This document shows, one piece after another, positions 1-64,000 of a stretch of DNA of 64,000 nucleotides. The DNA comes from an uncultured Dehalococcoidia bacterium (GTDB lineage Bacteria; Chloroflexota; Dehalococcoidia; Lucifugimonadales; G958296245): contig OY282458.1 of assembly GCA_958296245.1 (NCBI GenBank), positions 1,190,238 through 1,254,237 of the forward strand, read 5' to 3'. The notes beneath the pieces were generated by a model. The model was given only the letters and a program-made list of their open reading frames with translations, did not search any database and was not told the origin of the DNA. The position numbers and the translations under genes are program-made. Positions within the stretch are counted from its first letter, which is position 1. Every line of letters begins with the position of its first letter.

Positions 1-332
1 GCGGCGTCCACAACACGATGGCGAAGGTGTTCGACACCAGCGCGCCGGTGGGTCCCTGGATAACGCCCCGCGACCAGTTCCGCAATCCGCACGCGGCGCG
101 GCTGCGCCTTCGCCTGAACGGCCAGGAGGTGCAGAGCGGCAATACGAAGGACCTACGGTTCACCATAGAGGACATGGTGTCGGAGTCGTCCAAGTGGCTG
201 ACCCTCCAGCCCGGCGACGTCATCTCGACGGGGGACGTGGGCGCGACGGTCCCGCTTTCGCCGGGGGACGTGATGGAGGCGGAGGTCGATGGCCTCGGCG
301 TGCTCCGCAACCCGGTCAAGCTGGAGGAGTAG
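1..332 (+). CDS. Fumarylacetoacetate hydrolase (FAH) family protein, C-terminal part (5' end lies outside the window)
   Basis: The frame is open from the window edge to the stop at 330-332. The peptide ...LQPGDVISTGDVGATVPLSPGDVMEAEVDGLGVLRNPV... is typical of the C-terminal strands of FAH/HpcE-type enzymes. Confidence 0.75.
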   Translation, partial: GVHNTMAKVFDTSAPVGPWITPRDQFRNPHAARLRLRLNGQEVQSGNTKDLRFTIEDMVSESSKWLTLQPGDVISTGDVGATVPLSPGDVMEAEVDGLGVLRNPVKLEE

Positions 333-406
333 GCGGGTAGCGCCGCTACGACCCCGACCGGATGAAGTCCGAGACGCGCTCGCCGACGGCAAGCGTCGCC
401 GCGCTA

Positions 407-462
407 GTCAATTGACGTTGATTGGCTCATGCTATATGCTTGCTATTGCAATTCCATGCAAT
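407..462 (+). promoter_or_regulatory. Candidate promoter/operator of the Fur-family gene
   Basis: A 10-bp palindrome GTCAATTGAC (407-416) overlaps a TTGACG -35 (412-417), followed by N17 and TATGCT (435-440). An inverted repeat ATTGCA-N6-TGCAAT (445-462) ends 3 nt before the ATG at 466. Confidence 0.4.
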
Positions 463-465
463 AAG

Positions 466-927
466 ATGAGCTGCGAGGACCACTCCATACAGACGCTCCG
501 CGAGTCGGGGCACCGGCTGACGCCGCAGCGGGTCCTGATCCTGTCCGTACTGCGCCGCGCCGAGGGGCACATGACGGCCTCGGAGGTGCGGGACCACGTC
601 AAGGAATCGTACCCGTACGTTGACGCGTCCACGGTGTACCGGACGCTGGGCGTGCTGAAGAACCTGCGACTGATCTCCGAGAACAACATCACCGGGGGCG
701 AGTCAGAGTATGAATGGCTGCACCAGAACCGGCACCACCACCTGATCTGCCGTGAGTGCGGGGAGCTGACGCGGCTCGACCACAGATATCTTGCCAGCCT
801 GGGTACGGAGATCCTCGAGGACTACGGCTTCAAGGCCGACATTGACCACTTTGCCATCTTCGGCCTGTGCACGGGCTGCGTTTCGGAACTCGCAGCTCGT
901 GACTCCGAACGCATCTTGACGGGTTAG
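466..927 (+). CDS. Fur-family metal-responsive transcriptional regulator (possibly nickel-responsive, Nur-like)
   Basis: MSCEDHSIQTLRESGHRLTPQRVLILSVL...HHHLICRECG...CTGC shows a winged-helix domain plus HHH and CxxC...CxxC metal sites typical of Fur/Zur/Nur. The start was moved to the ATG at 466 inside the longer ORF 289-927. Confidence 0.85.
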   Translation: MSCEDHSIQTLRESGHRLTPQRVLILSVLRRAEGHMTASEVRDHVKESYPYVDASTVYRTLGVLKNLRLISENNITGGESEYEWLHQNRHHHLICRECGELTRLDHRYLASLGTEILEDYGFKADIDHFAIFGLCTGCVSELAARDSERILTG

Positions 928-930
928 GGT

Positions 931-1689
931 ATGGATATCGAAACCGGCGGAATAGCGACGGTGCTGATCCTAGGCTTCTTGCTTGGGCTCAAGCACGCCA
1001 CCGACGCCGACCACGTCGTCGCGGTTTCGACGATCGTGACGGAGCAACGCAACGTATGGCGAGGGCTTTGGGTGGGCGCCTCGTGGGGCGCCGGCCACTC
1101 GACGCCGTTGCTGGTGTTGGGTCTGATCATCCTCTTGTTCCGGGATTTGGTGCTCGGACGGTACGAGTCACTCGCGCCCTTCTTGGAGTTCGGCGTGGGG
1201 ATCATGTTGGTATATCTGGGTGTGAGCGTCGTGTGGAACATCCAACGGGGAAAGCTCCACGTCCACCAGCACATCGACGAGGACGCCCCGCACGTGCATA
1301 TCCACGCCGCGCACGAGGCGCAGGCCGAGCATGGCTCCGACACCGAGAGACACAACAGCTTCTTCGTCTTCGGGAGGCCCGTGTTCCGCCTCAAGTCGTA
1401 CGTCATCGGCGTGGCGCACGGGCTGGCGGGAAGCGCCGCCGTCATGCTGGTGCTCCTCCCGATCATAGACTCGTTCTGGACGGGCGTCGGATACCTCCTG
1501 CTCTTCGGCGTCGGCACGATGCTGTCGATGGCCGTGCTTACTGTCATCCTGGCTGTCCCGTTCGCCGCGACCAGCGGCAACTCCGTGCTGAACCGGGCGG
1601 TCGGTGTGGCCGCGGGTGTCGCCAGCGTCGCCGTCGGCGTCGCCGTGATGTCGGAGATCGTACTGGACGTCTCGATCATGCCGTTTTAG
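931..1689 (+). CDS. NicO/RcnA-type nickel/cobalt transporter
   Basis: The protein is multi-TM and has LGLKHATDADHVVAV and HGLAGSAAV motifs. A His-rich loop (HVHQHIDEDAPHVHIHAAHEAQAEH) resembles RcnA/NicO family proteins. The gene starts 3 nt after the Fur-family stop. Confidence 0.8.
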   Translation: MDIETGGIATVLILGFLLGLKHATDADHVVAVSTIVTEQRNVWRGLWVGASWGAGHSTPLLVLGLIILLFRDLVLGRYESLAPFLEFGVGIMLVYLGVSVVWNIQRGKLHVHQHIDEDAPHVHIHAAHEAQAEHGSDTERHNSFFVFGRPVFRLKSYVIGVAHGLAGSAAVMLVLLPIIDSFWTGVGYLLLFGVGTMLSMAVLTVILAVPFAATSGNSVLNRAVGVAAGVASVAVGVAVMSEIVLDVSIMPF

Positions 1690-1747
1690 CGCCCCCGGCG
1701 GCAGCTGCGTGGGGCCGTCCGCTACGGCGGCGGGAGGAGGTATTCCA

Positions 1748-3346
1748 ATGGCCGACGTGACGACCGGAGCCGCGTACGCCCCACGGGGGGACAGGCGGCT
1801 CGTCTACGTGAGCGATCCTTCCAGCATAGCCATCCATCACCTGCCCGATCCCGTGGGTGAGCATGACCTGAGGCGCTGGATCGACGATCTGGCCGACGCG
1901 GGCATGGATACGTTCGTGCAGGAGGCATATACGCAGGGCTGGACGACCTATTGGCGCTGCGGCCGTTTCGACTACGACGCGCGGCTTCAGCACCGGCGGT
2001 TCCTGCCGCTGCTGGACTCCGGGGTACAGCCGCTTCAAGTACTCTTGGACCAGAGCCACAAGCGCGGCATGGAGTTCCTGGCCGGGGTCCGCATCAACGA
2101 CAACCACGGCCACGTCTCGGTTGCCCAAGGCGTGGGGGCGGGCGCCCGCTTTCTCGTGGATAACCCCCACCTCCAGATACAGGAGGCCCCACCGGGTCCC
2201 TACTACAAGCTGAGTACGCCGCTGGACTTCACGCACCCGGAGGTACGCGAATACGTCTTCTCGGTGGTGGAGGAGCTGGCGCGGACGTTCGACGTCGACG
2301 GGATCGAGCTCTGCTTCAGGGACCACCGTTACTTCCCGCCGGGCAGAGGCGCTGACAGCCAGCACCTGATGACTGGGTTGGTGCGCCGTGTCAGGGAGAT
2401 GCTAGACGCACTCGGGCCGCTGCGGGGCAGAAGGTTTCTTCTGGGCGCGCGCGTCTATCAGACCCTGGATGAGTGCCATAGCCAGGGCCTGGACGTGCCG
2501 GGATGGATAACCGGCGGGCTGCTCGACTACGTGGCGCCGTCGGACGTCATGCACTCCGACTTCAACGCGCCGTATGAGCAATTTACCAGACTCGCGAGAG
2601 AGGGTGATTGCATGGTGTATCCTGGCGTGCTGCCTTGGAGCAGCGTCAGGATGCGGCGGCGGCTGGCTGAGCAGCCGCTGTCCCCGGAGCAGCTCAGGGC
2701 GCTGGCCCAGAACTTCTACGGCGCCGGCGCCGACGGCGTTTCGTTCTACAACCACTTTGTACCGCTCGGCTGGGCCCCCTTCTACCCCATGATGCTATTC
2801 GGGTTGGATGAGTTGGGGGACCCGGAGCGGGTGGCAGCCGGCAGCCGCCACTACCTGTTCGAGCCGACCTGGGCAGGGCAACTCGGATTCGGGGAGGGTA
2901 GGACCTCTACCGGCGCGCTCAAGGCCGACAGGATCGCCCTGAAGCGCGGCGACTCCTCCTCCGGCGGCCGCTACCGGCTCCGCGTCTACGAGGACGTTGG
3001 CAATGCCCGCCGGGCCATGCTCCTGTTCCGTGCGTACAACCTGACCGATGCCGACGAGGTGCGGGTCAGCCTCAACGGCTCGCCCGTGCCGGACGCGGAC
3101 CTGGGGCGCCGCACGGACGAGCGGCGCATCGACGTGGCCGCTCCGACCGACCCGAGTTCTAACGCAACGTTGGGCCTGCCCCTCGTCGCCAAGGCGCCGA
3201 GCTCATGCACGACCTTCTGGTTCAGGCTGACGGCGCCGCCGTTCAGGTGCGGCGAGAACGAGCTCGAGGTCACGCTTACTGAAAGCGACCCGGCGGGTGA
3301 GAGCGACGTGGTGATCGACGAGATAGAGGTGTTCGTAGCCGCCTAG
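1748..3346 (+). CDS. Hypothetical protein, glycoside-hydrolase-like TIM-barrel (GHL-type) domain
   Basis: GGAGGAGG lies upstream of the ATG at 1748. The segment ...LLDQSHKRGMEFLAGVRINDNHG...DFTHPEVREYVFSVVEELARTFDVDGIELCFRD resembles GH-like (beta/alpha)8 proteins. The functional call is from memory only. Confidence 0.6.
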   Translation: MADVTTGAAYAPRGDRRLVYVSDPSSIAIHHLPDPVGEHDLRRWIDDLADAGMDTFVQEAYTQGWTTYWRCGRFDYDARLQHRRFLPLLDSGVQPLQVLLDQSHKRGMEFLAGVRINDNHGHVSVAQGVGAGARFLVDNPHLQIQEAPPGPYYKLSTPLDFTHPEVREYVFSVVEELARTFDVDGIELCFRDHRYFPPGRGADSQHLMTGLVRRVREMLDALGPLRGRRFLLGARVYQTLDECHSQGLDVPGWITGGLLDYVAPSDVMHSDFNAPYEQFTRLAREGDCMVYPGVLPWSSVRMRRRLAEQPLSPEQLRALAQNFYGAGADGVSFYNHFVPLGWAPFYPMMLFGLDELGDPERVAAGSRHYLFEPTWAGQLGFGEGRTSTGALKADRIALKRGDSSSGGRYRLRVYEDVGNARRAMLLFRAYNLTDADEVRVSLNGSPVPDADLGRRTDERRIDVAAPTDPSSNATLGLPLVAKAPSSCTTFWFRLTAPPFRCGENELEVTLTESDPAGESDVVIDEIEVFVAA

Positions 3347-3381
3347 GGCGCTGAAGCGTCTCACCGCGCCCACGTAGAGGC

Positions 3382-4437
3382 ATGGAGGCATATGCTTTGG
3401 AGATCGGTATAGGCCTCGATCGCACGCTCGGGCTGTCGCCTGCTGAGGAGGCGGAGCTGTCGGCGGAGGCGGCGCGTCTGGGGTACGCCAGCATCTGGAC
3501 GCCGGAGGGCCCCGGCTACGATTCGTTCCAGATATGCTTGCACCGCTGGGAGGCCACACGCTCAGTCGCGCCCGGTGGGTTGTCCACGGGCATTTCGGTG
3601 TCTCCGGTAGCGCTGCGCACACCCTTCAGCCTTGCCATGAGCGCGGGCACGGCAAGTGTGCTGACGCAGGGCCGCTTCGTCTTGGGCATCGGCGCGGGCG
3701 CAGTACACACGCCGGAGGGAAGACGGCCTTACGCGTTCCCTGACGTGGGCGTCATAGAGACGATGCGCGAATACGTGACCGTCGTTAGGTCCCTAGTAGC
3801 CGGGGAGGAGGTCACGCACGACGGGCGCGTGTTCCGGCTGAGCGGCGCCAGCCTGGACATTAGCCCGGCGCCGGGAACGCCGGTCTATCTGGGCGCCCTC
3901 GGCCCGCGGATGGTGCGGCTTGCCGGTGAAACGGCGGACGGCGCGGCCCTGAACTGGTGTACGCCTGAGCAGGTGGCATGGAGCCGCATGCGCGTGGCCG
4001 AGGGCGCGTTGGCGGCGGGGCGGGACCCTGCCGGCGTGAAGCTGGCCGAGTACATCAGGGTGTGCGTGGACGACGACACCGACGCGGCTCGCGTTGCGCT
4101 GGCTAAAGCCGCGCTGGGGTATGCCATGGGGCCGCGGAGAAGCTCAGGCGCGAAGCCCATGGGATATAGGGCGCACTTCGAGCGGATGGGCTTCGCTGGG
4201 GAGCTGGCCGAGTTGGACCGGATGCGCGACCGCGGCTCCTCTATGGACGAGTTGGCGGCTGCATGTCCCGAGGAGATGCTGAGGCGCGTCGGCTACTTCG
4301 GAGATGCCGCAGGCGCCTCAGAAGCCATACGGCGGCTTGCGGAGGGGCTGGACGTCGCCGTGGTGCGCGTCGTTGCGGCGCGGCCCAGCGTGGGCTCAGT
4401 CCTGGCAACTATGCGCGCCGGCCAGCCCGGCGCGTAG
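3382..4437 (+). CDS. LLM-class (luciferase-like) flavin/F420-dependent oxidoreductase
   Basis: LGYASIWTPEGPGYDSF..., FVLGIGAG... and YLGALGPRMVRLAGETADGAALNW follow the typical LLM family pattern. Confidence 0.8.
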   Translation: MEAYALEIGIGLDRTLGLSPAEEAELSAEAARLGYASIWTPEGPGYDSFQICLHRWEATRSVAPGGLSTGISVSPVALRTPFSLAMSAGTASVLTQGRFVLGIGAGAVHTPEGRRPYAFPDVGVIETMREYVTVVRSLVAGEEVTHDGRVFRLSGASLDISPAPGTPVYLGALGPRMVRLAGETADGAALNWCTPEQVAWSRMRVAEGALAAGRDPAGVKLAEYIRVCVDDDTDAARVALAKAALGYAMGPRRSSGAKPMGYRAHFERMGFAGELAELDRMRDRGSSMDELAAACPEEMLRRVGYFGDAAGASEAIRRLAEGLDVAVVRVVAARPSVGSVLATMRAGQPGA

Positions 4438-4446
4438 GGCGGAGTC

Positions 4447-5313
4447 CTACACGGCGTAGGACTCGACCATCTGCTCCAATGTCTTGGATTTGGCGCTTCG
4501 GGCCATCTCTTCGATGCGGGCCTCGAACGGCGCCCTTCCCTCGTCGCGTAGCAGCACACCCAACGGGACTCCGCCACTATTGGCGATCTCGAAAGCCGCG
4601 CCAAGGTCTTCGGGGTCATGGTCGTCGGGGATGTCCCAGGCCAGCGGCGCGATGCCCTTGCGCGCATTGCCCTTGAGCTGCTCGTAGGTGTTGTGGTAGG
4701 TCGTGCAGGGCGACTGAACATGCACGACGGCGAACCCGGGGTGCTCCATTGCCTCGTAGATGAGGCCGGAGAGGTCCTTGATCTTGCTCGATATGGCGGA
4801 GGCGACGAAAGAGACTCCCGACGTAAGGTACATCCTGAGGGCGTTCAGCCCATCCTCCGGCTTGCCGTATGGCGTCGAGCTGGTGACCATGCCGTATTCG
4901 GCCGTTGGCGAGCTCTGGCCCTTCGTCAGGCCGTACACTGCGTTGTCCATTATGACGCAGGCCACGTTTAGGTTCCTTTGCGCCTGCGGGGCGATGTGCT
5001 CCATGCCGATGCTGAGGAAGTCGCCGTCACCGGCGACCACGACGACGTTCAGATCGGGGTTCCCCATCTTGACGCCCATGGACACGGGCAGGGTTCGTCC
5101 GTGCAGCCCGTGGAAGCCGTAAGGCTGCGGTCCCTCCAGGAGGTGGACCATGTTGCCTGAGCAGCCGATGCCGGCCACCACCACGGTGTTCTCGATGGGT
5201 ATCTCGGTCTCTACCATCCGTCTTTCGACGGCCTGCTCCAGCGCGCGCCGGACACCGAAGTCACCGCATCCAGGGCACCATTTGAAGTCGTACTCCGGGT
5301 TCTTGTCAGTCAT
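4447..5313 (-). CDS. korB: 2-oxoacid:ferredoxin oxidoreductase, beta (TPP-binding) subunit
   Basis: MTDKNPEYDFKWCPGCGDFG... is followed by the VVVAGDGDFLSIG TPP motif. The start was trimmed to the ATG at 5313, which overlaps the alpha-subunit stop (ATGA). Confidence 0.9.
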   Translation of the reverse strand: MTDKNPEYDFKWCPGCGDFGVRRALEQAVERRMVETEIPIENTVVVAGIGCSGNMVHLLEGPQPYGFHGLHGRTLPVSMGVKMGNPDLNVVVVAGDGDFLSIGMEHIAPQAQRNLNVACVIMDNAVYGLTKGQSSPTAEYGMVTSSTPYGKPEDGLNALRMYLTSGVSFVASAISSKIKDLSGLIYEAMEHPGFAVVHVQSPCTTYHNTYEQLKGNARKGIAPLAWDIPDDHDPEDLGAAFEIANSGGVPLGVLLRDEGRAPFEARIEEMARSAKSKTLEQMVESYAV

Positions 5314-7019
5314 ACCGCGACGCCTTCTCCTTTCCTTACTCCAATCCTTTCCGAGACTATGCGGACGAGGTCCCCGACCTTGAACGGCAGGCCCGTGTAC
5401 TGGGTGATCGACTCGGCGCGTACCCCCAGCGAGCGGAGCACCGAGGAGAACTGGCCCAGGTAGTTCAGCTCGGGCACTAGGACCAACTCCTTGGCGCGGA
5501 GCTCCTCTAGGAGGGCCGGCGGAAGCGGGTTGAGGTACATCGTGTAGTACCAGCCGATGTCTACGCCGGACTGGGCAAGCTGCCTGTAGGCGTCGAAGGC
5601 TGGCCCCTTCGAGCCTCCCCAAGGCATCAGGGCGACCGCGGAGTCTGTGCCGTCAGACTCGTAGACGCCGTCTTCGAGGAGCTTGAGCTTGCTGAATCGC
5701 CTCTCGGTCATCTGGATGTGCCGCTGCGGCAGATGGGTGGTGTCGCCCATCCCGTCGTGCTCGCTTGCGTTGGCGACGTAGCTGCCCGGGGTGCCGGGTA
5801 TGGGCATCGGCGAGAGCTCGAAGCCGTCGTAGCGCTGATAGCCGTTGCCGCCGGTGTACACCCTGCGGTTCTCGACGGTCAAGCTGCTCAGGTCGGGCTT
5901 CCGGATGTTCTGCTGCCGCTCGGACAGGGCGTGCTCGCTGAGGAGTATCACCGGGCCCTGGTACCGCTCCGCCCAGTTGAACGCCTGCACGGCTGCGTAG
6001 AAGCACTCCTCCACCGTACCGGGCGCGATGACCGGCAGCCTGACGTCGCCGTGGGCCGGATTCAGAGCCATCAGCAGGTCCGACTGCTCGGTCTTCGTAG
6101 GGAGTCCCGTTGCTGGGCCTCCTCTCTGGACGGCCGCGATCACGACGGGTATCTCAGCCATCCAGGCAAGGCCGATGCCCTCGCTCATCAGGGAGAAGCC
6201 CGGCCCGGCCGTGGCTGTCATAGCCTTCTTGCCGGCGTAGCCGGCGCCTATCGCCGACGTGATCGACTCGATCTCCGAACTGGCCTGGTAGGCGAACTTG
6301 CCGCTGCCCACCAGGTTGTTCTCCATCCATACGAGTATGGTCGTAGCCGGAGAGATCGGGTATCCGATAAAGAACTCCACGCCGACAGCGGCGGCCCCGA
6401 GGCAGATCGCATCGTTGCCGTTGAGCATTATCTGGTCGTATTCGGGTCTGACCGGGTCATTGAGCTGCCCCAGCCGGAAGCCGCTCGCCTTCGCCGCCTC
6501 GCGTCCGAGGTCGAGGGCCTTGCCGTTCGCCTGGACCACCTTGTCGCCGTATCGGCTGAAACGCTTCCTGTTGAACTCCTGGAGCGTCTCCTGGGGCATG
6601 TCTACCAGGCCGGCGAGGGTGCCCATGACCACCATGTTGGCGGCTCTAGGGTTGCCGGTGGACTTGCCGAGGCGGTCGAACGGGACTCCCAGGCTCTTGC
6701 TGTCGTCCTCGAGCTGGAACGCTTCCGAGTCGTAGATTATCACTCCGCCGTCCTTGACCTCGTCCTTGTGGAGGTCGTAGTTCTCGCGGTTGAAAGTGAC
6801 CAGGACGTCGAGGTCATCCCCGCGGCTCAAGACGGGCGAGGTGGATATGCGGGCCTGCATCCAGGTCGGCCCGCCCATGATCTGGGAAGGGAACGTGGCG
6901 AAGGTCTGGGTATGATATCCGGCTTGGTTGTTGGCCGTTGCGAACCCGACCGCGGCGGTTAGGAACCCCTGGCCTCCCTCGCCGGCGAACCGGACTACGA
7001 AGTCATTCTTCTTCTCCAA
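5310..7019 (-). CDS. korA: 2-oxoacid:ferredoxin oxidoreductase, fused gamma/alpha subunit
   Basis: An N-terminal gamma-like FAGEGGQG domain is followed by an alpha domain (GYPISPAT..., AGPGFSLM). The gene is translationally coupled to korB. Confidence 0.9.
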   Translation of the reverse strand: MEKKNDFVVRFAGEGGQGFLTAAVGFATANNQAGYHTQTFATFPSQIMGGPTWMQARISTSPVLSRGDDLDVLVTFNRENYDLHKDEVKDGGVIIYDSEAFQLEDDSKSLGVPFDRLGKSTGNPRAANMVVMGTLAGLVDMPQETLQEFNRKRFSRYGDKVVQANGKALDLGREAAKASGFRLGQLNDPVRPEYDQIMLNGNDAICLGAAAVGVEFFIGYPISPATTILVWMENNLVGSGKFAYQASSEIESITSAIGAGYAGKKAMTATAGPGFSLMSEGIGLAWMAEIPVVIAAVQRGGPATGLPTKTEQSDLLMALNPAHGDVRLPVIAPGTVEECFYAAVQAFNWAERYQGPVILLSEHALSERQQNIRKPDLSSLTVENRRVYTGGNGYQRYDGFELSPMPIPGTPGSYVANASEHDGMGDTTHLPQRHIQMTERRFSKLKLLEDGVYESDGTDSAVALMPWGGSKGPAFDAYRQLAQSGVDIGWYYTMYLNPLPPALLEELRAKELVLVPELNYLGQFSSVLRSLGVRAESITQYTGLPFKVGDLVRIVSERIGVRKGEGVAV

Positions 7020-7736
7020 ACTACCGACTCCTTGGCGGACCAGCGGTGTGGTGCGCCGAGTTAAGGCTCAACGGTGCGTCCTGCGGACGCCCAACAGGCC
7101 GGCGAGAGCGGTCACGCGACGAGTCGGACGCCTCTGATCGACGAAAACGGGCCTTTGCTACTCGATTCATTGCTGAATGCATTCAGTGGAACGCCACAGG
7201 CCAATTGCAATGACGGAATAGGCCATCGGACACTCTTCAATATATCTAAAGAGAGGCTCCCGTGTCTAGCTCTCTGTGGTCCCTTGCCGTGAGACCATCA
7301 GGCTGCGGAAGGACTTTTCTTACCTTCCTCTGACAGGCCACGGAAACGCTTATGCTCCTTTGATCTCCCTATCCTGGCATGAAGGCGAATAGATTATATC
7401 TGTAGGGACACCATCAGACTCTCGGCGAGTGGCTCTGCCCCTCTGCGCCCCCGTATCCACAGTCGCTCTTATAGTATATACGACCTGCCCTCCGTTCGCG
7501 TAGTCCGTGCTGTCGTGCGCCCCTGAGCGTACCGCCTCGTAGATAGCCGGGCCGATCCCTGCGCGACCGTATGGGCGAGACAGGTGGAAGCCGTCCAACT
7601 GGAATGCTGCTCGTGTACGCTGAGGTCTGCCATCAGCCTTGACCCTCCTGAAAGGTTTGTACTCCTTCCAGGTAAAGTATAAGACTGATGGCGCCTACTA
7701 AATCTGGGACAGGCTCGAACATCCACATCTACTTAC

Positions 7737-7766
7737 TTGACCCTCGGCCCCGGGATAGTGTATATT
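7737..7766 (+). promoter_or_regulatory. Candidate sigma70-type rRNA promoter
   Basis: TTGACC (7737-7742), N18, TATATT (7761-7766). It lies about 110 nt upstream of the mature 16S 5' end. Confidence 0.45.
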
Positions 7767-7840
7767 CAATTGACGCGGGTCGCCGACCCGTGGGAGCGTC
7801 GCCCTTAGATGCCTTTGGGCCTCATGGGCAGCCTCCGGCA

Positions 7841-7870
7841 CCTTAACAACTGGATAGTAGAAGGAACCAG
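7841..7870 (+). other. 16S leader arm of the pre-rRNA processing stem
   Basis: AGTAGAAGGAACCAG (7856-7870) is perfectly complementary to CTGGTTCCTTCTACT (9586-9600). CCTTAAC (7841-7847) pairs with GTTAAGG (9609-9615). Confidence 0.7.
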
Positions 7871-7872
7871 TT

Positions 7873-9398
<1,526 letters not shown>

Positions 9399-9585
9399 GG
9401 GAGTTAGGGACTCCCCCCGCCCAAGCGCGGGGTGGAACTCCTAGGTCGTTCGGCGGGTGAGAGTCGGCGAAGGACGCGGGTCGAGCAGGCCCCCACGTTG
9501 GGGAGCTCCCCAAATCCCGAACAGGCTCTCCCTATGAAAACCCGCCGGAAAGTCAACGCTCCACCGGAGCGAACGAAGTTTTTTT

Positions 9586-9615
9586 CTGGTTCCTTCTACT
9601 GTTCAGCGGTTAAGG
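9586..9615 (+). other. 16S trailer arm of the pre-rRNA processing stem
   Basis: Complementary to 7841-7870 (see the leader-arm feature). Confidence 0.7.
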
Positions 9616-9617
9616 CC

Positions 9618-9645
9618 AAGGGGCCGGGCACAGTACCGGCCCCTT
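9618..9645 (+). terminator. GC-rich hairpin between 16S and tRNA-Ala (terminator-like or processing structure)
   Basis: AAGGGGCCGG-gcacagta-CCGGCCCCTT forms a perfect 10-bp stem. It is followed by TCCAT rather than a U-tract. Confidence 0.35.
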
Positions 9646-9666
9646 TCCATATGCGCCGATAACTGT

Positions 9667-9742
9667 GGGGCTGTAGCTCAGATGGGAGAGCGCCTCCCTT
9701 GCACGGAGGAAGTCGGGGGTTCGAGTCCCCCCAGCTCCACCA
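9667..9742 (+). tRNA. tRNA-Ala (anticodon UGC), CCA encoded
   Basis: The sequence is GGGGCTGTAGCTCAGATGGGAGAGCGCCTCCCTTGCACGGAGGAAGTCGGGGGTTCGAGTCCCCCCAGCTCCACCA. It folds as a cloverleaf with the anticodon loop cTTGCAc and the G3:U70 alanine identity pair. Confidence 0.95.
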
Positions 9743-9923
9743 TTCACGCGGTTTACCAGGCGTCTCACCCGAAGACTCCAGGATCAGTCATGAACTACGA
9801 CAATAGAGCCGGTGTGCGTGGTGGTGAGCCCGACTGTTCACCGCACCCTCTCGACGTAATGGCGATATATGCCTTGTACCAATCCGACTGAATGCGAACG
9901 CAGATAAGAGGGCAGCGCACAAG

Positions 9924-11249
9924 ATGAAGAGATCGTTGATGAGCTTGGTCTTCGTGCTGATTGGGCTGTTGCTGATGGGAAACGAAGCTACTTGTGGAGG
10001 GGATGAGATCGAACTGATAAATATGGCAGAATTTCAGGTAGATCCGGTGTGGTCGAAGGACGGCTCGCAGCTGATCATCTCCCACCCGCCGAGTGGTCTA
10101 TTCTCGGTTGACTCCGATGGATCGAACGTGAGGGCCATTCCTTCGGCCTCGTCCGTTGGGAACGTTTCGAGCCCGGGGAGTTTTGCGGCTGCCCTTTCCC
10201 CTGACGGATCACGCCTCGCCTATGCTATGGACATGAAAGGAGATGACACCTCCGATATAGTGACCTCTGCTATCAACGGTTCCGACCTACGCAGGCTGAC
10301 GAACGACGGGTGCTATAGCATATATCCGGTGTGGTCTCCCGACGGCAGCCGTATCGCCTTCGTATCGGACCGCGCTGGGACGTACATGAGATTCCACCTC
10401 TACGTAATGGACGCGGACGGGTCCAACGTGAGGAGCGTGGAGTCATCGCTTGGATCCTGGGGATTACCGCCTGCGTGGTCTCCCGACGGCAGCCGCATTG
10501 CGTTTATAGCCCACCGCCGTGGAGAGGAAGACCTTGGGCGCGGGACCGTCCTCTTCTCCGTACGTCCGGACGGGTCTGGGCTGACGGAGCTCGGGAATAC
10601 GGCAAGTTACCCTGCGTGGTCTCCCGACGGCGATAGAATCGCCTTCATCAGGAGGGTAGAGACAGGCGGGCAGACGTATGGTGGGCTGTGGACAGTGGAG
10701 GGGGACGGGTCCAACCCGCGTGAGTTGCAAAGCTTCTCATTCTCATCCCCCGGTGAGATTCCCTTCTACAGGACACTTTCGTGGTCTCCCGACGGATCGC
10801 AGATTCTCTACGGCACAGATGGATTCTTCATGCTCCTATCAGTCGATCGAGATTACGCCCGGGCCGCGCCGGTCGCATATTTCCCGCGCAGCATGTTCGA
10901 TAGAGCCCCCGGTTTGGTCGAGGTAATGAGCCCCATAGATGTCGCGGCAAGGATTTCCAATGTTGGCTTGGACATTCGCTATCTCGCGCCGACCGCCGTG
11001 GCCCAGACCTCGCCGACCACCGTGCCCCAGACCACACCGACCACCGTGAGCTACCATTTCCCGTCCGCCCCGACGGGGAAGACAGCGGGGGCCGCATGGT
11101 CCCCCGACGGTTCGAGGATCGCCTTCTTTCGGAATACCGGCCTAGAGAACGCTGTCGTGCTGTACACCACGTCCAGTGACGGGTCGGACAAGCGCGTCCT
11201 GCTGATGGGAGATGACCCGCGTATAGCAAGTAGAGAAATCGGCAAGTAG
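9924..11249 (+). CDS. Secreted PD40/TolB-like beta-propeller repeat protein
   Basis: The N-terminal signal/lipobox-like segment is MKRSLMSLVFVLIGLLLMGNEATCGG. At least 6 repeats of the W(S/A)PDGS(R/Q)IAF type are present. GC is lower than in the flanking core genes. Confidence 0.85.
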   Translation: MKRSLMSLVFVLIGLLLMGNEATCGGDEIELINMAEFQVDPVWSKDGSQLIISHPPSGLFSVDSDGSNVRAIPSASSVGNVSSPGSFAAALSPDGSRLAYAMDMKGDDTSDIVTSAINGSDLRRLTNDGCYSIYPVWSPDGSRIAFVSDRAGTYMRFHLYVMDADGSNVRSVESSLGSWGLPPAWSPDGSRIAFIAHRRGEEDLGRGTVLFSVRPDGSGLTELGNTASYPAWSPDGDRIAFIRRVETGGQTYGGLWTVEGDGSNPRELQSFSFSSPGEIPFYRTLSWSPDGSQILYGTDGFFMLLSVDRDYARAAPVAYFPRSMFDRAPGLVEVMSPIDVAARISNVGLDIRYLAPTAVAQTSPTTVPQTTPTTVSYHFPSAPTGKTAGAAWSPDGSRIAFFRNTGLENAVVLYTTSSDGSDKRVLLMGDDPRIASREIGK

Positions 11250-11405
11250 AGTACTAATGAACCCCTGAACAAGTCCACGGATCGTGGTATAGCGGCATAA
11301 GGAAGTTGGCTGCGTCGATGGGTTATTCAGAGTATCCCTAAAGTGGAAGCAAAAGGATGAAACGAGTGGTTGAGCGCCGACAGGACGTCTGGGACTCAAG
11401 GACGC

Positions 11406-11717
11406 TAGGAGCATGAACTTGAAGGCGACGGCGTGTTCTCTCTTGCGGGTGAAGCGGGAGAACTTCCAGACCAGAATCTCGTGGAAGGGAGAGTTGGGAC
11501 GGCTGGCCTCGTCCAACATCCTGCGGAACTGGGGCCGGTCGGCGATGCGTCCGCTCTCCGCCTCGTCGACGTACTCGCGGGCGACCACGTAGCCGTTCTT
11601 CTCGGCGTAGTCCCTGAGCGCCCTGAGCTGGGCGGTGACGGACAGGTCAACGTCCTGCCTATCGCTGGACACCCTAGCGTAGAGGGCCGCCGGCGTGGGG
11701 TCTTGCCGTTCACTCAT
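11406..11717 (-). pseudogene. Serine recombinase, N-terminal resolvase-domain fragment only
   Basis: The peptide MSERQDPTPAALYARVSSDRQDVDLSVTAQLRALRDYAEKNGYVVAREYVDEAESGRIADRPQFRRMLDE...ILVWKFSRFTRKREH includes the catalytic YARVSS motif. Similarity ends after about 104 aa near 11406. No recombinase or zinc-ribbon domains follow. Confidence 0.75.
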
Positions 11718-12039
11718 CTGTGGGTCTTCCTTCTGCGTGTTCCCGATCATCCTGGCGAGCCTTCAGCCTCTCGTATCGCATCGTCCGCCGCCACTCCCAT
11801 TCCTCCATGTAGTTGCGGAGGGCCTCCCACACCAGCTCGCTCATGGTGCGGCTCTCCTCGCGCATTACCTGCTGCACTTGCTCCGCCATCTGCGGCAGCA
11901 GAGAGAAGGTGATGGTTTTCGTGTTCCTGGGTTTGGCGGACACTCTCTCTTTGCCTCTCGTTGTAATACGTGGGCCAACCGGCCTTCCGTTATCAAGGAG
12001 TGGCGGCCCCGGCAGAGCCGTATCCGCCCCTAGCCCCAT
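11710..12039 (-). CDS. Ribbon-helix-helix (CopG/Arc-like) domain protein
   Basis: KTITFSLLPQMAEQVQQVMREESRTMSELVWEALRNYM fits the RHH beta-alpha-alpha pattern. The stop overlaps the recombinase start. The start codon is uncertain. Confidence 0.55.
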   Translation of the reverse strand: MGLGADTALPGPPLLDNGRPVGPRITTRGKERVSAKPRNTKTITFSLLPQMAEQVQQVMREESRTMSELVWEALRNYMEEWEWRRTMRYERLKARQDDREHAEGRPTDE

Positions 12040-12043
12040 CTGC

Positions 12044-12481
12044 TCAAATCACCTGGTGGACCTGTGGGATGCGCTCGAAGGACGCATGGCCCAGCTGCGG
12101 CGAGAGAATGGAGCGGTCGCGGTAGGGCACGGCGGTGACAGACACCTTCGCCAGGCGTCCGTGCCAATTGACGGGCCTTGCGGCTACGGTCACGTCGTCG
12201 GCCCGCCACAGGTCGTGGCCGCTCACCCTCTCCACGTAGACGGGCCTGCCAGTGAGAACGACCCGCTCGGCCACCGAGCCGGGAGCGGGTGGAGCGCCCC
12301 GCCGGGGCAGCAGACCCCGCAGACACGACAGGGGCCTCTTCTGCGTCCTAAGCCTGAATCCCGGCGTACGGGCCACCACCGTGGCCCTGAAGACCTCCGG
12401 CGCGGGGGCGGCTTCCCACGTGCGCGGCTCCCCCTCCTCCTTACGCTCGTACAGCACCGTCAGCAAGGGCTGGCTCTGCAT
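12044..12481 (-). CDS. Hypothetical protein
   Basis: The ORF was trimmed to the ATG at 12481 (MQSQPLLTVLYERKEEG...), 17 nt downstream of the ImmA-like stop. It runs in the same direction as its neighbours. I recognise no domain. Confidence 0.5.
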   Translation of the reverse strand: MQSQPLLTVLYERKEEGEPRTWEAAPAPEVFRATVVARTPGFRLRTQKRPLSCLRGLLPRRGAPPAPGSVAERVVLTGRPVYVERVSGHDLWRADDVTVAARPVNWHGRLAKVSVTAVPYRDRSILSPQLGHASFERIPQVHQVI

Positions 12482-12501
12482 CACCTCGGCCAGCCTGATG
12501 G

Positions 12502-13002
12502 TCAACGAGGAGTAGGCGCGCCGTAGGTCCGTTGCAGGGCCACCACGTCGAACCCGGCGGTCTGGGCGAACAGGGAGAACAGATGTGGCTGCATCAGGGC
12601 CGCCGCCGCGAAGCGGTCGGCCTGACGGCACAGGGCCCTGTCCTGCGGGAGTCCGACCTTGGGATGGAGGTCCCGGAGCCGCTCCCTGACGATCTCGTAG
12701 GTCTCGTGTAGCACCGTGTGCTCCTGCGCCCCGTTCCCGTCGGCGGCGTCGTACCTGATGAGATAGCGTCCGTTCTTCGTCCCCGTGTGGTAGCCCCTCA
12801 AGCCTCCGACCTCGCTGGAGCCTACGACGCTCCCGACGCCGGCGTTGTCCAGGATGGCCTTGATCTCATCCATGCGGGGGAAGGTGGAGAGGCCGAAGAA
12901 GTCCACGAACTCCCGCGCTATGTCAGTCGGATGGAGTCTCCCTTTGGGAGTCCCTTCGTTCACGAGGCGGTGACAGAAGTCGTCCAGCATGACGCCGTTC
13001 AT
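12502..13002 (-). CDS. ImmA/IrrE-like (DUF955) putative metallopeptidase with a degenerate motif
   Basis: Size and position (ATGA overlap with the upstream XRE gene) fit an ImmR/ImmA pair. The motif region reads VLHETYEIV (HExxE rather than HExxH). Confidence 0.55.
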   Translation of the reverse strand: MNGVMLDDFCHRLVNEGTPKGRLHPTDIAREFVDFFGLSTFPRMDEIKAILDNAGVGSVVGSSEVGGLRGYHTGTKNGRYLIRYDAADGNGAQEHTVLHETYEIVRERLRDLHPKVGLPQDRALCRQADRFAAAALMQPHLFSLFAQTAGFDVVALQRTYGAPTPR

Positions 13003-13405
13003 TCGAGCAGCCTCTTTCCGCTGTAGCGCTCGTAAAGCTCCACGATGAAGCGCTTGGACTCGATGGAGAGGGGACCCCTGGGCCTGGCGCCCACGCGGAA
13101 CACGGGGTCGGACAGGACGTACCGGTAGGCCCGCTCCACCTCGGCCGTCTCATCGACCTCCGGCTCCGCTCCCTCCTCCTCCAGGTACCCGGCCCTCCTC
13201 AGCAATTCGTGCACTCCGACGCCGTAGAGGGCGGCCAGCCGCCGGAGCAGCTTGGGTCCCGGATGGCGGATGCCCTTCTCGATCTGGGAGAGGTAGGCGT
13301 TGGAGACGCCGCTGAGCCTCTGGACGGCCTGGCTGCCGGTCTCCCCCGCAGACGCTTGAGCATCTGCCCGATGTCCTCGTCCCGGCGGTCGGTCTCCTCG
13401 GTCAT
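12999..13405 (-). pseudogene. XRE-family HTH repressor (ImmR-like) interrupted by a 1-nt frameshift
   Basis: Frame 1 reads MTEETDRRDEDIGQMLKRLRG. After a C5 run at 13343-13347 the HTH continues in another frame: ETGSQAVQRLSGVSNAYLSQIEKGIRHPGPKLLRRLAALYGVGVHELLRRAGYLEEE... down to 12999. Confidence 0.75.
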
Positions 13406-13418
13406 CGCAGCCTCCTCA

Positions 13419-13482
13419 TGCAATTCGTGTGTTGCACTGGCGCCTTCACACCATGATCCACCCGTGCATGACACCGAATGCA
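13419..13482. promoter_or_regulatory. Two 18-bp palindromic operator candidates in the divergent XRE/XRE intergenic region
   Basis: TGCAA-N8-TTGCA (13419-13436) and TGCAT-N8-ATGCA (13466-13482) lie between the divergently transcribed HTH genes. Confidence 0.4.
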
Positions 13483-13687
13483 GATGAGAGCCGGACACGT
13501 GAAGACGAAGCCGAGGCTCACGAAGAAGCAGAACGAGACGCGGCTGCGGGGCCTGAGAATCCTAGCCCGCATGATCGTGCGCCATCATATCGCGTCCCTC
13601 AGAGAGGACAGCCGGGGGCGTCCTTCGACATCTCGCAGAGACCCCGAAGCGAGTATCGGCCAGACTCCCCCCGGAAGGAGGATGGGC

Positions 13688-13930
13688 ATGGCGGGTAAGC
13701 GCCCCTGTACGAAGGTCAGGTTGAAGGCCGGGGCGGTGTGGGACCGCCTCAACCGGCTCAACATGACCCAGAACGACCTGGCTCGTCTGGTCGGCGTCTC
13801 GTCGGGCTACCTCTCACGCCTGATAAACGGGAGGCGCTGCCCGTCGCCCCGGATGCGGCAGGGCCTCATGGAGGCCCTGGACTGCTCCGAGTTCGACGAC
13901 TTGTTCGTCGTGGTGAGCGCCGATGAGTAG
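13688..13930 (+). CDS. XRE-family HTH protein (Cro-like partner of the switch)
   Basis: GGAAGGAGG at 13672-13680 precedes ATGs at 13682 and 13688. The HTH is LNMTQNDLARLVGVSSGYLSRLINGRRCPS. Confidence 0.75.
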   Translation: MAGKRPCTKVRLKAGAVWDRLNRLNMTQNDLARLVGVSSGYLSRLINGRRCPSPRMRQGLMEALDCSEFDDLFVVVSADE

Positions 13931-14213
13931 AGCACGCCGAACCCCATCCACGCTGTTCCCGCCTGGCGTAGCCCTGCTGCCGGAGGACTTCTCCGAGCGG
14001 CTGAACGTCCTCAAAGAGATCACCGGGCTGTCCTGGGACGGGATGGCGGTGTGCATGGGCGTGGACAGCCGGCAGCTGCTGCGCTGGCGTCAGGGCGGGT
14101 GGCCCAACGGAGGGGCGATGCTGGCCCTGGTGCGGCTGGCGATTCGGGTGCCTGGGGGACTGGGGGAGCTGTTGGACGAGGACGTGACCGTAACCTACAA
14201 GCCGAGGAGATAG
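13923..14213 (+). CDS. Small HTH-like protein, paralog 1
   Basis: LPEDFSERLNVLKEITGLSWDGMAVCMGVDSRQLLRWRQGGWPNGGAMLALVRLA aligns with the next gene. The start overlaps the upstream stop. Confidence 0.65.
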   Translation: MSRARRTPSTLFPPGVALLPEDFSERLNVLKEITGLSWDGMAVCMGVDSRQLLRWRQGGWPNGGAMLALVRLAIRVPGGLGELLDEDVTVTYKPRR

Positions 14214-14217
14214 GACT

Positions 14218-14493
14218 ATGGGCCGCCGGCAGCAGTGGGTCTACCACGTAGAGCCGTCGCGGTTCCCGCCGGACTTCCCGGAGCGTCTGGAGAGGTTCAG
14301 GGAGGCCGGGGGATTCTCCTCGCGGGCACTGGCGCGGCGGCTGCGGGTGGACAACCGCATGTTGCGGCGCTGGCGGAGGGGGGCGCAGCCGGACCCGGGA
14401 CAACTCGTCGCCCTGTTCAACCTCGCCGCCGAGATGGGGATCCTGCACATCCTGCTGCCGGCGGTCGGGGAGCCGGAGGCCGTCGAGCGGTGA
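14218..14493 (+). CDS. Small HTH-like protein, paralog 2
   Basis: FPPDFPERLERFREAGGFSSRALARRLRVDNRMLRRWRRGAQPDPGQLVALFNLA is a clear paralog of 13923-14213. Confidence 0.65.
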   Translation: MGRRQQWVYHVEPSRFPPDFPERLERFREAGGFSSRALARRLRVDNRMLRRWRRGAQPDPGQLVALFNLAAEMGILHILLPAVGEPEAVER

Positions 14494-14527
14494 GCCATAG
14501 GTGATCGGCGGTGTGGGCGACGCTCCA

Positions 14528-14563
14528 GGCGGGAAGACCCTTCTTTGGGGTCTTCCCGCCTTT
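14528..14563. terminator. Bidirectional intrinsic terminator between convergent genes
   Basis: GGCGGGAAGACCC-ttctttg-GGGTCTTCCCGCC forms a perfect 13-bp stem and is followed by TTT. Confidence 0.7.
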
Positions 14564-14607
14564 CATATCCTGAAGACCTCCGGCGAGGGACTCCGCGGAC
14601 GCATCGT

Positions 14608-16311
14608 CTAGCAGCTCCCGTATCGAGTCCTATCCTCGACTCCGATCGAGGGACTGGGCGGGCTCTGGAAGGCGTAGGTGGATTCCGAGCCGTCTGGGGC
14701 GCGCCATGCCCGCCCCAGGGGACCCACCGTCTCCAGCAGGCTCCTGTGGGAGACCCAGAGGGGGACCTTCACCCCGGTTCGCTCCATCTCTTCCCGCGCC
14801 ACCCGCAGGAAGTGCGTCTGAGCGATGTCGTCCTCGAAGACGACCAGAACGGAGGGCTGTGCGCCCTGGTCGTCAATGGGCCGGTGGGAGGAGTAGTAGT
14901 GCAGGTAGGGGGCTATGCGGGCCGCCATCGTCACGGGTCGCACGGCGCGGCGCTCCCACTCCAGGAAGAAGGGCCACGTCGCGTCTCCCCTGCGCAGGAC
15001 TCCGAATGCGTCGGGGCGGACCGACCGCAGCCCTCCGCCGTGCCGGAAGTAGCGGGACGCACGGCGGGGCGGGTCGAGCTGGACCACCTCCCTGGAGCGG
15101 GAGCGGGCCTGTCTCTCCATGACCGCTGTGAACCAGTGCACCGCCTCGGTGTGCTCGACGTTCCTGAGCAGCTGCCGGCTCCTGCTGCCGGACACGTTGC
15201 GCCACGCGAGGGGAGCCTGGGGGTTCGCGGGAGTGACGCTCCACCGCTGCTTTGCCGCACCCACTGCGGCGCGGTCCCTGCGGGCGAGCGTCGCCAGCCC
15301 CCGGTCGGCAAGCGCCAGTCTGCGGCGGCCCTCGACGTGGAGATCGGCGACGAGTCCCAGCCCTTCGAGCCGTTGCAGCACCAGTGACAGCCTCGACCGC
15401 TTCACCCCCAGCAGCTCGCCCAAGTGGGCGGGCGACACCCAGGGCCAGTCGGAGAGCAGATCGAGGACGCGCTTCTCGGTGGGCTTGAGCAACACGGACA
15501 GCATGTGCCCGGGCGCGTCCTGCCCAGAGCCGTCGACGTCGAGCGCTTCGGGTAGAGACGCCTGCGCGGGCGGCTCCTCGGTCGGCCACACGCCGCGCGG
15601 CCCCGTGTGCGAAAGCGCTGTCCGCAGGTCGAGGAGGGCGGCCCCGGAGGGCGCACGCCAGACGCGGACGTTCGTCCCGGCGGAGGCAGCCTCGCTCTCG
15701 AGAGCGAGGAAGGCTAGGGCGGGCGCTCCGGCGACCAGCCTGCGGGCGTGTCTCAGCCGCACCTCGTCGGGCATGAGCATGAGGACGGCGCTGGGCGGCG
15801 GCCCCTCCCTGAGCCGCCACATCCGCTTGGAGAAGGCCGTCCTGTCGGTCGTGAGTCCCTGCCTGACGACGGCGATCACCCTCCCGTCGGGGAGCGCAAT
15901 GGCTGCGTCCACAGGCATGGCCCTGTACCAGCGGAAGCGTATGGGGTGTGCGACGTTGGAGATTGCGGAGGCCAGGCGGTATATGACGGCCACGGCGTCG
16001 AGGCGCTCCGTCAGGACGCGCCGCCATTGGCCGGAGACGGGATACCTGAGAAGCAGCTCGTCCACGGTCGTGCCCTCGTCTCGGGCCAGCCGGTGCAGCC
16101 CGGCGGCGGTGAGGTGGAACCTTCGCGTCGGCGGGATGAGGTCCGATGCGTGGGAGACGGAACCGGCCAGCCCTCCCTTCTCCAGCTTCTCGACGGCCTC
16201 GTAGACCGCTCCCCTGGACCGGCCGGCGACGGCCGCCATCTCCAGCCGGTCCAGGAAGGGCATCGCGGCCAGACGTCTCAGAAGCTCCGCCTCGCACCCG
16301 TCGCGCCTCAT
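14608..16311 (-). CDS. Replication-relaxation (Replic_Relax) family protein with duplicated winged-helix modules
   Basis: Two wHTH-like segments are present (MPFLDRLEMAAVAGRSRGAVYEAVEKLEKGGL and LSDWPWVSPAHLGELLGVKRSRLSLVLQRLEGLGLV). The C-terminal region RPDAFGVLRRGDATWPFFLEWERR is typical of the family. Confidence 0.7.
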   Translation of the reverse strand: MRRDGCEAELLRRLAAMPFLDRLEMAAVAGRSRGAVYEAVEKLEKGGLAGSVSHASDLIPPTRRFHLTAAGLHRLARDEGTTVDELLLRYPVSGQWRRVLTERLDAVAVIYRLASAISNVAHPIRFRWYRAMPVDAAIALPDGRVIAVVRQGLTTDRTAFSKRMWRLREGPPPSAVLMLMPDEVRLRHARRLVAGAPALAFLALESEAASAGTNVRVWRAPSGAALLDLRTALSHTGPRGVWPTEEPPAQASLPEALDVDGSGQDAPGHMLSVLLKPTEKRVLDLLSDWPWVSPAHLGELLGVKRSRLSLVLQRLEGLGLVADLHVEGRRRLALADRGLATLARRDRAAVGAAKQRWSVTPANPQAPLAWRNVSGSRSRQLLRNVEHTEAVHWFTAVMERQARSRSREVVQLDPPRRASRYFRHGGGLRSVRPDAFGVLRRGDATWPFFLEWERRAVRPVTMAARIAPYLHYYSSHRPIDDQGAQPSVLVVFEDDIAQTHFLRVAREEMERTGVKVPLWVSHRSLLETVGPLGRAWRAPDGSESTYAFQSPPSPSIGVEDRTRYGSC

Positions 16312-18992
16312 TCCACACGCTCCTCATCAGCCGCGTCGACGTCCCACTCCGCGCCGGTCGCGCCCTGTTCGGGGGCTCCGGTGGGCGGCCGGTAGTGCTT
16401 GCTCCGCTGATTCCTGCGCTGCAAATCTTCGGCGGCCTGGCTCTTCCGATCCGACGAGGGGTTCCGTCCGTTCCTGATGTCCTCGACGCCCCTCCGGTGG
16501 TCCTCGGCCCGTCTGCGGCCCTCGGCCTGCTGCGCGGCGATCTCCTCGGTCGTCATGAGATAGCTCCCGGCGGCGGCGCGGATGCGGGCGGCCGTCTCCG
16601 GGTCTCCCTGCTCCGGCTTCCTGACCATCATGGAGAAGGCGGGCATTCGCTCGGTTCCCACGGTGGCGCGGACGTAGCAGTGGTGCACGGGCAGGGACAC
16701 GATGTCGTCCTCGGTCACGCGGTCCTTGCCCAGCTCCCAGACCAGCTGGCGGGCGTCGCTGCCGGCCACCTGGAAGACGGCCAGGCAGCCCACGTTGGCC
16801 AAGATGGTGTCGCGCATGGTGCGGGAGAGGTCGTCCAGCTTGGCGAGGCTCTGCGTTGCCAGCACGAAGCTGGCCCCGAACTTGCCGAGCTCGCTGAGCA
16901 TGGACTCGTAGTCCACGCCGGGCATCGACTGCATCTCGTCCACCACCACCAGCGCGCCTCGGCGCATCTCAGGCTGCAGGCTGCCCTGCTCCCGGATCAC
17001 GGCGTCCACCAAGTTGAGCAGGGACGCGCCCACCAGGGCGGCCACGTCTCTGCCGACGCTCCCCTGGGCGGTGGATACCAGCAGGACTCCGCCCTCCAGA
17101 ATGGTCTCCCGCAGGTTGATGGTGGAGCGGGACTGTCCCAGGATGGCCCGCGCCTTCTTGGAAGAGGCGTAGTAGGAGAGGCGTGTCTGGACCGGGGCGA
17201 GGGCGTCGCCCCGGTAGTCGCGGCGCCAGCCGGCGAAGTCCCTGGCCCACCACTCGAGAAGGTAGGGGTCGGTGACCTTCGCCAAGACACCGCTGCGGAA
17301 CCTGTCGTCGGAGATCAGCCGCAGCCCATCCAGGATGGTGAATTGCTCGTCCTCGTTGGTGGATGGGTGATCGTTGGCCTCGTGGAGGCTCTTCACGGCC
17401 TGCTCCAGGATGGACTGCATCCTCGGCCCCCACTGCTCCCACAAGCCCTTGGCCACCCTGACCACCGAGTCGGCGGTGCGGTCGCGGTCCGCGAAGACGC
17501 GCGTGTCCAGCAGATTGATGCCGGGAGCGCCCCGCTCGTCGGCCAGGTCTATGAGGCGCACCCGGTCTGCGAGGGACTCCGGAACCTGCTCGAGGAGTCC
17601 GCCCACCAAGTCGGCGTGAGGGTCCACGACTACGATGGCGTCGCCGTCCCTGCCCTCGGCCTTCTCCCTCATCTTGTGGACGACGATATGGTGCATGAGG
17701 GTGGACTTGCCCATGCGGGTGCGGGCGACGTAGAGGTGGTGGCGGCGGATCAGGTCGTCGGGGAAGCGGATCTCCCGGGGCCTGCCCGTCGTGGTGTCTC
17801 CCATCGGAGCGCCGCCCCTGACACCCCGCGCCGTGGGGATGAGCGCCTTCGAGCCGGACCTCGCCACCAGGGGCGTCTCGTCCCGCGCTCCCGGCGGGTG
17901 CCAGAGAACCGCCGCCTCCCGGACGCCCATGACGCTGCGCCTGCCGAACAGGCCGGGGCCCGACGGCTCCATGACGGTCGGGTCGGGGACGACGGGGCGC
18001 ACCCTGCCCACCTCGAACCGCGCTCCGGCGGGGTGGTCGTAGTGGCGGTAGGCCGCCGTCACCGGAGTCAGCAGACCCTTCCCCCGCTCCTCGGTCCCGC
18101 CGGGGGGCAGGATAGCGACGACCTGAAGCTCGGCGTCGAAGGCGATGCGTGAGACCTTCTCCTTGATGAGCAGCGGGTCGTAGACGCGGGAGCGGGCCTT
18201 CTTCCAGCGGCGCCAGGCCCAGCCTCCGACGGCCAGCCCCAGGGCCCCGCCCGCGCCCAGCAGCGCGGCCTTCCACGTCTCCCCAGCCTGCACCCATAGG
18301 TAGCCCCGCAGGGCCGCCAACGCTCCCACGCCCAGGACGGCCATCGTGATGCCATCGGTCTGAAGGGGCCTGGTCTGATAGGTATAGGAGGGATCGCGCG
18401 GTTCGTGCCCGGGACGCTTATGGGCCTTTTCCAGGTGAGCCTGGGACCAGTCGGGGCCCAGGGAGCGCAGCAGCAGCCGCGCCACGACCCGCTCACCGGG
18501 ACGCAGGTCCGACAGCGCGCCCAGGAGGGCGATGAGGGGGTCGGAGCCGGGGTCGAGCAGGTCGTCGTCCCGGAAGACCCTGAGCGGCACGTAGTCGGGG
18601 CCGCTGGACCGCAGCGTCATTCCCCACGCCTGCTCCCCCTCGTCAAGCCGCAGGGGGTCATCCTCTGCGTGCACCTCGTGGATGCGGGCCTGAGGGTAGT
18701 GGGTGGATATCTGGCCGCGCACCACCTCGTCGTCGATGCAGCGTGCCATCAGCGTCACGCCGGCGGCGTCCCCGGACAACTCCAGGGAGAAGGGCTCCGG
18801 CACCGCGATGGACTGGAGCAGGTTCTCCACCCCCAGCAGGGTGCGCTCCCCGGTCCTGGGCGGCGTCACCGCCAGCAGCGCCGGAGGGTTGTTGTCACGG
18901 TCGTCCAACAGCCACTTGATGGGGTTCAGCTTCATGGTCCTCTTTTCTCCCTTCTTCCGTTGGTCTCTTAGCGTTCTCGCCGCGTTACCCAT
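16308..18992 (-). CDS. Type IV secretion coupling protein (TraD/VirD4-like ATPase)
   Basis: Two central TM helices are present. The Walker A is ARTRMGKST and the Walker B is LVVVDEMQSM. The start overlaps the VirB4 stop (ATGGGTAA). Confidence 0.8.
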   Translation of the reverse strand: MGNAARTLRDQRKKGEKRTMKLNPIKWLLDDRDNNPPALLAVTPPRTGERTLLGVENLLQSIAVPEPFSLELSGDAAGVTLMARCIDDEVVRGQISTHYPQARIHEVHAEDDPLRLDEGEQAWGMTLRSSGPDYVPLRVFRDDDLLDPGSDPLIALLGALSDLRPGERVVARLLLRSLGPDWSQAHLEKAHKRPGHEPRDPSYTYQTRPLQTDGITMAVLGVGALAALRGYLWVQAGETWKAALLGAGGALGLAVGGWAWRRWKKARSRVYDPLLIKEKVSRIAFDAELQVVAILPPGGTEERGKGLLTPVTAAYRHYDHPAGARFEVGRVRPVVPDPTVMEPSGPGLFGRRSVMGVREAAVLWHPPGARDETPLVARSGSKALIPTARGVRGGAPMGDTTTGRPREIRFPDDLIRRHHLYVARTRMGKSTLMHHIVVHKMREKAEGRDGDAIVVVDPHADLVGGLLEQVPESLADRVRLIDLADERGAPGINLLDTRVFADRDRTADSVVRVAKGLWEQWGPRMQSILEQAVKSLHEANDHPSTNEDEQFTILDGLRLISDDRFRSGVLAKVTDPYLLEWWARDFAGWRRDYRGDALAPVQTRLSYYASSKKARAILGQSRSTINLRETILEGGVLLVSTAQGSVGRDVAALVGASLLNLVDAVIREQGSLQPEMRRGALVVVDEMQSMPGVDYESMLSELGKFGASFVLATQSLAKLDDLSRTMRDTILANVGCLAVFQVAGSDARQLVWELGKDRVTEDDIVSLPVHHCYVRATVGTERMPAFSMMVRKPEQGDPETAARIRAAAGSYLMTTEEIAAQQAEGRRRAEDHRRGVEDIRNGRNPSSDRKSQAAEDLQRRNQRSKHYRPPTGAPEQGATGAEWDVDAADEERVE

Positions 18993-21273
18993 GCGCTCCC
19001 GGCCGCCACTCGATGACCTCGGCCTCCTCCGGCGTCGCTTCGACGCGGACGGGGAAGCGCCCGCCCCTTGCGAGCAGGAGGCCGTCTCCCCTGGGGCAGG
19101 ACAGCAGCCAGCGCTGGAGGTCTGCGGGCAGGTCGAAGGCGTCGCCCACCGTGCTTATGGCGGCGGCGTCCTGCTGAAGCAGGAGCTTGAAGGCGGCGTT
19201 CTGTAACAGTGCCCGCCCGGAGTGTCCGGTGATGGCGCGGGAGGAGTCCTCGGAGAGAAGGTCCTGCACGTCCTGCGTGATGAACTGAAGGCCCAGCCGG
19301 TGCTTGCGCGCCCGCTTAGCCATGCTGACCATAAAGGCCGCCCCTTCGGGGTGCTGCATGATGCTCCACACCTCATCGACCACCAGCAGCCTCGGCTTGG
19401 AGTCCTGGGCTGCGGCGGCCCACACCGTCTCGGTGCACACCATCGCGGCGGCGGGCCGAAGCTCCGGCTCCAAGAGCCGCAGGTCGAAGACGGTAACGAG
19501 GGCCTCGCTTCCCAGCAGGTCGTCGCCCTCGTCGGAGAGGAGGTGTCTGAGGCTGCCTGTGGCGAAGGGCCGTAGCAGCCGGGCGAGTTCTCCGTCTCCG
19601 TCGCTCTGTAGGTATGCGTGGAAATCGCGGAAGCCGGTGCGCTCTCTTGGCTGTGCGTAGTAGCCCGCCAGGGCGTGGTCGAGGGAGGCCCTGCGCTCCG
19701 CTCCGAGCGGCTCCCCCACCATCACCTCGATGAGTCTTCTCAGGCTGCCGATGCGCTGCAACAGCTCCTCGGAGTTCCCCCGCTCGATGACGAATGGGTT
19801 CATGCCCTCGCCGGGCACGCCCGGCGACAACACCCTCCCGCCTGCGGCGCGGGCCATGTCCGCATATTCACCTTCGGGGTCGATGACGTAGGCGGTGACC
19901 CCGCGAGTGACGCCGCGCAGCACTCCCAGCTTGGTTGCGAACGACTTGCCGCTGCCGGAGCGGGCTAGGACGGCGGTGTTGGCGTTCAGGTGCGTTCCGT
20001 CCCAAGAGTCGTAGACCACCGGGGAGCAGGCCCGCAGGTCGATGCCGTAGAGGGTGCCGCTCCGCGTGTCCAGGTCCGGCGGCGAGAAGGGGAAGAGCCG
20101 CGCCAGGCTGGACGTGTCCAGGGTGCGCCACACCGCCACCGCGTTGAGGGCCAGGGGCAGCGTCGAAAGGAGACCTTCGCGCTGGCGGAAGGCGAGGTTG
20201 TCTAGCTTGCCCAAGGTGGCCGCGAAGTGAGCCTTAGCACGCTGGGTCATCTCCTTCAGTGAAGCCTCGTCCTTCGCGTGCAGCGTCACCGACAGCGACG
20301 AGTGGAAGAGCCTTTCTCGCCCTCTCTGCACCTCGTCCCTGAGCCTGGTCACGTCCTCCAAGGCGATCTCCGCCTCCGGGGACATGGTGCGGCCCCGCTT
20401 GAAGGAGAGGCTCTGCGCGGACTCGAATCGCACCTTCTGCCACTCCAGAGTACGAGCCGCCTGCTCAGCGGGAATGGGGCCGAGGTGGATGGACAGGTCC
20501 ATCGGTGCGCCCGCCGCCATGAGGCTTTGGAGGAAGCCGGGGGCCAGCGACCGGGGCCACTTGCCCAGGTGCAGCGAGCGGGTGAGGTGTCCACCAGTCT
20601 GCCCAGGTAGACAGACTCGCACGTCGAGGCGGTTGATCTCGACCCCGACAGGCGCGTCCTCGTCGAACTCGGCGGGAGACCCGCCAAGGGCGGCGGACAC
20701 CAGGAACATTCGCAGCTGGCGGCCTTCCAGCTGATGCACCGACAGTCCGGCCTTGGCCAGCAGCCCGCGAAGCTCGTCGGCCCGCTCGAACTCGCACACG
20801 GCGTAGAAGCGCCGGTCAAGGATGCCGTCGCGTGCCTCGAGATTCGTTAGCAGTCCCCGAAGGGACTCCGACGCCGCCTTCGTCTGCGCGGGCAGGTCGT
20901 CGGGCTGCGCCTCCTTCAGGTTCTCCCGCAGTCGTCCCAGACGCGGCGGGTGCTGTCGAACCAGCAGCTGAGCCGGGAAGTCGAGGGCATTGAGCGCCCC
21001 GGCGAAGGCTCCGAGCTTCGGCTCGTCAAGCTCCAGCCCCATCACCTCGCACACACCGAGCTTCACCCCGTCGAGGCGGACCGGGCCGTCCTCCTCGAGG
21101 TGGGAGAGCATGAAGAGCAGTGGCAGCTCCGGCGGCGGCTTGGGAGCAGGGTCTTTCGTCTGGGAGTCGGACTTGCGGCCAACGCCCAGCCTCTCTCGCA
21201 GAGCCCGCCTGACGGCAGGGCAGGCGGCGACTCCCATCGCTCCTCTCATCGTTCGTTCGAGTAGCGTCTTCAA
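18985..21273 (-). CDS. VirB4/TrbE-like conjugative ATPase
   Basis: The Walker A is LARSGSGKSF and the Walker B is LLVVDEVWSIM. The segment RKHRLGLQFITQDVQDL is typical of monoderm-type VirB4 homologs. Confidence 0.85.
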   Translation of the reverse strand: MKTLLERTMRGAMGVAACPAVRRALRERLGVGRKSDSQTKDPAPKPPPELPLLFMLSHLEEDGPVRLDGVKLGVCEVMGLELDEPKLGAFAGALNALDFPAQLLVRQHPPRLGRLRENLKEAQPDDLPAQTKAASESLRGLLTNLEARDGILDRRFYAVCEFERADELRGLLAKAGLSVHQLEGRQLRMFLVSAALGGSPAEFDEDAPVGVEINRLDVRVCLPGQTGGHLTRSLHLGKWPRSLAPGFLQSLMAAGAPMDLSIHLGPIPAEQAARTLEWQKVRFESAQSLSFKRGRTMSPEAEIALEDVTRLRDEVQRGRERLFHSSLSVTLHAKDEASLKEMTQRAKAHFAATLGKLDNLAFRQREGLLSTLPLALNAVAVWRTLDTSSLARLFPFSPPDLDTRSGTLYGIDLRACSPVVYDSWDGTHLNANTAVLARSGSGKSFATKLGVLRGVTRGVTAYVIDPEGEYADMARAAGGRVLSPGVPGEGMNPFVIERGNSEELLQRIGSLRRLIEVMVGEPLGAERRASLDHALAGYYAQPRERTGFRDFHAYLQSDGDGELARLLRPFATGSLRHLLSDEGDDLLGSEALVTVFDLRLLEPELRPAAAMVCTETVWAAAAQDSKPRLLVVDEVWSIMQHPEGAAFMVSMAKRARKHRLGLQFITQDVQDLLSEDSSRAITGHSGRALLQNAAFKLLLQQDAAAISTVGDAFDLPADLQRWLLSCPRGDGLLLARGGRFPVRVEATPEEAEVIEWRPGAHG

Positions 21274-21288
21274 CTCGGCGGTCTCCTT

Positions 21289-21600
21289 CTATGGGATGGG
21301 GACGATGCCGCTCAGCAGGGCAAGGGCCACGCCCTTCGCCGACAGCGCCAGGGCCAGCCCAACGACGGCCCCGACGACGGCGCTCCTGGCCCTGCCCGCG
21401 CCGCGCTCCTCGCCTCCCTCGGCCATCAGGACGAATCCCGCCCACACGACGGAGAACAGACAGAGGCCGGACGCGGCGTAGGCCATCGCCGTCAGCACGT
21501 CGCTGAAGGCTTCCAGCATCTTCTTTTCCTCGTCCGGCGCAGCTCCCAGAAACGTGAGCGCCGCGCCGGTGAGAAACAGGACTGTAACGATTCGCCTCAT
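21289..21600 (-). CDS. TrbC/VirB2-like pilin candidate (small membrane protein)
   Basis: 103 aa, with a signal-like N-terminus followed by two hydrophobic helices (ASGLCLFSVVWAGFVLM and VVGAVVGLALALSAKGVALALL). Confidence 0.55.
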   Translation of the reverse strand: MRRIVTVLFLTGAALTFLGAAPDEEKKMLEAFSDVLTAMAYAASGLCLFSVVWAGFVLMAEGGEERGAGRARSAVVGAVVGLALALSAKGVALALLSGIVPIP

Positions 21601-23327
21601 TACGGCCTCCGTCCGTCGAAGAGGTCGTCAAACTCCCTCTCGGTGAGGGGCGTCTGCTCGGCGGGCTCGGGCTTCTCCTCCGGCTCGGGCAGGACGAGGG
21701 TCTTGAACGAGTCATCGGCTCCGACGTTCAGCGACAGGACGACGCTCTCGCTCCTGCTCCGGGTGATGGGCGAACGCTCCACCACCTCGGCCTGCACGCG
21801 CTCCGGGTGGAGTATCTCGAAGGTGAAGTACTCCGAGATGACGCGGGCGGGGAACGAGGCATACCTCGACGCGTGGCGGGTGGACCATGTCCCGTCGTGG
21901 TTCCGCACCGGGAACGAAATCTCGACCCACCTGCCGACCTCGGGGCAGGTCATGCTCACACTCTCGGTGCGCTCCTGGACCCTCGCGGGGTGGTGGGTGA
22001 GCCGCGTCAGCGGGGGCAGGGCGATCTTCAGGCTCGCACGCACGTCCGCCCGTATTGCCACGGCGTGAACGGCCTCGCCTCTCTCCACCGAGAGGGAGAA
22101 GCGGGTATCACCGTCGCGGACGAACGGGACGCTCGCGCGCGACCCGCCGACCATGACCGTGACGGTCCCGGTGACGGCGGTGACCTCGGCGTCCATCGCC
22201 GCCGTCTCGGTGACGCTCTCGTGTCCGGCCACCGTCCGGAGGCTGACGGCCTCCTCGACGTCGGACGCGCACTCGGACTCGACCGTTCCCTCGATGCTCC
22301 CCGGCGTCCAGCCCAGGGACTTGACTCGCACGTCGCAGAGCTCCCTGTCAGCCGACGGCAGCGGGTACGGCAGCTGCTCGTCCTTCAGGGTGACGGCTCC
22401 CGCCTGTCCCAGCGTGTCCTTCCACGAGAAGGTGAGGGAGGGCGCTTCGCCTGAGAGGGGCAGGGAGTAGGCGATGCGCTCCCCGTCGTCCAGGCTCGCC
22501 GAGCCCCAGAAGCGCAGCGACCGGCCCTGCCTGCCGCCGTAGGCCCTCACCCGCAGGTCCAGGTCGGTGGCGGCCCGCAGGGTGACGCCGGCCCGGTCTC
22601 CAGACACCGCCAGCCCCTCGATGAAGAGCCTGCGTCCGGGCACCGGCTCGGGTATCTCGAACCCGATCTCGTCGAACCCCCAGCCCCCGTCGTCGGGGCC
22701 GTCGGCCAGGGCCGCCTGGGGAACCGCCGCTGCCGCCACCGCTAGGGCGATGACGATCACGAGCGCGAACCTGCCCCTGCGGGGCTTTCGACGCCCGGCC
22801 TCCAGCGCCTCGGCCCTGTGGCCGTGACCGCGGCTTCCTCCATCACTCCGCCTGCGCTTGCCGAACCAGCGCATCCGCCCGTTGCGGCGCTCGCCGTCCT
22901 TGCGCTTCTTCTTGCGCAGCCTGCGAAGGCCGTGCCGCGCCTTCCTCACCATCAGCCGCAGCCTCTCTGCGTGCCTGGCGGGGGCTGGCGGGCCGGAGTC
23001 GGCCTGAGCGGGCGTTGGAGGCTCGCTCCGCACCAGCTGGGTCGGAGGCCCGGCGTAGCGCCGAGCCCCCAGCCCGAACCTCAACAGGTCGGCGGCCGCC
23101 AGCGGCAGCTGCCTTCCTCCGATCTTCCCCACTATCATCGCGACCCCCGCGAGGCCCAGGACGACGGCCAGGGCCATCCGTACCCCTGCGGGACCCACGG
23201 GGGCGTAGCGGTACGCGCCGTAGGACAGGGCGCACACCGCCGTCATCGCCACGATCTGGGGGAACGTGAACCACAGCAGCACCCTGTCCTCGGCCTGCAC
23301 GTGGGTCGGCACCTCGTGATCTCTCAT
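21600..23327 (-). CDS. PrgI-family N-terminal membrane domain fused to a large extracytoplasmic domain
   Basis: GGAAGGAGG lies upstream of the ATG at 23327. MRDHEVPTHVQAEDRVLLWFTFPQIVAMTAVCAL matches the PrgI-like start as I remember it. A basic linker, a second TM segment and about 380 aa of beta-rich sequence follow. Confidence 0.6.
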   Translation of the reverse strand: MRDHEVPTHVQAEDRVLLWFTFPQIVAMTAVCALSYGAYRYAPVGPAGVRMALAVVLGLAGVAMIVGKIGGRQLPLAAADLLRFGLGARRYAGPPTQLVRSEPPTPAQADSGPPAPARHAERLRLMVRKARHGLRRLRKKKRKDGERRNGRMRWFGKRRRSDGGSRGHGHRAEALEAGRRKPRRGRFALVIVIALAVAAAAVPQAALADGPDDGGWGFDEIGFEIPEPVPGRRLFIEGLAVSGDRAGVTLRAATDLDLRVRAYGGRQGRSLRFWGSASLDDGERIAYSLPLSGEAPSLTFSWKDTLGQAGAVTLKDEQLPYPLPSADRELCDVRVKSLGWTPGSIEGTVESECASDVEEAVSLRTVAGHESVTETAAMDAEVTAVTGTVTVMVGGSRASVPFVRDGDTRFSLSVERGEAVHAVAIRADVRASLKIALPPLTRLTHHPARVQERTESVSMTCPEVGRWVEISFPVRNHDGTWSTRHASRYASFPARVISEYFTFEILHPERVQAEVVERSPITRSRSESVVLSLNVGADDSFKTLVLPEPEEKPEPAEQTPLTEREFDDLFDGRRP

Positions 23328-23353
23328 GTCTCTTCCTCCTTCCGCATGTCCGG

Positions 23354-23650
23354 CTATCCGCCGGACCTGGGGGTCGGCGTCGGCGTGGCCGGGTCGGGCA
23401 GGTCGATCTCCACCGGCGATCCCACCACGGCGTTCATCACCAACTCGACGACTCCGTAGGCCACCATCGCCAGCACGATGCCCGCTATGGCGGTCATCAT
23501 GGCGCTCTTGCCTCTCTCCATCTGGTGGGGCGCCCCGCTGGCGGTCAGATAGAGGTACGCGCCGTAGACGAAGAAGCCCACGCCAACCGCACCCACGACG
23601 CCCAGCAGGATTCCTACCAGGTTCGAAATGGTCTGCGTCAACTGTTCCAT
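23354..23650 (-). CDS. TrbC/VirB2-like pilin candidate 2
   Basis: 98 aa with two hydrophobic helices (LVGILLGVVGAVGVGFFVYGAYLYL and MMTAIAGIVLAMVAYGVVELV) and a Pro/Thr-rich tail. Confidence 0.55.
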   Translation of the reverse strand: MEQLTQTISNLVGILLGVVGAVGVGFFVYGAYLYLTASGAPHQMERGKSAMMTAIAGIVLAMVAYGVVELVMNAVVGSPVEIDLPDPATPTPTPRSGG

Positions 23651-23778
23651 TTGTCTCTTCTCCTCTCGTTTCGCCGGGCGACCTCATCGCCCGGTCTTCA
23701 GCCGTTCGCTCCTCGTTCCGCGCCTTCCTGCCGTTCCGCCTACCGGCACATCGCTCCACCTCCTTCGCCGTGTTGCCG

Positions 23779-24762
23779 TTACTCCCCGCTGCTCCTGGGC
23801 GCTCCGCCGCCACCACCCTCGTCCGAGGGGGTCGCCATGTCCGCCGCAGAGCGGATGCCGCCGACCACGCCGGACGCGAGGCTCGCAACCGCCGCGCCCA
23901 CCGCCATTCCCACCGGGCCTCCCGCAGTCCCCGCCGCCGCACCCTTGAGAAGCCCCATCGACCGGGCGGAGCCGAGTAGGGCCTTGGGCAGCGCCATGCC
24001 GAAGTAGAGGGCGCTCAACCAGGAGTCGAAGGTGCCCGCGTTGCCGAGCATGGACGGCACCTTGGTTGCCATGTAGACGAAGGCGATGGACATCAGCAGC
24101 TTCCAGATCAGGTCCTGCACCGGCTCGAAGGCCGCTATCGCCGCGACCTCGTTGAGGAAGCCGAGGCCCATCGCCAGCGCGATGAGCTGGATGGCCTGCT
24201 GCCACACCGTCGTCATGAAGAGCCGCAGCCAGTGGCGTCCCCAGCCGGACGTGTGCGGCAGTATCCACAGCCCCAACGCGATGGGAGCGAGCGCCAGCAG
24301 GATGTCGATCAGCGCCAGCCTGAGAATCATCTGCACGATCACGTAGAGCACGAAGAAGCCGTAGACCAGGTAGAGCACCGCCATCAGCGCCACCAGGCCC
24401 ACGCTCCCCGTCACGACCGGGGTGAGCAGGGTCGCCAACTTGGCCCGCAGCAGGTCTCCCGGCGTGACGACCAGAGAGGCGGCGATGAAGCCCGACACGG
24501 CGTCGGCGACGTCGAGCACTAGGGCGCACCACCACAGCGACGTGGCGGCGGCCACGAGACCCAGCACGAGCCGGGGAACCATCTCCCGCCAGCCCGCCTG
24601 GGTCTGCCCCAGGTGGTGCTGCACGATGAGGCTCAGCCCCATCCAGCCCAGGATCACGACGAGGGCGCCGGACGTTACGGCCCACACGACCGTCCACGAC
24701 TGTCGGACGATGGGGTGCAGGTAGGTCAGCTCGGGGGGCGTGCCGGTCAGGATGTCACTCAT
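23779..24762 (-). CDS. TrbL/VirB6-like polytopic membrane protein
   Basis: At least 6 TM segments and a Gly/Ala-rich C-terminal tail. The start was trimmed to the ATG at 24762 (MSDILTG...). Confidence 0.65.
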   Translation of the reverse strand: MSDILTGTPPELTYLHPIVRQSWTVVWAVTSGALVVILGWMGLSLIVQHHLGQTQAGWREMVPRLVLGLVAAATSLWWCALVLDVADAVSGFIAASLVVTPGDLLRAKLATLLTPVVTGSVGLVALMAVLYLVYGFFVLYVIVQMILRLALIDILLALAPIALGLWILPHTSGWGRHWLRLFMTTVWQQAIQLIALAMGLGFLNEVAAIAAFEPVQDLIWKLLMSIAFVYMATKVPSMLGNAGTFDSWLSALYFGMALPKALLGSARSMGLLKGAAAGTAGGPVGMAVGAAVASLASGVVGGIRSAADMATPSDEGGGGGAPRSSGE

Positions 24763-24767
24763 GAGGC

Positions 24768-25388
24768 TCAGTCCGTCCCGCAGTTGGCTGCGTCTGAGCC
24801 GCTGGCCTTCTCGACCACGCCGCAGAGGGTGCCGTGGACACCCTCGATGACCCATCGGGCGACGGCCCTGGCCCAGCGCGCCGGGTCGAGCGCGCCCAGG
24901 ATCCTGTCCCAGATGCGGCCGGGCTGGTGGATGGGGATGACCGCGTGGAAGGTGTGGGGAGCGGACCCGCTCGTCTCCCTCGCCAGCATGACCAGCAGAT
25001 AGGCCCGTTCAGGGTCGAGGTCGGGCTGCTCGTTCAGCGCCGGATACTCGAAGCCGTACTCCCAGCCCTCGCGCAGCCTCTTCTCACCGCCCTTGATCCG
25101 ATACATGGCGGTGGTCCAGTCGCCGGTGTCGGCGTCTCGAATGCCGTAGTAGAGGGCGTAGATCTCGCGGTCGAAGATGGGCCTCGCCACGAAGTCGCCC
25201 TTCTTCTTCCGCTCCACGACCTCCCGGTCGGCGTTGACCAGGACGATGGGCGACCCGCCTGGCGGGGCCTGCGCTAGGGCGAGGCTGCTCGACGGGACGA
25301 CCAGCAGCGCCGCCAGCAGCAGCGCGGCGGTCAGGGACGTCAGCCGCCTTGCGGACCTGAATCTCGATTGCAGTTGCAACTCGTTCAC
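24768..25388 (-). CDS. Secreted hypothetical protein (first gene of the transfer operon)
   Basis: The signal peptide is RRLTSLTAALLLAALLVVPSSSLALAQA. The start is uncertain (GTG 25388 or ATG 25472). The stop lies 5 nt before the TrbL-like start. Confidence 0.55.
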   Translation of the reverse strand: MNELQLQSRFRSARRLTSLTAALLLAALLVVPSSSLALAQAPPGGSPIVLVNADREVVERKKKGDFVARPIFDREIYALYYGIRDADTGDWTTAMYRIKGGEKRLREGWEYGFEYPALNEQPDLDPERAYLLVMLARETSGSAPHTFHAVIPIHQPGRIWDRILGALDPARWARAVARWVIEGVHGTLCGVVEKASGSDAANCGTD

Positions 25389-25577
25389 CTCTCTGCGGTC
25401 TCTTGCGAATCGTCGACTCGCAGCTCTCGCAATCGAGTGTGAGGAGTCCGAAAGCGTTATCCCATGCCTCATAGAGGGGGGTGAGCCCGCCCCCCAGGGG
25501 GCAAGCGCGCCCCTCTCTATGGGGCATGGGAATCTCGGGGGCGTTCGTGGTGTCATAGACGTGTACGGGAAATGGCG

Positions 25578-25842
25578 CGAGTTCCAAAAACGGAAGTCGG
25601 GGTGTTGGCAAAGCTGAAACGGGGTGAACGGCCCCCTACAGGACAATCGCGGGAAGCGCTTTGGTTCCACAGCGCGTTCCGGCGCCGGTTCCAACTCCCA
25701 GCTACGAGAGTTCCGTTCTCGGAAGTGGGCCATCGGGAGCGTGACTTCCGGTTCGCAGCTATGGAAGTTCCGTTTTTGGAAGTGAGCTTTCGGGGCCGGA
25801 TTTTCGGTTCGCAGCTACGAGAATTTCGTGTTTCGGAAGTGG
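25578..25842 (+). repeat. Tandem 56-57 bp direct repeats (3 good copies plus degenerate upstream copies), each containing a TTCCG..CGGAA-type inverted repeat
   Basis: The cores are AGCTACGAGAGTTCCGTTCTCGGAAGTGGGC (from 25700), AGCTATGGAAGTTCCGTTTTTGGAAGTGAGC (from 25757) and AGCTACGAGAATTTCGTGTTTCGGAAGTGGAA (from 25813). A partial copy GAGTTCCAAAAACGGAAGT lies at 25579-25597. Confidence 0.8.
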
Positions 25843-25855
25843 AAGGAGGAGAGGG

Positions 25856-26701
25856 ATGAAAGAGAAATTGCTGGCAGGTGACGCCACGCCCAGCCTGGAG
25901 AGCCTTCACGGGGTGCGGTTGACGGCGTTGATGCACGATCTCATGAACAGGGAAGGCAAGATGGGGGCGGCGCAGATTCTGGGGGTCAACCACAAGACCC
26001 TGACGGCCGCCGTCGAGTCGGGGAACCTGACTCCACGGTTGTCGGACGCCTTGGAGAAGGTGCTGCTGTCCCGTGAGGCCGAAGCCTTCGTGGAGCTCAG
26101 GGAGCGGGTGCGGGAGTTGGAGAGCCGCATGGAGGCGGTCGAGGCGCGGGCTCGGAGCATCCCCGGCGAGATCAGGGAGGCCGTCGAGATGGAGTCGGAG
26201 AGCCGGGAGAAGGGAGTGGGGACGGCGAGTGAGCCGACGGAACGGCCCGCCGGCATGGGTGCAAGTCCCCAGGGAGAAGGCCCCCAGGATGCGGCAGGGA
26301 GCGAACAACGTCAGCCGCGCAGTTCACCGCCTCGTCGACTGTTCAGGACGACGCGCCCCTCGGTGGTCACGCAGGAGCCGCAGCCCGGCGACGAGCAGGC
26401 CTTCGGAGAGGCGTGGCCGCTGGTGGAGGAGTGGCGCGGGCTGCGGGAGAGCCATTCCCCTCAGGGCCGGGGACTGTCCTGGCTGGTGGGCGAAGAGCGG
26501 CTGCGGGAGCTGGAGACCGCCCTGATCGGGGAGCACGAGCTGACGATGCCTCCCGACACGGACCCCTGGGACAGCCTTGGCCGGCGCACGCAGGTCCGCT
26601 GGCGCACTCAGACCCTGGACAGGGTGCGCGGCGAGCGCGTCAGAGCGCAGTGGCGTCGGTGGATTCGTCGGGTCCTGACCCTCGGCCTGTGGCGGAGCTA
26701 G
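25856..26701 (+). CDS. HTH plus coiled-coil hypothetical protein
   Basis: GGAAGGAGG lies upstream. The N-terminal HTH-like segment is KMGAAQILGVNHKTLTAAVESG, followed by an E/R-rich coiled coil. Confidence 0.65.
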   Translation: MKEKLLAGDATPSLESLHGVRLTALMHDLMNREGKMGAAQILGVNHKTLTAAVESGNLTPRLSDALEKVLLSREAEAFVELRERVRELESRMEAVEARARSIPGEIREAVEMESESREKGVGTASEPTERPAGMGASPQGEGPQDAAGSEQRQPRSSPPRRLFRTTRPSVVTQEPQPGDEQAFGEAWPLVEEWRGLRESHSPQGRGLSWLVGEERLRELETALIGEHELTMPPDTDPWDSLGRRTQVRWRTQTLDRVRGERVRAQWRRWIRRVLTLGLWRS

Positions 26702-27165
26702 CCTCCGGCGCATCGTTGGCCCATTGTTGGCGCAAAGCAGGCAGCGATATGGACTTCGACGCGTGAAACCGTTGCCAAAGGCGAGAATAGGCGGTAATAC
26801 TGGGATTGTCGTCAGGCTTTTCCAGAGTTTCCCGCCCCAGAAACCTGGAGGGTCCATTCCCTGACCCGGGAACGACCGCATAGGATCGAGCGCTGCTCTC
26901 CGAACGGTCGCCCATGAGGGATAAGCGCCTTCCCGCTGCGTGAAGCTGGTCGAGGGGTCGAGCTCCGCTCCTCCGAAGCCGCTTCGGAAGCCGGGACACC
27001 CTGGGCGATGCGCCTCCTGCGCTTCGGTCCACGGAATCCCTGGTCGGAGTGCGCCCTGCGCCCCGACCGGTTCTTCACGCCTGCGGCATGGCAACTGAGT
27101 AGCTGAGCCGCAGCTTCACCACGCGCCGGTCTGCGATGTCGTCGTAGGCTGGCCGCTTCACGTCC

Positions 27166-27210
27166 CGCAGCTTCCCAGGACGTAGCCAGCGCAACTCCTG
27201 GGAAGCTGCG
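27166..27210. repeat. Perfect 15-bp inverted repeat with a 15-nt loop (oriT/nic-hairpin candidate)
   Basis: CGCAGCTTCCCAGGA (27166-27180) and TCCTGGGAAGCTGCG (27196-27210). Flanking direct repeats are CCGCAGCTTCAC and GCCGCTTCAC. Confidence 0.6.
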
Positions 27211-27397
27211 TCTTCCATCCCCGCTCGTCTCCCGCGTCCGCATCCGACCGTGGGCGGAGTGCGTCACTCGTCAACCCAATCACCAACGACCCGCGCCACG
27301 GATGCCGGCATGGGTCAGCAAACGGAAAGGAGGCGTCAATGAACGTCAGAGACATCCGGGCAGACGGCGAAAGCACAACCACAGCAAGGAGGACACG

Positions 27398-27871
27398 ATG
27401 ACGACGCAAGCGACGACGATTGGTGGGATTGGGACAGGGTCCAGGCCCAGCCTGGAAGAGCTGGTGGACCGGCTGATGGCCGCCCTGTTCAGCGAGGAGC
27501 GTGAGACGGCGGCGCCGACGGCAACGCAGAGCGTGGCCCGGAGCGTCCACGAGGCGCGGCGGCTCAGACAGGCGGGAGACCTCGACGGGGCGCTGGCAGT
27601 TCTGGCGGGCGTGGACACGGCAAAGGCGCAGACGCGGGAGGCGCGATGGACCTACGCGGAGTGGCTGGCCCTGGCGAAGCGGCGGTTCGGTGACAGGGAT
27701 GCCCTGGTCTACAGCCAGGGCGTGGGACGGGCCGCTGCCCTCGTTCCCAGGGGTGGCGGCGCGTTGGAGGTGGTTGCGGTCCTGGGGATGCGCTGGCAGC
27801 CCGGCAAGGTGGTATCCCTACGCAGCCTGCGTGGGCTGAAGCCGCTGAAGGGAGGCGCGTCATGGTCGTAG
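27398..27871 (+). CDS. Hypothetical protein
   Basis: AAGGAGG at 27387-27393 precedes the ATG at 27398. The stop region overlaps the primase start. Confidence 0.6.
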   Translation: MTTQATTIGGIGTGSRPSLEELVDRLMAALFSEERETAAPTATQSVARSVHEARRLRQAGDLDGALAVLAGVDTAKAQTREARWTYAEWLALAKRRFGDRDALVYSQGVGRAAALVPRGGGALEVVAVLGMRWQPGKVVSLRSLRGLKPLKGGASWS

Positions 27872-28908
27872 CCAACGTTGACATCCCGGCGCTGAAGGCC
27901 CGCCACCCCCTGGGCGACACGGTGGAGGCGTCGGGCGTGCGGCTGAGGGGAAGGGGCAGGGTCCGCCAGGGCGTCTGCCCCTTCCATACCGAGAAGGAGG
28001 GCAGCTTCACTGTGTACGGCGACTCGGAACGGTGGTACTGCTTCGGGTGTGGCGCAGGCGGCGACGTGCTGGACTTCATCCGGCGAGCCGAGAACCTGAG
28101 CCTGCCCCAAGCGATCAGGCGGCTGGACGGCGGCCACGGGCCGATTTCCGGAGCCGCCACTCGTCCGGTTCCAGCCAGGCGTCCCAAGGCAACCTCGCTG
28201 CCTCCGAGGGACCCGTCGCTGCTGACGGCGGCGGCGCGGTTCTACGCCGGGCAGCTTCGGCACAGCCCCGTTGCAAGGGTGTATCTGGCCTCGCGGGGCG
28301 TCGGCCTTGACGCCGCAGCCCGCCTGGGTCTCGGCTACGCGCCGGGACACGGGCTGCGGGAGGCCCTCGAGTCGGACGGCTTTACGACCGAGAGGCTCAG
28401 GGACTGCGGGCTGTTCATGGAGCGAGGCTCGGAGCGGTTCGCGGGAATGGTCGTAGTCCCCGAAGCCGTAGGCGGGCTTGTCCGGTGGCTCGTCGGGCGG
28501 GCCACAGACCCCGACGTCACGCCCCGGTTCCAGGCGCTGCCCGGCCCCAAGCCGGCGCTTGGCCTGGGGCGGCTCGGACCCGCGCCGCCGTGGGCGGTTG
28601 TCGCCGAGGGTGTCTTCGACTGGGTTGCCCTGGCGCAGTGGGGAATCCCCGCCTGCGCCGCCCTCGGCGCTCAGGGCGTAGAGAAGGTCGCCGCCTCCCT
28701 GCGGGGCTGCCCCCGCGTCTTCCTCGCCTTCGACGCCGACGACGCCGGCCGTGAGGCCGCGGAGCGGCTTGCGGCCTTGCTTGGACGCAGGGCCGCCGTA
28801 GTACACCTTCCCGATGGCGTCGGCGACGTGGCCGAGCTTGCAACCCGACCACGTGGCCGCGCCGCCTTCCTGCGCCTCCTTGCACGGGCGGCCCGCTCCG
28901 CCAGGTAG
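27862..28908 (+). CDS. DnaG-like DNA primase (CHC2 zinc finger plus TOPRIM)
   Basis: The CHC2 finger is CPFHTEKEGSFTVYGDSERWYCFGCGAGGDVLDF. The TOPRIM acidic residues are VVAEGVFD and LAFDADDAGREA. Confidence 0.85.
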   Translation: MVVANVDIPALKARHPLGDTVEASGVRLRGRGRVRQGVCPFHTEKEGSFTVYGDSERWYCFGCGAGGDVLDFIRRAENLSLPQAIRRLDGGHGPISGAATRPVPARRPKATSLPPRDPSLLTAAARFYAGQLRHSPVARVYLASRGVGLDAAARLGLGYAPGHGLREALESDGFTTERLRDCGLFMERGSERFAGMVVVPEAVGGLVRWLVGRATDPDVTPRFQALPGPKPALGLGRLGPAPPWAVVAEGVFDWVALAQWGIPACAALGAQGVEKVAASLRGCPRVFLAFDADDAGREAAERLAALLGRRAAVVHLPDGVGDVAELATRPRGRAAFLRLLARAARSAR

Positions 28909-29114
28909 CGCACCGACCACGCCACGCGGGCTTCTTGGCCCGTTCCCCACACGGGCCTCCGGCCCACTTCACCTGTCCACAACTCATACCCAAGAGGACC
29001 TGTGCCCAATTCACGACGGAGCTTGCCTGTCCGCTTGCCCCGCACACGGCTTCCCCATGAGGGGAATCCGCAACGACATTCGCTACAGAAGCACACCACA
29101 GAAGGAGAAACGAC

Positions 29115-29918
29115 ATGTTGAACGGAACGAACAGGAACGGAAGCGGCAACGGCGTCCACAGGGACGCCTCCATAGTCGGCGAGCACGAGCTGCTCTGGGA
29201 TGGGCTGGCCCCCTCGGTCACCGAGAAGCTGGCTCAGCCCCTGGACTCCAGCCTGGTCTCCCAGCGCAGGGGCCGGGGCAATCGCAGCTTCGCCTACCTC
29301 GAAGGCCACACGGCCATCGACCAGGCCAACGGGGTCTTCGGCTTCGGCGGCTGGGGCTACGACCTCGTGGGCGACGTGACCCTGCGGGAGATCGAGAACG
29401 TCGATCCCAAGACGGGAGAGGTGAAGCGCGTCCGCGCCTACGCCGCCACGGTCAGGGTCAACGTGCCCGGAGCGCCCTCGCGCACCGACGTGGGCTTCCA
29501 CGCGGTGGCCGGAGAGAGCGCCGATGACTTCGAGACGGCCTACAAGGGCGCGGTGACCGACGGGATGAAGCGGGCGCTCAGGTCCTTCGGAGCCCAGTTC
29601 GGCAACGCCCTCTACGGGGACGCTTCGACAGGCGGCGCGGCCCGCCAGGAACGCGCTCCCGCTCGCGCTGCGCAGACGGGCAGCCGCTCGAAGCAGCCTC
29701 CACAGACCGACCGGATCGAGGAGGCGCGGGTTCAGGCGATGCGGTCGGGGCTGATCGAGCTCGGAGGGATGCAGGGGTTCGACGAGGCTCAGGTGCGTGC
29801 GGCGGTGAGGAAGCAGACGGGCATGGAGTTGGATGACCTGCCTGTGCCGGAGCTGGAGAAGCTGATGGAGAGCGCGACGCTGAAGCTCCAGAAGATGCAG
29901 GAAGCGCAGGCGGCGTGA
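29115..29918 (+). CDS. Rad52/Rad22-family single-strand annealing protein
   Basis: SFAYLEGHTAIDQANGVFGFGGWGYD... and YKGAVTDGMKRALRSFGAQFGNALY are characteristic Rad52-type motifs. Confidence 0.8.
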   Translation: MLNGTNRNGSGNGVHRDASIVGEHELLWDGLAPSVTEKLAQPLDSSLVSQRRGRGNRSFAYLEGHTAIDQANGVFGFGGWGYDLVGDVTLREIENVDPKTGEVKRVRAYAATVRVNVPGAPSRTDVGFHAVAGESADDFETAYKGAVTDGMKRALRSFGAQFGNALYGDASTGGAARQERAPARAAQTGSRSKQPPQTDRIEEARVQAMRSGLIELGGMQGFDEAQVRAAVRKQTGMELDDLPVPELEKLMESATLKLQKMQEAQAA

Positions 29919-29948
29919 GCGGCCCTGATGGACTAGAGATACGGAATC

Positions 29949-29981
29949 GAGCGGGGCCGTCTCTTCGGGGCAGCCCCGCTC
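29949..29981 (+). terminator. GC-rich hairpin H1
   Basis: GAGCGGGGC...GCCCCGCTC forms a 9-bp stem, followed by CCCATACAG. Confidence 0.4.
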
Positions 29982-30009
29982 CCCATACAGCAGGAGAAGG
30001 AGGAACGAA

Positions 30010-30330
30010 ATGACAGGAACCACGATGCACACGCCCTGGGGATGGCCCCAAGACATCGAGGAGCTGGCGGAAGGCGTCTGGCGGGTGTCCACCGCAAGCC
30101 ATGGCGGGCTGAAGCTCAGCCCGGAGCGGTGGGATGCCGTCCCCGCCGCCGTCCAAGACACGATGTTCACCCCGACCTTCGCCGAGGAGGACTGCGAGGA
30201 GGTCATCGTCAGGACGCTGCTGGACATCGGCGACGACGGGGACAGGGCGATGGCGCTCAGGGTCGCGGAACGCTTCGAGCGGTACGCTCCCGCGCTGCCC
30301 CATCTCCGGAAGATAGGGGGCAGCCGATGA
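30010..30330 (+). CDS. Hypothetical plasmid/ICE-type accessory protein
   Basis: GAAGGAGG lies upstream. The N-terminal TPWGWPQDIEELAEGVWRVSTASHGGLKLS resembles conserved conjugative-element proteins (from memory, unverified). Confidence 0.6.
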   Translation: MTGTTMHTPWGWPQDIEELAEGVWRVSTASHGGLKLSPERWDAVPAAVQDTMFTPTFAEEDCEEVIVRTLLDIGDDGDRAMALRVAERFERYAPALPHLRKIGGSR

Positions 30331-30722
30331 CCACCGCAACACGGCCCAGACCCCGCAGCCTGCCCAGCACGACCACGAAGCTGAACACCGAGTACGGCAA
30401 CCTGTACGTGACAGTCTCCGTGGACGAGAACGGCGAACCCTTCGAGGTGTTCGGACACATGGACAAGGGAGGCTCCTTCCAACACGGGGTCACCGAGTTG
30501 GCCTGCCGTCTCATCTCCCTGCACCTGCGAAGGGGTACTCCGCTCGCAGAGGTCATCGGCCAGTGCCAGGGAATAGCCGAGATGCAGCCCTTCTTCAACC
30601 TCCTGCCGGACGGTACGAGTGTGCCGGTTCTGGGGTTGGGCGACGGCATCGCCCACGTGCTGAAGACCTACCTGAAAGCGAGGAAGGAGGTGAGGGAAGC
30701 CGGAGCACGGAAGGCCGCCTAG
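30327..30722 (+). CDS. TSCPD-domain protein (stand-alone RNR-like C-terminal domain)
   Basis: YGNLYVTVSVDENGEPFEVFGHMDKGGSFQHGVTELACRLISLHLRRGTPLAEVI matches the TSCPD pattern. The start has an ATGA overlap with the upstream gene. Confidence 0.7.
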   Translation: MTTATRPRPRSLPSTTTKLNTEYGNLYVTVSVDENGEPFEVFGHMDKGGSFQHGVTELACRLISLHLRRGTPLAEVIGQCQGIAEMQPFFNLLPDGTSVPVLGLGDGIAHVLKTYLKARKEVREAGARKAA

Positions 30723-30746
30723 CGGCAGGGACAACGGACCGGAACC

Positions 30747-30782
30747 AATGCGGGGTCGCTCCTTCGGGGGCGGCCCCGCATT
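30747..30782 (+). terminator. GC-rich hairpin H2
   Basis: AATGCGGGG...CCCCGCATT forms the stem, followed by TCCATCTACAGG. Confidence 0.4.
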
Positions 30783-30818
30783 CCATCTACAGGACACAAG
30801 AAAGCAAGGAGGATGGAC

Positions 30819-30992
30819 ATGACAACGAAGGACAGGGCGAAGCTCGAAGGGCGGGAGAAGACCCGCATGGTGGGCATGGTGAAGTCCCGGCGCTACTCGG
30901 TGAATCACCGCAGGCTCAATGCCCTCCTCGACCCGGAGGCCAGGGCGGAGATAGTTACCGAGAGGGTCTCCGAGTACCTGAGGGTCAGCTAG
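30819..30992 (+). CDS. Small hypothetical protein (57 aa, below the ORF-track cutoff)
   Basis: AAGGAGG lies 6-12 nt upstream. The peptide is MTTKDRAKLEGREKTRMVGMVKSRRYSVNHRRLNALLDPEARAEIVTERVSEYLRVS. It is bracketed by hairpins H2 and H3. Confidence 0.4.
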   Translation: MTTKDRAKLEGREKTRMVGMVKSRRYSVNHRRLNALLDPEARAEIVTERVSEYLRVS

Positions 30993-31017
30993 ACGCTCCT
31001 CACCAGGAGCGCAGGGA

Positions 31018-31052
31018 CGGGGCCGCTTCCCTCTACAGGGGTCGCGGCCCCG
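31018..31052 (+). terminator. GC-rich hairpin H3
   Basis: CGGGGCCGC-ttccctctacaggggtc-GCGGCCCCG. This is an inverted copy of H4. Confidence 0.4.
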
Positions 31053-31111
31053 CCGTTCATCAATCGGGCGCGGCATCGCCGCGCCACGTCACTCACATCA
31101 GGAGGAATGAA

Positions 31112-31480
31112 ATGTCGAGGACCATCAACAAGGTGGAGCTGTTGGGACGGGTCGGGACCGAGCCGGAGATGCGCTACACCCGGGGCGGAACCGCCGTCAC
31201 CCAGCTGCGACTGGCCACCGAGCGCCGCCACAAGGACGGGGAGACCACCGCCGACTGGCACAGCGTGGTCGTTTGGGGCAAGCAGGCTGAGGCGGTGAAC
31301 GAGTACGTGGGCAAGGGCGACCGCATCTATGTGTCGGGCCGCCTGGCGCAGAACTCATGGGAGACCGAGGACGGCCAGCGACGCCATCGCACCGAGACCC
31401 ACGCCTCCGAGGTTGTCTTCCTGGACCCCCGCAGAGGCGGGAAGCAGGAGCAGACCGGCGACGAGGACATGCCCTTCTAG
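31112..31480 (+). CDS. ssb: Single-stranded DNA-binding protein
   Basis: AGGAGG lies upstream. The OB fold is MSRTINKVELLGRVGTEPEMRYT...ADWHSVVVWGKQAE...IYVSGRL, with an acidic tail ending DEDMPF. Confidence 0.9.
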   Translation: MSRTINKVELLGRVGTEPEMRYTRGGTAVTQLRLATERRHKDGETTADWHSVVVWGKQAEAVNEYVGKGDRIYVSGRLAQNSWETEDGQRRHRTETHASEVVFLDPRRGGKQEQTGDEDMPF

Positions 31481-31529
31481 GCGCCCGAGCCACAACCGCA
31501 CAACGACGCCCTGCAAACCGGGCGCAACA

Positions 31530-31560
31530 CGGGCCGCCCCCTGTAGATGGGAGCGGCCCG
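31530..31560 (+). terminator. GC-rich hairpin H4 (likely ssb terminator)
   Basis: CGGGCCGC-cccctgtagatggga-GCGGCCCG, followed by CTTTCT. Confidence 0.45.
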
Positions 31561-31708
31561 CTTTCTAACCCATAGAACCGATAAAGAAGGAGGACGAAAT
31601 GCCCAGGAAGAAGCAGACCAAGCGGATGGAGCCTTTCCCGTCACCCCGGAGGGGCAGGCGCTGCTGGACGCGCTGCGCAGCAACCTGAACCTGCTGGGGG
31701 AGATAGCC

Positions 31709-32134
31709 ATGCGCTACGAGGTTGAGACCCGGCCGAAGCGCCCGGCGAACCTGCCCACCATCTCCGGCCCCGATGACGTTCACAACCTGCTGGGACCGGA
31801 GATATCCGCCCTCGCCCAAGAGCAGCTGCGGGTGTTGCTGCTGGACACGAAGAACAACGTCGTCGGCCAGCGGGTCGTCTATCAGGGCAACGTGTCCTCG
31901 GCCATCGTCAGGCCCGCCGAGGTGCTGCGCCCTGCGGTGGTCGAGGCCGTCCCCAGCATCATCGTCAGCCACAACCACCCTTCGGGCGACCCGACCCCCA
32001 GCCCGGAGGACGCGGCGGTTACCCGTGACTTGGCACAGGCGGCCAAGCTCCTGGGCATCGACCTGCTCGACCACGTGGTCATCGGTGGAGAGGGGTTCGT
32101 CAGCCTCAACGGGCGCGGCCTCATGTCCAAGTAG
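31709..32134 (+). CDS. radC: RadC-like JAB/MPN domain protein
   Basis: The JAMM motif is SHNHPSGDPTPSPED. The segment EQLRVLLLDTKNNVVG is typical of short mobile-element RadC proteins. The start is uncertain: an SD-led ATG at 31599 is in another frame. Confidence 0.8.
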   Translation: MRYEVETRPKRPANLPTISGPDDVHNLLGPEISALAQEQLRVLLLDTKNNVVGQRVVYQGNVSSAIVRPAEVLRPAVVEAVPSIIVSHNHPSGDPTPSPEDAAVTRDLAQAAKLLGIDLLDHVVIGGEGFVSLNGRGLMSK

Positions 32135-32231
32135 CCCGGCCCTCCACGACCGGCGGTCCCAGGCCGTCTGGCCCCCACGCGGGGGACTCGCTCCTCTGCG
32201 CACACCTCAACACACTAGAAGGAAACACCCC

Positions 32232-32870
32232 ATGCTTGCGACCCAGTTCGACATCAACCCCGAAGACCTCTACACCATCAACGCCGGGGGCTTCTCGGCC
32301 ACCGTGGACGCCTTCGCCCGCGACGACACCGAGGGCCTCTGGTTCCTCTCCATGGTCGGCTCCCAGACGGCGCTCAAGGCTATCTGGGCCAGCCTGCTCA
32401 AGCAGCCGCCCGACTCCGCACACCTCATCAGGGGCGCCGACGGCATGGCCCTCAGCGGCGGATACAAGCGCTGTGTCGTCCCCCACGAGACCATCGGAAC
32501 CTGGACGACGAAGATAGCCCGGCTGCCGGTCTCCGGCGGCTGGCACGCCCTGGTCTACACCAGGACAGCGGAGTACGCCTTCGAGCGGGACGACTTCCTG
32601 CTGCTGGCGCAGAGCGAAGAGGACGCTCCCGCGCTGCACCACCGCTTCCTCGACAAGCGCAGCCCGCTTCCCCTGCACCGCTCCTGGGCCGACTGGCTCT
32701 GGCGCAAGGGCCTCCGGAACGGGGCCATCGTCCCTCTCCGGTCGGTGGGCGTCTTCGCCTACAGGTGCAAGCCCAACGCCGAGTGGCTGAAGGAAGACCT
32801 GTCCGAGGCGGTGGCGTCGGGAAGGCTCACCCTGCCGAAGAACGACGGGGAGGAGGCGACCGATGGATAG
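32232..32870 (+). CDS. Hypothetical protein
   Basis: The ATG at 32232 lies inside the longer ORF 31722-32870. The peptide MLATQFDINPEDLYTINAGGF... has normal composition. I recognise no domain. Confidence 0.55.
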   Translation: MLATQFDINPEDLYTINAGGFSATVDAFARDDTEGLWFLSMVGSQTALKAIWASLLKQPPDSAHLIRGADGMALSGGYKRCVVPHETIGTWTTKIARLPVSGGWHALVYTRTAEYAFERDDFLLLAQSEEDAPALHHRFLDKRSPLPLHRSWADWLWRKGLRNGAIVPLRSVGVFAYRCKPNAEWLKEDLSEAVASGRLTLPKNDGEEATDG

Positions 32871-33270
32871 GACGCTGAAGACGGCCAAGCGCCGCAACAA
32901 GCGGCGGAGCAACCGCAACTACGAGGCCTGGCGGCGCTTCTCGCCGGACGGGACGACCTGCCGCTTCTGCCCGCACGACAACACGCAGCACCTGTGCAGT
33001 TCCGGCCAGCCGCATTTCTACCGGCCAGCCACAGAAGGGGAACGGCGCGACCCCTCGGTGACGCTCTACCGCTACGCCCTCCCCCAGGGCGGCTCGGCGT
33101 TGGTGCGGCGGATGACCGCCGCCAAGCACGCCGAGCTCATCACCGCCTTCTGCACCGCCTGCGCCGAGGCCATGCAGACCGGACAGGTGCTCTGCTACCA
33201 GCGGAACCTGGCCGTCGGAGAGATGGTCGGCATGCGGATCGACCACAAAGACATCGCAGTCGCCGCCTGA
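32863..33270 (+). CDS. Cys/His-rich hypothetical protein
   Basis: The start overlaps the upstream stop. CRFCPHDNTQHLC...CTACAE suggests a zinc-binding protein. Confidence 0.5.
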   Translation: MDRTLKTAKRRNKRRSNRNYEAWRRFSPDGTTCRFCPHDNTQHLCSSGQPHFYRPATEGERRDPSVTLYRYALPQGGSALVRRMTAAKHAELITAFCTACAEAMQTGQVLCYQRNLAVGEMVGMRIDHKDIAVAA

Positions 33271-33295
33271 AGCGGCACGAGAAAGGAGAACCGAC

Positions 33296-34333
33296 ATGAG
33301 ACTTGCAGCATAGGCCAAATGGGGCTACTACCCCACGCCCGACCGGGTGGTGGACATGATCGCGGGACTGGTTCGCGCACCCATCGGATACCACCACTAC
33401 AACCGGGAGACGCTGCGCATCCTCGACCCCTGCTGCGGGGCCGGTGACGCCGTGGCGCGGCTGGCGGAGGAACTGAACAGGCCCAACGCCCTGCCCATCG
33501 AGACCCACGGCGTCGAACTGCACCGGGACCGGGCTGAGGAGGCCGAGGCCCGGCTCGACCGCGCCCTCGCAGCCGACCTGTTCCAGACCTCCATCGCCAA
33601 CAGCGCCTTCGGGTTGCTGTACCTCAACCCGCCCTACGACTGGGACTCGGAAGACAGGCGGGTGGAGCACGCCTTCCTCACCCACTGCACCCGCTACCTC
33701 GTCGAGGACGGCCTCCTGGTCTTCATCGTCCCCCGCGCCCGGCTCTCGGTATCGGCCCGCTACCTGGCCTCCCACTACGGGCGGATGCGCTGCTGGGCAT
33801 TCCCGCACCCGGAGCGGGAGGTCTTCGACCAGGTGGTGTTGGTGGGCTGCCGCAAGGCCGAGCCTGTTCCCGACGCCCACGCCGAGGAGCGGGTGAGGGA
33901 GTGGGCCGAAGGGGAGCCGGAGGAGTTGGACTCGTATCCCTACCCGGTGTTCAGGGCGCCCGCCACGCCGTCGGGGGACATCCTGTTCACCACCCGCAGC
34001 GTGGACCCGGTCGCGGCTGCGGCGGAGGCCCGCAGGTCGGGGCTGTGGACCAGCCCTGAGATCACCGACACACTCTGGCCCGCCAGGGACCTCCGCACAC
34101 GCCCGCTGATGCCCCTGCGAAGGGGCCACATGGCGATGCTGGTGGCGGCGGGCTTCCTCGACAACCTCTGCCTCGAGGCCGACGGACGGCGCGTCCTGGT
34201 CAAGGGCAGAACCTCCAAGGAGATGACCCTGGTGGAGGAGACCCCGGAGAAGGAGACCTACCGCGAGCGGCTGAAGACCACCGTGGTGGCCCTCGACCTG
34301 GACGACGGCGAGATCACCGACATCGCCGCATAG
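33296..34333 (+). pseudogene. N6-adenine-type DNA methyltransferase (orphan, ICE-type) with an in-frame TAG at codon 6
   Basis: The SD GAAAGGAG precedes the ATG at 33296: MRLAA-TAG(33311-33313)-AKWGYYPTPDRVVDMIAGL... Motif I is LDPCCGAGD and motif IV is NPPYDW. An alternative GTG restart lies at 33347. Confidence 0.75.
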
Positions 34334-34351
34334 ACTGTCCGCCGCAGACGA

Positions 34352-34414
34352 GACGGCTCGCCACCGAGCCGCGGCACGAGGCCCCGCTGGTTCCATCGAC
34401 CGGCGGGGCCTCGC
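34352..34414 (+). repeat. About 62-bp double-hairpin repeat, copy R1
   Basis: GACGGCTCGCCACCGAGCCGCGGCACGAGGCCCCGCTGGTTCCATCGACCGGCGGGGCCTCGC lies 19 nt after the methyltransferase stop. Confidence 0.7.
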
Positions 34415-34460
34415 TCTGTTTGGACGTAACACACCTAGTACAAGGAAAGAGAGGTTACAG

Positions 34461-34667
34461 ATGCAGACGACCATGACCCTTGACGCCTGCGCCCGGTGCG
34501 GGCAACCCATCGCCCCAGGGGAACCCGCCATGCAGACCGCATCGGTGGACGTCCTCGGCGGAAGGGACGTCGCCTCCCCGGTGAAGTCCTACCACCTGCG
34601 GGGCCGTTGCTACGACGACGCCAAGATACCCGAAGCCACCCGCAGGCCCGTCCCCAAGGCGGCATAG
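34461..34667 (+). CDS. Small hypothetical protein (CxxC-containing)
   Basis: 68 aa, MQTTMTLDACARCGQPI... It is bracketed by R1 and R2. Confidence 0.45.
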   Translation: MQTTMTLDACARCGQPIAPGEPAMQTASVDVLGGRDVASPVKSYHLRGRCYDDAKIPEATRRPVPKAA

Positions 34668-34681
34668 ACGACTCAAACCCC

Positions 34682-34742
34682 GACGGCTCACCAGAGCCGC
34701 GCCACGAAGCCCCGATGGTCCCATCGACCCGCAGGGCCTCGC
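34682..34742 (+). repeat. About 62-bp double-hairpin repeat, copy R2
   Basis: GACGGCTCACCAGAGCCGCGCCACGAAGCCCCGATGGTCCCATCGACCCGCAGGGCCTCGC is about 85% identical to R1 by eye. Confidence 0.7.
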
Positions 34743-34898
34743 AAGTTCGGCGACCGAACAACCTACCGCCTGGAGGACGTTCCAGGGCTTGAACCTTGAA
34801 ACGTCCTCCCGCAGTGGGGGGCGTAGTGCGCCTTCCGCCGGCGTGCGTTCGGGTTCGGGTGGGCGTCCTCCTAAACACCTCATCAAGGAGGACTCACA

Positions 34899-37263
34899 GT
34901 GAACCTGGCAGGATTCATCGACACGTTCAAGGACGCCATCGCCCAGAAGGTGGTGGAGTCCTACCCTCCTCTACCGGCCCTCGAAGAACGGACACAAGCT
35001 CCCCATGCTGCTCCGCTCCCCCCTGGGCGCGCAGGCCGACGCCATCCGCGGCGCGGCCCTCTCCCTCGAAGCCCACCGCGGCACCACCGTCGTCGGCGAG
35101 ATGGGCACGGGCAAGACCTTCATCGCCGCCGCAGCCGCTCACGTGGCGGGCTTCCAGCGCGTCCTGGTGCTCTGCCCGCCGCACCTGACCCGAAAGTGGA
35201 AGCGGGGGGTGGAGGAGACGGTGCCAGGCGCCCGCGCCGCCATCGTCGCGTCCATCACCGACCTGGAGCGCCTGCGCTTCTCCGTCGGCTCCGGCCCCCT
35301 CTTCGCCGTCATGTCCCGCGAGCGCGCCAAGCTCTCCTACCGCTGGCAGCCCGCCGTCGTCCGGCGGTGGGCCGCCTCCGGCGGCAGGCTGGTGCGGGAT
35401 GAGGTGACGGGGGAGCCGTTCCGCGTCCCCTGCTGCCCGGCCTGCAACGCCCAGATCACCGACAAGGACGGCGTGCCTCTGACGGACGCCGACCTGAACC
35501 GCAGGAAGCTCAACTGCGCCCACTGCCGTTCTCCCCTCTGGCAGGCCGACGGCAAGAGCCTCCGCAGATACCCGCTCTCGGACTACGTGAAGCACCACAT
35601 GAGGGGCTTCTTCGACCTGCTCATCGGCGACGAGGTGCACGAGTACAAGGGACGCGGCTCGGCACAGGGCATCGCCGCGGGCGTCCTCGCCGACGCCTGC
35701 GGCAAGTCCCTCAGCCTTAGCGGAACCCTCATGGGAGGCTACTCCTCAACCCTGTTCCACCTGCTCTACAGGTTCTCCCCTGAGATCAGGACGGAGTTCG
35801 GGCGCTCCGACGAGCGCCGCTGGGTCACACGCTACGGCTTCGAGGAGCACACCGTCGGCAGGCCCGACGACGATGCCGTGGAGGACGGTCGCAACAGCCG
35901 GAGGCGCAAGTACCGCAGGACGGTCAGGGAGCGGCCGGGCCTCGTACCCTCCGCCCTGTTCCACCTCATCGGCAACACGGTGTTCCTCAAGCTCGCGGAC
36001 GTGGCCTCGGGCCTGCCCTCCTACGAGGAGCAGGTGCTGCTCTCCTCGATGGACCGGGAGCCGGACCACACGGGCTACTCCCAGCGCAAGGCCTACGACA
36101 CGGTGTTCGAGGAACTGCGCAAGGCCCTGGCCGAGGCCCTGAAGAAGGGTTCGAAGCGGCTGCTGGCGACCTACCTCCAGACCCTGCTGGCCTACCCCGA
36201 CGGCTGCACCAGAGGCGAGACGGTCTTCGACCCCGCCGGCGGGAACCCCATCGTCCAGGTCCCGCCGCTGGCGGAGGACAGGCTCTACCCCAAGGAGCAG
36301 GCGCTGGTGGACCTGGTGGCGGCGGAGCGGATGGCGGGCAGGAGGGTGCTGGTGTACGCCACGCACACCGGAACCAGGGACGTCACCGAGAGGATGGACG
36401 ACATTCTCACCAAGCACGGCTTCAGGGTGGCGGTGATGAAGGCGGACGCCGTGAACCCCGACCGCAGGGAGACGTGGGTTGCCGAGAAGGTGAAGAAGGG
36501 CATCGACGTGCTCGTCTGCCACCCCAGGCTGGTGCAGACGGGCCTGGACCTGATCGACTTCCCGACCATCACCTGGTACGAGACCGACTACTCGGTCTAC
36601 GTCATGCGGCAGGCGTCGCGCCGGTCGTGGCGCATCGGCCAGACCCGGCCGGTGAAGGTCGTGTTCATGGCCTACGGGAACTCCCTACAGGCCGACGCCC
36701 TCAAGCTGGTGGCGAAGAAGCTGCAAAGCTCCCTGGCGGTGGAGGGGGAGCTGCCAGAGGACGGGCTGGCCGCCTACGGCGACGACGGGGACGACCTGAT
36801 GATGGCGTTGGCCCGCCAGATAGTGAGCGGTGAGGAGGACGACGCCGAGACGGTGGAGGCGGTGTTCGCTCAGGCCAGGGACGCCGAGGCCACCGCGGAG
36901 GAGTACCTGGTGGACGACGGCTGGAAGGCGGTGGAGATAGAGCCGGAGGCCGTAACGGTCAATGGGAACGGGAATGGCAACGGTCACGCCACTAACGGCA
37001 TCGGGCCGAGCATCGAGTTGGTTCTGGACAACGGCCACGCCAGCGGTAAAGGGAATGGTCACACCAACGGAGTTAACGGCAACGGCAGCCACGACGAGGC
37101 CGACGAGGGGCAGCAGTCGCTGTTCTCCTGGGCGGAGTTCATGGCCGAGGAGCCGATGAAGCCCAGGGTCCGCAGCCGGAAGCCTCAGATCGCATCCCTC
37201 TCGATGTTCGAGTGGGCGTTGGAGCAGGAGCGGGAGGCGGAGCCGGTCGGCGCAGGGCGTTAG
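34899..37263 (+). pseudogene. SNF2/DEAD-like helicase (ICE-type) with a 5'-proximal frameshift
   Basis: AAGGAGG (34884-34890) precedes a GTG at 34899, giving VNLAGFIDTFKDAIAQKVVESYP. The helicase frame (LYRPSKNGHKLPMLLRSPLGAQADAIRG...) is offset by 1 nt near 34965-34970. Motif I is GEMGTGKT and motif II is DEVHEY. The C-terminal helicase domain contains WRIGQTRPV. An ATG restart at 35005 is possible. Confidence 0.75.
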
Positions 37264-37277
37264 ACTGACACGCAAAG

Positions 37278-37312
37278 GGGGAGGGCATCGCTTCATCGGC
37301 GATGCCCTCCCC
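37278..37312 (+). terminator. Strong hairpin after the SNF2 gene
   Basis: GGGGAGGGCATCGC-ttcatcg-GCGATGCCCTCCCC forms a perfect 14-bp stem. Confidence 0.6.
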
Positions 37313-37433
37313 TGGCTAGTTCATGTATGCGGCCTCTTTTGCGTTTTCGGCGTTACGGACTTTCGTGTGTGCAGCCCTTTTTTTGTTGCCCGAAACCTAC
37401 GTTCCTCTCTCAGGGTTTCCGAATCGCTGTAGA

Positions 37434-37462
37434 TTGACGGCAGATACTCGTAAACCTATACT
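37434..37462 (+). promoter_or_regulatory. Candidate sigma70-type promoter for the Xis-like gene
   Basis: TTGACG (37434-37439), N17, TATACT (37457-37462). Direct repeats CTTTCATCGTAA and CTTTCATTGTAA lie just downstream. Confidence 0.45.
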
Positions 37463-37506
37463 TTCATCGTAAATTGTAGGCTTTCATTGTAAGGAGTTAG
37501 CGGGAC

Positions 37507-37743
37507 ATGGCGTCTGAAGAAGGATGGGTCGGTATTGCAGACGTGGCTGCCCACCTGAGCGTAGGTAAAGACTCTATATACCGCTGGGTTGACTCGAAAG
37601 ACTTCCCGGCGCACAAGGTAGGGCGGCTCTTACGCTTTCGGCTTTCGGAGGTGGACGATTGGGTGAAGGCAGGAGGTGGCAATAGGCCGAAGACTCATCA
37701 GGGTCGCAGGACGACGCTGGCCCAAAGTCCGAATAACGAGTAG
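37507..37743 (+). CDS. Excisionase/MerR-like HTH DNA-binding protein
   Basis: WVGIADVAAHLSVGKDSIYRWVDSKDFPAHKVGRLLRFRLSEVDDWV is the classic excisionase-family HTH pattern. Confidence 0.8.
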   Translation: MASEEGWVGIADVAAHLSVGKDSIYRWVDSKDFPAHKVGRLLRFRLSEVDDWVKAGGGNRPKTHQGRRTTLAQSPNNE

Positions 37744-37750
37744 AGCATTT

Positions 37751-38764
37751 ATGCCACGTATCTTCGACAACCTAGCGTCTGACACCAGTCTCCTGCCCGC
37801 GTTGCGGGAGACCCTAGACCTATCGTCGCGTGCGGACTTCTGCGTCGGCTATTTCAACCTGAGGGGGTGGGGTGGTCTTGCTCCGCTTGTGGATCGTTGG
37901 CAGCCGGGTGACGGCCCGTGCCGCGTGCTCATCGGGATGCAGCGACTGCCGCACGATGACCTCCGCGATGCCCTGAGTCTGATCGAAAGGCCCTCGGGCA
38001 TAGACAACCAGACGGCGCACCGCCTTAAAGTGCAACTAGCAGAGCAGCTTCGCCAGCAGCTCACCATCGGTGCTCCCACCAACGCCGACGAGAGGACCTT
38101 GCGGCAGTTGGCCTCACAGCTTCGCGCCAAGAAGGTCGTTGTCAAGCTCTTTCTCCGTCACCCGCTCCACGCGAAGCTCTACCTCCTGTTTCGCAACGAT
38201 CCCATCAACCCCATCGTCGGCTTCTTGGGAAGCAGCAACCTTACCTTCGCCGGTCTGTCGGCACAGGGCGAGTTGAACGTGGACGTGCTCGACCAAGACG
38301 CCACGGTGAAGCTCAAGCAATGGTTCGAGGACAGGTGGGACGACCGCTTCTGCGTGGACATCACGGACGAACTGCTCCAGATCATCGAAGAGAGCTGGGC
38401 GCGGGAGGCGCTGATACCTCCCTACCACGTCTACCTGAAGATGGCCTACCACCTTTCCCACGAAGCCCGCGCCGGGCTTGCCGAGTTCAGGGGATTCCCC
38501 GTCCCTGAATCGATGTTCTCTGACGCACGGCTGCGAGAACTCGGCCGGCTATACCTGAAGGACATTGACCGCAACAGCACCATGCTTGTCCGGCAACAGA
38601 AGCAGACCGGAAAGACAGAGACTCAATCCTTCAAGATTCAGAAATCCAAACCCATCATCGACAAAATCGACCGGGTGCTTGCCGAACACTACGGCTTCAC
38701 GGAGGAAGAATTGGACTTCATCATCAACTACGACATCAAATACCGCATGGGGCGGAATGCCTAA
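37751..38764 (+). CDS. Chimeric protein: N-terminal PLD-nuclease domain of a PLD-helicase fused to the C-terminal tail of a DNA methyltransferase/type IIG enzyme
   Basis: The N-terminus MPRIFDNL...RADFCVGYFNLRGW...HPLHAKLYLLF...GFLGSSNLT carries an HxK..GSxN PLD motif. After about aa 247 (nt about 38489) the sequence switches to ...IIDKIDRVLAEHYGFTEEELDFIINYDIKYRMG, a typical methylase/RM C-terminal end. No helicase motifs are present. Confidence 0.6.
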   Translation: MPRIFDNLASDTSLLPALRETLDLSSRADFCVGYFNLRGWGGLAPLVDRWQPGDGPCRVLIGMQRLPHDDLRDALSLIERPSGIDNQTAHRLKVQLAEQLRQQLTIGAPTNADERTLRQLASQLRAKKVVVKLFLRHPLHAKLYLLFRNDPINPIVGFLGSSNLTFAGLSAQGELNVDVLDQDATVKLKQWFEDRWDDRFCVDITDELLQIIEESWAREALIPPYHVYLKMAYHLSHEARAGLAEFRGFPVPESMFSDARLRELGRLYLKDIDRNSTMLVRQQKQTGKTETQSFKIQKSKPIIDKIDRVLAEHYGFTEEELDFIINYDIKYRMGRNA

Positions 38765-38782
38765 TAGCGGAGACTAGTCAAT

Positions 38783-39466
38783 ATGGAACAACTGACTGAC
38801 TACAGCGATAGTAGAAACAAGGGCTTCTGTATCCATTGCGGGAGCGGATTGAGACATGATGATTCCAATCGGGACTACGTTCCGACTCGGGGTCTCTTGA
38901 ACCCTCCTTACCCCGAGAACTTGCCCGTGGTGGATGTGTGCCGACAATGCAACTCCGGCTTCTCGTCGGATGAGGAGTACCTCATCGCCTTTCTCGGCTC
39001 AGTGCTCAGTGGTTCAACGAGACCAGACCCGGTTCGCCTTCCCACGGCCTCCGACTTATTGGCCCACAGCCCCCGATTGGGCAACCGGATTGACCGATCC
39101 CGAACAGTTCAAGGGAACCTGTGGGGCGATGCCGAAGTCTTGTGGGAGCCTGAACTCGACCGCATAGAGCGTGTCCTCGTGAAGAATGCCCGCGGGCACG
39201 TTCTCTACGAACTCGGTGAACCGATGCTTGAGCAGCCATCTCACGTGTCAGTTTGTCCGATTCAGGCGTTGACAACTCACCAAGTTGATCAGTTCGAGAA
39301 CGTTCCGTATGGCTCCGTTTGGCCGGAAGCGGGCAGCAGAATGATGCAGAGGGCGCTCATTGTTCACGGCCCCGGAGGTGCGCAAGAAGTCTACTTTGAT
39401 GGCTGGCAGGATGTTCAAGATGGCGTTTATCGCTACGCCGTTGCTCAGGTATCAGGCGGATCCTAG
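38783..39466 (+). CDS. Hypothetical zinc-ribbon/HNH-like protein
   Basis: CIHCGSGL...DYVPTRGLL...VCRQCNSGFS resembles the Cys4 scaffold of HNH-type Abi proteins, but the catalytic His position reads Asp. Confidence 0.5.
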   Translation: MEQLTDYSDSRNKGFCIHCGSGLRHDDSNRDYVPTRGLLNPPYPENLPVVDVCRQCNSGFSSDEEYLIAFLGSVLSGSTRPDPVRLPTASDLLAHSPRLGNRIDRSRTVQGNLWGDAEVLWEPELDRIERVLVKNARGHVLYELGEPMLEQPSHVSVCPIQALTTHQVDQFENVPYGSVWPEAGSRMMQRALIVHGPGGAQEVYFDGWQDVQDGVYRYAVAQVSGGS

Positions 39467-39511
39467 TAAGGATGGTACTACGCGAATACCTAGCCTGTGA
39501 GGTGGGTTGGG

Positions 39512-40165
39512 ATGAACACTAAGATGACCTATGCTGACAACCTATCCAGTCCTGCAAGCCTTCTCAGCCCTGCTGTGGAGGAGTTGCTCACTCTGGTAGG
39601 ACTAGCTTGCTACAAACCAAAACTTCAGAGCATTGCGGCGCGATTAGCAGAGGATCGCGACGCTGCGGTCCAAGATCTGTTGGTACTCGATAAGACTATC
39701 CCCGGACTTGGGTTACATAATGTCAACGAGCGGACTGCCGGCGGCGGTCTTACTGGTGTCTATAGCATACAGGACCGGCCTATATTCAGGGGAATACAGT
39801 ACGTGGGTATGTATCTCTCCTTAAGCCAGACTGAATGGCTTTCAAGGAAGATCGTCACTGATTCATGCTATCACGTCGAAGGCAGCCTCAAGCGGCGCCT
39901 CAACGTAACAGGCAATCTCTCAGTGGGTATGATACTCAAGAGACGTGGAAGCGTGCTTGACCGCAGTCTCACAGACATACTTTGGCAACTAAACAACGCG
40001 ATCTACAATAATGCCAAACATACCGTTGAAGCGATTGACTTTGACAGTCATATGTTTTCAATTGGGGATGCCATTGCGATATACCTGGTATGTAGGAACC
40101 TCGGCGTTCGTCTTCTGAAAGATCTGGGTATTGCAACAAAGTATGGTGATCCTGTGTTTGACTAG
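39512..40165 (+). CDS. Hypothetical protein (low GC)
   Basis: The ATG at 39512 follows GAGGTGG. I recognise no domain. NNAIYNNAKH is only weakly reminiscent of a HEPN Rx4-6H motif. Confidence 0.55.
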   Translation: MNTKMTYADNLSSPASLLSPAVEELLTLVGLACYKPKLQSIAARLAEDRDAAVQDLLVLDKTIPGLGLHNVNERTAGGGLTGVYSIQDRPIFRGIQYVGMYLSLSQTEWLSRKIVTDSCYHVEGSLKRRLNVTGNLSVGMILKRRGSVLDRSLTDILWQLNNAIYNNAKHTVEAIDFDSHMFSIGDAIAIYLVCRNLGVRLLKDLGIATKYGDPVFD

Positions 40166-40215
40166 GAGTTCCGACGCTAGTCAAAGCAACACACTACGTG
40201 AAGGAGTTACTAATC

Positions 40216-40449
40216 ATGCAAAAGGCACTGCACATCAGGACGACGGTACAACCAGGGGGCAGGGTGGAGGTTGCCAGCCCAGAGTTGGAGGCTGGGCAGT
40301 CGGTCGACGTGGTGGTGACGCGCTCCTCGTCTACCGAACGGCGATCCGTAGTCGACATCCTGGCCGAAGCGCCGGGGCATCGCCTCTTCACGACTGGGAA
40401 GGAAGTCGATGACTACATCAAGGAAGAGAGAGCATCGTGGGATCGCTGA
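40216..40449 (+). CDS. Type II antitoxin (VapB-like, beta-barrel type)
   Basis: GAAGGAG precedes the ATG at 40216. The protein is small and its end overlaps the PIN toxin start. Confidence 0.65.
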   Translation: MQKALHIRTTVQPGGRVEVASPELEAGQSVDVVVTRSSSTERRSVVDILAEAPGHRLFTTGKEVDDYIKEERASWDR

Positions 40450-40892
40450 CCCTACCTGCGCTCGGTCCCGTTTACCTCGACGCCAATGGCTTCATATACA
40501 GCGTGGAGCGTGTTGAGCCGTACCGCACGTTGCTCGAACCCTTGTGGCAGCAAGCACGGGCCGGTGAGTTCGATGTTGCGAGCAGCGACATCACGGTACT
40601 GGAAACGCTTGTCAAGCCGCTGCGGGAGGGCGACGTGGTTGTCGAGATGCTGCTTCGGTCGATGTTCGATGCGCATGAGGTTAGTCTAATCCCGGCCACC
40701 CGGGAACTGTGGGAGGACGCGGCACGCATCCGCGCCGATACGGGGTTGAAGACCCCCGACGCGCTTCACGCCGCGACGGCCCTTAGCATCGGCTGCACGC
40801 TCTTCATCACTAACGACACAGACTTTCGCCGTGTCGAGGGCCTGCCCATCGTCGTCCTCGACGATCTGATCGAGGCGGAAGCGGAGGCATGA
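40437..40892 (+). CDS. vapC: PIN-domain toxin (VapC-like)
   Basis: VYLDANGFIYSVE...VLETLV...DALHAATAL...FITNDTDF carries the conserved PIN acidic residues. Confidence 0.8.
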   Translation: MGSLTLPALGPVYLDANGFIYSVERVEPYRTLLEPLWQQARAGEFDVASSDITVLETLVKPLREGDVVVEMLLRSMFDAHEVSLIPATRELWEDAARIRADTGLKTPDALHAATALSIGCTLFITNDTDFRRVEGLPIVVLDDLIEAEAEA

Positions 40893-41019
40893 CCTGTGCC
40901 AGACGATAGGTTCAAATGAGCACTGCGAGGCATTTCTCGCACAGTACACCCGCAAGAACACTCAGACTGTCACCCAGCGCCTTGAAAGCCTGTGCGGGTT
41001 CCTCAGACAGAAAGGCAAC

Positions 41020-41736
41020 GTGGTGCAGACCATGTTTGGCGGTTCCGTGCGGAAGGGCACTTATGTGACCGGCCTCAGCGACGTCGATGTCCTTTTGGTA
41101 GTGAATGAGTCTTCGCTGGTCAACCAGTCTCCCTCAGATGTCATCGAGTACGTGCGAGACACCATCCAGCGACAGCTTCCGAATAACACAGTAAGCGCGG
41201 GCAAGCTGGCTGTGACAGTCAGATACGCCAAGGGGACCGAGATTCAACTACTGCCTGCCATACGGACAAGGACTGACGGCGTTCGGATTGCCGAGCCCGG
41301 AAGCACCCAGTGGAGCAACGTAGCTCGACCTGATGACTTTGCCGAGAAGCTGAGTGAGGTCAATCAAGCGAGAGGTGGCAGGGTCATACCCGTAATCAAG
41401 CTCGCCAAGGCTATGGCGGACTGCTTCATCAGCCGTCCCAGCAGGAAGATTTCTGGGTATCACATGGAGGCCCTCGCGATAGAGGCATTCAGGGACTATA
41501 CAGGCCCCCTCGACACGAAAGCCATGCTCATTCACCTGCTTGGGTACTCGATCGAGGCTGTGATGCACCCGATCACCGATTCCACGGGACAGTCAAGACA
41601 CGTGGACGAGTACCTTTGCTCAGCAGGGTCTGGGCCTCGCAAGCGGACCTCAACCTACTTCGGACAGATGCGCGGCAAGGTCAGGTCGTGCAGTACCAAG
41701 GCAGAGTTCGACGCCCTGTTCTGCGAGGGGAACTGA
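41020..41736 (+). CDS. SMODS-like nucleotidyltransferase (pol-beta fold); true 5' end unresolved
   Basis: The NTase signature is GGSVRKGTYVTGLSDVDVLLVV. A helical region VIKLAKAMADCF...ISGYHMEALAIEAF follows. The in-frame upstream peptide (EHCEAFLAQYTRKNTQTVTQRLESLCGFLRQKGN) has no ATG/GTG/TTG start. The nearest ATG (40916) is out of frame. Confidence 0.65.
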   Translation: MVQTMFGGSVRKGTYVTGLSDVDVLLVVNESSLVNQSPSDVIEYVRDTIQRQLPNNTVSAGKLAVTVRYAKGTEIQLLPAIRTRTDGVRIAEPGSTQWSNVARPDDFAEKLSEVNQARGGRVIPVIKLAKAMADCFISRPSRKISGYHMEALAIEAFRDYTGPLDTKAMLIHLLGYSIEAVMHPITDSTGQSRHVDEYLCSAGSGPRKRTSTYFGQMRGKVRSCSTKAEFDALFCEGN

Positions 41737-41751
41737 GACAGGCAATCACCG

Positions 41752-42597
41752 ATGAAGGGCAAGTTCATACTGATATCCGGCAGCGCGGGACAATCGTGCC
41801 CTGCGGACAAGCTCGATGTCGCCTCCCGGTTCGTCAGGAGCTTCACCGGAGAGGTGTTGAGTCGGGGAGGGGGAGTCGTGGTCCTTGCCGGAGACCAGGC
41901 AATCACTGACGACGAACACGGCGCGCCCCACATATTCGACTGGCTGGCACTGCGAGAGGTCGAGCGCTACGTCAATAGTACGACGGAAAGCTCTCGGTCA
42001 TACGCACGCATTGTCATGTCCGACGAAGCGCCGGAGTTGAAGATAGACGACGCCGGTCTGCTGTTGCTGAGAAACCTGGAGCAGAGAAACGCTGTGGAGC
42101 GCTACCACATACGGCGGGAGGTGTTTACTGGTGGGGAATATCGAAAGACGATGGTCGACAGGGCCGACGCCATGCTCGCAATCGGCGGGGGGAAGGGCAC
42201 TTATGCCGTAGGAACGGAGATGGCTGCGCGAGGCAAGCCCGTGTTGCCGCTCGACCTGCAACTTGGGTCCAGGGCCAACGATGGAGACGGGGCCGTTGCC
42301 TTGCACAGGGAGATGACGGCGGATCCTGGACGCTTCTTTCCGAGCACTCACCAAGGCGTGATAGACAGGGCCGGGTTGGTCTCCTTAGACCGGGGAATCA
42401 GCGACGTGGTAGCCGTGGCGCGAGTGTCGGCCGAGATGCTTGCGGGAGAGCTGGAAGTGCTTCAACTGCCGGAACAAGGCTCGACCGCCAAGGGGCGAAT
42501 GGCCGCCGCGTGGCACTTCGTTAGGGCACTCCCCTTCGTCGCATCCGCTATCAAGATAATCGAGTGGGTGAGGGGTCTGGTCCCCTTCATGCTGTGA
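41752..42597 (+). CDS. SLOG/LOG-like Rossmann-fold protein with a hydrophobic C-terminal tail
   Basis: KFILISGSAG is the Rossmann start. GGGKGTYAVGTEMAARGKPVLPLD is LOG-like. The C-terminal tail is FVRALPFVASAIKIIEWVRGLVPFML. Confidence 0.6.
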   Translation: MKGKFILISGSAGQSCPADKLDVASRFVRSFTGEVLSRGGGVVVLAGDQAITDDEHGAPHIFDWLALREVERYVNSTTESSRSYARIVMSDEAPELKIDDAGLLLLRNLEQRNAVERYHIRREVFTGGEYRKTMVDRADAMLAIGGGKGTYAVGTEMAARGKPVLPLDLQLGSRANDGDGAVALHREMTADPGRFFPSTHQGVIDRAGLVSLDRGISDVVAVARVSAEMLAGELEVLQLPEQGSTAKGRMAAAWHFVRALPFVASAIKIIEWVRGLVPFML

Positions 42598-42620
42598 GCT
42601 GACGAAATGGATCGGAGGCA

Positions 42621-43212
42621 TTGAGCCTGGAAGCTCAGCCGAAGATGAAGTCGAAGGGCAACCTCAGCCTGCTTGAAGAGCCGCTGACCGCCCTCTTCTG
42701 TTCCCAGCGCTGCCCCGGCGACCTCATTCTCAAGACCTACGATCTCGCCAGGGCTATGCGAGAAGCAAGGGTGCCGGTCGTTGGCGGCTTTCAGACACCG
42801 ATGGAGAAGGAGTGCCTTCGCTTGCTGCTCCGCGGCAGCCAGCCAGTGGTCGTCTGCCCGGCCCGCGGCATCGACAACATGCGCATCCCCCGCGACTGGC
42901 ACACCCCTCTTGCCGAGGATCGCCTGCTGGTCCTGTCGCCCTTCCCGGCCACGGCCAGACGCCCGACGGCAGAGCTCTCGGTCCAACGCAACAACCCTGG
43001 TGGCGTCGCTGGCGAGCCGGGTTTTCATCGCCCACGCCGCGCCCTGCAGCAAGACTGAGGCGTTTGCCCTCCAGCTCGCAGCCTCTGGCAAGCCTTTGCT
43101 GACTCTCGATAGCCCTTCCAATACAAACATAGTAGCGATGGGAGCGAAAACTGTAGAGACAGAGCAGGCGGATGGGGCTAACATTAGACTGGTAGACTTC
43201 GATGAGGCCTAG
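42621..43212 (+). pseudogene. Short DprA/Smf-like (SLOG superfamily) protein interrupted by a frameshift
   Basis: Frame 1 reads ...VPVVGGFQTPMEKECLRLLLRGSQPVVVCPARGI...LLVLSPF...ELSVQRN. From about 42990-42996 the family-like sequence continues in another frame (TLVASLASRVFIAHAAPCSKTEAFALQLAASGKPLLTL...) to the stop at 43212. Confidence 0.6.
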
Positions 43213-43409
43213 ACGTGCGAGCTGATTCTCAAGCTGGTTCAAAGTAAGTAATGATGGTCGAGATGAATCTCTCCCGACGAGCTCGACTTGGTCATCATGG
43301 TGGGGTTGAGTTCAAGAGTGCGTAAGGTGGAGCACGACCTCGTTTCCCGAGCGCCGACTTGACGGTAAACGACGAGTATCGTTGCTTCTAAAGCCTCATC
43401 GCCTTAGCT

Positions 43410-44192
43410 CTAGGCTTCGGCCCAAGGCCTCAGCACTTCAGAAGCGATGAGGTGGTCAAACCGCTCAGCAATCGCGGCCGCCTGGGGACCGCGAACCCTC
43501 AGCCCTAGCTCCAGATTTGATTCCAAACCATGGAATGTGAAGTTCGCCGAGGTGACAAGTGCGTCGAGACGATCCACGACCAGGCACTTGGCATGCAGCT
43601 TGGTGAACGGATGATCTGCCGGAGGTCTCCAAGTGTAGACTTTCGGTTTCTTTACGAAGACATCCCAAAGTTTGAGTAGATTGTCCAGATTCGTTGTCTC
43701 GTCTTCGTCGCTGTGGAGAACGATGGAGAGGGCCGCATGTCGCCTTACCGATTCAACCAGCAGTTCGACCACGCGCTCCATTGTCGTTCCAGGTTCTACG
43801 GTCAATGCATACCCTACAAGGAGCACCTCTCCGGCTTCACGCACGCTTTCGAGCATCTCCTCCAGGACGACGGATGTTGAACGAACTAGGGGGCCAGACG
43901 CCGCTGGGCCGGTCCAGGCGATTTCAATCTCGGGACGTGCGAGTCTCTCTACGAACCGGAGCCGATTCGCGACACGTAGCGCGGTGGCCACAGCTCTCTC
44001 GTCAATTCCTATCTGCTGGAGGGTCGCAGCGATCCTACCCGCATGGTCATCACTTACTCCCCGGAGACGAGCGAATCCGAAGGAGCTCGTCGATAGACTT
44101 ACACGACCAGCTTCGAGTCCTTCCGCCAGCGCATCAACCGCACTGGGAGGTAGCACTGCGACAAGCTCTGCAAGATCATCTGTCAGCGACAA
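43410..44192 (-). CDS. drmC: DISARM DrmC-like PLD-domain nuclease
   Basis: The C-terminal HKD-type motif is FTKLHAKCLVVDRLDALVTSANFT. It is the last gene of the drmD-A-B-C operon and overlaps the drmB stop. Confidence 0.75.
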   Translation of the reverse strand: MSLTDDLAELVAVLPPSAVDALAEGLEAGRVSLSTSSFGFARLRGVSDDHAGRIAATLQQIGIDERAVATALRVANRLRFVERLARPEIEIAWTGPAASGPLVRSTSVVLEEMLESVREAGEVLLVGYALTVEPGTTMERVVELLVESVRRHAALSIVLHSDEDETTNLDNLLKLWDVFVKKPKVYTWRPPADHPFTKLHAKCLVVDRLDALVTSANFTFHGLESNLELGLRVRGPQAAAIAERFDHLIASEVLRPWAEA

Positions 44193-45942
44193 ATGCGGTA
44201 TCCGTGGAACGCAGCGTCCCGGCCAAGACGGCTCTATCGAGAAAGTTGTTGCCTACCTCACAGGAAGTTTCGGATTCGAGAAGACAAGCGTGACACGCCG
44301 CTCCGTTTAGCTGAGTTCCCGTCGAACTCACGACCCGGTCGGCACAGAGCGGATCATTCGCGCACAGCTTCGAAGCCTTTAGGGCTCTATCCAACATCGG
44401 CCCCAGACGCTCGGAGCGTGACATTTCGACGAGTCCGCCGAGAGAACCTTCCGAGTCTGGACTTGCCGTGTAAATCAAAATGCCTGCCATAGCATCGGCC
44501 CCCGTACCGCAATATATGCGCTCTCGTAGCGAGGAGGACGCGTATCCGCACTCGAGTCCCAGTTGACGAACCAGGAGATGCGCAAGTGCGTGCAGAAGTA
44601 GATAACGTGCCGGCCTCGTCTCCGGTTCCTTCATATCCCGTGCCGCATACCATTCACGCTGCGCCGCAGAGTGTCGCTTGTACAAGTCATCAACTGCCGG
44701 GCGTTCCTCCCATTGCCTAACGACGTCCTCGTCGAGCCGAAGGAAGACGCCCTCGCCCCTCTGGTCAATGCCCGGAAGCCAACTCTGGCGCTTGGTGGCA
44801 AGCGGTGCCAGGCCCGCATCGATCGCGGCTACTTCGCCAAGATCGCCAATGTCGGGGATCGGGTCGATTCGCGTGAACCCTCGCAGTGCACGTACCTCAC
44901 GAAGTCGAACCACTTGCGTCACGTTGGCAACGAAAGGCTTGACCTCATCCGGAACCACCGTAGGTCTAGTCTGGAACTCGGCATCGGGATCGATGTGGTT
45001 CCTGTCGCGAGTGAATGAAGCCCACTCTTCACGCCGCAAGTCGGCGACACCGATGTCACCCGCCCGCCTTCGTTGTATGCCTGCCCACACCCGGTCCAGA
45101 GGGAATTCCTCTAGGGCTGGGGCATTGGCGAACTTCAGAAACATCTGCAGATCCTCAAGTGAGTTCACTTTCGCGAGCTCATCAACGTACTCGCCGATGG
45201 CGAGTTGTACAGGATCGGACCAAGGCGGTACCGAGATCGCGGATTCTACTACGGGAAAGTACGCGTTGGAGGCGCCTCGGAGTATCACGTGCATCTCTCC
45301 GTCACATGACTCGAAAGACTTGATATCCAACCAAGGCCGGAACCCGCTGCATTTCGGAAGACGCTTGCGAGCCATCGCGCCGGTTGCTTGGCCCAGATTT
45401 CTGGCACGATCATGGACCGGACATCGCACCCAAAGGTCCGTAATCGCGCCCGTGCGCCCGGAATCCCAAAGGTGTAGTTCCGCGTCACAGTCCAATTCGT
45501 CACCGTGCACGTAGTAGTGCCAAGGAAAGTCGTCCAGATGACCGCGACCACAGGCGACCATGAACCTAGCCGGGTACACCGGATGGTCGCGCCCTCCGCC
45601 GTGCGCCGCCGTGCACACATATTCCGGATTGCGCCGCTCCTGAAACTTGAACGCCGTATGAGGGGCAAGACGATTACATCGGGGACACACCATGAATCGA
45701 GGAAAGACACGAGCTGGCAGTCCCCCATTCCTTCGTTGGTGATGGTAGTAGGGGGGACGATAGAAGAAGCCGACTCCCAGTTTCCTAGCCAAGCGGGGTT
45801 CGTCTACCCTGCGGGCATTCGACGTGTCCCAGTCTTCGATCCCCGTCACTACCATCGACAGCGTCGGCAAATCGATTAGAGCACCCGGTCCGAACTGGGA
45901 CACGATCTGGCTCGGACGCATCTTTCCGGCGCGTACGGCCAT
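44176..45942 (-). CDS. drmB: DISARM DrmB-like DUF1998 protein
   Basis: The N-terminus is RPSQIVSQFGPGALIDLP and a CPRCNRL motif is present. The C-terminal DUF1998 Cys cluster is LCANDPLCAD...GAACHACLLESETSCEVGNNFLDR. Confidence 0.8.
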   Translation of the reverse strand: MAVRAGKMRPSQIVSQFGPGALIDLPTLSMVVTGIEDWDTSNARRVDEPRLARKLGVGFFYRPPYYHHQRRNGGLPARVFPRFMVCPRCNRLAPHTAFKFQERRNPEYVCTAAHGGGRDHPVYPARFMVACGRGHLDDFPWHYYVHGDELDCDAELHLWDSGRTGAITDLWVRCPVHDRARNLGQATGAMARKRLPKCSGFRPWLDIKSFESCDGEMHVILRGASNAYFPVVESAISVPPWSDPVQLAIGEYVDELAKVNSLEDLQMFLKFANAPALEEFPLDRVWAGIQRRRAGDIGVADLRREEWASFTRDRNHIDPDAEFQTRPTVVPDEVKPFVANVTQVVRLREVRALRGFTRIDPIPDIGDLGEVAAIDAGLAPLATKRQSWLPGIDQRGEGVFLRLDEDVVRQWEERPAVDDLYKRHSAAQREWYAARDMKEPETRPARYLLLHALAHLLVRQLGLECGYASSSLRERIYCGTGADAMAGILIYTASPDSEGSLGGLVEMSRSERLGPMLDRALKASKLCANDPLCADRVVSSTGTQLNGAACHACLLESETSCEVGNNFLDRAVLAGTLRSTDTAFVADR

Positions 45943-45943
45943 G

Positions 45944-48900
45944 TCACTCCTCCCGATCTTGGAGCAGGATTACGTCGACTTCCTCCTCCACCTCACGTAG
46001 GGAGGTGGCAACCGGCCAAGATCCTCTACCTTCAGTCTGCTCCATAGGCTTGATGAGGATTGCGGGGTCCTCTGTACTTTCGCTTTCCTTCCGACGTCCC
46101 CTCGTTCCGAAGGACGAGTAGATTAGCCCTTCGTCCGACTGAGCCCACCCGTGCCACTCGCTCGTCAGGTTGTCTAGCAGGAGCTTCGTCTCGGCATCTA
46201 CTCCCTGACTACCGGTTACCTTGTACGCGCGGTCACGGATGAATTCAACGATCTCGCTGACGCGGCCTAACGTCCAGTCGAAGCGAGACGCTGCCGCAGC
46301 GGGAAGCGCCATCCCGGGAACATCCTGACGAACAAACGACGTCAGAACACCACGTAGTGCACGATCGCGCGCGCGCTCCGAAAACGGAGTCACGCTTGTG
46401 GCCTCGACATGGCGATAGAACGTGTCGTGATAGTGTGCAAAGCGTTCGTAGTGTGAGATATCCCGAGGACGAACCCAGTTGTAGACCTCGACTATGAGAC
46501 CTGGATGCCTTCTTCCTACTCGGCTGGTCGCTTGGATGTATTCGGCGCTCGTCTTCGGCTGAGCGCTGACGACCATTAATCCCAAACGATCAATGTCGAC
46601 TCCGACCGAGATCATGTTCGACGCCAAGAGAACGTCGATTGGATAGGATCCCGCCGTCCGCATCTTGAAAGTCCTATCCAACGCATCGAGTGTGTCGGAA
46701 ATCTCGGAACTTCCACGACGACTGGTCAGCTCCCTGTCTTTCTCATACAGCAGGCGGTTTGGTCCGAACCCACGGTTCTGGAGCACGCGAAGGCGAGCCG
46801 GCACGTCATCGTCAAGGAGTCTAAGGGCACCACCGAGTTCGCGAAGAGAGTTGAAGTAACCGACCAGTGTCATATAGGCGTCCGCGGCGGCCACCTCTTC
46901 ACTATCGGGATCGGCGGCAACGGCCGTATCGAACTCGAACTGCGCTCTACTAAGCAGCGCACCGTATGTTCTCACCAGTGTCGTCTTGATCGATTTGCCC
47001 GGCCCGAACAAGCCCACATACAGACGCCCCGGCTTGTCCGTCTCTTCTACGGCAAAGAATGAATCGGAGGCGTCGATTCCGAGAGGAGGGAAGATATCCG
47101 CGTCGCGATCGAAGAGTGACCGAATTTGGGTCGTAGCACGTCTGACTGTAGCGGTCGAAGCTACGATCTTCGGCCGGACGGGTCCATCGTTGGAAGCTCT
47201 GGTAGATAGCCCGTCGATCACCGACTCGTAGATGCCAACGAGACTTCCCATTGGCCCGGCAATCAGATGGAGTTCGTCTTGAATGATGAGGTCCGGAGGC
47301 GCGAGAGGCGCTCTCAGGTCGCGAACTACGGCGGCCGGCGACCCGACACTTTCGCGGTGCCTAGCCTGATGAGACTCTCCCTCTCCTAGGTAACCGTGGC
47401 GCGGGCAATGGCGGTCCACTCGGCCGAACAGCGCTCGTATGCGACCGTTCCAGGCCATCTGCGCGAATTTGTCGACTGTTGCCAAGACCAGCGACGGGGG
47501 ATGACGATATATCTCCTGATCGACGACGAGCGCCGGAACTCCAAGCTCGGAAGTGGCAGCCCCGAAGGGGCAGTCAACGGCCAAACATTTGATTAGTGTG
47601 CGTTCGAGTTCGTCGTCCGTCACATAGTTCGAGGGAGCGATGTCGCTTCCGCACCATGGACAATAGAGAACCTGGTAGGGTGATCTACCGTAGACGCGCC
47701 GTTCCTTTTTCAGTTGGTCGAGAGCGTCCTTTGAGTCCTCATAGGAATTGGGCGTAACGGACTGCCCGACCCAGAGCCCGATGGTAAAATGCTTCTCCCC
47801 CCACTTCCCAACGTCCTCCTGCCGGAGCAACTCGCTGGCGCATACTAGGGTTAGAGCACGTTGGAACTGCTGGATCGTGAGCAGTCTAAGGGTGTACCGC
47901 ATAAGCACCGCCGTGCCCGCACTCCAATCGTACCTCTCGTCGACTTGTAGCCGCCTCAAGGCAAATGTGAATGCCGTGAGACCCAAATACGCCTCGGTCT
48001 TGCCGCCCGCGGTCGGATACCAGAGTAGGTCGGCAACGTCCCTGTCTGGATGTGAGGGATGAACAAGTGCCGTCAGAGATTGAAGGATGAAGCCGATTTG
48101 GAACGGACGCCACAATGTCGGTATCTGATCGTCCGTCGGGACGGTGTCACCCCGGCGTCGATGCAGAACGCGCACGGTGGTCCGCCTCTGCATTGCCATC
48201 GCGCGATTCGCGAAGCGGAAGGCTTCAAATGCGTGCGGATCCGTCAAGCACTCCAATCCCAGGCGCATTCGCTCAAGGCTCTCAACTTGAGCCGCGATGT
48301 GATCGCGAGCCACCGCATCGTCGGGAGGAGATATACCGTCGACTTCGGCCTTTCGTTTATCTATCCATTCCTCGTACGCTTCAAGTAACGGAAGAAGTAG
48401 AGCTCGCACCTGTTCGGGGGCCTTCGCCCGGCCCAGTCGGTCCATCGACAGCGGCGGTACATTCGTTGGGCCGCGCACGGCATGTACTTCGCGACTCGGC
48501 ACGATTGTCGTGTAGACTCTGGTGGCCCGAGTCTCATCCTCACTATCCGTATTCCAGCCGACGGCTACTCCGTGTCCGACGGCGAATTCTTGTCGACGGC
48601 GGTAGATGAGGTCGGCAGACGCCATATCCGGATCGGTATCCGGAGTACTACGAGGCAATCTCCTCGACAGGAAGATCGGACCGTTTCCGAATACGGACAG
48701 TTCGGGCTGGTACATCCAGTCTTCGTCGGCCGACCGCCTGTCCTGGGACGCGGTACGGGTGTTCGTGAGAAACACCGATACCACCCTTCGAACTGCGAGG
48801 CTTTCGACGACCCATTCAATCGACGCGCCAGGCGAAATCTGTTCATGTCCGGTTCGATTGGAGAGTGGCAGCAGTATGGTTGCGTCAAATGGAGTTCGAA

Positions 48901-49366
48901 CCCAACGGTACTCCTTGTGCCTGGTCGTTGCAGTTGTCTCTGGGTCGGCGTCCGGGTCGATGTCGGTGGCTTCCTCCGGATTCAATTCGGGGCTGTCGAC
49001 CATCTCAACCCGTTCATACTCTCCCCAACCGGCACGGACGCTGACGGCGTCGCAGTCGGCACTGACGATAAACGATAGCCCGATGGACGAAGGCGCCAGT
49101 TGCTGCACCCCTCGGGGACCGGCTTCATAGTCTTCGTCGTCTTCGACGGTCGAGGTCGCACTTTCGTCTTCCGAAGGCGAAAGCCTCGTGCCCTGCGGAG
49201 CCAGCATTCCTATTAGGTAGCGGGTTGACGGTGATTGCGCCAGCTCCTCGTCTGGCGCTTCGGGTCCGAGAAGGTCCGTTTTCAGAGCGTTGAGCAACCG
49301 CTCCCTTACGGTTTCTCCCTGCGCCTCGAAGTAGGCGGAAGCTTGCCCGACTGGTTGCGAATTCAT
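45944..49366 (-). CDS. drmA: DISARM DrmA-like SF2 helicase
   Basis: 1140 aa. Motif I is YPTAGGKTEAYLGL and motif II is IIQDELHLI. The C-terminal helicase motif is SNMISVGVDIDRLG...QATSRVGR. Confidence 0.8.
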   Translation of the reverse strand: MNSQPVGQASAYFEAQGETVRERLLNALKTDLLGPEAPDEELAQSPSTRYLIGMLAPQGTRLSPSEDESATSTVEDDEDYEAGPRGVQQLAPSSIGLSFIVSADCDAVSVRAGWGEYERVEMVDSPELNPEEATDIDPDADPETTATTRHKEYRWVRTPFDATILLPLSNRTGHEQISPGASIEWVVESLAVRRVVSVFLTNTRTASQDRRSADEDWMYQPELSVFGNGPIFLSRRLPRSTPDTDPDMASADLIYRRRQEFAVGHGVAVGWNTDSEDETRATRVYTTIVPSREVHAVRGPTNVPPLSMDRLGRAKAPEQVRALLLPLLEAYEEWIDKRKAEVDGISPPDDAVARDHIAAQVESLERMRLGLECLTDPHAFEAFRFANRAMAMQRRTTVRVLHRRRGDTVPTDDQIPTLWRPFQIGFILQSLTALVHPSHPDRDVADLLWYPTAGGKTEAYLGLTAFTFALRRLQVDERYDWSAGTAVLMRYTLRLLTIQQFQRALTLVCASELLRQEDVGKWGEKHFTIGLWVGQSVTPNSYEDSKDALDQLKKERRVYGRSPYQVLYCPWCGSDIAPSNYVTDDELERTLIKCLAVDCPFGAATSELGVPALVVDQEIYRHPPSLVLATVDKFAQMAWNGRIRALFGRVDRHCPRHGYLGEGESHQARHRESVGSPAAVVRDLRAPLAPPDLIIQDELHLIAGPMGSLVGIYESVIDGLSTRASNDGPVRPKIVASTATVRRATTQIRSLFDRDADIFPPLGIDASDSFFAVEETDKPGRLYVGLFGPGKSIKTTLVRTYGALLSRAQFEFDTAVAADPDSEEVAAADAYMTLVGYFNSLRELGGALRLLDDDVPARLRVLQNRGFGPNRLLYEKDRELTSRRGSSEISDTLDALDRTFKMRTAGSYPIDVLLASNMISVGVDIDRLGLMVVSAQPKTSAEYIQATSRVGRRHPGLIVEVYNWVRPRDISHYERFAHYHDTFYRHVEATSVTPFSERARDRALRGVLTSFVRQDVPGMALPAAAASRFDWTLGRVSEIVEFIRDRAYKVTGSQGVDAETKLLLDNLTSEWHGWAQSDEGLIYSSFGTRGRRKESESTEDPAILIKPMEQTEGRGSWPVATSLREVEEEVDVILLQDREE

Positions 49367-52300
49367 GACAACACGTCCTCGTTCCTCGATTGAGGGACAA
49401 CCTCAACGCGCGCGGCGGCCAGTAACCGATACTCCGCCTGAGCCATCTGGGCGGCGGCGAGGTCGCGCAAAGACCGAGCCTTATCTTGTCCAAGCGATTC
49501 GAGCTCCCCCTGGGCACGTTCCAGATTGGCCTCCCATAGTGGGATGGCCTGACGCTGCAATGGTTGGTCCGAAGCCTTGAGCCGCTCCAAGGTGCCCGCA
49601 CACGACCGAATCCGATCCCTGGCCGCTCTGGCACGATTGTCGTACAGACGTTGGATACGATCCCGCTCTATTTCAATGCGGCTCTGCGTCTCCTCACGGA
49701 GATTGGCAATTTGCTCGTCGACTATTGCACGGACTTCCTCGTGGGCGCGTTCATAGGAAGCGTCCAAGGTAGCGAAGTCGACGCATCCCTCGGATTCCTC
49801 TTGTTGGAATTTGCGGGAGTGCTCAAGCAGGTCTGCGCCTAGGACGGGATCGACCAGTCCACGGTCGTCTACGAATGAGGAGTGCATGAATTCCCGAGGT
49901 TTCAGGCCTCCCACCTTGACCAGCCAGTTAAACTGCCAGCCCGGCCGTAATCGGTCCACGGTCCCGTCCCGGAGTTGTCTTATCGCGCTGGCACCCTCGT
50001 GGCGCTCCTCGGTCACACGCCTAACTATCGCATCGATGATCGGATGCCCGAAGCCGAAGTATTCGACAAGTTCGCTATCGACGAACGTCTGAGGATCGAA
50101 GCTAACGCGCCGCTTCTCCTCGCCGTCGACGAGTTCTTTGTGTTCCTCCGTGAACGGCGGATGGAAATGAATGCGCCGTTCGGCCGTGTCCCGACGGGTC
50201 TCGACCCAAGTGTTCACCGATCGCAGAAGCGCCATCATCAGCCGCTCAAAGTCCGCTTGACTAACGGATTGCCTTTCCTGGAGTGCCGTCTGAGCAATCT
50301 CTGCTGCGAAGCTCTTGGTGTCGAGGATAAGGTCCTTTAGCTGGGTCTCGGCTATTCGAGCCTGGCGTACTCGCTCTTCGAGTCTCTGAGCTACGCGCTC
50401 CAACTCCCTATCCCGCTCATCCGCAGTCGCCCGCAGGGCCGTCCTGATATCGGCCTCTGCGTCCCCGAGAATCGGATCAAGGCCTCCTATCGACTCCTCG
50501 AAAAGCCGGATACGCTGCTCGAGGACATCAAGGATTCGCCCCTCGATGGTTCCCCGAACGTGAAAGTTGAAGATGGTCACGGGATGTTCCTGGCCGATTC
50601 GGTCTACGCGCCCGATTCGCTGTTCCACGCGCATCGGGTTCCAAGGCAGATCGTAGTTGACGAGGACGTGCGCAAACTGGAAGTTGCGACCCTCCCCGCC
50701 CGCTTCGGTTGATACCAAGATCTGCGGCCCAGCCCCGACTCGAAATGCTTCGATGGCGTTGTCCTTCTGAAGGGGGTCTAATTGCCCGTGGAACCGGTGG
50801 GCGGACCATCCCTGCGCCGCGCTGAGTTCTACGAGCATCTCCTGCGTCTCGCGGAATTCGGTGAACACGATCACCTTGCCGTCCGCGTCCTCCTCGAATA
50901 GCTCCCGCAGCTTTTCGGCAAACGTCCGTGCCTTCGAGTCGATATCGATTCGTCTCAAAAGTTCGATGACGCGGTCGATCCTGAATATTTCATGGGCCGA
51001 CGCCTCTGGGAGTTCCCTGGTAATCTCGGAAGCCTCCACATCATCGGACAGGCCGTCTTCGGCCGCTTCCGCCGAGAGGGTTCCGGTTATTTTGCCCTGT
51101 AACAGTCGATCACGACGACTGTCCAGGGACTTCAGCAACGCACGAGAGGAACTGGCTGCCAATTTCTGCCAGATAACCATAAGGAAGCCCACCGCGTTCC
51201 TCTGGGTTCGCTCCGCCTCCCTGTATCCGTCGGAGATGATCGAATCCATCTCGGACTGTACCGCCCGTTCATCCTCCGTAATGTGTACGTCCCATCGGAA
51301 CGCCCTTCGAGGTTGGAATCCACCGATGACCGCCCGACGATTCCGTATTAGCACCTCGCTCAGCCTATGCCGTTCCCTAAGCCTCCCAATCAACTCGCCG
51401 ATTTCCAAATCTTCCAGCTCGCTTGATTGTTCGTCGAGGAGAGCTCCCGCCCGCTCGGTCAGTTCGCCTACGGCGCCATGGCGGGTGAGCTCTTCCACGA
51501 GTCTGTTCAGTCCGCCTAGACCCTGCACATGAGAGACGAAGTCGTCTTCTGAGGCGAAGAGAACCGGGTTAAGCATCTCGACCAGGGAGAATAGTTCGTG
51601 GCGGTGGAGTTGCAGAGGCGTTGCCGTCAAGAACAGCACGCCCCGTCTGGCAAACTCGGGACGGGAGGTTAGAGCCGACACTAGCCGATAAAGGTTCGTC
51701 ATAGTGACGCTACTCCCCGACCTTTGTCGACGAGCGTGGTGTGCCTCGTCGACGATGATCAAGTCCCAGTCGACGGCAGCGATCTCCTCACGACGATCAG
51801 AACTCCAAGAGGCCCACGACTGAGAAGTGATGACCGAGTCGTGGTCGGTCCATGGATTCCTGGTCCCCTTTGATTTGAGGTATTGAAGTGTATTCCTGTC
51901 GAAAATCGCGAAAGTTTCGTTGAATTTTGTTTTCAACTCGAACTGCCACTGACGAACCAAGCCGGAGGGCACTAGGATCAATACTCGCCTGGCGAGACCT
52001 CGCGCTCGTAGCTCCTTTACGATCATGGCAGCCTCGATCGTCTTGCCTAGGCCGACCTCGTCACTCAGAAGGAAGCGATACGGATAAGACGAGGTGACCC
52101 TATGCACGACCGACACCTGGTGCGGCTTGAGGTCGACTCGAGCATGCGATAGGGAGACGAGCGAATCGTGTAGGTGTCGCGTCCATAGGTCAGCCGCGAC
52201 CGAGCGCAGATTGAATTGCGCGGCGGTCCCCAGCTGATTGGCTCGAATTCGTTCGATGGGATCATCCAGGGTCGCCGGACGAAGGGCCATCTCTGCTACA

Positions 52301-52581
52301 TTGCTCGTCGTCCCATCGGCGAAAGCAACTTTAACGGTCGGATAGGTTTGTGTGGACACGCTCGCGATAACTACACCTACCCCGCCGTCGCCCCGCATGA
52401 CGTGATCCCCAAGCCCGAAGGGGGCCGGATCAAGTACGCCCGCATCAAGACTGAACATTTGCTCCGCGCCATTGTCAAATGCGACGAAGGCTGTCTGGCC
52501 CTCTATGCGATCGACATAACCGTCCAATCCACCGGCGGCCCAGCGGACCCTTCCTCCAACTCTAATCGTCATTGCACTCAT
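49363..52581 (-). CDS. drmD: DISARM DrmD-like SNF2-family helicase
   Basis: Motif I is LLSDEVGLGKTIEA and motif II is LIIVDEAHHAR. The C-terminal segment is YDLPWNPMRVEQRIGRVDRIGQ. The start has an ATGA overlap with drmA. Confidence 0.8.
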   Translation of the reverse strand: MSAMTIRVGGRVRWAAGGLDGYVDRIEGQTAFVAFDNGAEQMFSLDAGVLDPAPFGLGDHVMRGDGGVGVVIASVSTQTYPTVKVAFADGTTSNVAEMALRPATLDDPIERIRANQLGTAAQFNLRSVAADLWTRHLHDSLVSLSHARVDLKPHQVSVVHRVTSSYPYRFLLSDEVGLGKTIEAAMIVKELRARGLARRVLILVPSGLVRQWQFELKTKFNETFAIFDRNTLQYLKSKGTRNPWTDHDSVITSQSWASWSSDRREEIAAVDWDLIIVDEAHHARRQRSGSSVTMTNLYRLVSALTSRPEFARRGVLFLTATPLQLHRHELFSLVEMLNPVLFASEDDFVSHVQGLGGLNRLVEELTRHGAVGELTERAGALLDEQSSELEDLEIGELIGRLRERHRLSEVLIRNRRAVIGGFQPRRAFRWDVHITEDERAVQSEMDSIISDGYREAERTQRNAVGFLMVIWQKLAASSSRALLKSLDSRRDRLLQGKITGTLSAEAAEDGLSDDVEASEITRELPEASAHEIFRIDRVIELLRRIDIDSKARTFAEKLRELFEEDADGKVIVFTEFRETQEMLVELSAAQGWSAHRFHGQLDPLQKDNAIEAFRVGAGPQILVSTEAGGEGRNFQFAHVLVNYDLPWNPMRVEQRIGRVDRIGQEHPVTIFNFHVRGTIEGRILDVLEQRIRLFEESIGGLDPILGDAEADIRTALRATADERDRELERVAQRLEERVRQARIAETQLKDLILDTKSFAAEIAQTALQERQSVSQADFERLMMALLRSVNTWVETRRDTAERRIHFHPPFTEEHKELVDGEEKRRVSFDPQTFVDSELVEYFGFGHPIIDAIVRRVTEERHEGASAIRQLRDGTVDRLRPGWQFNWLVKVGGLKPREFMHSSFVDDRGLVDPVLGADLLEHSRKFQQEESEGCVDFATLDASYERAHEEVRAIVDEQIANLREETQSRIEIERDRIQRLYDNRARAARDRIRSCAGTLERLKASDQPLQRQAIPLWEANLERAQGELESLGQDKARSLRDLAAAQMAQAEYRLLAAARVEVVPQSRNEDVLS

Positions 52582-52699
52582 ACGGCCTCTCGCCTCCTGC
52601 GCCCAGGGCGCATCCCCGAGCTAGCTTCGACCCTCCGATGACTAGCCCGCCCTTGCCCGCAAACTGATCGCCAAGGCAGCCGGATTCGCCCGGGACGAG

Positions 52700-53431
52700 G
52701 TGACCGAGCCTCTGGTGCAGTTGCAACGACAGCGGCTCCTCGACGATCTGCCCGCCCGTCTGGAGTTCGTCAGCCGAGGCTTTGACTTTCAGGCTGCTGA
52801 GCTCGCGGCGGCCAGGGCGCGCTTCACCGAAAGAAGCCGTTCCGGCGACCCCTCCGCCAAGGGCGAACTCTCTAAGATCAAGAGGAGGCAGCGCAGCTTG
52901 GCGTCGGTGCGAGGCCGTCGTCTCGGTGAACTTCAGTCCGAACCGGGGCATATTAGGCCGGGTGCGTTCGAGTTTCTCGTCCACGCACTCGTGGCGCCCA
53001 ACCAGGACCCCGAGGAGGCCAAGCGTTTCGACGCCCAAGTCGAAGCCATTGCTGTGGAAGTCGCCACCGGATACGAGGAGAGCCTCGGCGCCGCCGTGAA
53101 GGACGTCTCAAAGCCCGAGCTCGCACGGCGCGCGGGGCTGCCGGACTGGCCGGGATTCGATCTCCTAGCCGCCCATCCGGGGGCCGAACGGCGGGCCATA
53201 GAGGTCAAGGGCAGCGCCGGTGCGGGAAACGTCGAGATAAGCGATAACGAATGGGCCAAGGCCTGCAATCTTCGCAACGACTACTGGCTGTACGTCGTCT
53301 TCGACTGCGCCACGCCGCACCCGCGCCTCGTGCGTGTGCGCGATCCGTTTGCCAAGCTGCTTGCGAAAAGCCGCGAATCGTTTGCCTACACGATCAGCCC
53401 TAGGGCTCTGCGCGAGGCGGCAGAGCCCTAG
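52700..53431 (+). CDS. DUF3883 (NOV C-terminal-like) domain protein, probably the 3' remnant of a larger helicase gene
   Basis: GFDLLAAHPGAERRAIEVKGSAGAGNVEISDNEWAKACNLRNDYWLYVVFDC matches DUF3883. Protein-like sequence continues in frame upstream of the GTG back to a TAG at 52643-52645. Confidence 0.65.
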   Translation: MTEPLVQLQRQRLLDDLPARLEFVSRGFDFQAAELAAARARFTERSRSGDPSAKGELSKIKRRQRSLASVRGRRLGELQSEPGHIRPGAFEFLVHALVAPNQDPEEAKRFDAQVEAIAVEVATGYEESLGAAVKDVSKPELARRAGLPDWPGFDLLAAHPGAERRAIEVKGSAGAGNVEISDNEWAKACNLRNDYWLYVVFDCATPHPRLVRVRDPFAKLLAKSRESFAYTISPRALREAAEP

Positions 53432-53448
53432 GGAATGGGGGGCCGAGA

Positions 53449-54480
53449 GTGGTTGACGTAAACCTAAAGATACCTGCAATTGAAAAGCTGCTGGACTACG
53501 CCGCCAGTGGGATAGGAGCAACCGCCGGACCAATGCTGGCCAATTGGAGAGCATCGAGAGAGGGAAAGGCAAGAATCACCTCCGCCCTCGCGGATGCGGA
53601 AGTGCGCCGCATTGAAGTGGAATCAGACGTCGGCGCTTTGCGGATTATTGCCGCCGCGCAGGCCGAGGCTCGGCGGTCCATCGACACGACGATTGAGTCG
53701 GGCCGTGGAATGGTGGAAATCACACGTGGAGACATTACACAGTCGATTGAGTTTCAAGGTCGGAAACGCTTGACTAACGTCAGGTCCGTCGTAGAGGAAG
53801 CAGCCGATGAGCTTGATGACAAGGAAGTAGCTGACCACGAACCTGACCCGGACTGGACTGCCCGCTTCTTCGATTGTGTCCAAGATGTCTCGTCGCAGGA
53901 TATGCAGAAGATATGGGCAAAGCTGCTTTCCGGTGAAGTGGAAAGCCCTGGGCGGACTTCCCTCCGCACGTTGGACACTCTCAGGAACATGACGAAAAAG
54001 GATGCAATCCTGTTCAAGAACATCTGCGACTTCGTTATTGGAGGCGACTTCGTATTCTACGACTGGAAGTACGTAAAGCAGTACAGCCCTCTTGAATACG
54101 ACAACCTGCTTCATATTCAGGACTGTGGTTTGATAAACGTTGGCCCCAATTTGGTAGAGGAAGTCGCGTGGGGTGACAAAAAGAAAGCTCTGGTTACATA
54201 TCAGGACGGCGTTCTAATGATTAGTGGTAATCCAGACGCTGATGACGAGTTGGAGATCCCAGCGATCGTGCTTACGACTGCGGGAAAGGAGCTGTTCCGG
54301 ATTGCTCAATGCACGTTGCATATGAGATACCTGCAATCTTTCTCAAGATTCCTCCAGCTGAAGAGCTGCGAATTATCCTATCTAGAAGGTGTGCGGCCAT
54401 TGCCTGACGGAACACTACGTTACGCACGCCGTATTCCCATTGAGCCACATCCTGAGCAAGTGGAAGATACCACACCATGA
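53449..54480 (+). CDS. DUF2806-domain protein
   Basis: DPDWTARFFDCVQDVSSQDMQKIWAKLLSGEVESPGRTSLRTLDTLRNMTKKDAILF matches the DUF2806 pattern. The stop overlaps the drmMI start (ATGA). Confidence 0.7.
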   Translation: MVDVNLKIPAIEKLLDYAASGIGATAGPMLANWRASREGKARITSALADAEVRRIEVESDVGALRIIAAAQAEARRSIDTTIESGRGMVEITRGDITQSIEFQGRKRLTNVRSVVEEAADELDDKEVADHEPDPDWTARFFDCVQDVSSQDMQKIWAKLLSGEVESPGRTSLRTLDTLRNMTKKDAILFKNICDFVIGGDFVFYDWKYVKQYSPLEYDNLLHIQDCGLINVGPNLVEEVAWGDKKKALVTYQDGVLMISGNPDADDELEIPAIVLTTAGKELFRIAQCTLHMRYLQSFSRFLQLKSCELSYLEGVRPLPDGTLRYARRIPIEPHPEQVEDTTP

Positions 54481-57400
54481 CCACGGCCAACACCAAACGC
54501 CTGATTGAAGCCGCGTTCCCGCTGAAGGAGGTGTCGCTGGACTCTGTGCATGAGAAGAACGTGCGGCATGGGCATATCTCGACACTGCACATCTGGCCGG
54601 CGCGGAGGCCGCTGGCCGCTTCGCGGGCTGCGCTGATCGCCACGCTGCTGCCCGATCCGGGCAGTCCCGACAAGCGAAATGCGATCCTGGAGCGCATGGC
54701 GGGCCACGTGATGAAGAAGACCGAGCGCAAGCGCGTGAACGGGCGCACGGTCGAGAAGGTGAAGGAGGAGACGGTAGGCGGCATCCTCCACTGGGGGCGC
54801 GAGAACGGCCCCGACCTCGACTGGTTCCGCAAGGCGATACGCAAGGCCTACGGCGGACGCGCCCCCAGGGTGCTGGACCCCTTCGCGGGCGGCGGCGCCA
54901 TCCCCTTGGAGGCCATGCGGCTGGGCTGCGAAGTGACCGCCATGGACATCAACCCCGTCGCCTGGTTCATCCTCAAGTGCACCCTGGAGTATCCCCAGAA
55001 GCTGGCCGGGCAGACTTGCCCTCTGCCCGAGTTCACACTGAAGGACCGCGACTTCATGAAGGCGTTCCTGAAGGCAAAGGGCTTCAAGGGGGCCGGCCTG
55101 CGGACGTTCCTCGAACGGCTGGGCCACGGCAACGGCGGCGACGTCCAACTCGACCTCGTGCGTCCCGACGATCCGAGCCTGGAGGCGGACCTCGCCTGGC
55201 ACGTTCGCGCCTGGGGGCGGTGGGTCCTGGCCAGGGCGCGCAGGGAGCTGGCGTCCCACTACCCCACCTACGCCGAATGGGGAGCGGCTAGTGATCAGGG
55301 GATAGTGGATGGCGGGGAAGAAACACGCCCCTGGCTGCTGGAGCCGGACGCCGACGGCAAGACCGATGCCGGGCCGTTGAACACGCGCTTCGATTCGGCC
55401 TATCTCAATGACCCGCGCAACCCGCGATGGGTCGCCAAGCCCACGGTGGCCTATCTCTGGGCGCGCGCCGTTGCCTGCAAACAGTGCCGGGCCACGCTGC
55501 CCCTGCTCAAGACTCGCTGGCTATGCAAGAAGGACAACAAGCGGGTGCTGCTGACTATGGAGCCGAACTCGGACCGGACCGGCGTCGTCTTCGGCGTGCA
55601 GCCCGACGCGCCCCGCAACGGCAGCAACGCTGCTCAGCGGCGGGAGCACGACAGGCGCATCGGGGCCGGCACCATGTCCCGAACCGGCGCAACCTGCCCC
55701 TGCTGCGACACCATCATGACGATGCAGGACATCCGGCTCGAAGGCCGCGCCGGACGGCTGGGCGCGGTGATGACCGCCGTCGTGGTGGATGGAGTGAAGG
55801 GCAAGGAGTACCGCCTGCCCACTGACCATGAGCGCGAGGCTGCCGAAGTGAGCGAGGAGCGGCTTCAGGCTCTCTATGCGGACATTCCATTCGGGTTGCC
55901 GGAGGAACCTTTGCCCAGCAAGGAGGCTCTTGGGTTTCGTGTCCCACTCTACGGGTTCGACACGTGGCGCAAGCTGTTCACGAACCGGCAGCTGTTGGCG
56001 CTGGGTGAGTTTGTTCGTTCACTCCGCGAAATGCCCGAGCAACTTGCTGATTACCCCAAGGAGTGGCAGGAAGCTACCGTTGCTATGTGCCTACCCATCA
56101 TCAGCCGTATGGCTGACCGGGGAAGTACGTTGGCAACATGGACCAACGATCCCGAAAAAATCAGGAGTACGTTCGCCCGTTTCGCATTACCCATCACGTG
56201 GGACTTCTCCGAGTTTGCGCCACTTTCAGACACCACCGGAGGGTTCGTTCAATCTGTCGATTGGGTATTCAAGGTCTGCGAGCATCTGCAAAGGAGCGTG
56301 GACTCGGCCAAGAGCGGGGAGTGCATCTGTGAATCCGCAATCTCCAGCCCGGTCGGGAACGTCGATCTCATCCTAACTGACCCCCCTTACTATGACGCGA
56401 TACCATATTCTGATCTGATGGATTTCTTCTATGTCTGGCTCCGGCGTTCGATTCCAGGGTTGTCTCCCAAAGTCGATTCCGTGTTCTCTCGCTCCCTTGG
56501 GCCAAAATGGGACCATGATTCAGGTGACGGCGAACTCATAGACGACGCCAGTAGGTTTGGCGGTGACCAGGAGCGATCCAAGCAGAATTACGAAGAGGGC
56601 ATGGCCCGCTCGTTTCAGTCGTGTCACGCTGCGCTGAGTCCTGATGGTCGGCTCGTCGTCGTGTTTGCCAACAAGCAGCCCGATGCGTGGGAGACGCTGG
56701 TAGCCGCCCTAATCCGGGCCGGCTTCGTTGTGGACGGTTCTTGGCCTGTACAGACAGAGATGGGCAACCGCAACCGAGCCATCGCATCCGCCGCCCTGTC
56801 GTCATCGGTCTGGATCGTCTGCAAGAAGCGGCCCGCATCGCGCCCCGGCTGGGACAACAGCGTCCTACAGGAGATGCGCGAGAACATCACCCAGCAGCTG
56901 CGCGACTTCTGGGACGCGGGGATTCGCGGGCCGGACTTCGTCTGGGCGGCAACCGGCCCGGCCCTGGAGGCCTTCAGCAAGTATCCGGCGGTCAAGAAGG
57001 CGAACGCCCCAGACCAGCTTATGACCGTATCGGAGTTCCTGCGCGAGGTGCGGCGGATGGTGGTGGACTTCGTGGTCGGTCGCGTCCTGACCCATGGCGA
57101 TGGGCACGAAGCCGTGAGCGGACTCGACGACGTGACCACATACTACCTGCTGCACCGCCACGACTTCGGCATGGACGACGCGCCCGTCGGCGGCTGCATC
57201 CTCTACGCCCTGTCGTGCAACCTCTCCGACTCGGCTTTGGTAAACCAGCACGACCTTCTGGCCCAATTGGGCAAAGGAAGCGCCGGCGACACCGGAGAGA
57301 ACGACGCTGCTGAGGAAGACGAAGAATCGGAGAGCGGGGGCGGCGCAAGGGTGAGGCTAAAGGCGTGGAACCGGCGGCAGGGCCGCAACCTCGGCCTCGC

Positions 57401-57662
57401 GGGACCGGGCGACCGTCCCGCCCCACTGATCGACCAGGCGCACAGGCTGATGCAGCTCTGGCGCGCCGGGGACCAGGTCAAGGTGGACGACTACCTTGAC
57501 GCCCGCGGCCTCCAGCGCAACGCCCTGTTCGGCCAGATACTCCAGGCGCTCATCGAGCTGTCCGACGCCGGCTCCGACGAGCGCTCGATCCTCGAAGCCC
57601 TGAGCAACCACGTGGCCGCTCGGGGTAATATAGGCGCACCACGCCAGCAGGCCATGCTATGA
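54477..57662 (+). CDS. drmMI: DUF1156-type adenine DNA methyltransferase (DISARM DrmMI-like)
   Basis: The DUF1156 N-terminus is KRLIEAAFPLKEVSLDSVHEKNVRHGHISTLHIWPARRPLAASRA. An FAGGGAIPLEA motif is present. The Zn-ribbon is CKQC...CPCC. The catalytic motif is LTDPPYYDAIPYSDL. Confidence 0.85.
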   Translation: MTTANTKRLIEAAFPLKEVSLDSVHEKNVRHGHISTLHIWPARRPLAASRAALIATLLPDPGSPDKRNAILERMAGHVMKKTERKRVNGRTVEKVKEETVGGILHWGRENGPDLDWFRKAIRKAYGGRAPRVLDPFAGGGAIPLEAMRLGCEVTAMDINPVAWFILKCTLEYPQKLAGQTCPLPEFTLKDRDFMKAFLKAKGFKGAGLRTFLERLGHGNGGDVQLDLVRPDDPSLEADLAWHVRAWGRWVLARARRELASHYPTYAEWGAASDQGIVDGGEETRPWLLEPDADGKTDAGPLNTRFDSAYLNDPRNPRWVAKPTVAYLWARAVACKQCRATLPLLKTRWLCKKDNKRVLLTMEPNSDRTGVVFGVQPDAPRNGSNAAQRREHDRRIGAGTMSRTGATCPCCDTIMTMQDIRLEGRAGRLGAVMTAVVVDGVKGKEYRLPTDHEREAAEVSEERLQALYADIPFGLPEEPLPSKEALGFRVPLYGFDTWRKLFTNRQLLALGEFVRSLREMPEQLADYPKEWQEATVAMCLPIISRMADRGSTLATWTNDPEKIRSTFARFALPITWDFSEFAPLSDTTGGFVQSVDWVFKVCEHLQRSVDSAKSGECICESAISSPVGNVDLILTDPPYYDAIPYSDLMDFFYVWLRRSIPGLSPKVDSVFSRSLGPKWDHDSGDGELIDDASRFGGDQERSKQNYEEGMARSFQSCHAALSPDGRLVVVFANKQPDAWETLVAALIRAGFVVDGSWPVQTEMGNRNRAIASAALSSSVWIVCKKRPASRPGWDNSVLQEMRENITQQLRDFWDAGIRGPDFVWAATGPALEAFSKYPAVKKANAPDQLMTVSEFLREVRRMVVDFVVGRVLTHGDGHEAVSGLDDVTTYYLLHRHDFGMDDAPVGGCILYALSCNLSDSALVNQHDLLAQLGKGSAGDTGENDAAEEDEESESGGGARVRLKAWNRRQGRNLGLAGPGDRPAPLIDQAHRLMQLWRAGDQVKVDDYLDARGLQRNALFGQILQALIELSDAGSDERSILEALSNHVAARGNIGAPRQQAML

Positions 57663-60322
57663 CTACAGGCGACCGTCATCCCCCATCGGGCGCGCGATTC
57701 TTCAAGTGTGCGTTGCAGGTCAACCCGCCCCACTACGCCGAGACCTTCCGCGGGCAGGACGGCGAAAGCGATCCGCGAGCATACGCTGAGGCCATCGTCG
57801 AGAAGGCCGCAGAGATTGGCGTCGAAGCCCTTGCCATCACTGACCACAACGACGTAAGCGGGGTGTCTGCGTTCCGCGATGCTGCGTCCGATTACAATAT
57901 CACGGTGCTCCCCGGCTTCGAGCTCACCTCATCGGAAGGCATCCACGTGCTGTGCTTATACAATCCGGACACTGACACTGAGCAGCTTGACAGATTCCTG
58001 GGCGAGTTCGGAATCCGCACAACCGGTTCTTCCTCAGAACTGTCGGACGAGTCCTTTGAGGATATCCTCCTGAAGGTCAGAGAGCAGGGCGGCATCGCGA
58101 TAGCCGCTCACGTGACGAATGACAAAGGATTGCTCAAGACTCTCACAGGACAGGCGCGGATCAACGCATGGCGGAGTGAAGGCCTCCTTGCGATCCAGAT
58201 ACCGGGGCCTATCGGAGATCTGCCTTTCGACCAGCGGCAGATAGTAGAAAACAAGGACTCCAATTACCGCCGTGCCCACGCGGCGGCCGCGATTAACGCG
58301 AAGGACGTAGCCAAGCCTGAGGACCTGAGCGATCCATCGGCCACCTGCTGGATCAAGATGTCCGAGATCAGTGTCGAGGGTCTGCGGCAAGCGTTTCTGG
58401 ACCCGGTCTCTCGAATCCGGCTTAACAGCGATCCCGTTCCCGAAGATCATGCGGAGCTGATTGCGCTGACGTGGGAGGGTGGATTTCTGGACGGCGCGGC
58501 TATCCGCTTCAACCCGAATCTGAACGTTCTCGTCGGGGGGCGCGGTACGGGGAAGTCCACCGTCGTCGAGAGCTTGCGGTACGTGCTGGGCCTAGACCCT
58601 GTTGGGGAAGACGCCCGCAAGTCCCACGAGGGGATCGTGAGTAACGTATTGCGGAGCGGGACGAAGATCACGCTCGTAGCGCGCTCCCACCATCCGGCGG
58701 AGCGAGAATACCGGATCGAGCGGACCGTTCCGAACCCGTCTCTGGTTCGCGATGAGAACGGACAGCTGTCAAATCTGCTTCCCAAAGACGTTCTTCCCCG
58801 GGTCGAAATCTACGGCCAACACGAGGTCTCGGAGATCACCAGGAGTCCTCAGAAGCTCACCTCGCTCCTCGATCGCTTCGTTCAACGTGACCCGTCGCTG
58901 GACAAGCGCAAGGCCAGTGTGCGCAGGGGCCTGCAACAGACGCGTGAGTCGATCATTGGCGTTCAATCCGAGCTTCAGCAGATTGATGAACGCTTGGCTG
59001 CGCTGCCGGGACTTGAGGAGACGCTCAGGCGTTTCAAGGAGGCCGGACTCGAAGACCGCTTGCGCGAGCAGAGCCTGCTCGTTCGGGAAGAGCAGGCGCT
59101 CGACTCGATCCCCGGGCGTGTACGGACGTTCCGGGAGTGCCTGGAGACGCTGCGGCAAGAGTTGCCCATCGACCTGACGTTCTTGTCGCCGAAGGCCCTG
59201 GAAGGACTGCCGGGCAGGGAGATTCTCGCGCAGGCAAACGGAGCGCTGGGCCAATTGAGTCAGGACTTAGGGCAGATAGCGCAACGCTTGGCGGAAGCCC
59301 TAGCGCGGGCTGACGAAGGCATAGAGGATGTTCGCAGCCGTTGGGCAGAACGCAAGGCCGAGGTGGAGGCTGAGTACCAGAAGATCTTACGCGAGTTGCA
59401 GAAATCGGCTGTGGACGGGGAGGAGTTCATCCGACTGAGGCGCGAAATCGAAAACCTGCGCCCGTTGCGTGAGCGCCGTAGTGCGCTCGAGCGGCTGGAG
59501 AAGGAGCATACAGGAAGGAGACGCGCACTTCTGGGTGAGTGGGAGGACATCAAGGCGTCGGAATTCAGGCTCCTCGACCATGCGGCACAGACCGTGAGCT
59601 TTAGGCTTCGCGACCGGGGCAAGGTTGAAGTGGCTGCCGCGGGCAACAGGGAGCCGCTCTTCAAGACGATCAGAGAGGAGATTGTCGGACGCCTCTACGA
59701 GGCAATAAACGCTCTCAGGCAAGCGCCGGACCTATCGTTGCCAGAATTCGTAGAGCGATGCAGGGCAGGCGCGGACGAGATCCAGAAGGCTTATGATGCA
59801 GTCCCTCCGGCCCAGGCGGAACGCCTCTCCAAGGCATCAGATGATACGCTGATGAAAATCGAGGAGTTGGAATTGCCCGCGACGATAACACTACATCTGA
59901 ACACGGCGCCCGCCGGCGCTCAGCACTCGTGGCAGGCGCTGGATGACCTTTCGACAGGTCAAAAGGCGACTGCCGTGTTGCTGCTTCTGCTGTTGGAGTC
60001 CGACGCCCCGCTCATCGTCGATCAGCCGGAAGACGACCTCGACAATCGATTTATCACCGAGGGTGTGGTCCCGAAGATGAGAGAGGAAAAACGTCGCCGG
60101 CAGTTCCTGTTCTCGACCCATAACGCCAACATCCCGGTACTCGGTGACGCCGAGCTCATAATCGGCCTGGACGCTTCGGGCGCAGCGGGAGATATGAAGG
60201 CGGTCATTCAACCTGAGCGCATGGGTTCTATCGACACGCTGCCGGTGCGGGAGTTGGTTGAGGAGATACTCGAAGGCGGCAAGAATGCGTTCGAGACGCG
60301 GCGGCTGAAGTACGGATTCTGA
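57659..60322 (+). CDS. PHP-domain plus SMC/ABC-like coiled-coil ATPase
   Basis: The PHP segment is LAITDHNDVSG...GFELTSSEGIHVLC. The Walker A is VGGRGTGKST. A long coiled coil follows. The signature is LSTGQKATAVLLLLL and the Walker B is LIVDQPEDDLD. The start has an ATGA overlap with drmMI. Confidence 0.8.
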   Translation: MTTGDRHPPSGARFFKCALQVNPPHYAETFRGQDGESDPRAYAEAIVEKAAEIGVEALAITDHNDVSGVSAFRDAASDYNITVLPGFELTSSEGIHVLCLYNPDTDTEQLDRFLGEFGIRTTGSSSELSDESFEDILLKVREQGGIAIAAHVTNDKGLLKTLTGQARINAWRSEGLLAIQIPGPIGDLPFDQRQIVENKDSNYRRAHAAAAINAKDVAKPEDLSDPSATCWIKMSEISVEGLRQAFLDPVSRIRLNSDPVPEDHAELIALTWEGGFLDGAAIRFNPNLNVLVGGRGTGKSTVVESLRYVLGLDPVGEDARKSHEGIVSNVLRSGTKITLVARSHHPAEREYRIERTVPNPSLVRDENGQLSNLLPKDVLPRVEIYGQHEVSEITRSPQKLTSLLDRFVQRDPSLDKRKASVRRGLQQTRESIIGVQSELQQIDERLAALPGLEETLRRFKEAGLEDRLREQSLLVREEQALDSIPGRVRTFRECLETLRQELPIDLTFLSPKALEGLPGREILAQANGALGQLSQDLGQIAQRLAEALARADEGIEDVRSRWAERKAEVEAEYQKILRELQKSAVDGEEFIRLRREIENLRPLRERRSALERLEKEHTGRRRALLGEWEDIKASEFRLLDHAAQTVSFRLRDRGKVEVAAAGNREPLFKTIREEIVGRLYEAINALRQAPDLSLPEFVERCRAGADEIQKAYDAVPPAQAERLSKASDDTLMKIEELELPATITLHLNTAPAGAQHSWQALDDLSTGQKATAVLLLLLLESDAPLIVDQPEDDLDNRFITEGVVPKMREEKRRRQFLFSTHNANIPVLGDAELIIGLDASGAAGDMKAVIQPERMGSIDTLPVRELVEEILEGGKNAFETRRLKYGF

Positions 60323-60331
60323 GGCGCGAGG

Positions 60332-61576
60332 ATGAACCGTACCGAGCTGCTGGAGATCATCAGCAACGACGAGAACTCAGGCGTCGAGTTCAAGCGAGAC
60401 GACGAACATCCGGAAAGCCTTGCCACGGAGATTGCCGCCATGCTGAACATGGAAGGTGGGTACATTCTCCTGGGTGTCGAATACGACGGATCGGTTTCCG
60501 GTCTCAGTCGAGAGCGAACGGAGGCCGAAGAGTGGACAATGCATGTGGCGCGCGATCGTGTCCTGCCCTCAGTGATCCCCTATTGGGAGACCCTGGAATG
60601 GGAGCCGGGCATCATCGTTGGGGTGATCTCGCTCCCCGCAGACGCCCCCGACAAACCGTACAAGGCGAAGCGGGGGAAGTCTTGGGTTACTCGGATACGC
60701 GCCGGAACCACTACGCGCGACGCGACGCGCGAGGAGGAGGAGCGCCTGTATCAGCAGTCGGGAAGGCTCCAATATGGCCTCAAGCCCGTGCCGGGCGCAG
60801 CTCTCGACACACTTGACCGGAGACGTTTGCGCGACTACTTTGTCCGCGTTTTGGAAGGGGACGTTCCGACCGACGACGATGACGACCAATGGCAACAGCT
60901 GCTCTGTAACCTGGACATGGCGACCACGCCGGCGGGTCGAATTGCGGCAACCATCGACGGGATGCTGCTCTTTGGGGAGAATCCGAAGCGATTTCTTCCG
61001 CAGTCGGGCGTCCGGGCTGTCTGCTACCCCGGGGAAGAACCGGATTACGCTACACGTGCGGACGAATACTTGAAGGGACCCCTGGTCCCACTCGGCACTA
61101 GGGACGGTACGATAATCGAACCTGGCATCGTAGATATGGCGTGGGATTTCGTGCGGCGCAACACCGCTCCATCAGCCCGCTTGGAGGGGGCGCGGCGAAT
61201 CGACCGCTGGGATTATCCCGAAGAAGCAGTGCGCGAGGCGATGGCCAACGCCTTGGTACATCGAGACTACAGCATCGCGGGCACTGACATCATGCTGGCA
61301 ATCTTCTCGGACCGCCTTGAGATTCTTAGCCCAGGACGGCTCCCCAACACGGTTACGGTAGATGGGATGAAATTGGGGATGCGTTACGCTCGAAATCAGA
61401 CGCTGGTCAACGTCATGCGTGACTATGGATACGTCGACGCGCGCGGTATGGGAGTGCGGAATAAGATCATTCCGGCAATGAAGACGCACAATGGCACCGA
61501 GCCGGATCTCGTCGAGGAAGAAAGCCGTTTCATCGTTCGCCTTTGGAAGGATGCAAAAACAATTCATGAGCCATAG
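60332..61576 (+). CDS. AlbA_2 (Schlafen-like) DNA-binding domain plus HATPase_c_4 protein
   Basis: The N-terminus is ELLEIISNDENSGVEFKRD...GGYILLGVEYDGSVSGL. The C-terminus is EAMANALVHRDYSIAGTDIMLAIFSDRLEILSPGRLP. Confidence 0.8.
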   Translation: MNRTELLEIISNDENSGVEFKRDDEHPESLATEIAAMLNMEGGYILLGVEYDGSVSGLSRERTEAEEWTMHVARDRVLPSVIPYWETLEWEPGIIVGVISLPADAPDKPYKAKRGKSWVTRIRAGTTTRDATREEEERLYQQSGRLQYGLKPVPGAALDTLDRRRLRDYFVRVLEGDVPTDDDDDQWQQLLCNLDMATTPAGRIAATIDGMLLFGENPKRFLPQSGVRAVCYPGEEPDYATRADEYLKGPLVPLGTRDGTIIEPGIVDMAWDFVRRNTAPSARLEGARRIDRWDYPEEAVREAMANALVHRDYSIAGTDIMLAIFSDRLEILSPGRLPNTVTVDGMKLGMRYARNQTLVNVMRDYGYVDARGMGVRNKIIPAMKTHNGTEPDLVEEESRFIVRLWKDAKTIHEP

Positions 61577-61632
61577 AGATGGCGCAAGCGTGTGCCCTGA
61601 AGCAATGCTTGAAACCCAATAATGAGGACGAC

Positions 61633-64000
61633 ATGACACAACGACGCGGTTGGAAACCCTGGCACGGGGTTGTGCAGATGCGTGACGACCTGAAGAGCGG
61701 CGAGCTCCCGCTGGCCGTGTTCGCCGCTGACCTGTACGACGTGGTGATGCAGAAGGGGCAGCGGAGAGTTTACGAGGACCCCGCCGAGTTTTTCGCCCTC
61801 ACCTATCCGACGTACAAGCTGCGCGAGCTTGTCAGGGACATCGCCCTGCGCTTGGACGGTAGGAGCGACAAGGCGTATCGAAAGCTGTCGGTCAACTACG
61901 GCGGCGGCAAGACCCACACTCTCATCACGTTGAGACACTTGGTGCATGACCCTGATGGCCTGCCCGACCTGCCTGCCGTCCGGGAGTTCGAGGCGCACGT
62001 CGGGTTCAGGACGCCGAGGGCGCGGGTCGCCGCCCTGTGCTTCGACAAGATAGACCTGGAGAAGGGCGTCGAGACTCCAGGGCCGGACGGCACGGTCAGG
62101 ATGCTCAGACATCCGTGGAGCATTCTCGCCTATCAGCTGGCCGGGGCCGACGGTCTCAGACTCATCCATGCTGAGGGCAGGGACGAAGAGCGGGAGACTC
62201 CACCGGCGGAACCTCTCGTAGTGGACCTGCTGTCGAGGCCACAAGAAGATGGACTCTCGACCTTGGTGCTCTTGGACGAGGCGCTGATGTACATCCGCGC
62301 GCAGGTAGAGACGAACCCAGCAACGCGCGGACGCCTGATCGCCTTCTTCCAGTACCTCACCCAGGCGGTCGTAAAAGTGGACCGGTGCGCTATGGTAGTC
62401 TCGCTTCTCGCCTCCGATCCCAGGAAGCACGACGATCTCGGGACGGAGCTTCTCAGGGACGTGTCTGACGTGTTTGGCCGCCAGATGGAAGAGGATGCCA
62501 GCCCCGTCAGCAAGGAGGACGTAGCGGAAGTTCTGCGGCGGCGCTTCTTCAACCCGGAGTCCATTCGAGATGCGGGTGTCTTTCGGCCGCACGTCACTTC
62601 CACGGTTGGCAGCATCGCCTCGCTCGACGAGCAGACGAAGAAGGAGCGCCCATCTGCCGAGGAGCGCTACCTGAGCAGCTATCCCTTCCACCCCGACCTC
62701 ACCGAGGTCTTCTATACCCGGTGGACCCAACTGGACGGGTTCCAGCGCACCCGCGGCATCCTCCGAACATTTGCCATAGCCCTTCGGGACGCCGAGAAGT
62801 GGGACACAAGCCCGTTGGTGGGGCCAAACGTCTTCCTGAATAAGCCGGGCGAGAACGACTTGGCGGAGGCGGCAAGCGAGCTGGCATCCTTCGCCAGCGT
62901 GGACACAGACACGGGCAAACACCAGGAATGGAGGCCAATCATCGAAGGAGAGTTGGCCAAGGCGCGCACCATACAGTCGGAAGCGACCGGCCTCAACCAC
63001 CGTGAGATGGAGCAGGCAGTTATCACGGTCTTCTTGAGTTCTCAACCCATAGGCCAGAAGGCTCTGACCCAGGAATTGATGGTGATGCTCGGCGCGACGA
63101 ATCCGGACAGGATAGAGTTGGAGAAGGCGTTGCGCCGCTGGACGGAGGTGTCCTGGTTCCTAGACGAGGTGGAAGTCGGTACGAGCGAAATGGGCCGGGG
63201 TGGTACACGTCAGATGCCGAAGGCCTGGCGGCTGGGCAATCGTCCGAACCTGCGCCAGATGCACGACGATGCCTGCGCCAATCGTGTCCTGCCCGCGCTG
63301 GTGGAATCGCAGATAACTGACCTCATCGAGAAGGAACGGTCTCTGACATCAGGAGCGGCGCCGGCCGGCGCCAGGGTGCACAACCTGCCGGAGAGACCCC
63401 GCGACATCGCGGACGACGGCGAGTTCCACTACGCTGTTCTGGGACCGAAGGCCGTCTCCGATTCCGGCAAGCCCAGCACAGAGGCAAGACGGTTCATTGA
63501 CGAGACGACGGCCCCAGACCGCCCCCGCGTTCATCGTAACTCAGTCGTGCTTGCCGTTCCCTCCAGAGACGGCCTCGAAGCGGCGCGGGTCCGAGTTCGC
63601 GAGCATCTCGGCTGGATGGAGGTACAGGAGCAGCTAAAGGACCAGCCGATAGATCCCATCCGCGGACAGATGCTCTCCAGCGAGACGGAGTCGGCAAGAA
63701 GACGCATCCCCGATGTCATCAGGCAAGCCTATTCCATCGTCGTGACGGTCAACGAAGACAACGACGTCCATGCCTTCAAGATCGCGGTGACGGGAGATCC
63801 TCTTTTCACAACGATCAAGGCCGATAGGCGCGCCCGTATCCAGGAAACTGCAATCAGCTCGGAAGCGATGATCCCGGGCGGCCCATATGACCTCTGGCGC
63901 GAGGGAGAGAAGTCCCGACGGGTCAAGGACCTGGTCGGCGCCTTCGCGCAGTTCCCCAAGCTACCCAAGATGCTGCGCCGCAAGGAGATCGTGGATACCA
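61633..64000 (+). CDS. DUF499 (BrxC/PglY-like) ATPase, 3' end outside the window
   Basis: This gene is not in the ORF track because no stop falls within the window. MTQRRGWKPWHGVVQMRDDLKSGELPLAVFAADLYDV...SVNYGGGKTHTLITL is the P-loop region. ...FYTRWTQLDGFQRTRGILRTFA also fits. The frame was checked open at 62701, 63421 and 63961. Confidence 0.85.
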   Translation, partial: MTQRRGWKPWHGVVQMRDDLKSGELPLAVFAADLYDVVMQKGQRRVYEDPAEFFALTYPTYKLRELVRDIALRLDGRSDKAYRKLSVNYGGGKTHTLITLRHLVHDPDGLPDLPAVREFEAHVGFRTPRARVAALCFDKIDLEKGVETPGPDGTVRMLRHPWSILAYQLAGADGLRLIHAEGRDEERETPPAEPLVVDLLSRPQEDGLSTLVLLDEALMYIRAQVETNPATRGRLIAFFQYLTQAVVKVDRCAMVVSLLASDPRKHDDLGTELLRDVSDVFGRQMEEDASPVSKEDVAEVLRRRFFNPESIRDAGVFRPHVTSTVGSIASLDEQTKKERPSAEERYLSSYPFHPDLTEVFYTRWTQLDGFQRTRGILRTFAIALRDAEKWDTSPLVGPNVFLNKPGENDLAEAASELASFASVDTDTGKHQEWRPIIEGELAKARTIQSEATGLNHREMEQAVITVFLSSQPIGQKALTQELMVMLGATNPDRIELEKALRRWTEVSWFLDEVEVGTSEMGRGGTRQMPKAWRLGNRPNLRQMHDDACANRVLPALVESQITDLIEKERSLTSGAAPAGARVHNLPERPRDIADDGEFHYAVLGPKAVSDSGKPSTEARRFIDETTAPDRPRVHRNSVVLAVPSRDGLEAARVRVREHLGWMEVQEQLKDQPIDPIRGQMLSSETESARRRIPDVIRQAYSIVVTVNEDNDVHAFKIAVTGDPLFTTIKADRRARIQETAISSEAMIPGGPYDLWREGEKSRRVKDLVGAFAQFPKLPKMLRRKEIVDT

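What the first reader, a model, noticed from the sequence alone, without database searches (positions are those of the whole stretch)
40893..43212. SMODS-type nucleotidyltransferase followed by two different SLOG-fold proteins: candidate nucleotide-signalling conflict module
Gene 1 has the pol-beta NTase signature (GGSVRKGT-x9-SDVDV) and the helical partner region seen in SMODS/CD-NTase-like enzymes. Gene 2 starts 15 nt downstream. It has LOG/SLOG hallmarks (KFILISGSAG and GGGKGTYAVGTE...GKPVLPLD) plus a hydrophobic or amphipathic C-terminal tail. Gene 3 is a short DprA/Smf-like SLOG protein.

SMODS-SLOG associations were predicted computationally by Burroughs et al. (2015) as second-messenger sensor/effector pairs. 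An NTase with two distinct SLOG proteins and no recognisable nuclease, TIR, patatin or pore effector is not among the experimentally characterised CBASS, Pycsar or Thoeris layouts that I know of.

Caveats: gene 1 lacks an in-frame canonical start, because the ATG at 40916 is out of frame by 1 nt. Its third catalytic acidic residue is also unclear (TEIQLLPA). Gene 3 is frameshifted at about 42990-42996. This copy may therefore be inactive.
Basis: partly seen in the sequence, partly recalled or inferred. Interest (0 to 1): 0.7.

Follow-up and report, generated by a model that had tools for sequence, protein, structure and literature searches.

The report
Decayed CBASS pair beside unrelated DprA-like gene
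The three genes are real, but only the first two form a signalling defence pair (a CBASS-type cyclase plus a small SLOG sensor/effector); the third, DprA-like gene belongs to a neighbouring helicase-methylase defence system, and this copy carries frameshifts in genes 1 and 3.

Summary
Gene 1 (40896-41736) is a CBASS oligonucleotide cyclase: NCBIfam NF041117 above its cut-off, and 43% identical to the solved type IV CBASS CdnD. Gene 2 (41752-42597) is a Cap17-like (TPALS) SLOG sensor domain followed by a conserved 40-residue cationic amphipathic tail instead of a PNP or TIR domain. Gene 3 (42621-43212) is a minimal DprA-fold protein. Both frameshifts are confirmed against relatives: an extra A at 40914-40916 and an extra C at 42995-42997.

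The triad interpretation does not hold. In 47 related Chloroflexota loci, the presence of gene 3 is independent of gene 2 (odds ratio 0.9). It tracks an upstream HKD-SNF2 helicase / type IIG methylase (odds ratio 14). In seven contexts that lack the cyclase, spanning at least four phyla, the same DprA-like protein closes a helicase-methylase operon that carries other cargo. Cyclase and SLOG co-diverge (rho 0.75). Cyclase and DprA-like barely do (rho 0.36).

The best reading is a two-gene, type I-like CBASS cassette and a VapBC-like pair sitting in a cargo slot of a helicase-methylase-DprA-like system. In this window that system has itself lost its helicase and methylase. The result is a new variant of a known kind, of moderate interest.

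The parts
37676..38764 (+). In-frame deletion chimera. It is the remnant of the framework system: the N-terminal HKD/PLD part of an HKD-SNF2 helicase fused to the last ~95 residues of a type IIG (MmeI/Eco57I-like) methylase.
   Evidence: Residues 26-272 are 64% identical to residues 1-244 of the L063 helicase. Residues 270-362 match the C-terminus of the L063 and L056 methylases. Pfam PLDc_2 and PADLOC PDLC03628 C-terminus.
38783..39466 (+). Cargo gene, weakly HNH-like (Cys-rich N-terminus). It is also present in the same slot in L013, L020 and L025.
   Evidence: Pfam HNH_5, E=0.007, below the cut-off. tblastn 82-86% in three loci.
39497..40165 (+). Cargo gene of unknown family (222 aa).
   Evidence: No Pfam, PADLOC or NCBIfam match. 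Homologues lie in the same slot in L019, L021 and L045.
40198..40449 (+). Antitoxin-like small protein. It overlaps the start of the PIN gene.
   Evidence: It is adjacent to and co-diverges with the PIN gene (rho 0.62). No family match.
40437..40892 (+). PIN-domain (VapC-like) toxin. Its stop codon lies 3 nt before the cyclase start.
   Evidence: Pfam PIN, E=3e-18. It lies upstream of the cyclase in about half of 47 loci (24 with an intact PIN). In L069 it precedes the DprA-like gene with no cyclase.
40896..41736 (+). Gene 1: CBASS oligonucleotide cyclase of the CdnD / type IV family, 279 aa when repaired. It is frameshifted by an extra A at 40914-40916. It lacks the N-terminal MGGSGG extension of type IV cyclases.
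41752..42597 (+). Gene 2: intact 281-aa TPALS/Cap17-like SLOG sensor (residues 1-238) plus a conserved cationic amphipathic C-terminal tail (residues 240-281). It is the putative CBASS effector.
42621..43212 (+). Gene 3: minimal DprA-fold protein (196 aa when repaired) with four invariant cysteines. It is frameshifted by an extra C at 42995-42997. It is the terminal gene of the helicase-methylase framework, not of the CBASS pair.
43410..52581 (-). Convergent, intact DISARM-like operon (SNF2 DrmD/BrxH-like, DrmA, DrmB, DrmC). This is context and not part of the module.
   Evidence: PADLOC: DrmC 2e-47, DrmB 7e-87, DrmA 4e-282, DrmD/BrxHI 4e-105.

Best explanation
The region is a mosaic of separate defence modules packed into one co-directional gene array on a mobile defence island of a Dehalococcoidia (Chloroflexota) genome.

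(1) Genes 1 and 2 are a two-gene, type I-like CBASS.
- The cyclase belongs to the CdnD family otherwise known from type IV CBASS. It lacks the N-terminal glycine-rich acceptor for deazaguanylation, and it has no Cap9/Cap10 genes beside it.
- Inferred: on infection it makes a cyclic oligonucleotide.
- Inferred by analogy with Cap17 and ThsA: the signal is read by the TPALS SLOG domain of gene 2.
- Inferred and untested: ligand-driven oligomerisation then deploys the conserved cationic amphipathic C-terminal tail, most likely against the membrane. The tail occupies the position held by the PNP or TIR killing domains in paralogues.

(2) The antitoxin-like gene and the PIN gene upstream are an independent VapBC-type cassette.

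(3) Gene 3 is the conserved last gene of an 'HKD-SNF2 helicase + type IIG methylase + [variable cargo] + DprA-like' system.
- The CBASS pair, the TA pair and the two upstream ORFs are cargo sitting between the methylase and the DprA-like gene.
- Inferred by fold resemblance to DprA and ShosA: the DprA-like protein probably binds ssDNA and/or RecA rather than a second messenger.

(4) In this window the arrangement is decaying.
- The helicase and methylase are removed by an in-frame deletion.
- The cyclase is frameshifted at codon 7 and the DprA-like gene at codon ~125.
- The SLOG gene, the TA pair and the neighbouring DISARM operon remain intact.
For: Cyclase identity:
- PADLOC E=1e-91 and NCBIfam above its cut-off.
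- 43% identity to the Rhizobiales CdnD (PDB 9NTN), with the catalytic DxD and EIQLLPA motifs aligned.

Sensor identity of gene 2:
- PF18178, E=1e-35.
- SLOG fold, with ThsA the best PDB match.
- The GSA, FDW, GGGKG and DGxG motifs are shared with the ~500-aa PNP and ~385-aa TIR paralogues.

The short form is a real family:
- 485 clusters of about 280 aa.
- The tail is conserved within the family and replaced by analogous cationic helices in relatives at 36-57% identity.

The pair stands alone:
- Cyclase + SLOG with neither the PIN gene nor the DprA-like gene occurs in L017, L031, L034 and L041, in unrelated surroundings.
- Cyclase and SLOG co-diverge: rho 0.75, Mantel p=0.001.

Gene 3 is separate:
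- Its presence is independent of the SLOG gene (odds ratio 0.92, p=1).
- Its presence tracks the helicase/methylase (odds ratio 14, p=1e-4).
- Cyclase to DprA-like rho is 0.36; SLOG to DprA-like rho is 0.26, not significant.
- DprA-like proteins at 47-64% identity, with the same four invariant Cys, end helicase-methylase operons without any NTase in L056, L060, L061, L062, L063, L069 and L070. The named taxa are Nitrospiraceae, Pirellulaceae and Acidobacteria; homologues are also listed from Roseiflexus.
- L069 runs methylase, HNH, antitoxin, PIN, DprA-like, with no cyclase.

Decay.

Authentic type IV operons on plasmids carry QueC, a TGT-like gene, a cyclase beginning MGGSGG and a 2TM effector. 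None of these features is present here.
Against: - In 19-22 loci the cyclase is followed directly by the DprA-like gene (11-20 nt gap) with no SLOG gene. Those cyclases are intact and under purifying selection (median dN/dS 0.19 at dS 0.45). A cyclase without the SLOG partner is therefore apparently still useful, which leaves room for the DprA-like or PIN proteins as outputs.
- The association statistics are not corrected for phylogeny, and all 47 cyclase-anchored loci are Chloroflexota.
- The effector activity of gene 2 is inferred. The tail is only borderline hydrophobic (Kyte-Doolittle 19-residue maximum 1.4-1.6) and is modelled with low confidence.
- No experiment exists for this effector class.
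- Whether the two frameshifts are real mutations or assembly errors cannot be decided from the sequence. Window and L002 differ by only 2 indels in 8.9 kb.
Confidence: 0.65

Rival explanations
1. One NTase makes a signal that is read by two different SLOG proteins (the TPALS-type and the DprA-type), and the three genes form a single three-gene signalling module.
For: - All three genes are co-directional with 15- and 23-nt gaps and no terminator-like site between them.
- About 9 loci carry all three in the same order.
- The DprA domain belongs to the SLOG superfamily, and SMODS-SLOG links were predicted by Burroughs et al. 2015. This is from my own knowledge; the paper could not be read here.
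Against: - The presence of gene 3 is independent of gene 2 (odds ratio 0.92).
- Co-divergence of gene 3 with the cyclase and the SLOG gene is weak.
- The same DprA-like family ends helicase-methylase operons without an NTase in several phyla, with unrelated cargo such as DUF1016, DUF6978-DUF1828-DUF5131, a ParE/Phd pair or a Schlafen-like ATPase.
- Its structural neighbours are the ssDNA-binding proteins DprA and ShosA.
Confidence: 0.1
2. The functional unit is antitoxin, PIN, cyclase and DprA-like, the commonest layout. In this reading the cyclase works without the SLOG protein: its output is the PIN toxin or the DprA-like protein, and gene 2 is an optional add-on effector.
For: - This layout is found in about 19 of the 47 loci.
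- The PIN stop and the cyclase start are 3 nt apart.
- Cyclases in these loci are intact, with dN/dS 0.19.
- PIN presence correlates with DprA-like presence (odds ratio 8.7).
Against: - PIN and cyclase co-diverge poorly (rho 0.21).
- The antitoxin-PIN pair occurs next to the DprA-like gene with no cyclase in L069.
- Cyclase + SLOG occurs with no PIN gene in L017, L031, L034 and L041.
- Neither the PIN protein nor the DprA-like protein has a recognised cyclic-nucleotide sensor domain.
- Several genomes with this layout also carry a cyclase + SLOG locus elsewhere, for example CATOSD01 (L006 with L038 and L041) and CBDCYU01 (L013 with L009).
- Other cyclases of the family sit alone or next to a trypsin-like protease.
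Confidence: 0.15
3. The frameshifts are assembly errors, and the window in fact carries intact, active copies of genes 1 and 3.
For: - Both changes are single-base insertions in short homopolymers (AA to AAA, CC to CCC).
- Close relatives come from long-read metagenome assemblies.
Against: - Against the 98.8%-identical L002, the window shows only two indel events in 8,914 nt, so indel errors are not common here.
- The helicase-methylase deletion shows independent decay of the same array.
- Frameshifted or truncated copies are frequent in relatives: L033, L043, L046, L047/L058, L048 and L051.
Confidence: 0.3

Closest known systems
Type IV CBASS cyclase CdnD (Rhizobiales; PDB 9NTN/9NTO; Wassarman et al. 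2025, bioRxiv 10.1101/2025.04.06.647259)
   Same: - Same cyclase family: 43% identity over 250 residues.
- NCBIfam NF041117 is passed.
- The GGS...SDVD and EIQLLPA catalytic motifs are shared.
   Different: - No ~30-residue N-terminal extension with the M(G/S)G(G/S)GG deazaguanylation site.
- No Cap9 (QueC), Cap10 (TGT-like) or Cap11 (OGG) genes in the array.
- The effector is a SLOG protein, not the 2TM protein seen in the Bacillus and Pseudanabaena type IV operons.
Cap17, the CBASS ATP nucleosidase effector (Rousset et al. 2023, bioRxiv 10.1101/2023.01.24.525353)
   Same: [quoted passage not shown]
- The conserved pocket motifs are shared.
   Different: Gene 2 has no PNP nucleosidase domain. 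It ends in a 40-residue amphipathic tail, and identity to Cap17-type proteins is only about 30%.
ThsA SLOG domain of type I Thoeris
   Same: Best structural match for gene 2 (8wc0, 7uxs, 8bto). It is a SLOG domain that senses a nucleotide signal and drives effector assembly.
   Different: ThsA carries a SIR2 NADase and reads a TIR-made cADPR isomer. Here the partner is a CD-NTase and no enzymatic effector domain is present.
DprA, and the DprA-like antitoxin ShosA of ShosTA (NAR 2026, PMC12961424); PADLOC PsyrA
   Same: - Gene 3 has the DprA Rossmann-type fold (TM about 0.72 to 3uqz, 3maj, 4ljk and 8zva).
- It matches the PADLOC PsyrA profile at E=1e-11.
- Like ShosA, it is a DprA-like protein in a defence setting.
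   Different: - It is only 196 aa, with no SAM or winged-helix domains.
- It has four invariant cysteines not typical of DprA.
- It scores far below the dprA equivalog cut-off (25 against 191 bits).
- It has no PRTase or RecQ-like toxin partner. Its partners are an HKD-SNF2 helicase and a type IIG methylase.
DISARM class 1 / type IIG restriction-modification
   Same: The framework that owns gene 3 combines an SNF2 helicase (weak DrmD-like matches) with an MmeI/Eco57I-type methylase (PADLOC PDLC03628, with weaker DrmMI matches).
   Different: - The helicase has an N-terminal HKD/PLD domain.
- DrmA and DrmB are not part of the framework: they are absent from L063 and L070.
- A DprA-like terminal gene and a variable cargo slot are not described for DISARM, to my knowledge.

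Membership tests
CBASS (CD-NTase plus Cap effector) | A cGAS/DncV-like nucleotidyltransferase with the GS...DxD...acidic catalytic motif | tested here: met
   NCBIfam NF041117 216.6 bits against cut-off 200. PADLOC cyclase E=1e-91. D62/D64 align to the catalytic D94/D96 of the Rhizobiales CdnD, and the EIQLLPA motif is shared.
CBASS (CD-NTase plus Cap effector) | An adjacent effector that carries a cyclic-nucleotide sensor domain | tested here: met
   Gene 2 starts 15 nt downstream. PF18178, E=1e-35. SLOG fold. Co-divergence with the cyclase, rho 0.75.
CBASS (CD-NTase plus Cap effector) | The effector carries a recognisable cell-killing domain (phospholipase, nuclease, TM, TIR, PNP or protease) | tested here: inconclusive
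   No second domain in Pfam, PADLOC or NCBIfam. Only a 40-residue cationic amphipathic tail with borderline hydrophobicity and low pLDDT.
CBASS (CD-NTase plus Cap effector) | Intact reading frames, that is, a functional copy in this genome | tested here: not met
   The cyclase has an extra A at 40914-40916 and reaches a stop after 7 codons. Gene 2 is intact.
CBASS (CD-NTase plus Cap effector) | Synthesis of a cyclic oligonucleotide, and phage defence | not testable with these tools
   This needs expression, LC-MS and plaque assays.
Type IV CBASS | Cap9 (QueC-like) and Cap10 (TGT-like) ancillary genes in the operon | tested here: not met
   None of the ORFs between 37676 and 43212 matches QueC or TGT. 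True type IV operons on plasmids show QueC and a TGT-like gene directly upstream of the cyclase.
Type IV CBASS | The cyclase has an N-terminal extension beginning M(G/S)G(G/S)GG | tested here: not met
   The window cyclase begins MPDDRFNEHC, 3 nt after the PIN stop, and aligns from residue ~44 of the Rhizobiales CdnD.
Cap17 (ATP nucleosidase effector) | A C-terminal PNP_UDP_1 nucleosidase domain | tested here: not met
   Gene 2 is 281 aa and matches only positions 5-235 of the 506-position PADLOC PN-superfamily effector profile. There is no PF01048 match.
DprA (DNA-processing protein A) | The DprA Rossmann-type domain | tested here: met
   Pfam PF02481 31.6 bits against cut-off 29.6. Foldseek E=2.5e-10 to 3uqz, TM 0.72.
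DprA (DNA-processing protein A) | Full-length architecture and the equivalog score of bona fide DprA | tested here: not met
   TIGR00732 25.3 bits against cut-off 191. Only 196 aa, a single domain, and the GIDxxAH motif is replaced by GGF(H/Q)TPMEKEC.
   Gene 3 against gene 2: odds ratio 0.92, p=1. Gene 3 against helicase/methylase: odds ratio 14, p=1e-4. Gene 3 occurs without an NTase in seven helicase-methylase contexts.
ShosTA / PsyrTA (DprA-like antitoxin systems) | An adjacent PRTase or RecQ-like toxin gene | tested here: not met
   No such neighbour in the window or in any of the related loci examined.

The most novel reading that the evidence does not exclude
Two things are not excluded.

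(a) The ~280-aa 'TPALS SLOG + cationic amphipathic tail' proteins may be a new, minimal class of CBASS effector. They would kill through ligand-driven assembly of a short membrane-active peptide. Their partner would be a lineage of the type IV cyclase family that has dispensed with deazaguanylation priming.

(b) The 'HKD-SNF2 helicase, type IIG methylase, variable cargo, Cys4 DprA-like' arrangement may be an undescribed, phylum-spanning defence framework whose interior acts as an exchange slot for other defence cassettes. The persistence of cyclases under purifying selection without any cis effector would then hint at trans-acting effectors or a second role for the cyclase.
Probability: 0.35. 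Interest if true: 0.6.

Novelty: new variant of a known kind. Interest (0 to 1): 0.4.

Why it matters
- If the SLOG-plus-tail protein is a self-sufficient effector, it would be one of the smallest CBASS effectors. It would show that a bare sensor domain with a 40-residue peptide can replace enzymatic killing domains.
- The cyclase shows that the type IV family can exist without Cap9/Cap10 priming. That bears on how these enzymes are activated, a question the type IV CBASS study (bioRxiv 10.1101/2025.04.06.647259) itself leaves open.
- Re-assigning the DprA-like gene matters practically. Tight co-linearity inside defence islands can make unrelated modules look like one operon, and here it would have produced a false 'dual-SLOG' system.
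- The helicase-methylase-DprA-like framework with swappable cargo is a lead for how defence cassettes are exchanged.
- For this particular genome the locus is probably inactive.

Tried and rejected
- Sequence searches of the PDB with genes 2 and 3 found nothing by phmmer. A profile of the gene 3 family reached DprA only at E=0.23, so fold comparison was needed.
- Burroughs et al. 2015 and Millman et al. 2020 are not held in the library. What I say about them rests on memory and is marked as such.
- The single metagenome scan with gene 3 returned only 8 loci. The genome scan found only Chloroflexota. Taxonomic breadth for the cyclase + SLOG pair is therefore not established beyond that phylum.
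- Plasmid searches found only Cap17-type (PNP) relatives of gene 2, and true type IV operons for gene 1.
- I considered and rejected the following:
  - An MNT/KNTase-type antitoxin NTase, because it passes the CBASS cyclase model.
  - Gene 2 as a LOG-type hydrolase, because the Glu of the PGGxGTxxE motif is not conserved in the family.
  - A SLATT 2TM domain in the tail, because there is no Pfam match and only 40 residues.
  - Programmed frameshifting, because the relatives lack the inserted bases.
  - Gene 3 as part of the convergent DISARM operon, because DrmA and DrmB are absent from L063 and L070.
- The promoter and terminator scan was uninformative, with counts at shuffle level.
Full report
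**What is there.**
- On the + strand, eight ORFs run head to tail from 37676 to 43212 with gaps of 3-32 nt or small overlaps. No terminator-like site lies between them.
- The last three are the finding.
- Gene 1, read from GTG 40896, matches the PADLOC CBASS cyclase profile PDLC00790 (E=1e-91) and Pfam SMODS.
- Gene 1 also passes the curated NCBIfam model NF041117 'CBASS oligonucleotide cyclase' (216.6 bits, cut-off 200).
- Gene 2 (41752-42597, 281 aa, intact) matches Pfam PF18178 'Cap17-like N-terminal' (the TPALS SLOG family) over residues 2-215 (E=1e-35). It matches only the first half of PADLOC's PNP- and TIR-type CBASS effector profiles.
- Gene 3 (42621-43212) passes Pfam DNA_processg_A narrowly and matches PADLOC PsyrA.

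**The frameshifts.**
- Five relatives read (A/G)TG CCA GAC GAT AGG TTC AAT GAG CAC. The window has TTC AAA TGA, one extra A at 40914-40916, which stops the frame after seven codons.
- The 98.8%-identical contig L002 has an intact 196-aa gene 3. The window has CCC where L002 has CC, at 42995-42997.
- Over 8,914 aligned bases the window and L002 differ by 103 substitutions and only two indel events. Indel noise is therefore low, and the frameshifts may well be real. Reads are needed to settle this.

**Gene 1 in detail.**
- Its closest solved relative is CdnD of a Rhizobiales type IV CBASS (PDB 9NTN/9NTO; E=2e-53, 43% identity).
- Window D62/D64 align to the metal-binding D94/D96 that are required for defence.
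- Type IV cyclases carry an N-terminal extension beginning M(G/S)G(G/S)GG. Cap9 (QueC-like) modifies it with a 7-deazaguanine, and Cap10 (TGT-like) binds it.
- The window enzyme and its 47 relatives start about 30 residues later, directly after the PIN stop codon. No QueC or TGT genes are present in the array.
- True type IV operons on Bacillus and Pseudanabaena plasmids show QueC, a TGT-like gene, an MGGSGG cyclase and a ~200-aa 2TM protein.
- Gene 1 is therefore a member of the type IV cyclase family sitting in a type I-like (no ancillary gene) layout.

**Gene 2 in detail.**
- The protein search found 485 clusters, and the 120 best listed are almost all 275-285 aa. A search of 1.84 billion representatives found only 257 clusters.
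- The nearest of those are other ~250-297-aa proteins. Next come ~500-aa (Cap17/PNP-type) and ~385-aa (TIR-type) architectures.
- The SLOG motifs (GSA, FDW, GGGKG, DGxG) are shared across all of these.
- The AlphaFold model is confident for residues 1-238. Its best PDB matches are the signal-sensing SLOG of ThsA, the TRPM2 MHR domain and LOG enzymes.
- The LOG catalytic Glu is not conserved, so a sensor role is more likely than hydrolysis.
- Residues 240-281 are conserved within the family (RRLAAAWQ..KALP.IASAIKIIEWVKGLLPF). They carry net positive charge, are amphipathic, and are only borderline hydrophobic.
- Relatives at 36-57% identity carry different but analogous tails.
- The tail sits where paralogues carry their killing domain. 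This is the basis for proposing it as the effector element. That step is inference.

**Gene 3 in detail.**
- The model of the 97%-identical intact homologue P0121 (pLDDT 90.7) superposes on the DprA proteins of S. pneumoniae, R. palustris and H. pylori, and on ShosA (TM about 0.72, E down to 2.5e-10). LOG and MoCo-carrier SLOGs match much less well.
- ShosA is a defence-associated DprA-like protein that binds ssDNA and RecA (PMC12961424).
- The family differs from DprA in being single-domain and in having four invariant cysteines (C27, C31, C65, C79).

**Do the three genes belong together?**
- A genome scan with the cyclase gave 47 loci, all from Dehalococcoidia, Caldilineaceae or SAR202 MAGs.
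- Approximate layouts downstream of the cyclase are: DprA-like only 22, SLOG + DprA-like 9, SLOG only 5, neither 12.
- DprA-like presence is independent of SLOG presence (odds ratio 0.92, p=1).
- DprA-like presence is strongly tied to an upstream HKD-SNF2 helicase / type IIG methylase on the same strand (odds ratio 14, p=1e-4) and to the PIN gene.
- Pairwise identities correlate well for cyclase with SLOG (rho 0.75) and for PIN with antitoxin (0.62). They correlate poorly for cyclase with DprA-like (0.36), SLOG with DprA-like (0.26) and cyclase with PIN (0.21).
- These numbers indicate three separately inherited modules.
- Searches anchored on the DprA-like gene clinch the point.
  - In L063 and L070 (Acidobacteria), the order is helicase, methylase, (DUF1016), DprA-like, with overlapping stop and start codons in L063.
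  - In L061 (Nitrospiraceae) and L062 (Pirellulaceae), the cargo between methylase and DprA-like is (ParE/Phd), DUF6978, DUF1828, DUF5131.
  - In L056 the DprA-like start overlaps the methylase stop.
  - In L060 the cargo is a Schlafen/AlbA_2 ATPase.
  - In L069 the order is methylase, HNH, antitoxin, PIN, DprA-like.
  - None of these contains an NTase.
- The window's own ORF 37676-38764 is the scar of this framework. It joins the first ~245 residues of the helicase in frame to the last ~95 residues of the methylase.

**Residual tension.**
- Cyclases in loci without the SLOG gene are intact and under purifying selection (dN/dS 0.19). The same holds for lone cyclases.
- They may use effectors encoded elsewhere, since some of these genomes also hold cyclase + SLOG loci.
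- A subset sits next to a ~740-aa trypsin-like protease.
- I cannot exclude that the DprA-like or PIN proteins respond to the cyclase in those layouts, and I give that rival 0.15.

**Context.**
- The array converges on an intact DISARM-like operon (43410-52581, - strand).
- An Hma-like methylase/ATPase block follows it (53449-61576).
- Conjugation genes lie upstream (relaxase, coupling protein and VirB4/TraG-like ATPase at 14608-21273).
- The whole region therefore looks like a defence island on an integrative conjugative element.

**Verdict.**
There is a nucleotide-signalling pair with an uncharacterised effector type. The second 'SLOG' gene belongs to a different system, and this copy is likely dead.
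- This is a new variant of a known kind, with interest 0.4.

Noticed in passing
window 37676-38764: This ORF is an in-frame fusion of the N-terminal HKD/PLD part of an HKD-SNF2 helicase (64% identical to L063 residues 1-244) with the last ~95 residues of a type IIG methylase. About 2,000 codons of helicase and methylase have been deleted. The same scar seems present in L007 and L012.
   Followed up: yes
L056, L060, L061, L062, L063, L069, L070 (and the window array 37676-43212): A recurring arrangement 'HKD-SNF2 helicase, MmeI/Eco57I-type methylase (PADLOC PDLC03628), variable cargo, DprA-like' in at least four phyla. The interior holds different cassettes: TA pairs, HNH, DUF1016, DUF6978-DUF1828-DUF5131, a Schlafen-like ATPase, or a CBASS pair. 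It looks like an exchange slot. I know of no description of it.
   Followed up: partly
window 42621-43212 and alignment A3/A4: The DprA-like family has four invariant cysteines (C27, C31, C65, C79) and a GGF(H/Q)TPMEKEC motif in place of DprA's GIDxxAH. A possible metal site. The spatial clustering of the cysteines could not be checked, because model coordinates are not returned.
   Followed up: partly
window 43410-52581 (- strand): An intact DISARM-like operon (SNF2 DrmD/BrxH-like, DrmA, DrmB, DrmC), 98-100% identical to L002 and L004.
   Followed up: partly
window 53449-61576 (+ strand): A further defence block: DUF2806, an HmaB-like adenine methylase (54477-57662), an SMC/LmuB/Ppl-like ATPase (57659-60322), and a protein with weak matches to PADLOC pAgo and Argonaute-associated (Aga) profiles (60332-61576).
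   Followed up: no
window 14608-21273 (- strand) and 31547-32134: A Replic_Relax relaxase, a TrwB-like coupling protein, a TraG/VirB4-like ATPase and a RadC-like JAB protein. The defence island appears to sit on an integrative conjugative element.
   Followed up: no
L035, L037, L044, L052 (about 1700-5950): Cyclases of the same family that lack both SLOG and DprA-like neighbours are preceded by a ~740-aa trypsin-like protease. In L035, L037 and L052 a PD-Lambda-3_A-like small protein also intervenes; L044 instead has a second protease copy. This may be an alternative effector set.
   Followed up: partly
L003 8468-11083; also L042 and L031: A second, distant SMODS gene (37-43% identity to gene 1). 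In L003 it is followed by an OGG-like glycosylase (Cap11-like) a few kb downstream of the cassette. This is a fragment of a type IV-like CBASS.
   Followed up: no
L033, L043, L046, L047/L058, L048, L051: Frameshifted or truncated copies of the cyclase, SLOG or DprA-like genes are common among relatives, which suggests rapid turnover of these cassettes.
   Followed up: partly

Follow-up and report, generated by a model that had tools for sequence, protein, structure and literature searches.

The question raised by this locus is whether a DUF1156 methylase gene, followed by genes for a PHP–SMC-like ATPase, an AlbA_2/HATPase_c_4 protein, and a DUF499 ATPase, represents a distinct defence system combining DISARM and BREX components, as proposed in the initial annotation, or whether the genes belong to systems already described. 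The locus is not one new system, and its novelty is modest. With a probability of about 70%, we consider it a composite defence island, in which an Hma operon carries a trlF–trlG back-up cassette and a DISARM-like operon has replaced the helicase part of hmaA. The features found in the window, i.e., the whole 64-kb stretch of DNA analysed, are listed in Table 1.

Table 1. Genes and junction of the Hma operon and of the neighbouring DISARM-like operon, in positions of the window.
Feature	Position	Strand	Basis or remark
drmC (PLD-family nuclease)	43410–44192	-	PADLOC DrmC 1.8e-47, Pfam PLDc_2
drmB (DUF1998/MrfA zinc-binding domain)	44176–45942	-	PADLOC DrmB 7e-87, Pfam MZB
drmA	45944–49366	-	PADLOC DrmA 4e-282
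drmD-like SNF2 helicase	49363–52581	-	PADLOC, synteny
Junction of hmaA and DISARM-like operon	52582–52648		67 nt, drmD start codon to first hmaA-homologous codon
Truncated hmaA	52649/52700–53431	+	Pfam NOV_C, PADLOC HmaA, tblastn
DUF2806/TIGR03899-family gene	53449–54480	+	Pfam DUF2806
hmaB methylase, 1061 aa	54477–57662	+	PADLOC HmaB, Pfam DUF1156
trlF, 887 aa	57659–60322	+	NCBIfam TrlF_fam_ATP, Pfam
trlG, 414 aa	60332–61576	+	Pfam, position 3' of trlF
hmaC, 789 codons, no stop	61633–64000 (window end)	+	PADLOC HmaC, Pfam DUF499

The ORFs and coordinates of the initial annotation were confirmed by reading the sequence, together with the ATGA overlap of hmaB and trlF (57659–57662) and the two gaps that follow. 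The 9-nt spacer between trlF and trlG, GGCGCGAGG, contains a GAGG Shine–Dalgarno-like motif, and in the 56-nt spacer between trlG and hmaC, GAGGA is located ahead of the ATG at 61633. Further upstream, the truncated hmaA and the DUF2806 gene are separated by 17 nt, the end of the latter overlaps the start of hmaB by 4 nt, and no terminator-like sites were found on the plus strand between the operon genes. Thus, the co-directional genes are coupled as claimed, but the operon does not begin at 54477; it starts with the truncated hmaA, which precedes this position along with the DUF2806 gene. Starting at about 52.65 kb, the plus-strand genes up to the end of the window make up a single Hma operon with the order truncated hmaA, DUF2806 gene, hmaB, trlF, trlG, and hmaC. 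The slot between hmaA and hmaB holds the DUF2806 gene, and the slot between hmaB and hmaC holds trlF–trlG. The DUF2806 product matches the Pfam DUF2806 profile (3.6e-35) and reaches 101.5 bits with NCBIfam TIGR03899, below the cut-off of 155.65 bits; it has no PADLOC match, and the gene occurs in none of the 82 TrlF loci considered below.

Hma is the helicase–methylase–ATPase system (Payne et al. 2021, PMC8565338; Halomonas study, PMC11232893), also referred to as the Type-1 DUF499-centred BREX-related system (PMC12839542). In the literature, HmaB is the DUF1156 N6-adenine methylase marking self DNA, HmaC is a DUF499 ATPase with the role of a sensor or scaffold, and the effector is HmaA, in which an SNF2 helicase is joined to a PD-(D/E)XK nickase. 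The methylase of the window had been labelled drmMI; however, its best PADLOC match is HmaB (7.6e-118), no model named DrmMI was matched at E ≤ 0.001, and the Pfam search revealed no pfam13659 domain, the N-terminal DUF1156 (5.8e-19) being accompanied only by weak N6_N4_Mtase and D12 matches. The DUF499 domain call was correct (Pfam, 7.9e-17), but the likeness to BrxC/PglY was not borne out: the best PADLOC match is HmaC (4.4e-70), the remaining matches are to DUF499 models, and no model named BrxC or PglY was matched at E ≤ 0.001. The methylase is 81–83% identical to the methylases of three canonical loci (L107–L109) with intact HmaA (SNF2 and NOV_C), HmaB, and HmaC, and the window HmaC shares 82% identity with the 1099-aa HmaC of L107 across all its 789 residues; the window ends inside hmaC, and about 310 C-terminal codons lie past it. 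At 82–83% identity, the two proteins are judged to be orthologues of the HmaB and HmaC of canonical Hma operons, and hmaB is predicted to encode the N6-adenine DNA methyltransferase of Hma/BREX-related systems.

The window shares with Hma operons not only this orthology but also the gene order and the insertion of foreign defence cassettes among its core genes; it differs in that hmaA is cut to its last ~260 codons (the nuclease domain only) and the slots are occupied by the DUF2806 gene and trlFG. The closest canonical Hma loci contain other cassettes in both slots (OLD–TOPRIM, UvrD and STAND, and AAA_21 pairs), and the closest HmaB relatives are without TrlFG. The hma operon is a published insertion hotspot for other defence genes, Ppl among them (PMC11232893), which speaks against a distinct new system. 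With BREX, the locus shares the BrxC-like STAND/ORC AAA+ core of DUF499 ATPases and a methylase resembling those of Type-3 BREX (PMC12839542). PglZ, a partner suggested earlier, as well as BrxA, BrxB, and BrxL, were absent among the ORFs scanned (31.7–64 kb), and no PglZ gene was located downstream in the closest Hma loci.

The complete HmaA, with an SNF2 helicase fused to a NOV_C nuclease, is absent from the window operon. The truncated gene keeps only the C-terminal PD-(D/E)XK (NOV_C) part (Pfam NOV_C, 2.5e-14), covering positions 982–1162 of the 1176 in the PADLOC HmaA profile. The ORF call begins with GTG at 52700, whereas homology to HmaA extends from 52649, right after an in-frame stop; tblastn aligned 52649–53425 with HmaA residues 856–1114, and an ungapped alignment with residues 873–1114 of the intact 1114-aa L107 HmaA shows 70% identity. 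The D...EVK...E motif is intact, and the remnant has diverged no more than two intact orthologues have from each other. The adjacent SNF2 gene is on the opposite strand; it is DrmD-like and shares only 29% identity with the helicase region of L107 HmaA. The divergent drmD–drmA–drmB–drmC operon occupies the place of the missing hmaA helicase part, and this Hma copy may be either non-functional or DrmD-dependent.

In PADLOC, the drmD-like helicase matches BrxHI (4.3e-105) better than DrmD (2.2e-80) and HmaA (3e-69), and its score with NCBIfam DISARM_DrmD, 303.8 bits, is below the cut-off of 610 bits. Its synteny with drmA is conserved: in the relatives of 44–56% identity with enough downstream flank (L083–L087 and L091), DrmA is encoded next and, on contigs that are long enough, DrmB and DrmC after it. 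The DISARM core genes for DrmA, DrmB, and DrmC are shared with class 1 DISARM; they lie beside the DrmD-like helicase gene on the minus strand next door, outside the coordinates initially annotated. Two differences can be noted. According to the class 1 DISARM preprint (10.1101/2021.12.28.474362), DrmMI is defined by pfam13659 and not by DUF1156, whereas the window methylase is of the DUF1156 HmaB type. In addition, all five of L083–L087 (SNF2 identity of 52–56%) have an adjacent C5 methylase gene, whereas none exists in the whole 64-kb window. The proposed combination of DISARM and BREX reduces to HmaB and HmaC orthologues, linked with DISARM solely by the drmDABC operon next to them on the opposite strand.

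Possibly, in a reading close to the main idea of the initial annotation, recombination produced a functional DISARM–Hma hybrid, one methylation-linked system in which DrmD replaces the HmaA helicase, HmaB provides DrmABC with the self-mark, and TrlFG acts together with HmaC and the stand-alone NOV_C nuclease. The drmDABC operon has no methylase of its own, and hmaB, divergent and 1.9 kb from the drmD start, is the sole methylase gene near it; the nuclease remnant retains its catalytic residues with no excess divergence; and about 21% of Type-1 BREX-related systems have separate nucleases nearby in place of the helicase–nuclease fusion (PMC12839542). However, this is a single instance: no gene for DrmA, DrmB, or DrmC was found near the 82 TrlF loci or the closest Hma loci, and neither a DUF1156 methylase nor a DUF499 gene was found in any of the DISARM-type relatives. 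The junction resembles a break within hmaA, where homology sets in at codon 856 beside the in-frame stop. Moreover, drmDABC would need no hmaB, because class 1 DISARM of Serratia tolerates the loss of its methylases (10.1101/2021.12.28.474362). A functional hybrid is quite unlikely on this evidence, and a composite island is preferred.

The PHP plus SMC/ABC architecture of the 887-aa protein and its three motifs (GRGTGKST, LSTGQK, and DQPEDDLD) were confirmed by Pfam (PHP, AAA_23, SMC_N, and AAA_21) and by the sequence itself. In it, a PHP phosphoesterase domain precedes an SMC/Rad50-like ABC ATPase into which a coiled coil is inserted. It had been regarded as a module with no characterised role in DISARM or BREX; however, it passes the cut-off of NCBIfam TrlF_fam_ATP (NF045780; 533.7 bits against 350, aligned residues 11–886), and trlF–trlG has been studied genetically in Photorhabdus (PMC7554251). 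The three motifs are invariant or nearly so in 31–82 homologues, and the Walker A, Walker B, signature motif, and H-loop are invariant across homologues. The first H-x-H metal motif of the PHP domain is replaced by Q-V-N, which is conserved in homologues, and this makes the nuclease activity of TrlF uncertain. In the AlphaFold2 model, the PHP domain and long coiled-coil helices (~412–650) are confident, while the ATPase head is poorly predicted. Foldseek placed the PHP domain beside RNase AM and Endonuclease Q, and MukB, condensin, and JetC were matched weakly.

Relatives of TrlF at E ≤ 1e-30 comprise 1,659 clusters at 50% identity. Ppl, reportedly a single-gene PHP–ATPase defence system, has the same PHP and ABC ATPase architecture and a similar length, and the PADLOC Ppl profile matches TrlF with 1e-43. 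Nevertheless, TrlF is not Ppl: it scores 206.5 bits against a cut-off of 1000 with Ppl_antiphage (NF042955), and its gene is paired, whereas the one canonical Ppl locus inspected (plasmid NZ_CP083889) is solitary and has no Schlafen partner. By sequence, the protein is assigned to the TrlF family, as a relative of Ppl.

The domain calls for the next protein were also confirmed by Pfam (SLFN_AlbA_2, 7.7e-13; HATPase_c_4, 1e-20). Its Ex4ExK motif (E14, E19, and K21), conserved in 79 homologues, is the Schlafen catalytic motif described in 10.1101/2025.07.24.666596. TrlG is thus a predicted effector with a Schlafen-type (AlbA_2) RNase domain and a minimal histidine-kinase-like ATPase (HATPase_c_4). 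Such a gene accompanies trlF in 81 of 82 loci, which span more than 10 phylum-level groups, and in 80 it lies directly 3' of trlF; the modal gap, 9 nt, is that of the window. Therefore, trlF and trlG are one conserved gene pair.

This pair apparently corresponds to trlF–trlG of the temperature restriction locus trlR–trlF–trlG of Photorhabdus laumondii (PMC7554251), with which it was matched by the described gene order and domains: a large PHP/"histidinol phosphatase" ATPase gene followed by an AlbA_2 and HATPase_c_4 gene. Unlike Photorhabdus, with its small upstream regulator gene trlR, the window has trlF translationally coupled to hmaB, and no conserved small upstream ORF (TrlR-like) was found across the 82 loci. 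In Photorhabdus, temperature up-shift induces the operon and growth arrest results; loss-of-function mutants of trlG escape the arrest, and among 30 mutants obtained by selection, trlF was never affected (PMC7554251). Temperature-dependent growth arrest is the sole phenotype of TrlFG on record, and the TrlG clade with the kinase-like domain is not among the Schlafens shown to be protective (10.1101/2025.07.24.666596). For proteins of the Schlafen–minimal kinase–wHTH type, an association with BREX and BREX-related loci has already been published in at least 1017 taxa (PMC12839542), a second argument against a distinct new system. Because of the Hma and TrlF identities, the published hma insertions, and this Schlafen linkage, the gene set largely falls within systems already named.

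The genes are nonetheless syntenic elsewhere: the order methylase, PHP–ATPase, AlbA_2 protein, and DUF499 ATPase was also found in L047, L048, L051, L065, and L074. Most of the 82 loci have no Hma genes of the window type within 10 kb. Near 23 of them there is a DUF1156 methylase gene and near 20 a DUF499 gene, in two different gene orders, and Hma linkage of the pair amounts to ~28% of the sampled loci, a value that may be biased, as the 80 genome loci are those most similar to the window TrlF. Other copies are embedded in type I R-M operons (hsdM > hsdS > trlF > trlG > hsdR; hsdR > trlF > trlG > hsdS > AAA > hsdM) and in BREX-1 on plasmids (pglX > trlF > trlG > pglZ > brxL), and HsdM or HsdR neighbours were found at no fewer than 7 of the 82 loci. 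In 8 of 12 embedded loci, the trlF start codon either overlaps or directly adjoins the stop codon of the preceding hma gene, and embedded and free copies are interleaved in the TrlF tree. TrlFG is distributed patchily over many phyla at 60–72% identity and is carried by conjugative plasmids; stand-alone copies also occur on plasmids. All this indicates that trlF–trlG is a self-contained, horizontally mobile two-gene module.

Such mobility can also be explained by TrlFG being a mere passenger of Hma slots that are recombination hotspots, functioning, if at all, independently of Hma and with no guard relationship to it. The predominance of loci free of Hma genes, the stand-alone plasmid copies, and the many unrelated cassettes in the same Hma slots, both here and in PMC11232893, agree with this. 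However, TrlFG is repeatedly located inside, and not merely beside, three classes of methylation-based restriction operon, often with overlapping stop and start codons, in the layout known for PrrC, which makes a passenger role rather doubtful. It is very unlikely that TrlFG is a non-immune, stress- or temperature-responsive growth regulator. The induction and arrest seen in Photorhabdus, with no phage phenotype reported (PMC7554251), would fit such a role, but the patchy distribution, the conjugative plasmids, the embedding in R-M, BREX, and Hma operons, and the demonstrated anti-phage members of the Schlafen nuclease family (10.1101/2025.07.24.666596) do not.

The favoured reading, which the initial annotation had offered as an alternative, is an accessory sensor/effector layer added to a methylation-linked, co-transcribed defence operon. 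Hma operons have two variable slots, hmaA–hmaB and hmaB–hmaC, for exchangeable defence cassettes. TrlF, with its PHP domain and SMC-like ABC ATPase, would be the sensor or restrainer of TrlG, a latent toxin combining a Schlafen RNase with a kinase-like ATPase, which on release would cut tRNA or rRNA and cause growth arrest. Since TrlFG is embedded in a restriction-type operon and co-translated with it, it is probably a second layer, which would be triggered by failure or inhibition of the first, in the manner of PrrC in EcoprrI and of PARIS. The pair is probably a tRNA-cutting back-up defence; we infer that TrlG is an RNase, that TrlF regulates it, and that the two serve as a guard.

PARIS consists of the AriA ABC ATPase and the AriB TOPRIM nuclease. 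It is likewise a two-gene module of an ABC ATPase and a tRNA nuclease within R-M and BREX hotspots, but its effector fold differs, and TrlF has a PHP domain and a long coiled coil; weak PADLOC AriA matches (8.8e-8) were found at the TrlF C-terminus. The guard model has precedents in PrrC and RloC (PMC2610378, PMC3458546). In both, a nuclease directed at tRNA is controlled by an ABC ATPase, which is Rad50-like in RloC, in parallel to the proposed TrlFG, and prrC is located between the hsd genes of the EcoprrI type I R-M system, as the pair is between hsdS and hsdR. PrrC and RloC are single proteins, whereas TrlFG comprises two, with a Schlafen-type and not a PrrC/HEPN-type anticodon nuclease; TrlF also has an extra PHP domain and no zinc-hook CxxC motif in its coiled coil. 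The parallel of TrlFG with the PrrC, RloC, and PARIS guard modules is one of genomic layout only.

The methylase, PHP-ATPase, AlbA_2/HATPase_c_4 and DUF499 ORFs match the initial annotation exactly, and the Walker A, signature and Walker B motifs reported for the 887-aa ATPase are all in place and are invariant among its homologues. The stop codon of the methylase gene (hmaB) and the start codon of the ATPase gene (trlF) share ATGA at 57659–57662. The spacer between trlF and trlG is 9 nt long (GGCGCGAGG); the trlG–hmaC spacer is 56 nt, with GAGGA ahead of the ATG at 61633, and the hmaC ORF stays open for 789 codons up to the window end. The genes are co-directional and coupled as proposed; however, the operon does not start at 54477, as two further ORFs (NOV_C and DUF2806) lie upstream. 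The DUF2806 gene, whose translation is coupled to that of hmaB, matched no PADLOC model and is missing from all 82 TrlF loci compared; it may be an uncharacterised defence-associated gene.

Features of the window by position and strand (domains of hmaB to hmaC from Pfam)
Feature	Position	Strand	Content
Complete 16S rRNA gene, then tRNA-Ala(TGC)	7873–9742	+	
SSB-like ORF, DUF6094 methyltransferase, helicase-like protein	30563–37263	+	Methyltransferase with weak mad2 match; helicase-like protein with Helicase_C and ResIII, weak ZorD/DpdE matches
First genes past the G+C drop	37676–40165	+	PLD-like protein, C-terminus matching the end of a type IIG enzyme model; weak HNH-like ORF
CBASS-type pair	41020–42597	+	Oligonucleotide cyclase (PADLOC 2.8e-87, SMODS); Cap17-like ATP-nucleosidase effector (1.1e-35)
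drmD-drmA-drmB-drmC	43410–52581	-	SNF2 helicase, DrmA, DrmB, DrmC (PADLOC)
NOV_C ORF (hmaA remnant)	52700–53431	+	Upstream of the DUF2806 ORF, part of the same operon
DUF2806/TIGR03899-family gene	53449–54480	+	Fills the hmaA–hmaB slot; 4-nt overlap with the methylase start
hmaB	54477–57662	+	Methylase; DUF1156
trlF	57659–60322	+	887 aa; PHP, AAA_23, SMC_N, AAA_21
trlG	60332–61576	+	414 aa; SLFN_AlbA_2, HATPase_c_4
hmaC	61633–window end	+	DUF499

The suggestion that these genes form a new system with DISARM-type and BREX-type components is not supported. The locus is real and its gene order is found in other genomes; it combines already named parts, namely an Hma (BREX-related) system, the Ppl-related TrlFG pair and a DISARM-like operon. 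Against PADLOC, the methylase is best read as HmaB (7.6e-118) and the DUF499 protein as HmaC (4.4e-70), and no DrmMI, BrxC or PglY model is among the PADLOC matches of either. In the class-1 DISARM preprint, DrmMI is defined by pfam13659; a Pfam scan of the window methylase gave no match to this family. Methylase homologues with 81–83% identity sit in canonical Hma loci, which have the order HmaA (SNF2 + NOV_C, 1114–1211 aa), variable genes, HmaB, variable genes, HmaC (1099–1103 aa), with nothing conserved downstream of hmaC. The window DUF499 fragment is 82% identical to one canonical-locus HmaC across all 789 residues; therefore, about 310 codons are missing from the window. Payne et al. (PMC8565338) introduced the name Hma; the ‘Type-1 DUF499-centred BREX-related system’ of Rakesh and Krishnan (PMC12839542) is the same system. 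HmaA of Halomonas has been shown to defend against phage T4 (PMC11232893). The DUF1156 and DUF499 genes are accordingly to be annotated as Hma, not as DISARM plus BREX. MADS was rejected, with weak partial matches only (PADLOC; mad2, 4.6e-10; mad3, 9.1e-14).

The 887-aa protein aligns end to end with the NCBIfam model ‘TrlF family AAA-like ATPase’ (533.7 bits, cut-off 350), whereas its score with the Ppl model is 206.5 bits (cut-off 1000). The only canonical Ppl locus examined, from an E. coli plasmid, has the gene on its own, in contrast to TrlF, which is paired with TrlG. The family is large, with 1,659 clusters (50% identity) matching at E ≤ 1e-30. The AlphaFold2 model of TrlF (mean pLDDT 68.6) is good for the PHP domain and coiled coil and poor for the ATPase head; the predicted PHP fold is nearest to RNase AM and Endonuclease Q and is followed by long antiparallel helices and weak SMC-type matches. 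The first PHP metal motif is Q-V-N in place of H-x-H, and this is conserved among homologues, which makes PHP catalysis uncertain. Reading through the coiled coil revealed no zinc hook (CxxC) of the Rad50/RloC type. Membership in Lamassu, Gabija or Septu was rejected, since the PADLOC matches are at the P-loop level only. A sequence search for solved structures of TrlF, TrlG and HmaC returned none except distant domain matches.

With TrlF as query and one genome per species, 80 loci from many phyla were found at 60–72% identity, and exact look-up added two more (82 in total). A Schlafen/HATPase_c_4 gene is present in 81 of them and directly downstream of trlF in 80, the commonest gap being 9 nt, the length also seen in the window. 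Two loci deviate: L011 has its Schlafen gene about 2 kb upstream of trlF, and L075 encodes TrlF but no TrlG. The Ex4ExK Schlafen catalytic motif (E14, E19 and K21 in TrlG) is kept in 79 homologues; the motif definition is taken from 10.1101/2025.07.24.666596, according to which Schlafen-kinase fusions are the commonest bacterial Schlafen architecture. The PHP-SMC ATPase makes up one unit, TrlFG, with the AlbA_2/HATPase_c_4 protein, and such consecutive genes should be annotated as a single module; we did not find TrlFG catalogued as a paired defence module. A distant TrlF-family gene on an E. coli pAA plasmid (L117) has no annotated Schlafen partner. In addition, a second, paralogous protein with Schlafen, kinase-like and wHTH parts (~467 aa) is encoded near TrlFG in loci L011, L016, L017, L023, L048 and L082. 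An association of TrlG with pAgo was discarded: the PADLOC matches (~1e-12) reflect a common Schlafen-type domain, and the ORFs scanned from 31.7 to 64 kb include no Argonaute.

Of the 82 loci, 23 encode a DUF1156 methylase within 10 kb of TrlFG, 20 encode DUF499, 19 an SNF2 helicase and 13 NOV_C; none encodes DrmA, DrmB or DrmC there. Two gene orders recur, hmaA > trlF > trlG > hmaB > hmaC and that of the window, hmaB > trlF > trlG > hmaC; of the 12 embedded loci, 8 have trlF overlapping the stop of the preceding hma gene or directly adjoining it. On the TrlF tree, embedded and free copies are interleaved, and the nearest HmaB relatives lack TrlFG, so Hma loci seem to gain and lose the cassette. 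Inserted genes, Ppl among them, have been reported in roughly two thirds of hma operons (PMC11232893). TrlFG is also found inside plasmid type I R-M operons (hsdM > hsdS > trlF > trlG > hsdR and hsdR > trlF > trlG > hsdS > AAA > hsdM) and a BREX-1 operon (pglX > trlF > trlG > pglZ > brxL), beside HsdM or HsdR in at least seven further loci, and as solitary copies on plasmids. No close TrlF relative was detected in the viral contig collection. Proteins combining Schlafen, minimal kinase and wHTH parts have been reported from at least 1017 taxa alongside BREX and BREX-related loci (PMC12839542), a paper whose text does not mention ‘PHP’ in the relevant sense. The main lead is this cassette, which spans many phyla at 60–72% identity, occurs on conjugative plasmids and enters three classes of restriction-type operon.

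The names TrlF and TrlG originate from the temperature restriction locus of Photorhabdus laumondii, in which trlF is a ‘histidinol phosphatase’ gene and trlG an AlbA_2 + HATPase_c_4 gene mis-annotated as recG; growth at 36 °C was regained by point and nonsense mutations in trlG, and none mapped to trlF (PMC7554251). A search upstream of trlF for a trlR-like gene gave clusters of hmaA and hmaB shadow ORFs only. No other literature was found under the names TrlG or ‘temperature restriction locus’, nor any joining HATPase_c_4, PHP and defence. In the literature on Hma, HmaB is assigned self-DNA methylation, HmaC the role of an AAA+ sensor or scaffold, and HmaA that of a helicase-nickase effector. 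The ABC ATPase of TrlF, with all its catalytic motifs intact, would act as a restrainer or sensor, and the TrlG Schlafen RNase would be the toxic effector arresting growth, which fits the Photorhabdus genetics because the escape mutations hit trlG only. The placement in restriction-type operons mirrors that of prrC inside EcoprrI. As two papers describe (PMC2610378, PMC3458546), the R-M enzyme keeps PrrC silent and a phage anti-restriction factor activates it, and in RloC a Rad50-like ATPase is joined to a tRNA nuclease. By analogy, a guard or back-up role is therefore favoured for TrlFG.

TrlFG may be a widespread abortive-infection guard, in which the PHP/SMC-like ABC ATPase would keep the Schlafen RNase latent; embedded in type I R-M, BREX-1 and Hma operons, it would fire on their inhibition or on foreign DNA, and the Photorhabdus phenotype would be self-activation of an immune toxin. 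We give this reading slightly less than an even chance (about 0.45). If TrlFG is a back-up of the PrrC/PARIS kind, it would be a Schlafen-based addition to the guards of restriction systems and would provide a molecular account of the puzzling Photorhabdus growth-temperature phenotype. The cassette is a testable candidate for such a guard.

The DISARM-like operon lies on the opposite strand, divergent from the hma genes. Among the SNF2 relatives with 44–56% identity and sufficient downstream flank (L083–L087, L091), drmA comes next, then, on contigs that are long enough, drmB and drmC, and a C5 cytosine methylase is adjacent in all five loci with 52–56% SNF2 identity (L083–L087). No C5 methylase is present in the whole 64 kb, and the window operon is without a methylase of its own. 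SNF2 relatives at 41–48% identity (L088, L095) adjoin DUF499 and/or DUF1156-type genes, while those at 52–56% belong to DISARM-type operons; therefore, this helicase clade is common to DISARM-like and BREX-related systems.

The NOV_C ORF and the C-terminal 242 residues of an intact 1114-aa HmaA align without gaps at 70% identity. The homology begins at 52649, corresponding to HmaA residue 856; an in-frame stop immediately precedes this point, the drmD start is 67 nt away, and the window SNF2 protein is only 29% identical to the helicase part of the same HmaA. Thus, the first ~855 codons of hmaA are gone; in their place stands the DISARM-like operon, a replacement of the gene's helicase half. 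The remnant keeps the D...EVK...E nuclease motif, and identity comparison gave no signal of relaxed selection, its divergence not exceeding that between two intact orthologues. Therefore, either the truncation is recent or a stand-alone nuclease is still under selection. There is a small chance that DISARM and Hma form a true functional hybrid here, but the arrangement is seen at this single locus only. The locus is a record of how defence islands are rebuilt. In another TrlF locus, L002, a NOV_C-only ORF (9294–10004, 236 aa) shares 4 nt with the trlF start and has transposase genes just upstream; it looks like a separate, independent hmaA truncation.

Regarding the rest of the window, no 23S rRNA was detected in it, so the rRNA genes appear unlinked. 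At ~38 kb, the G+C content drops from ~0.65–0.70 to 0.55–0.62 and stays low through to the window end, and this region is likely an acquired defence island. The PLD-like and HNH-like ORFs at its beginning may be fragments. Since the CBASS cyclase ORF spans only positions 75–301 of the 310-position profile, it may lack its N-terminus, or the N-terminus may be called wrongly. The SSB-like, methyltransferase and helicase-like genes look like a segment of a mobile element that borders the island.
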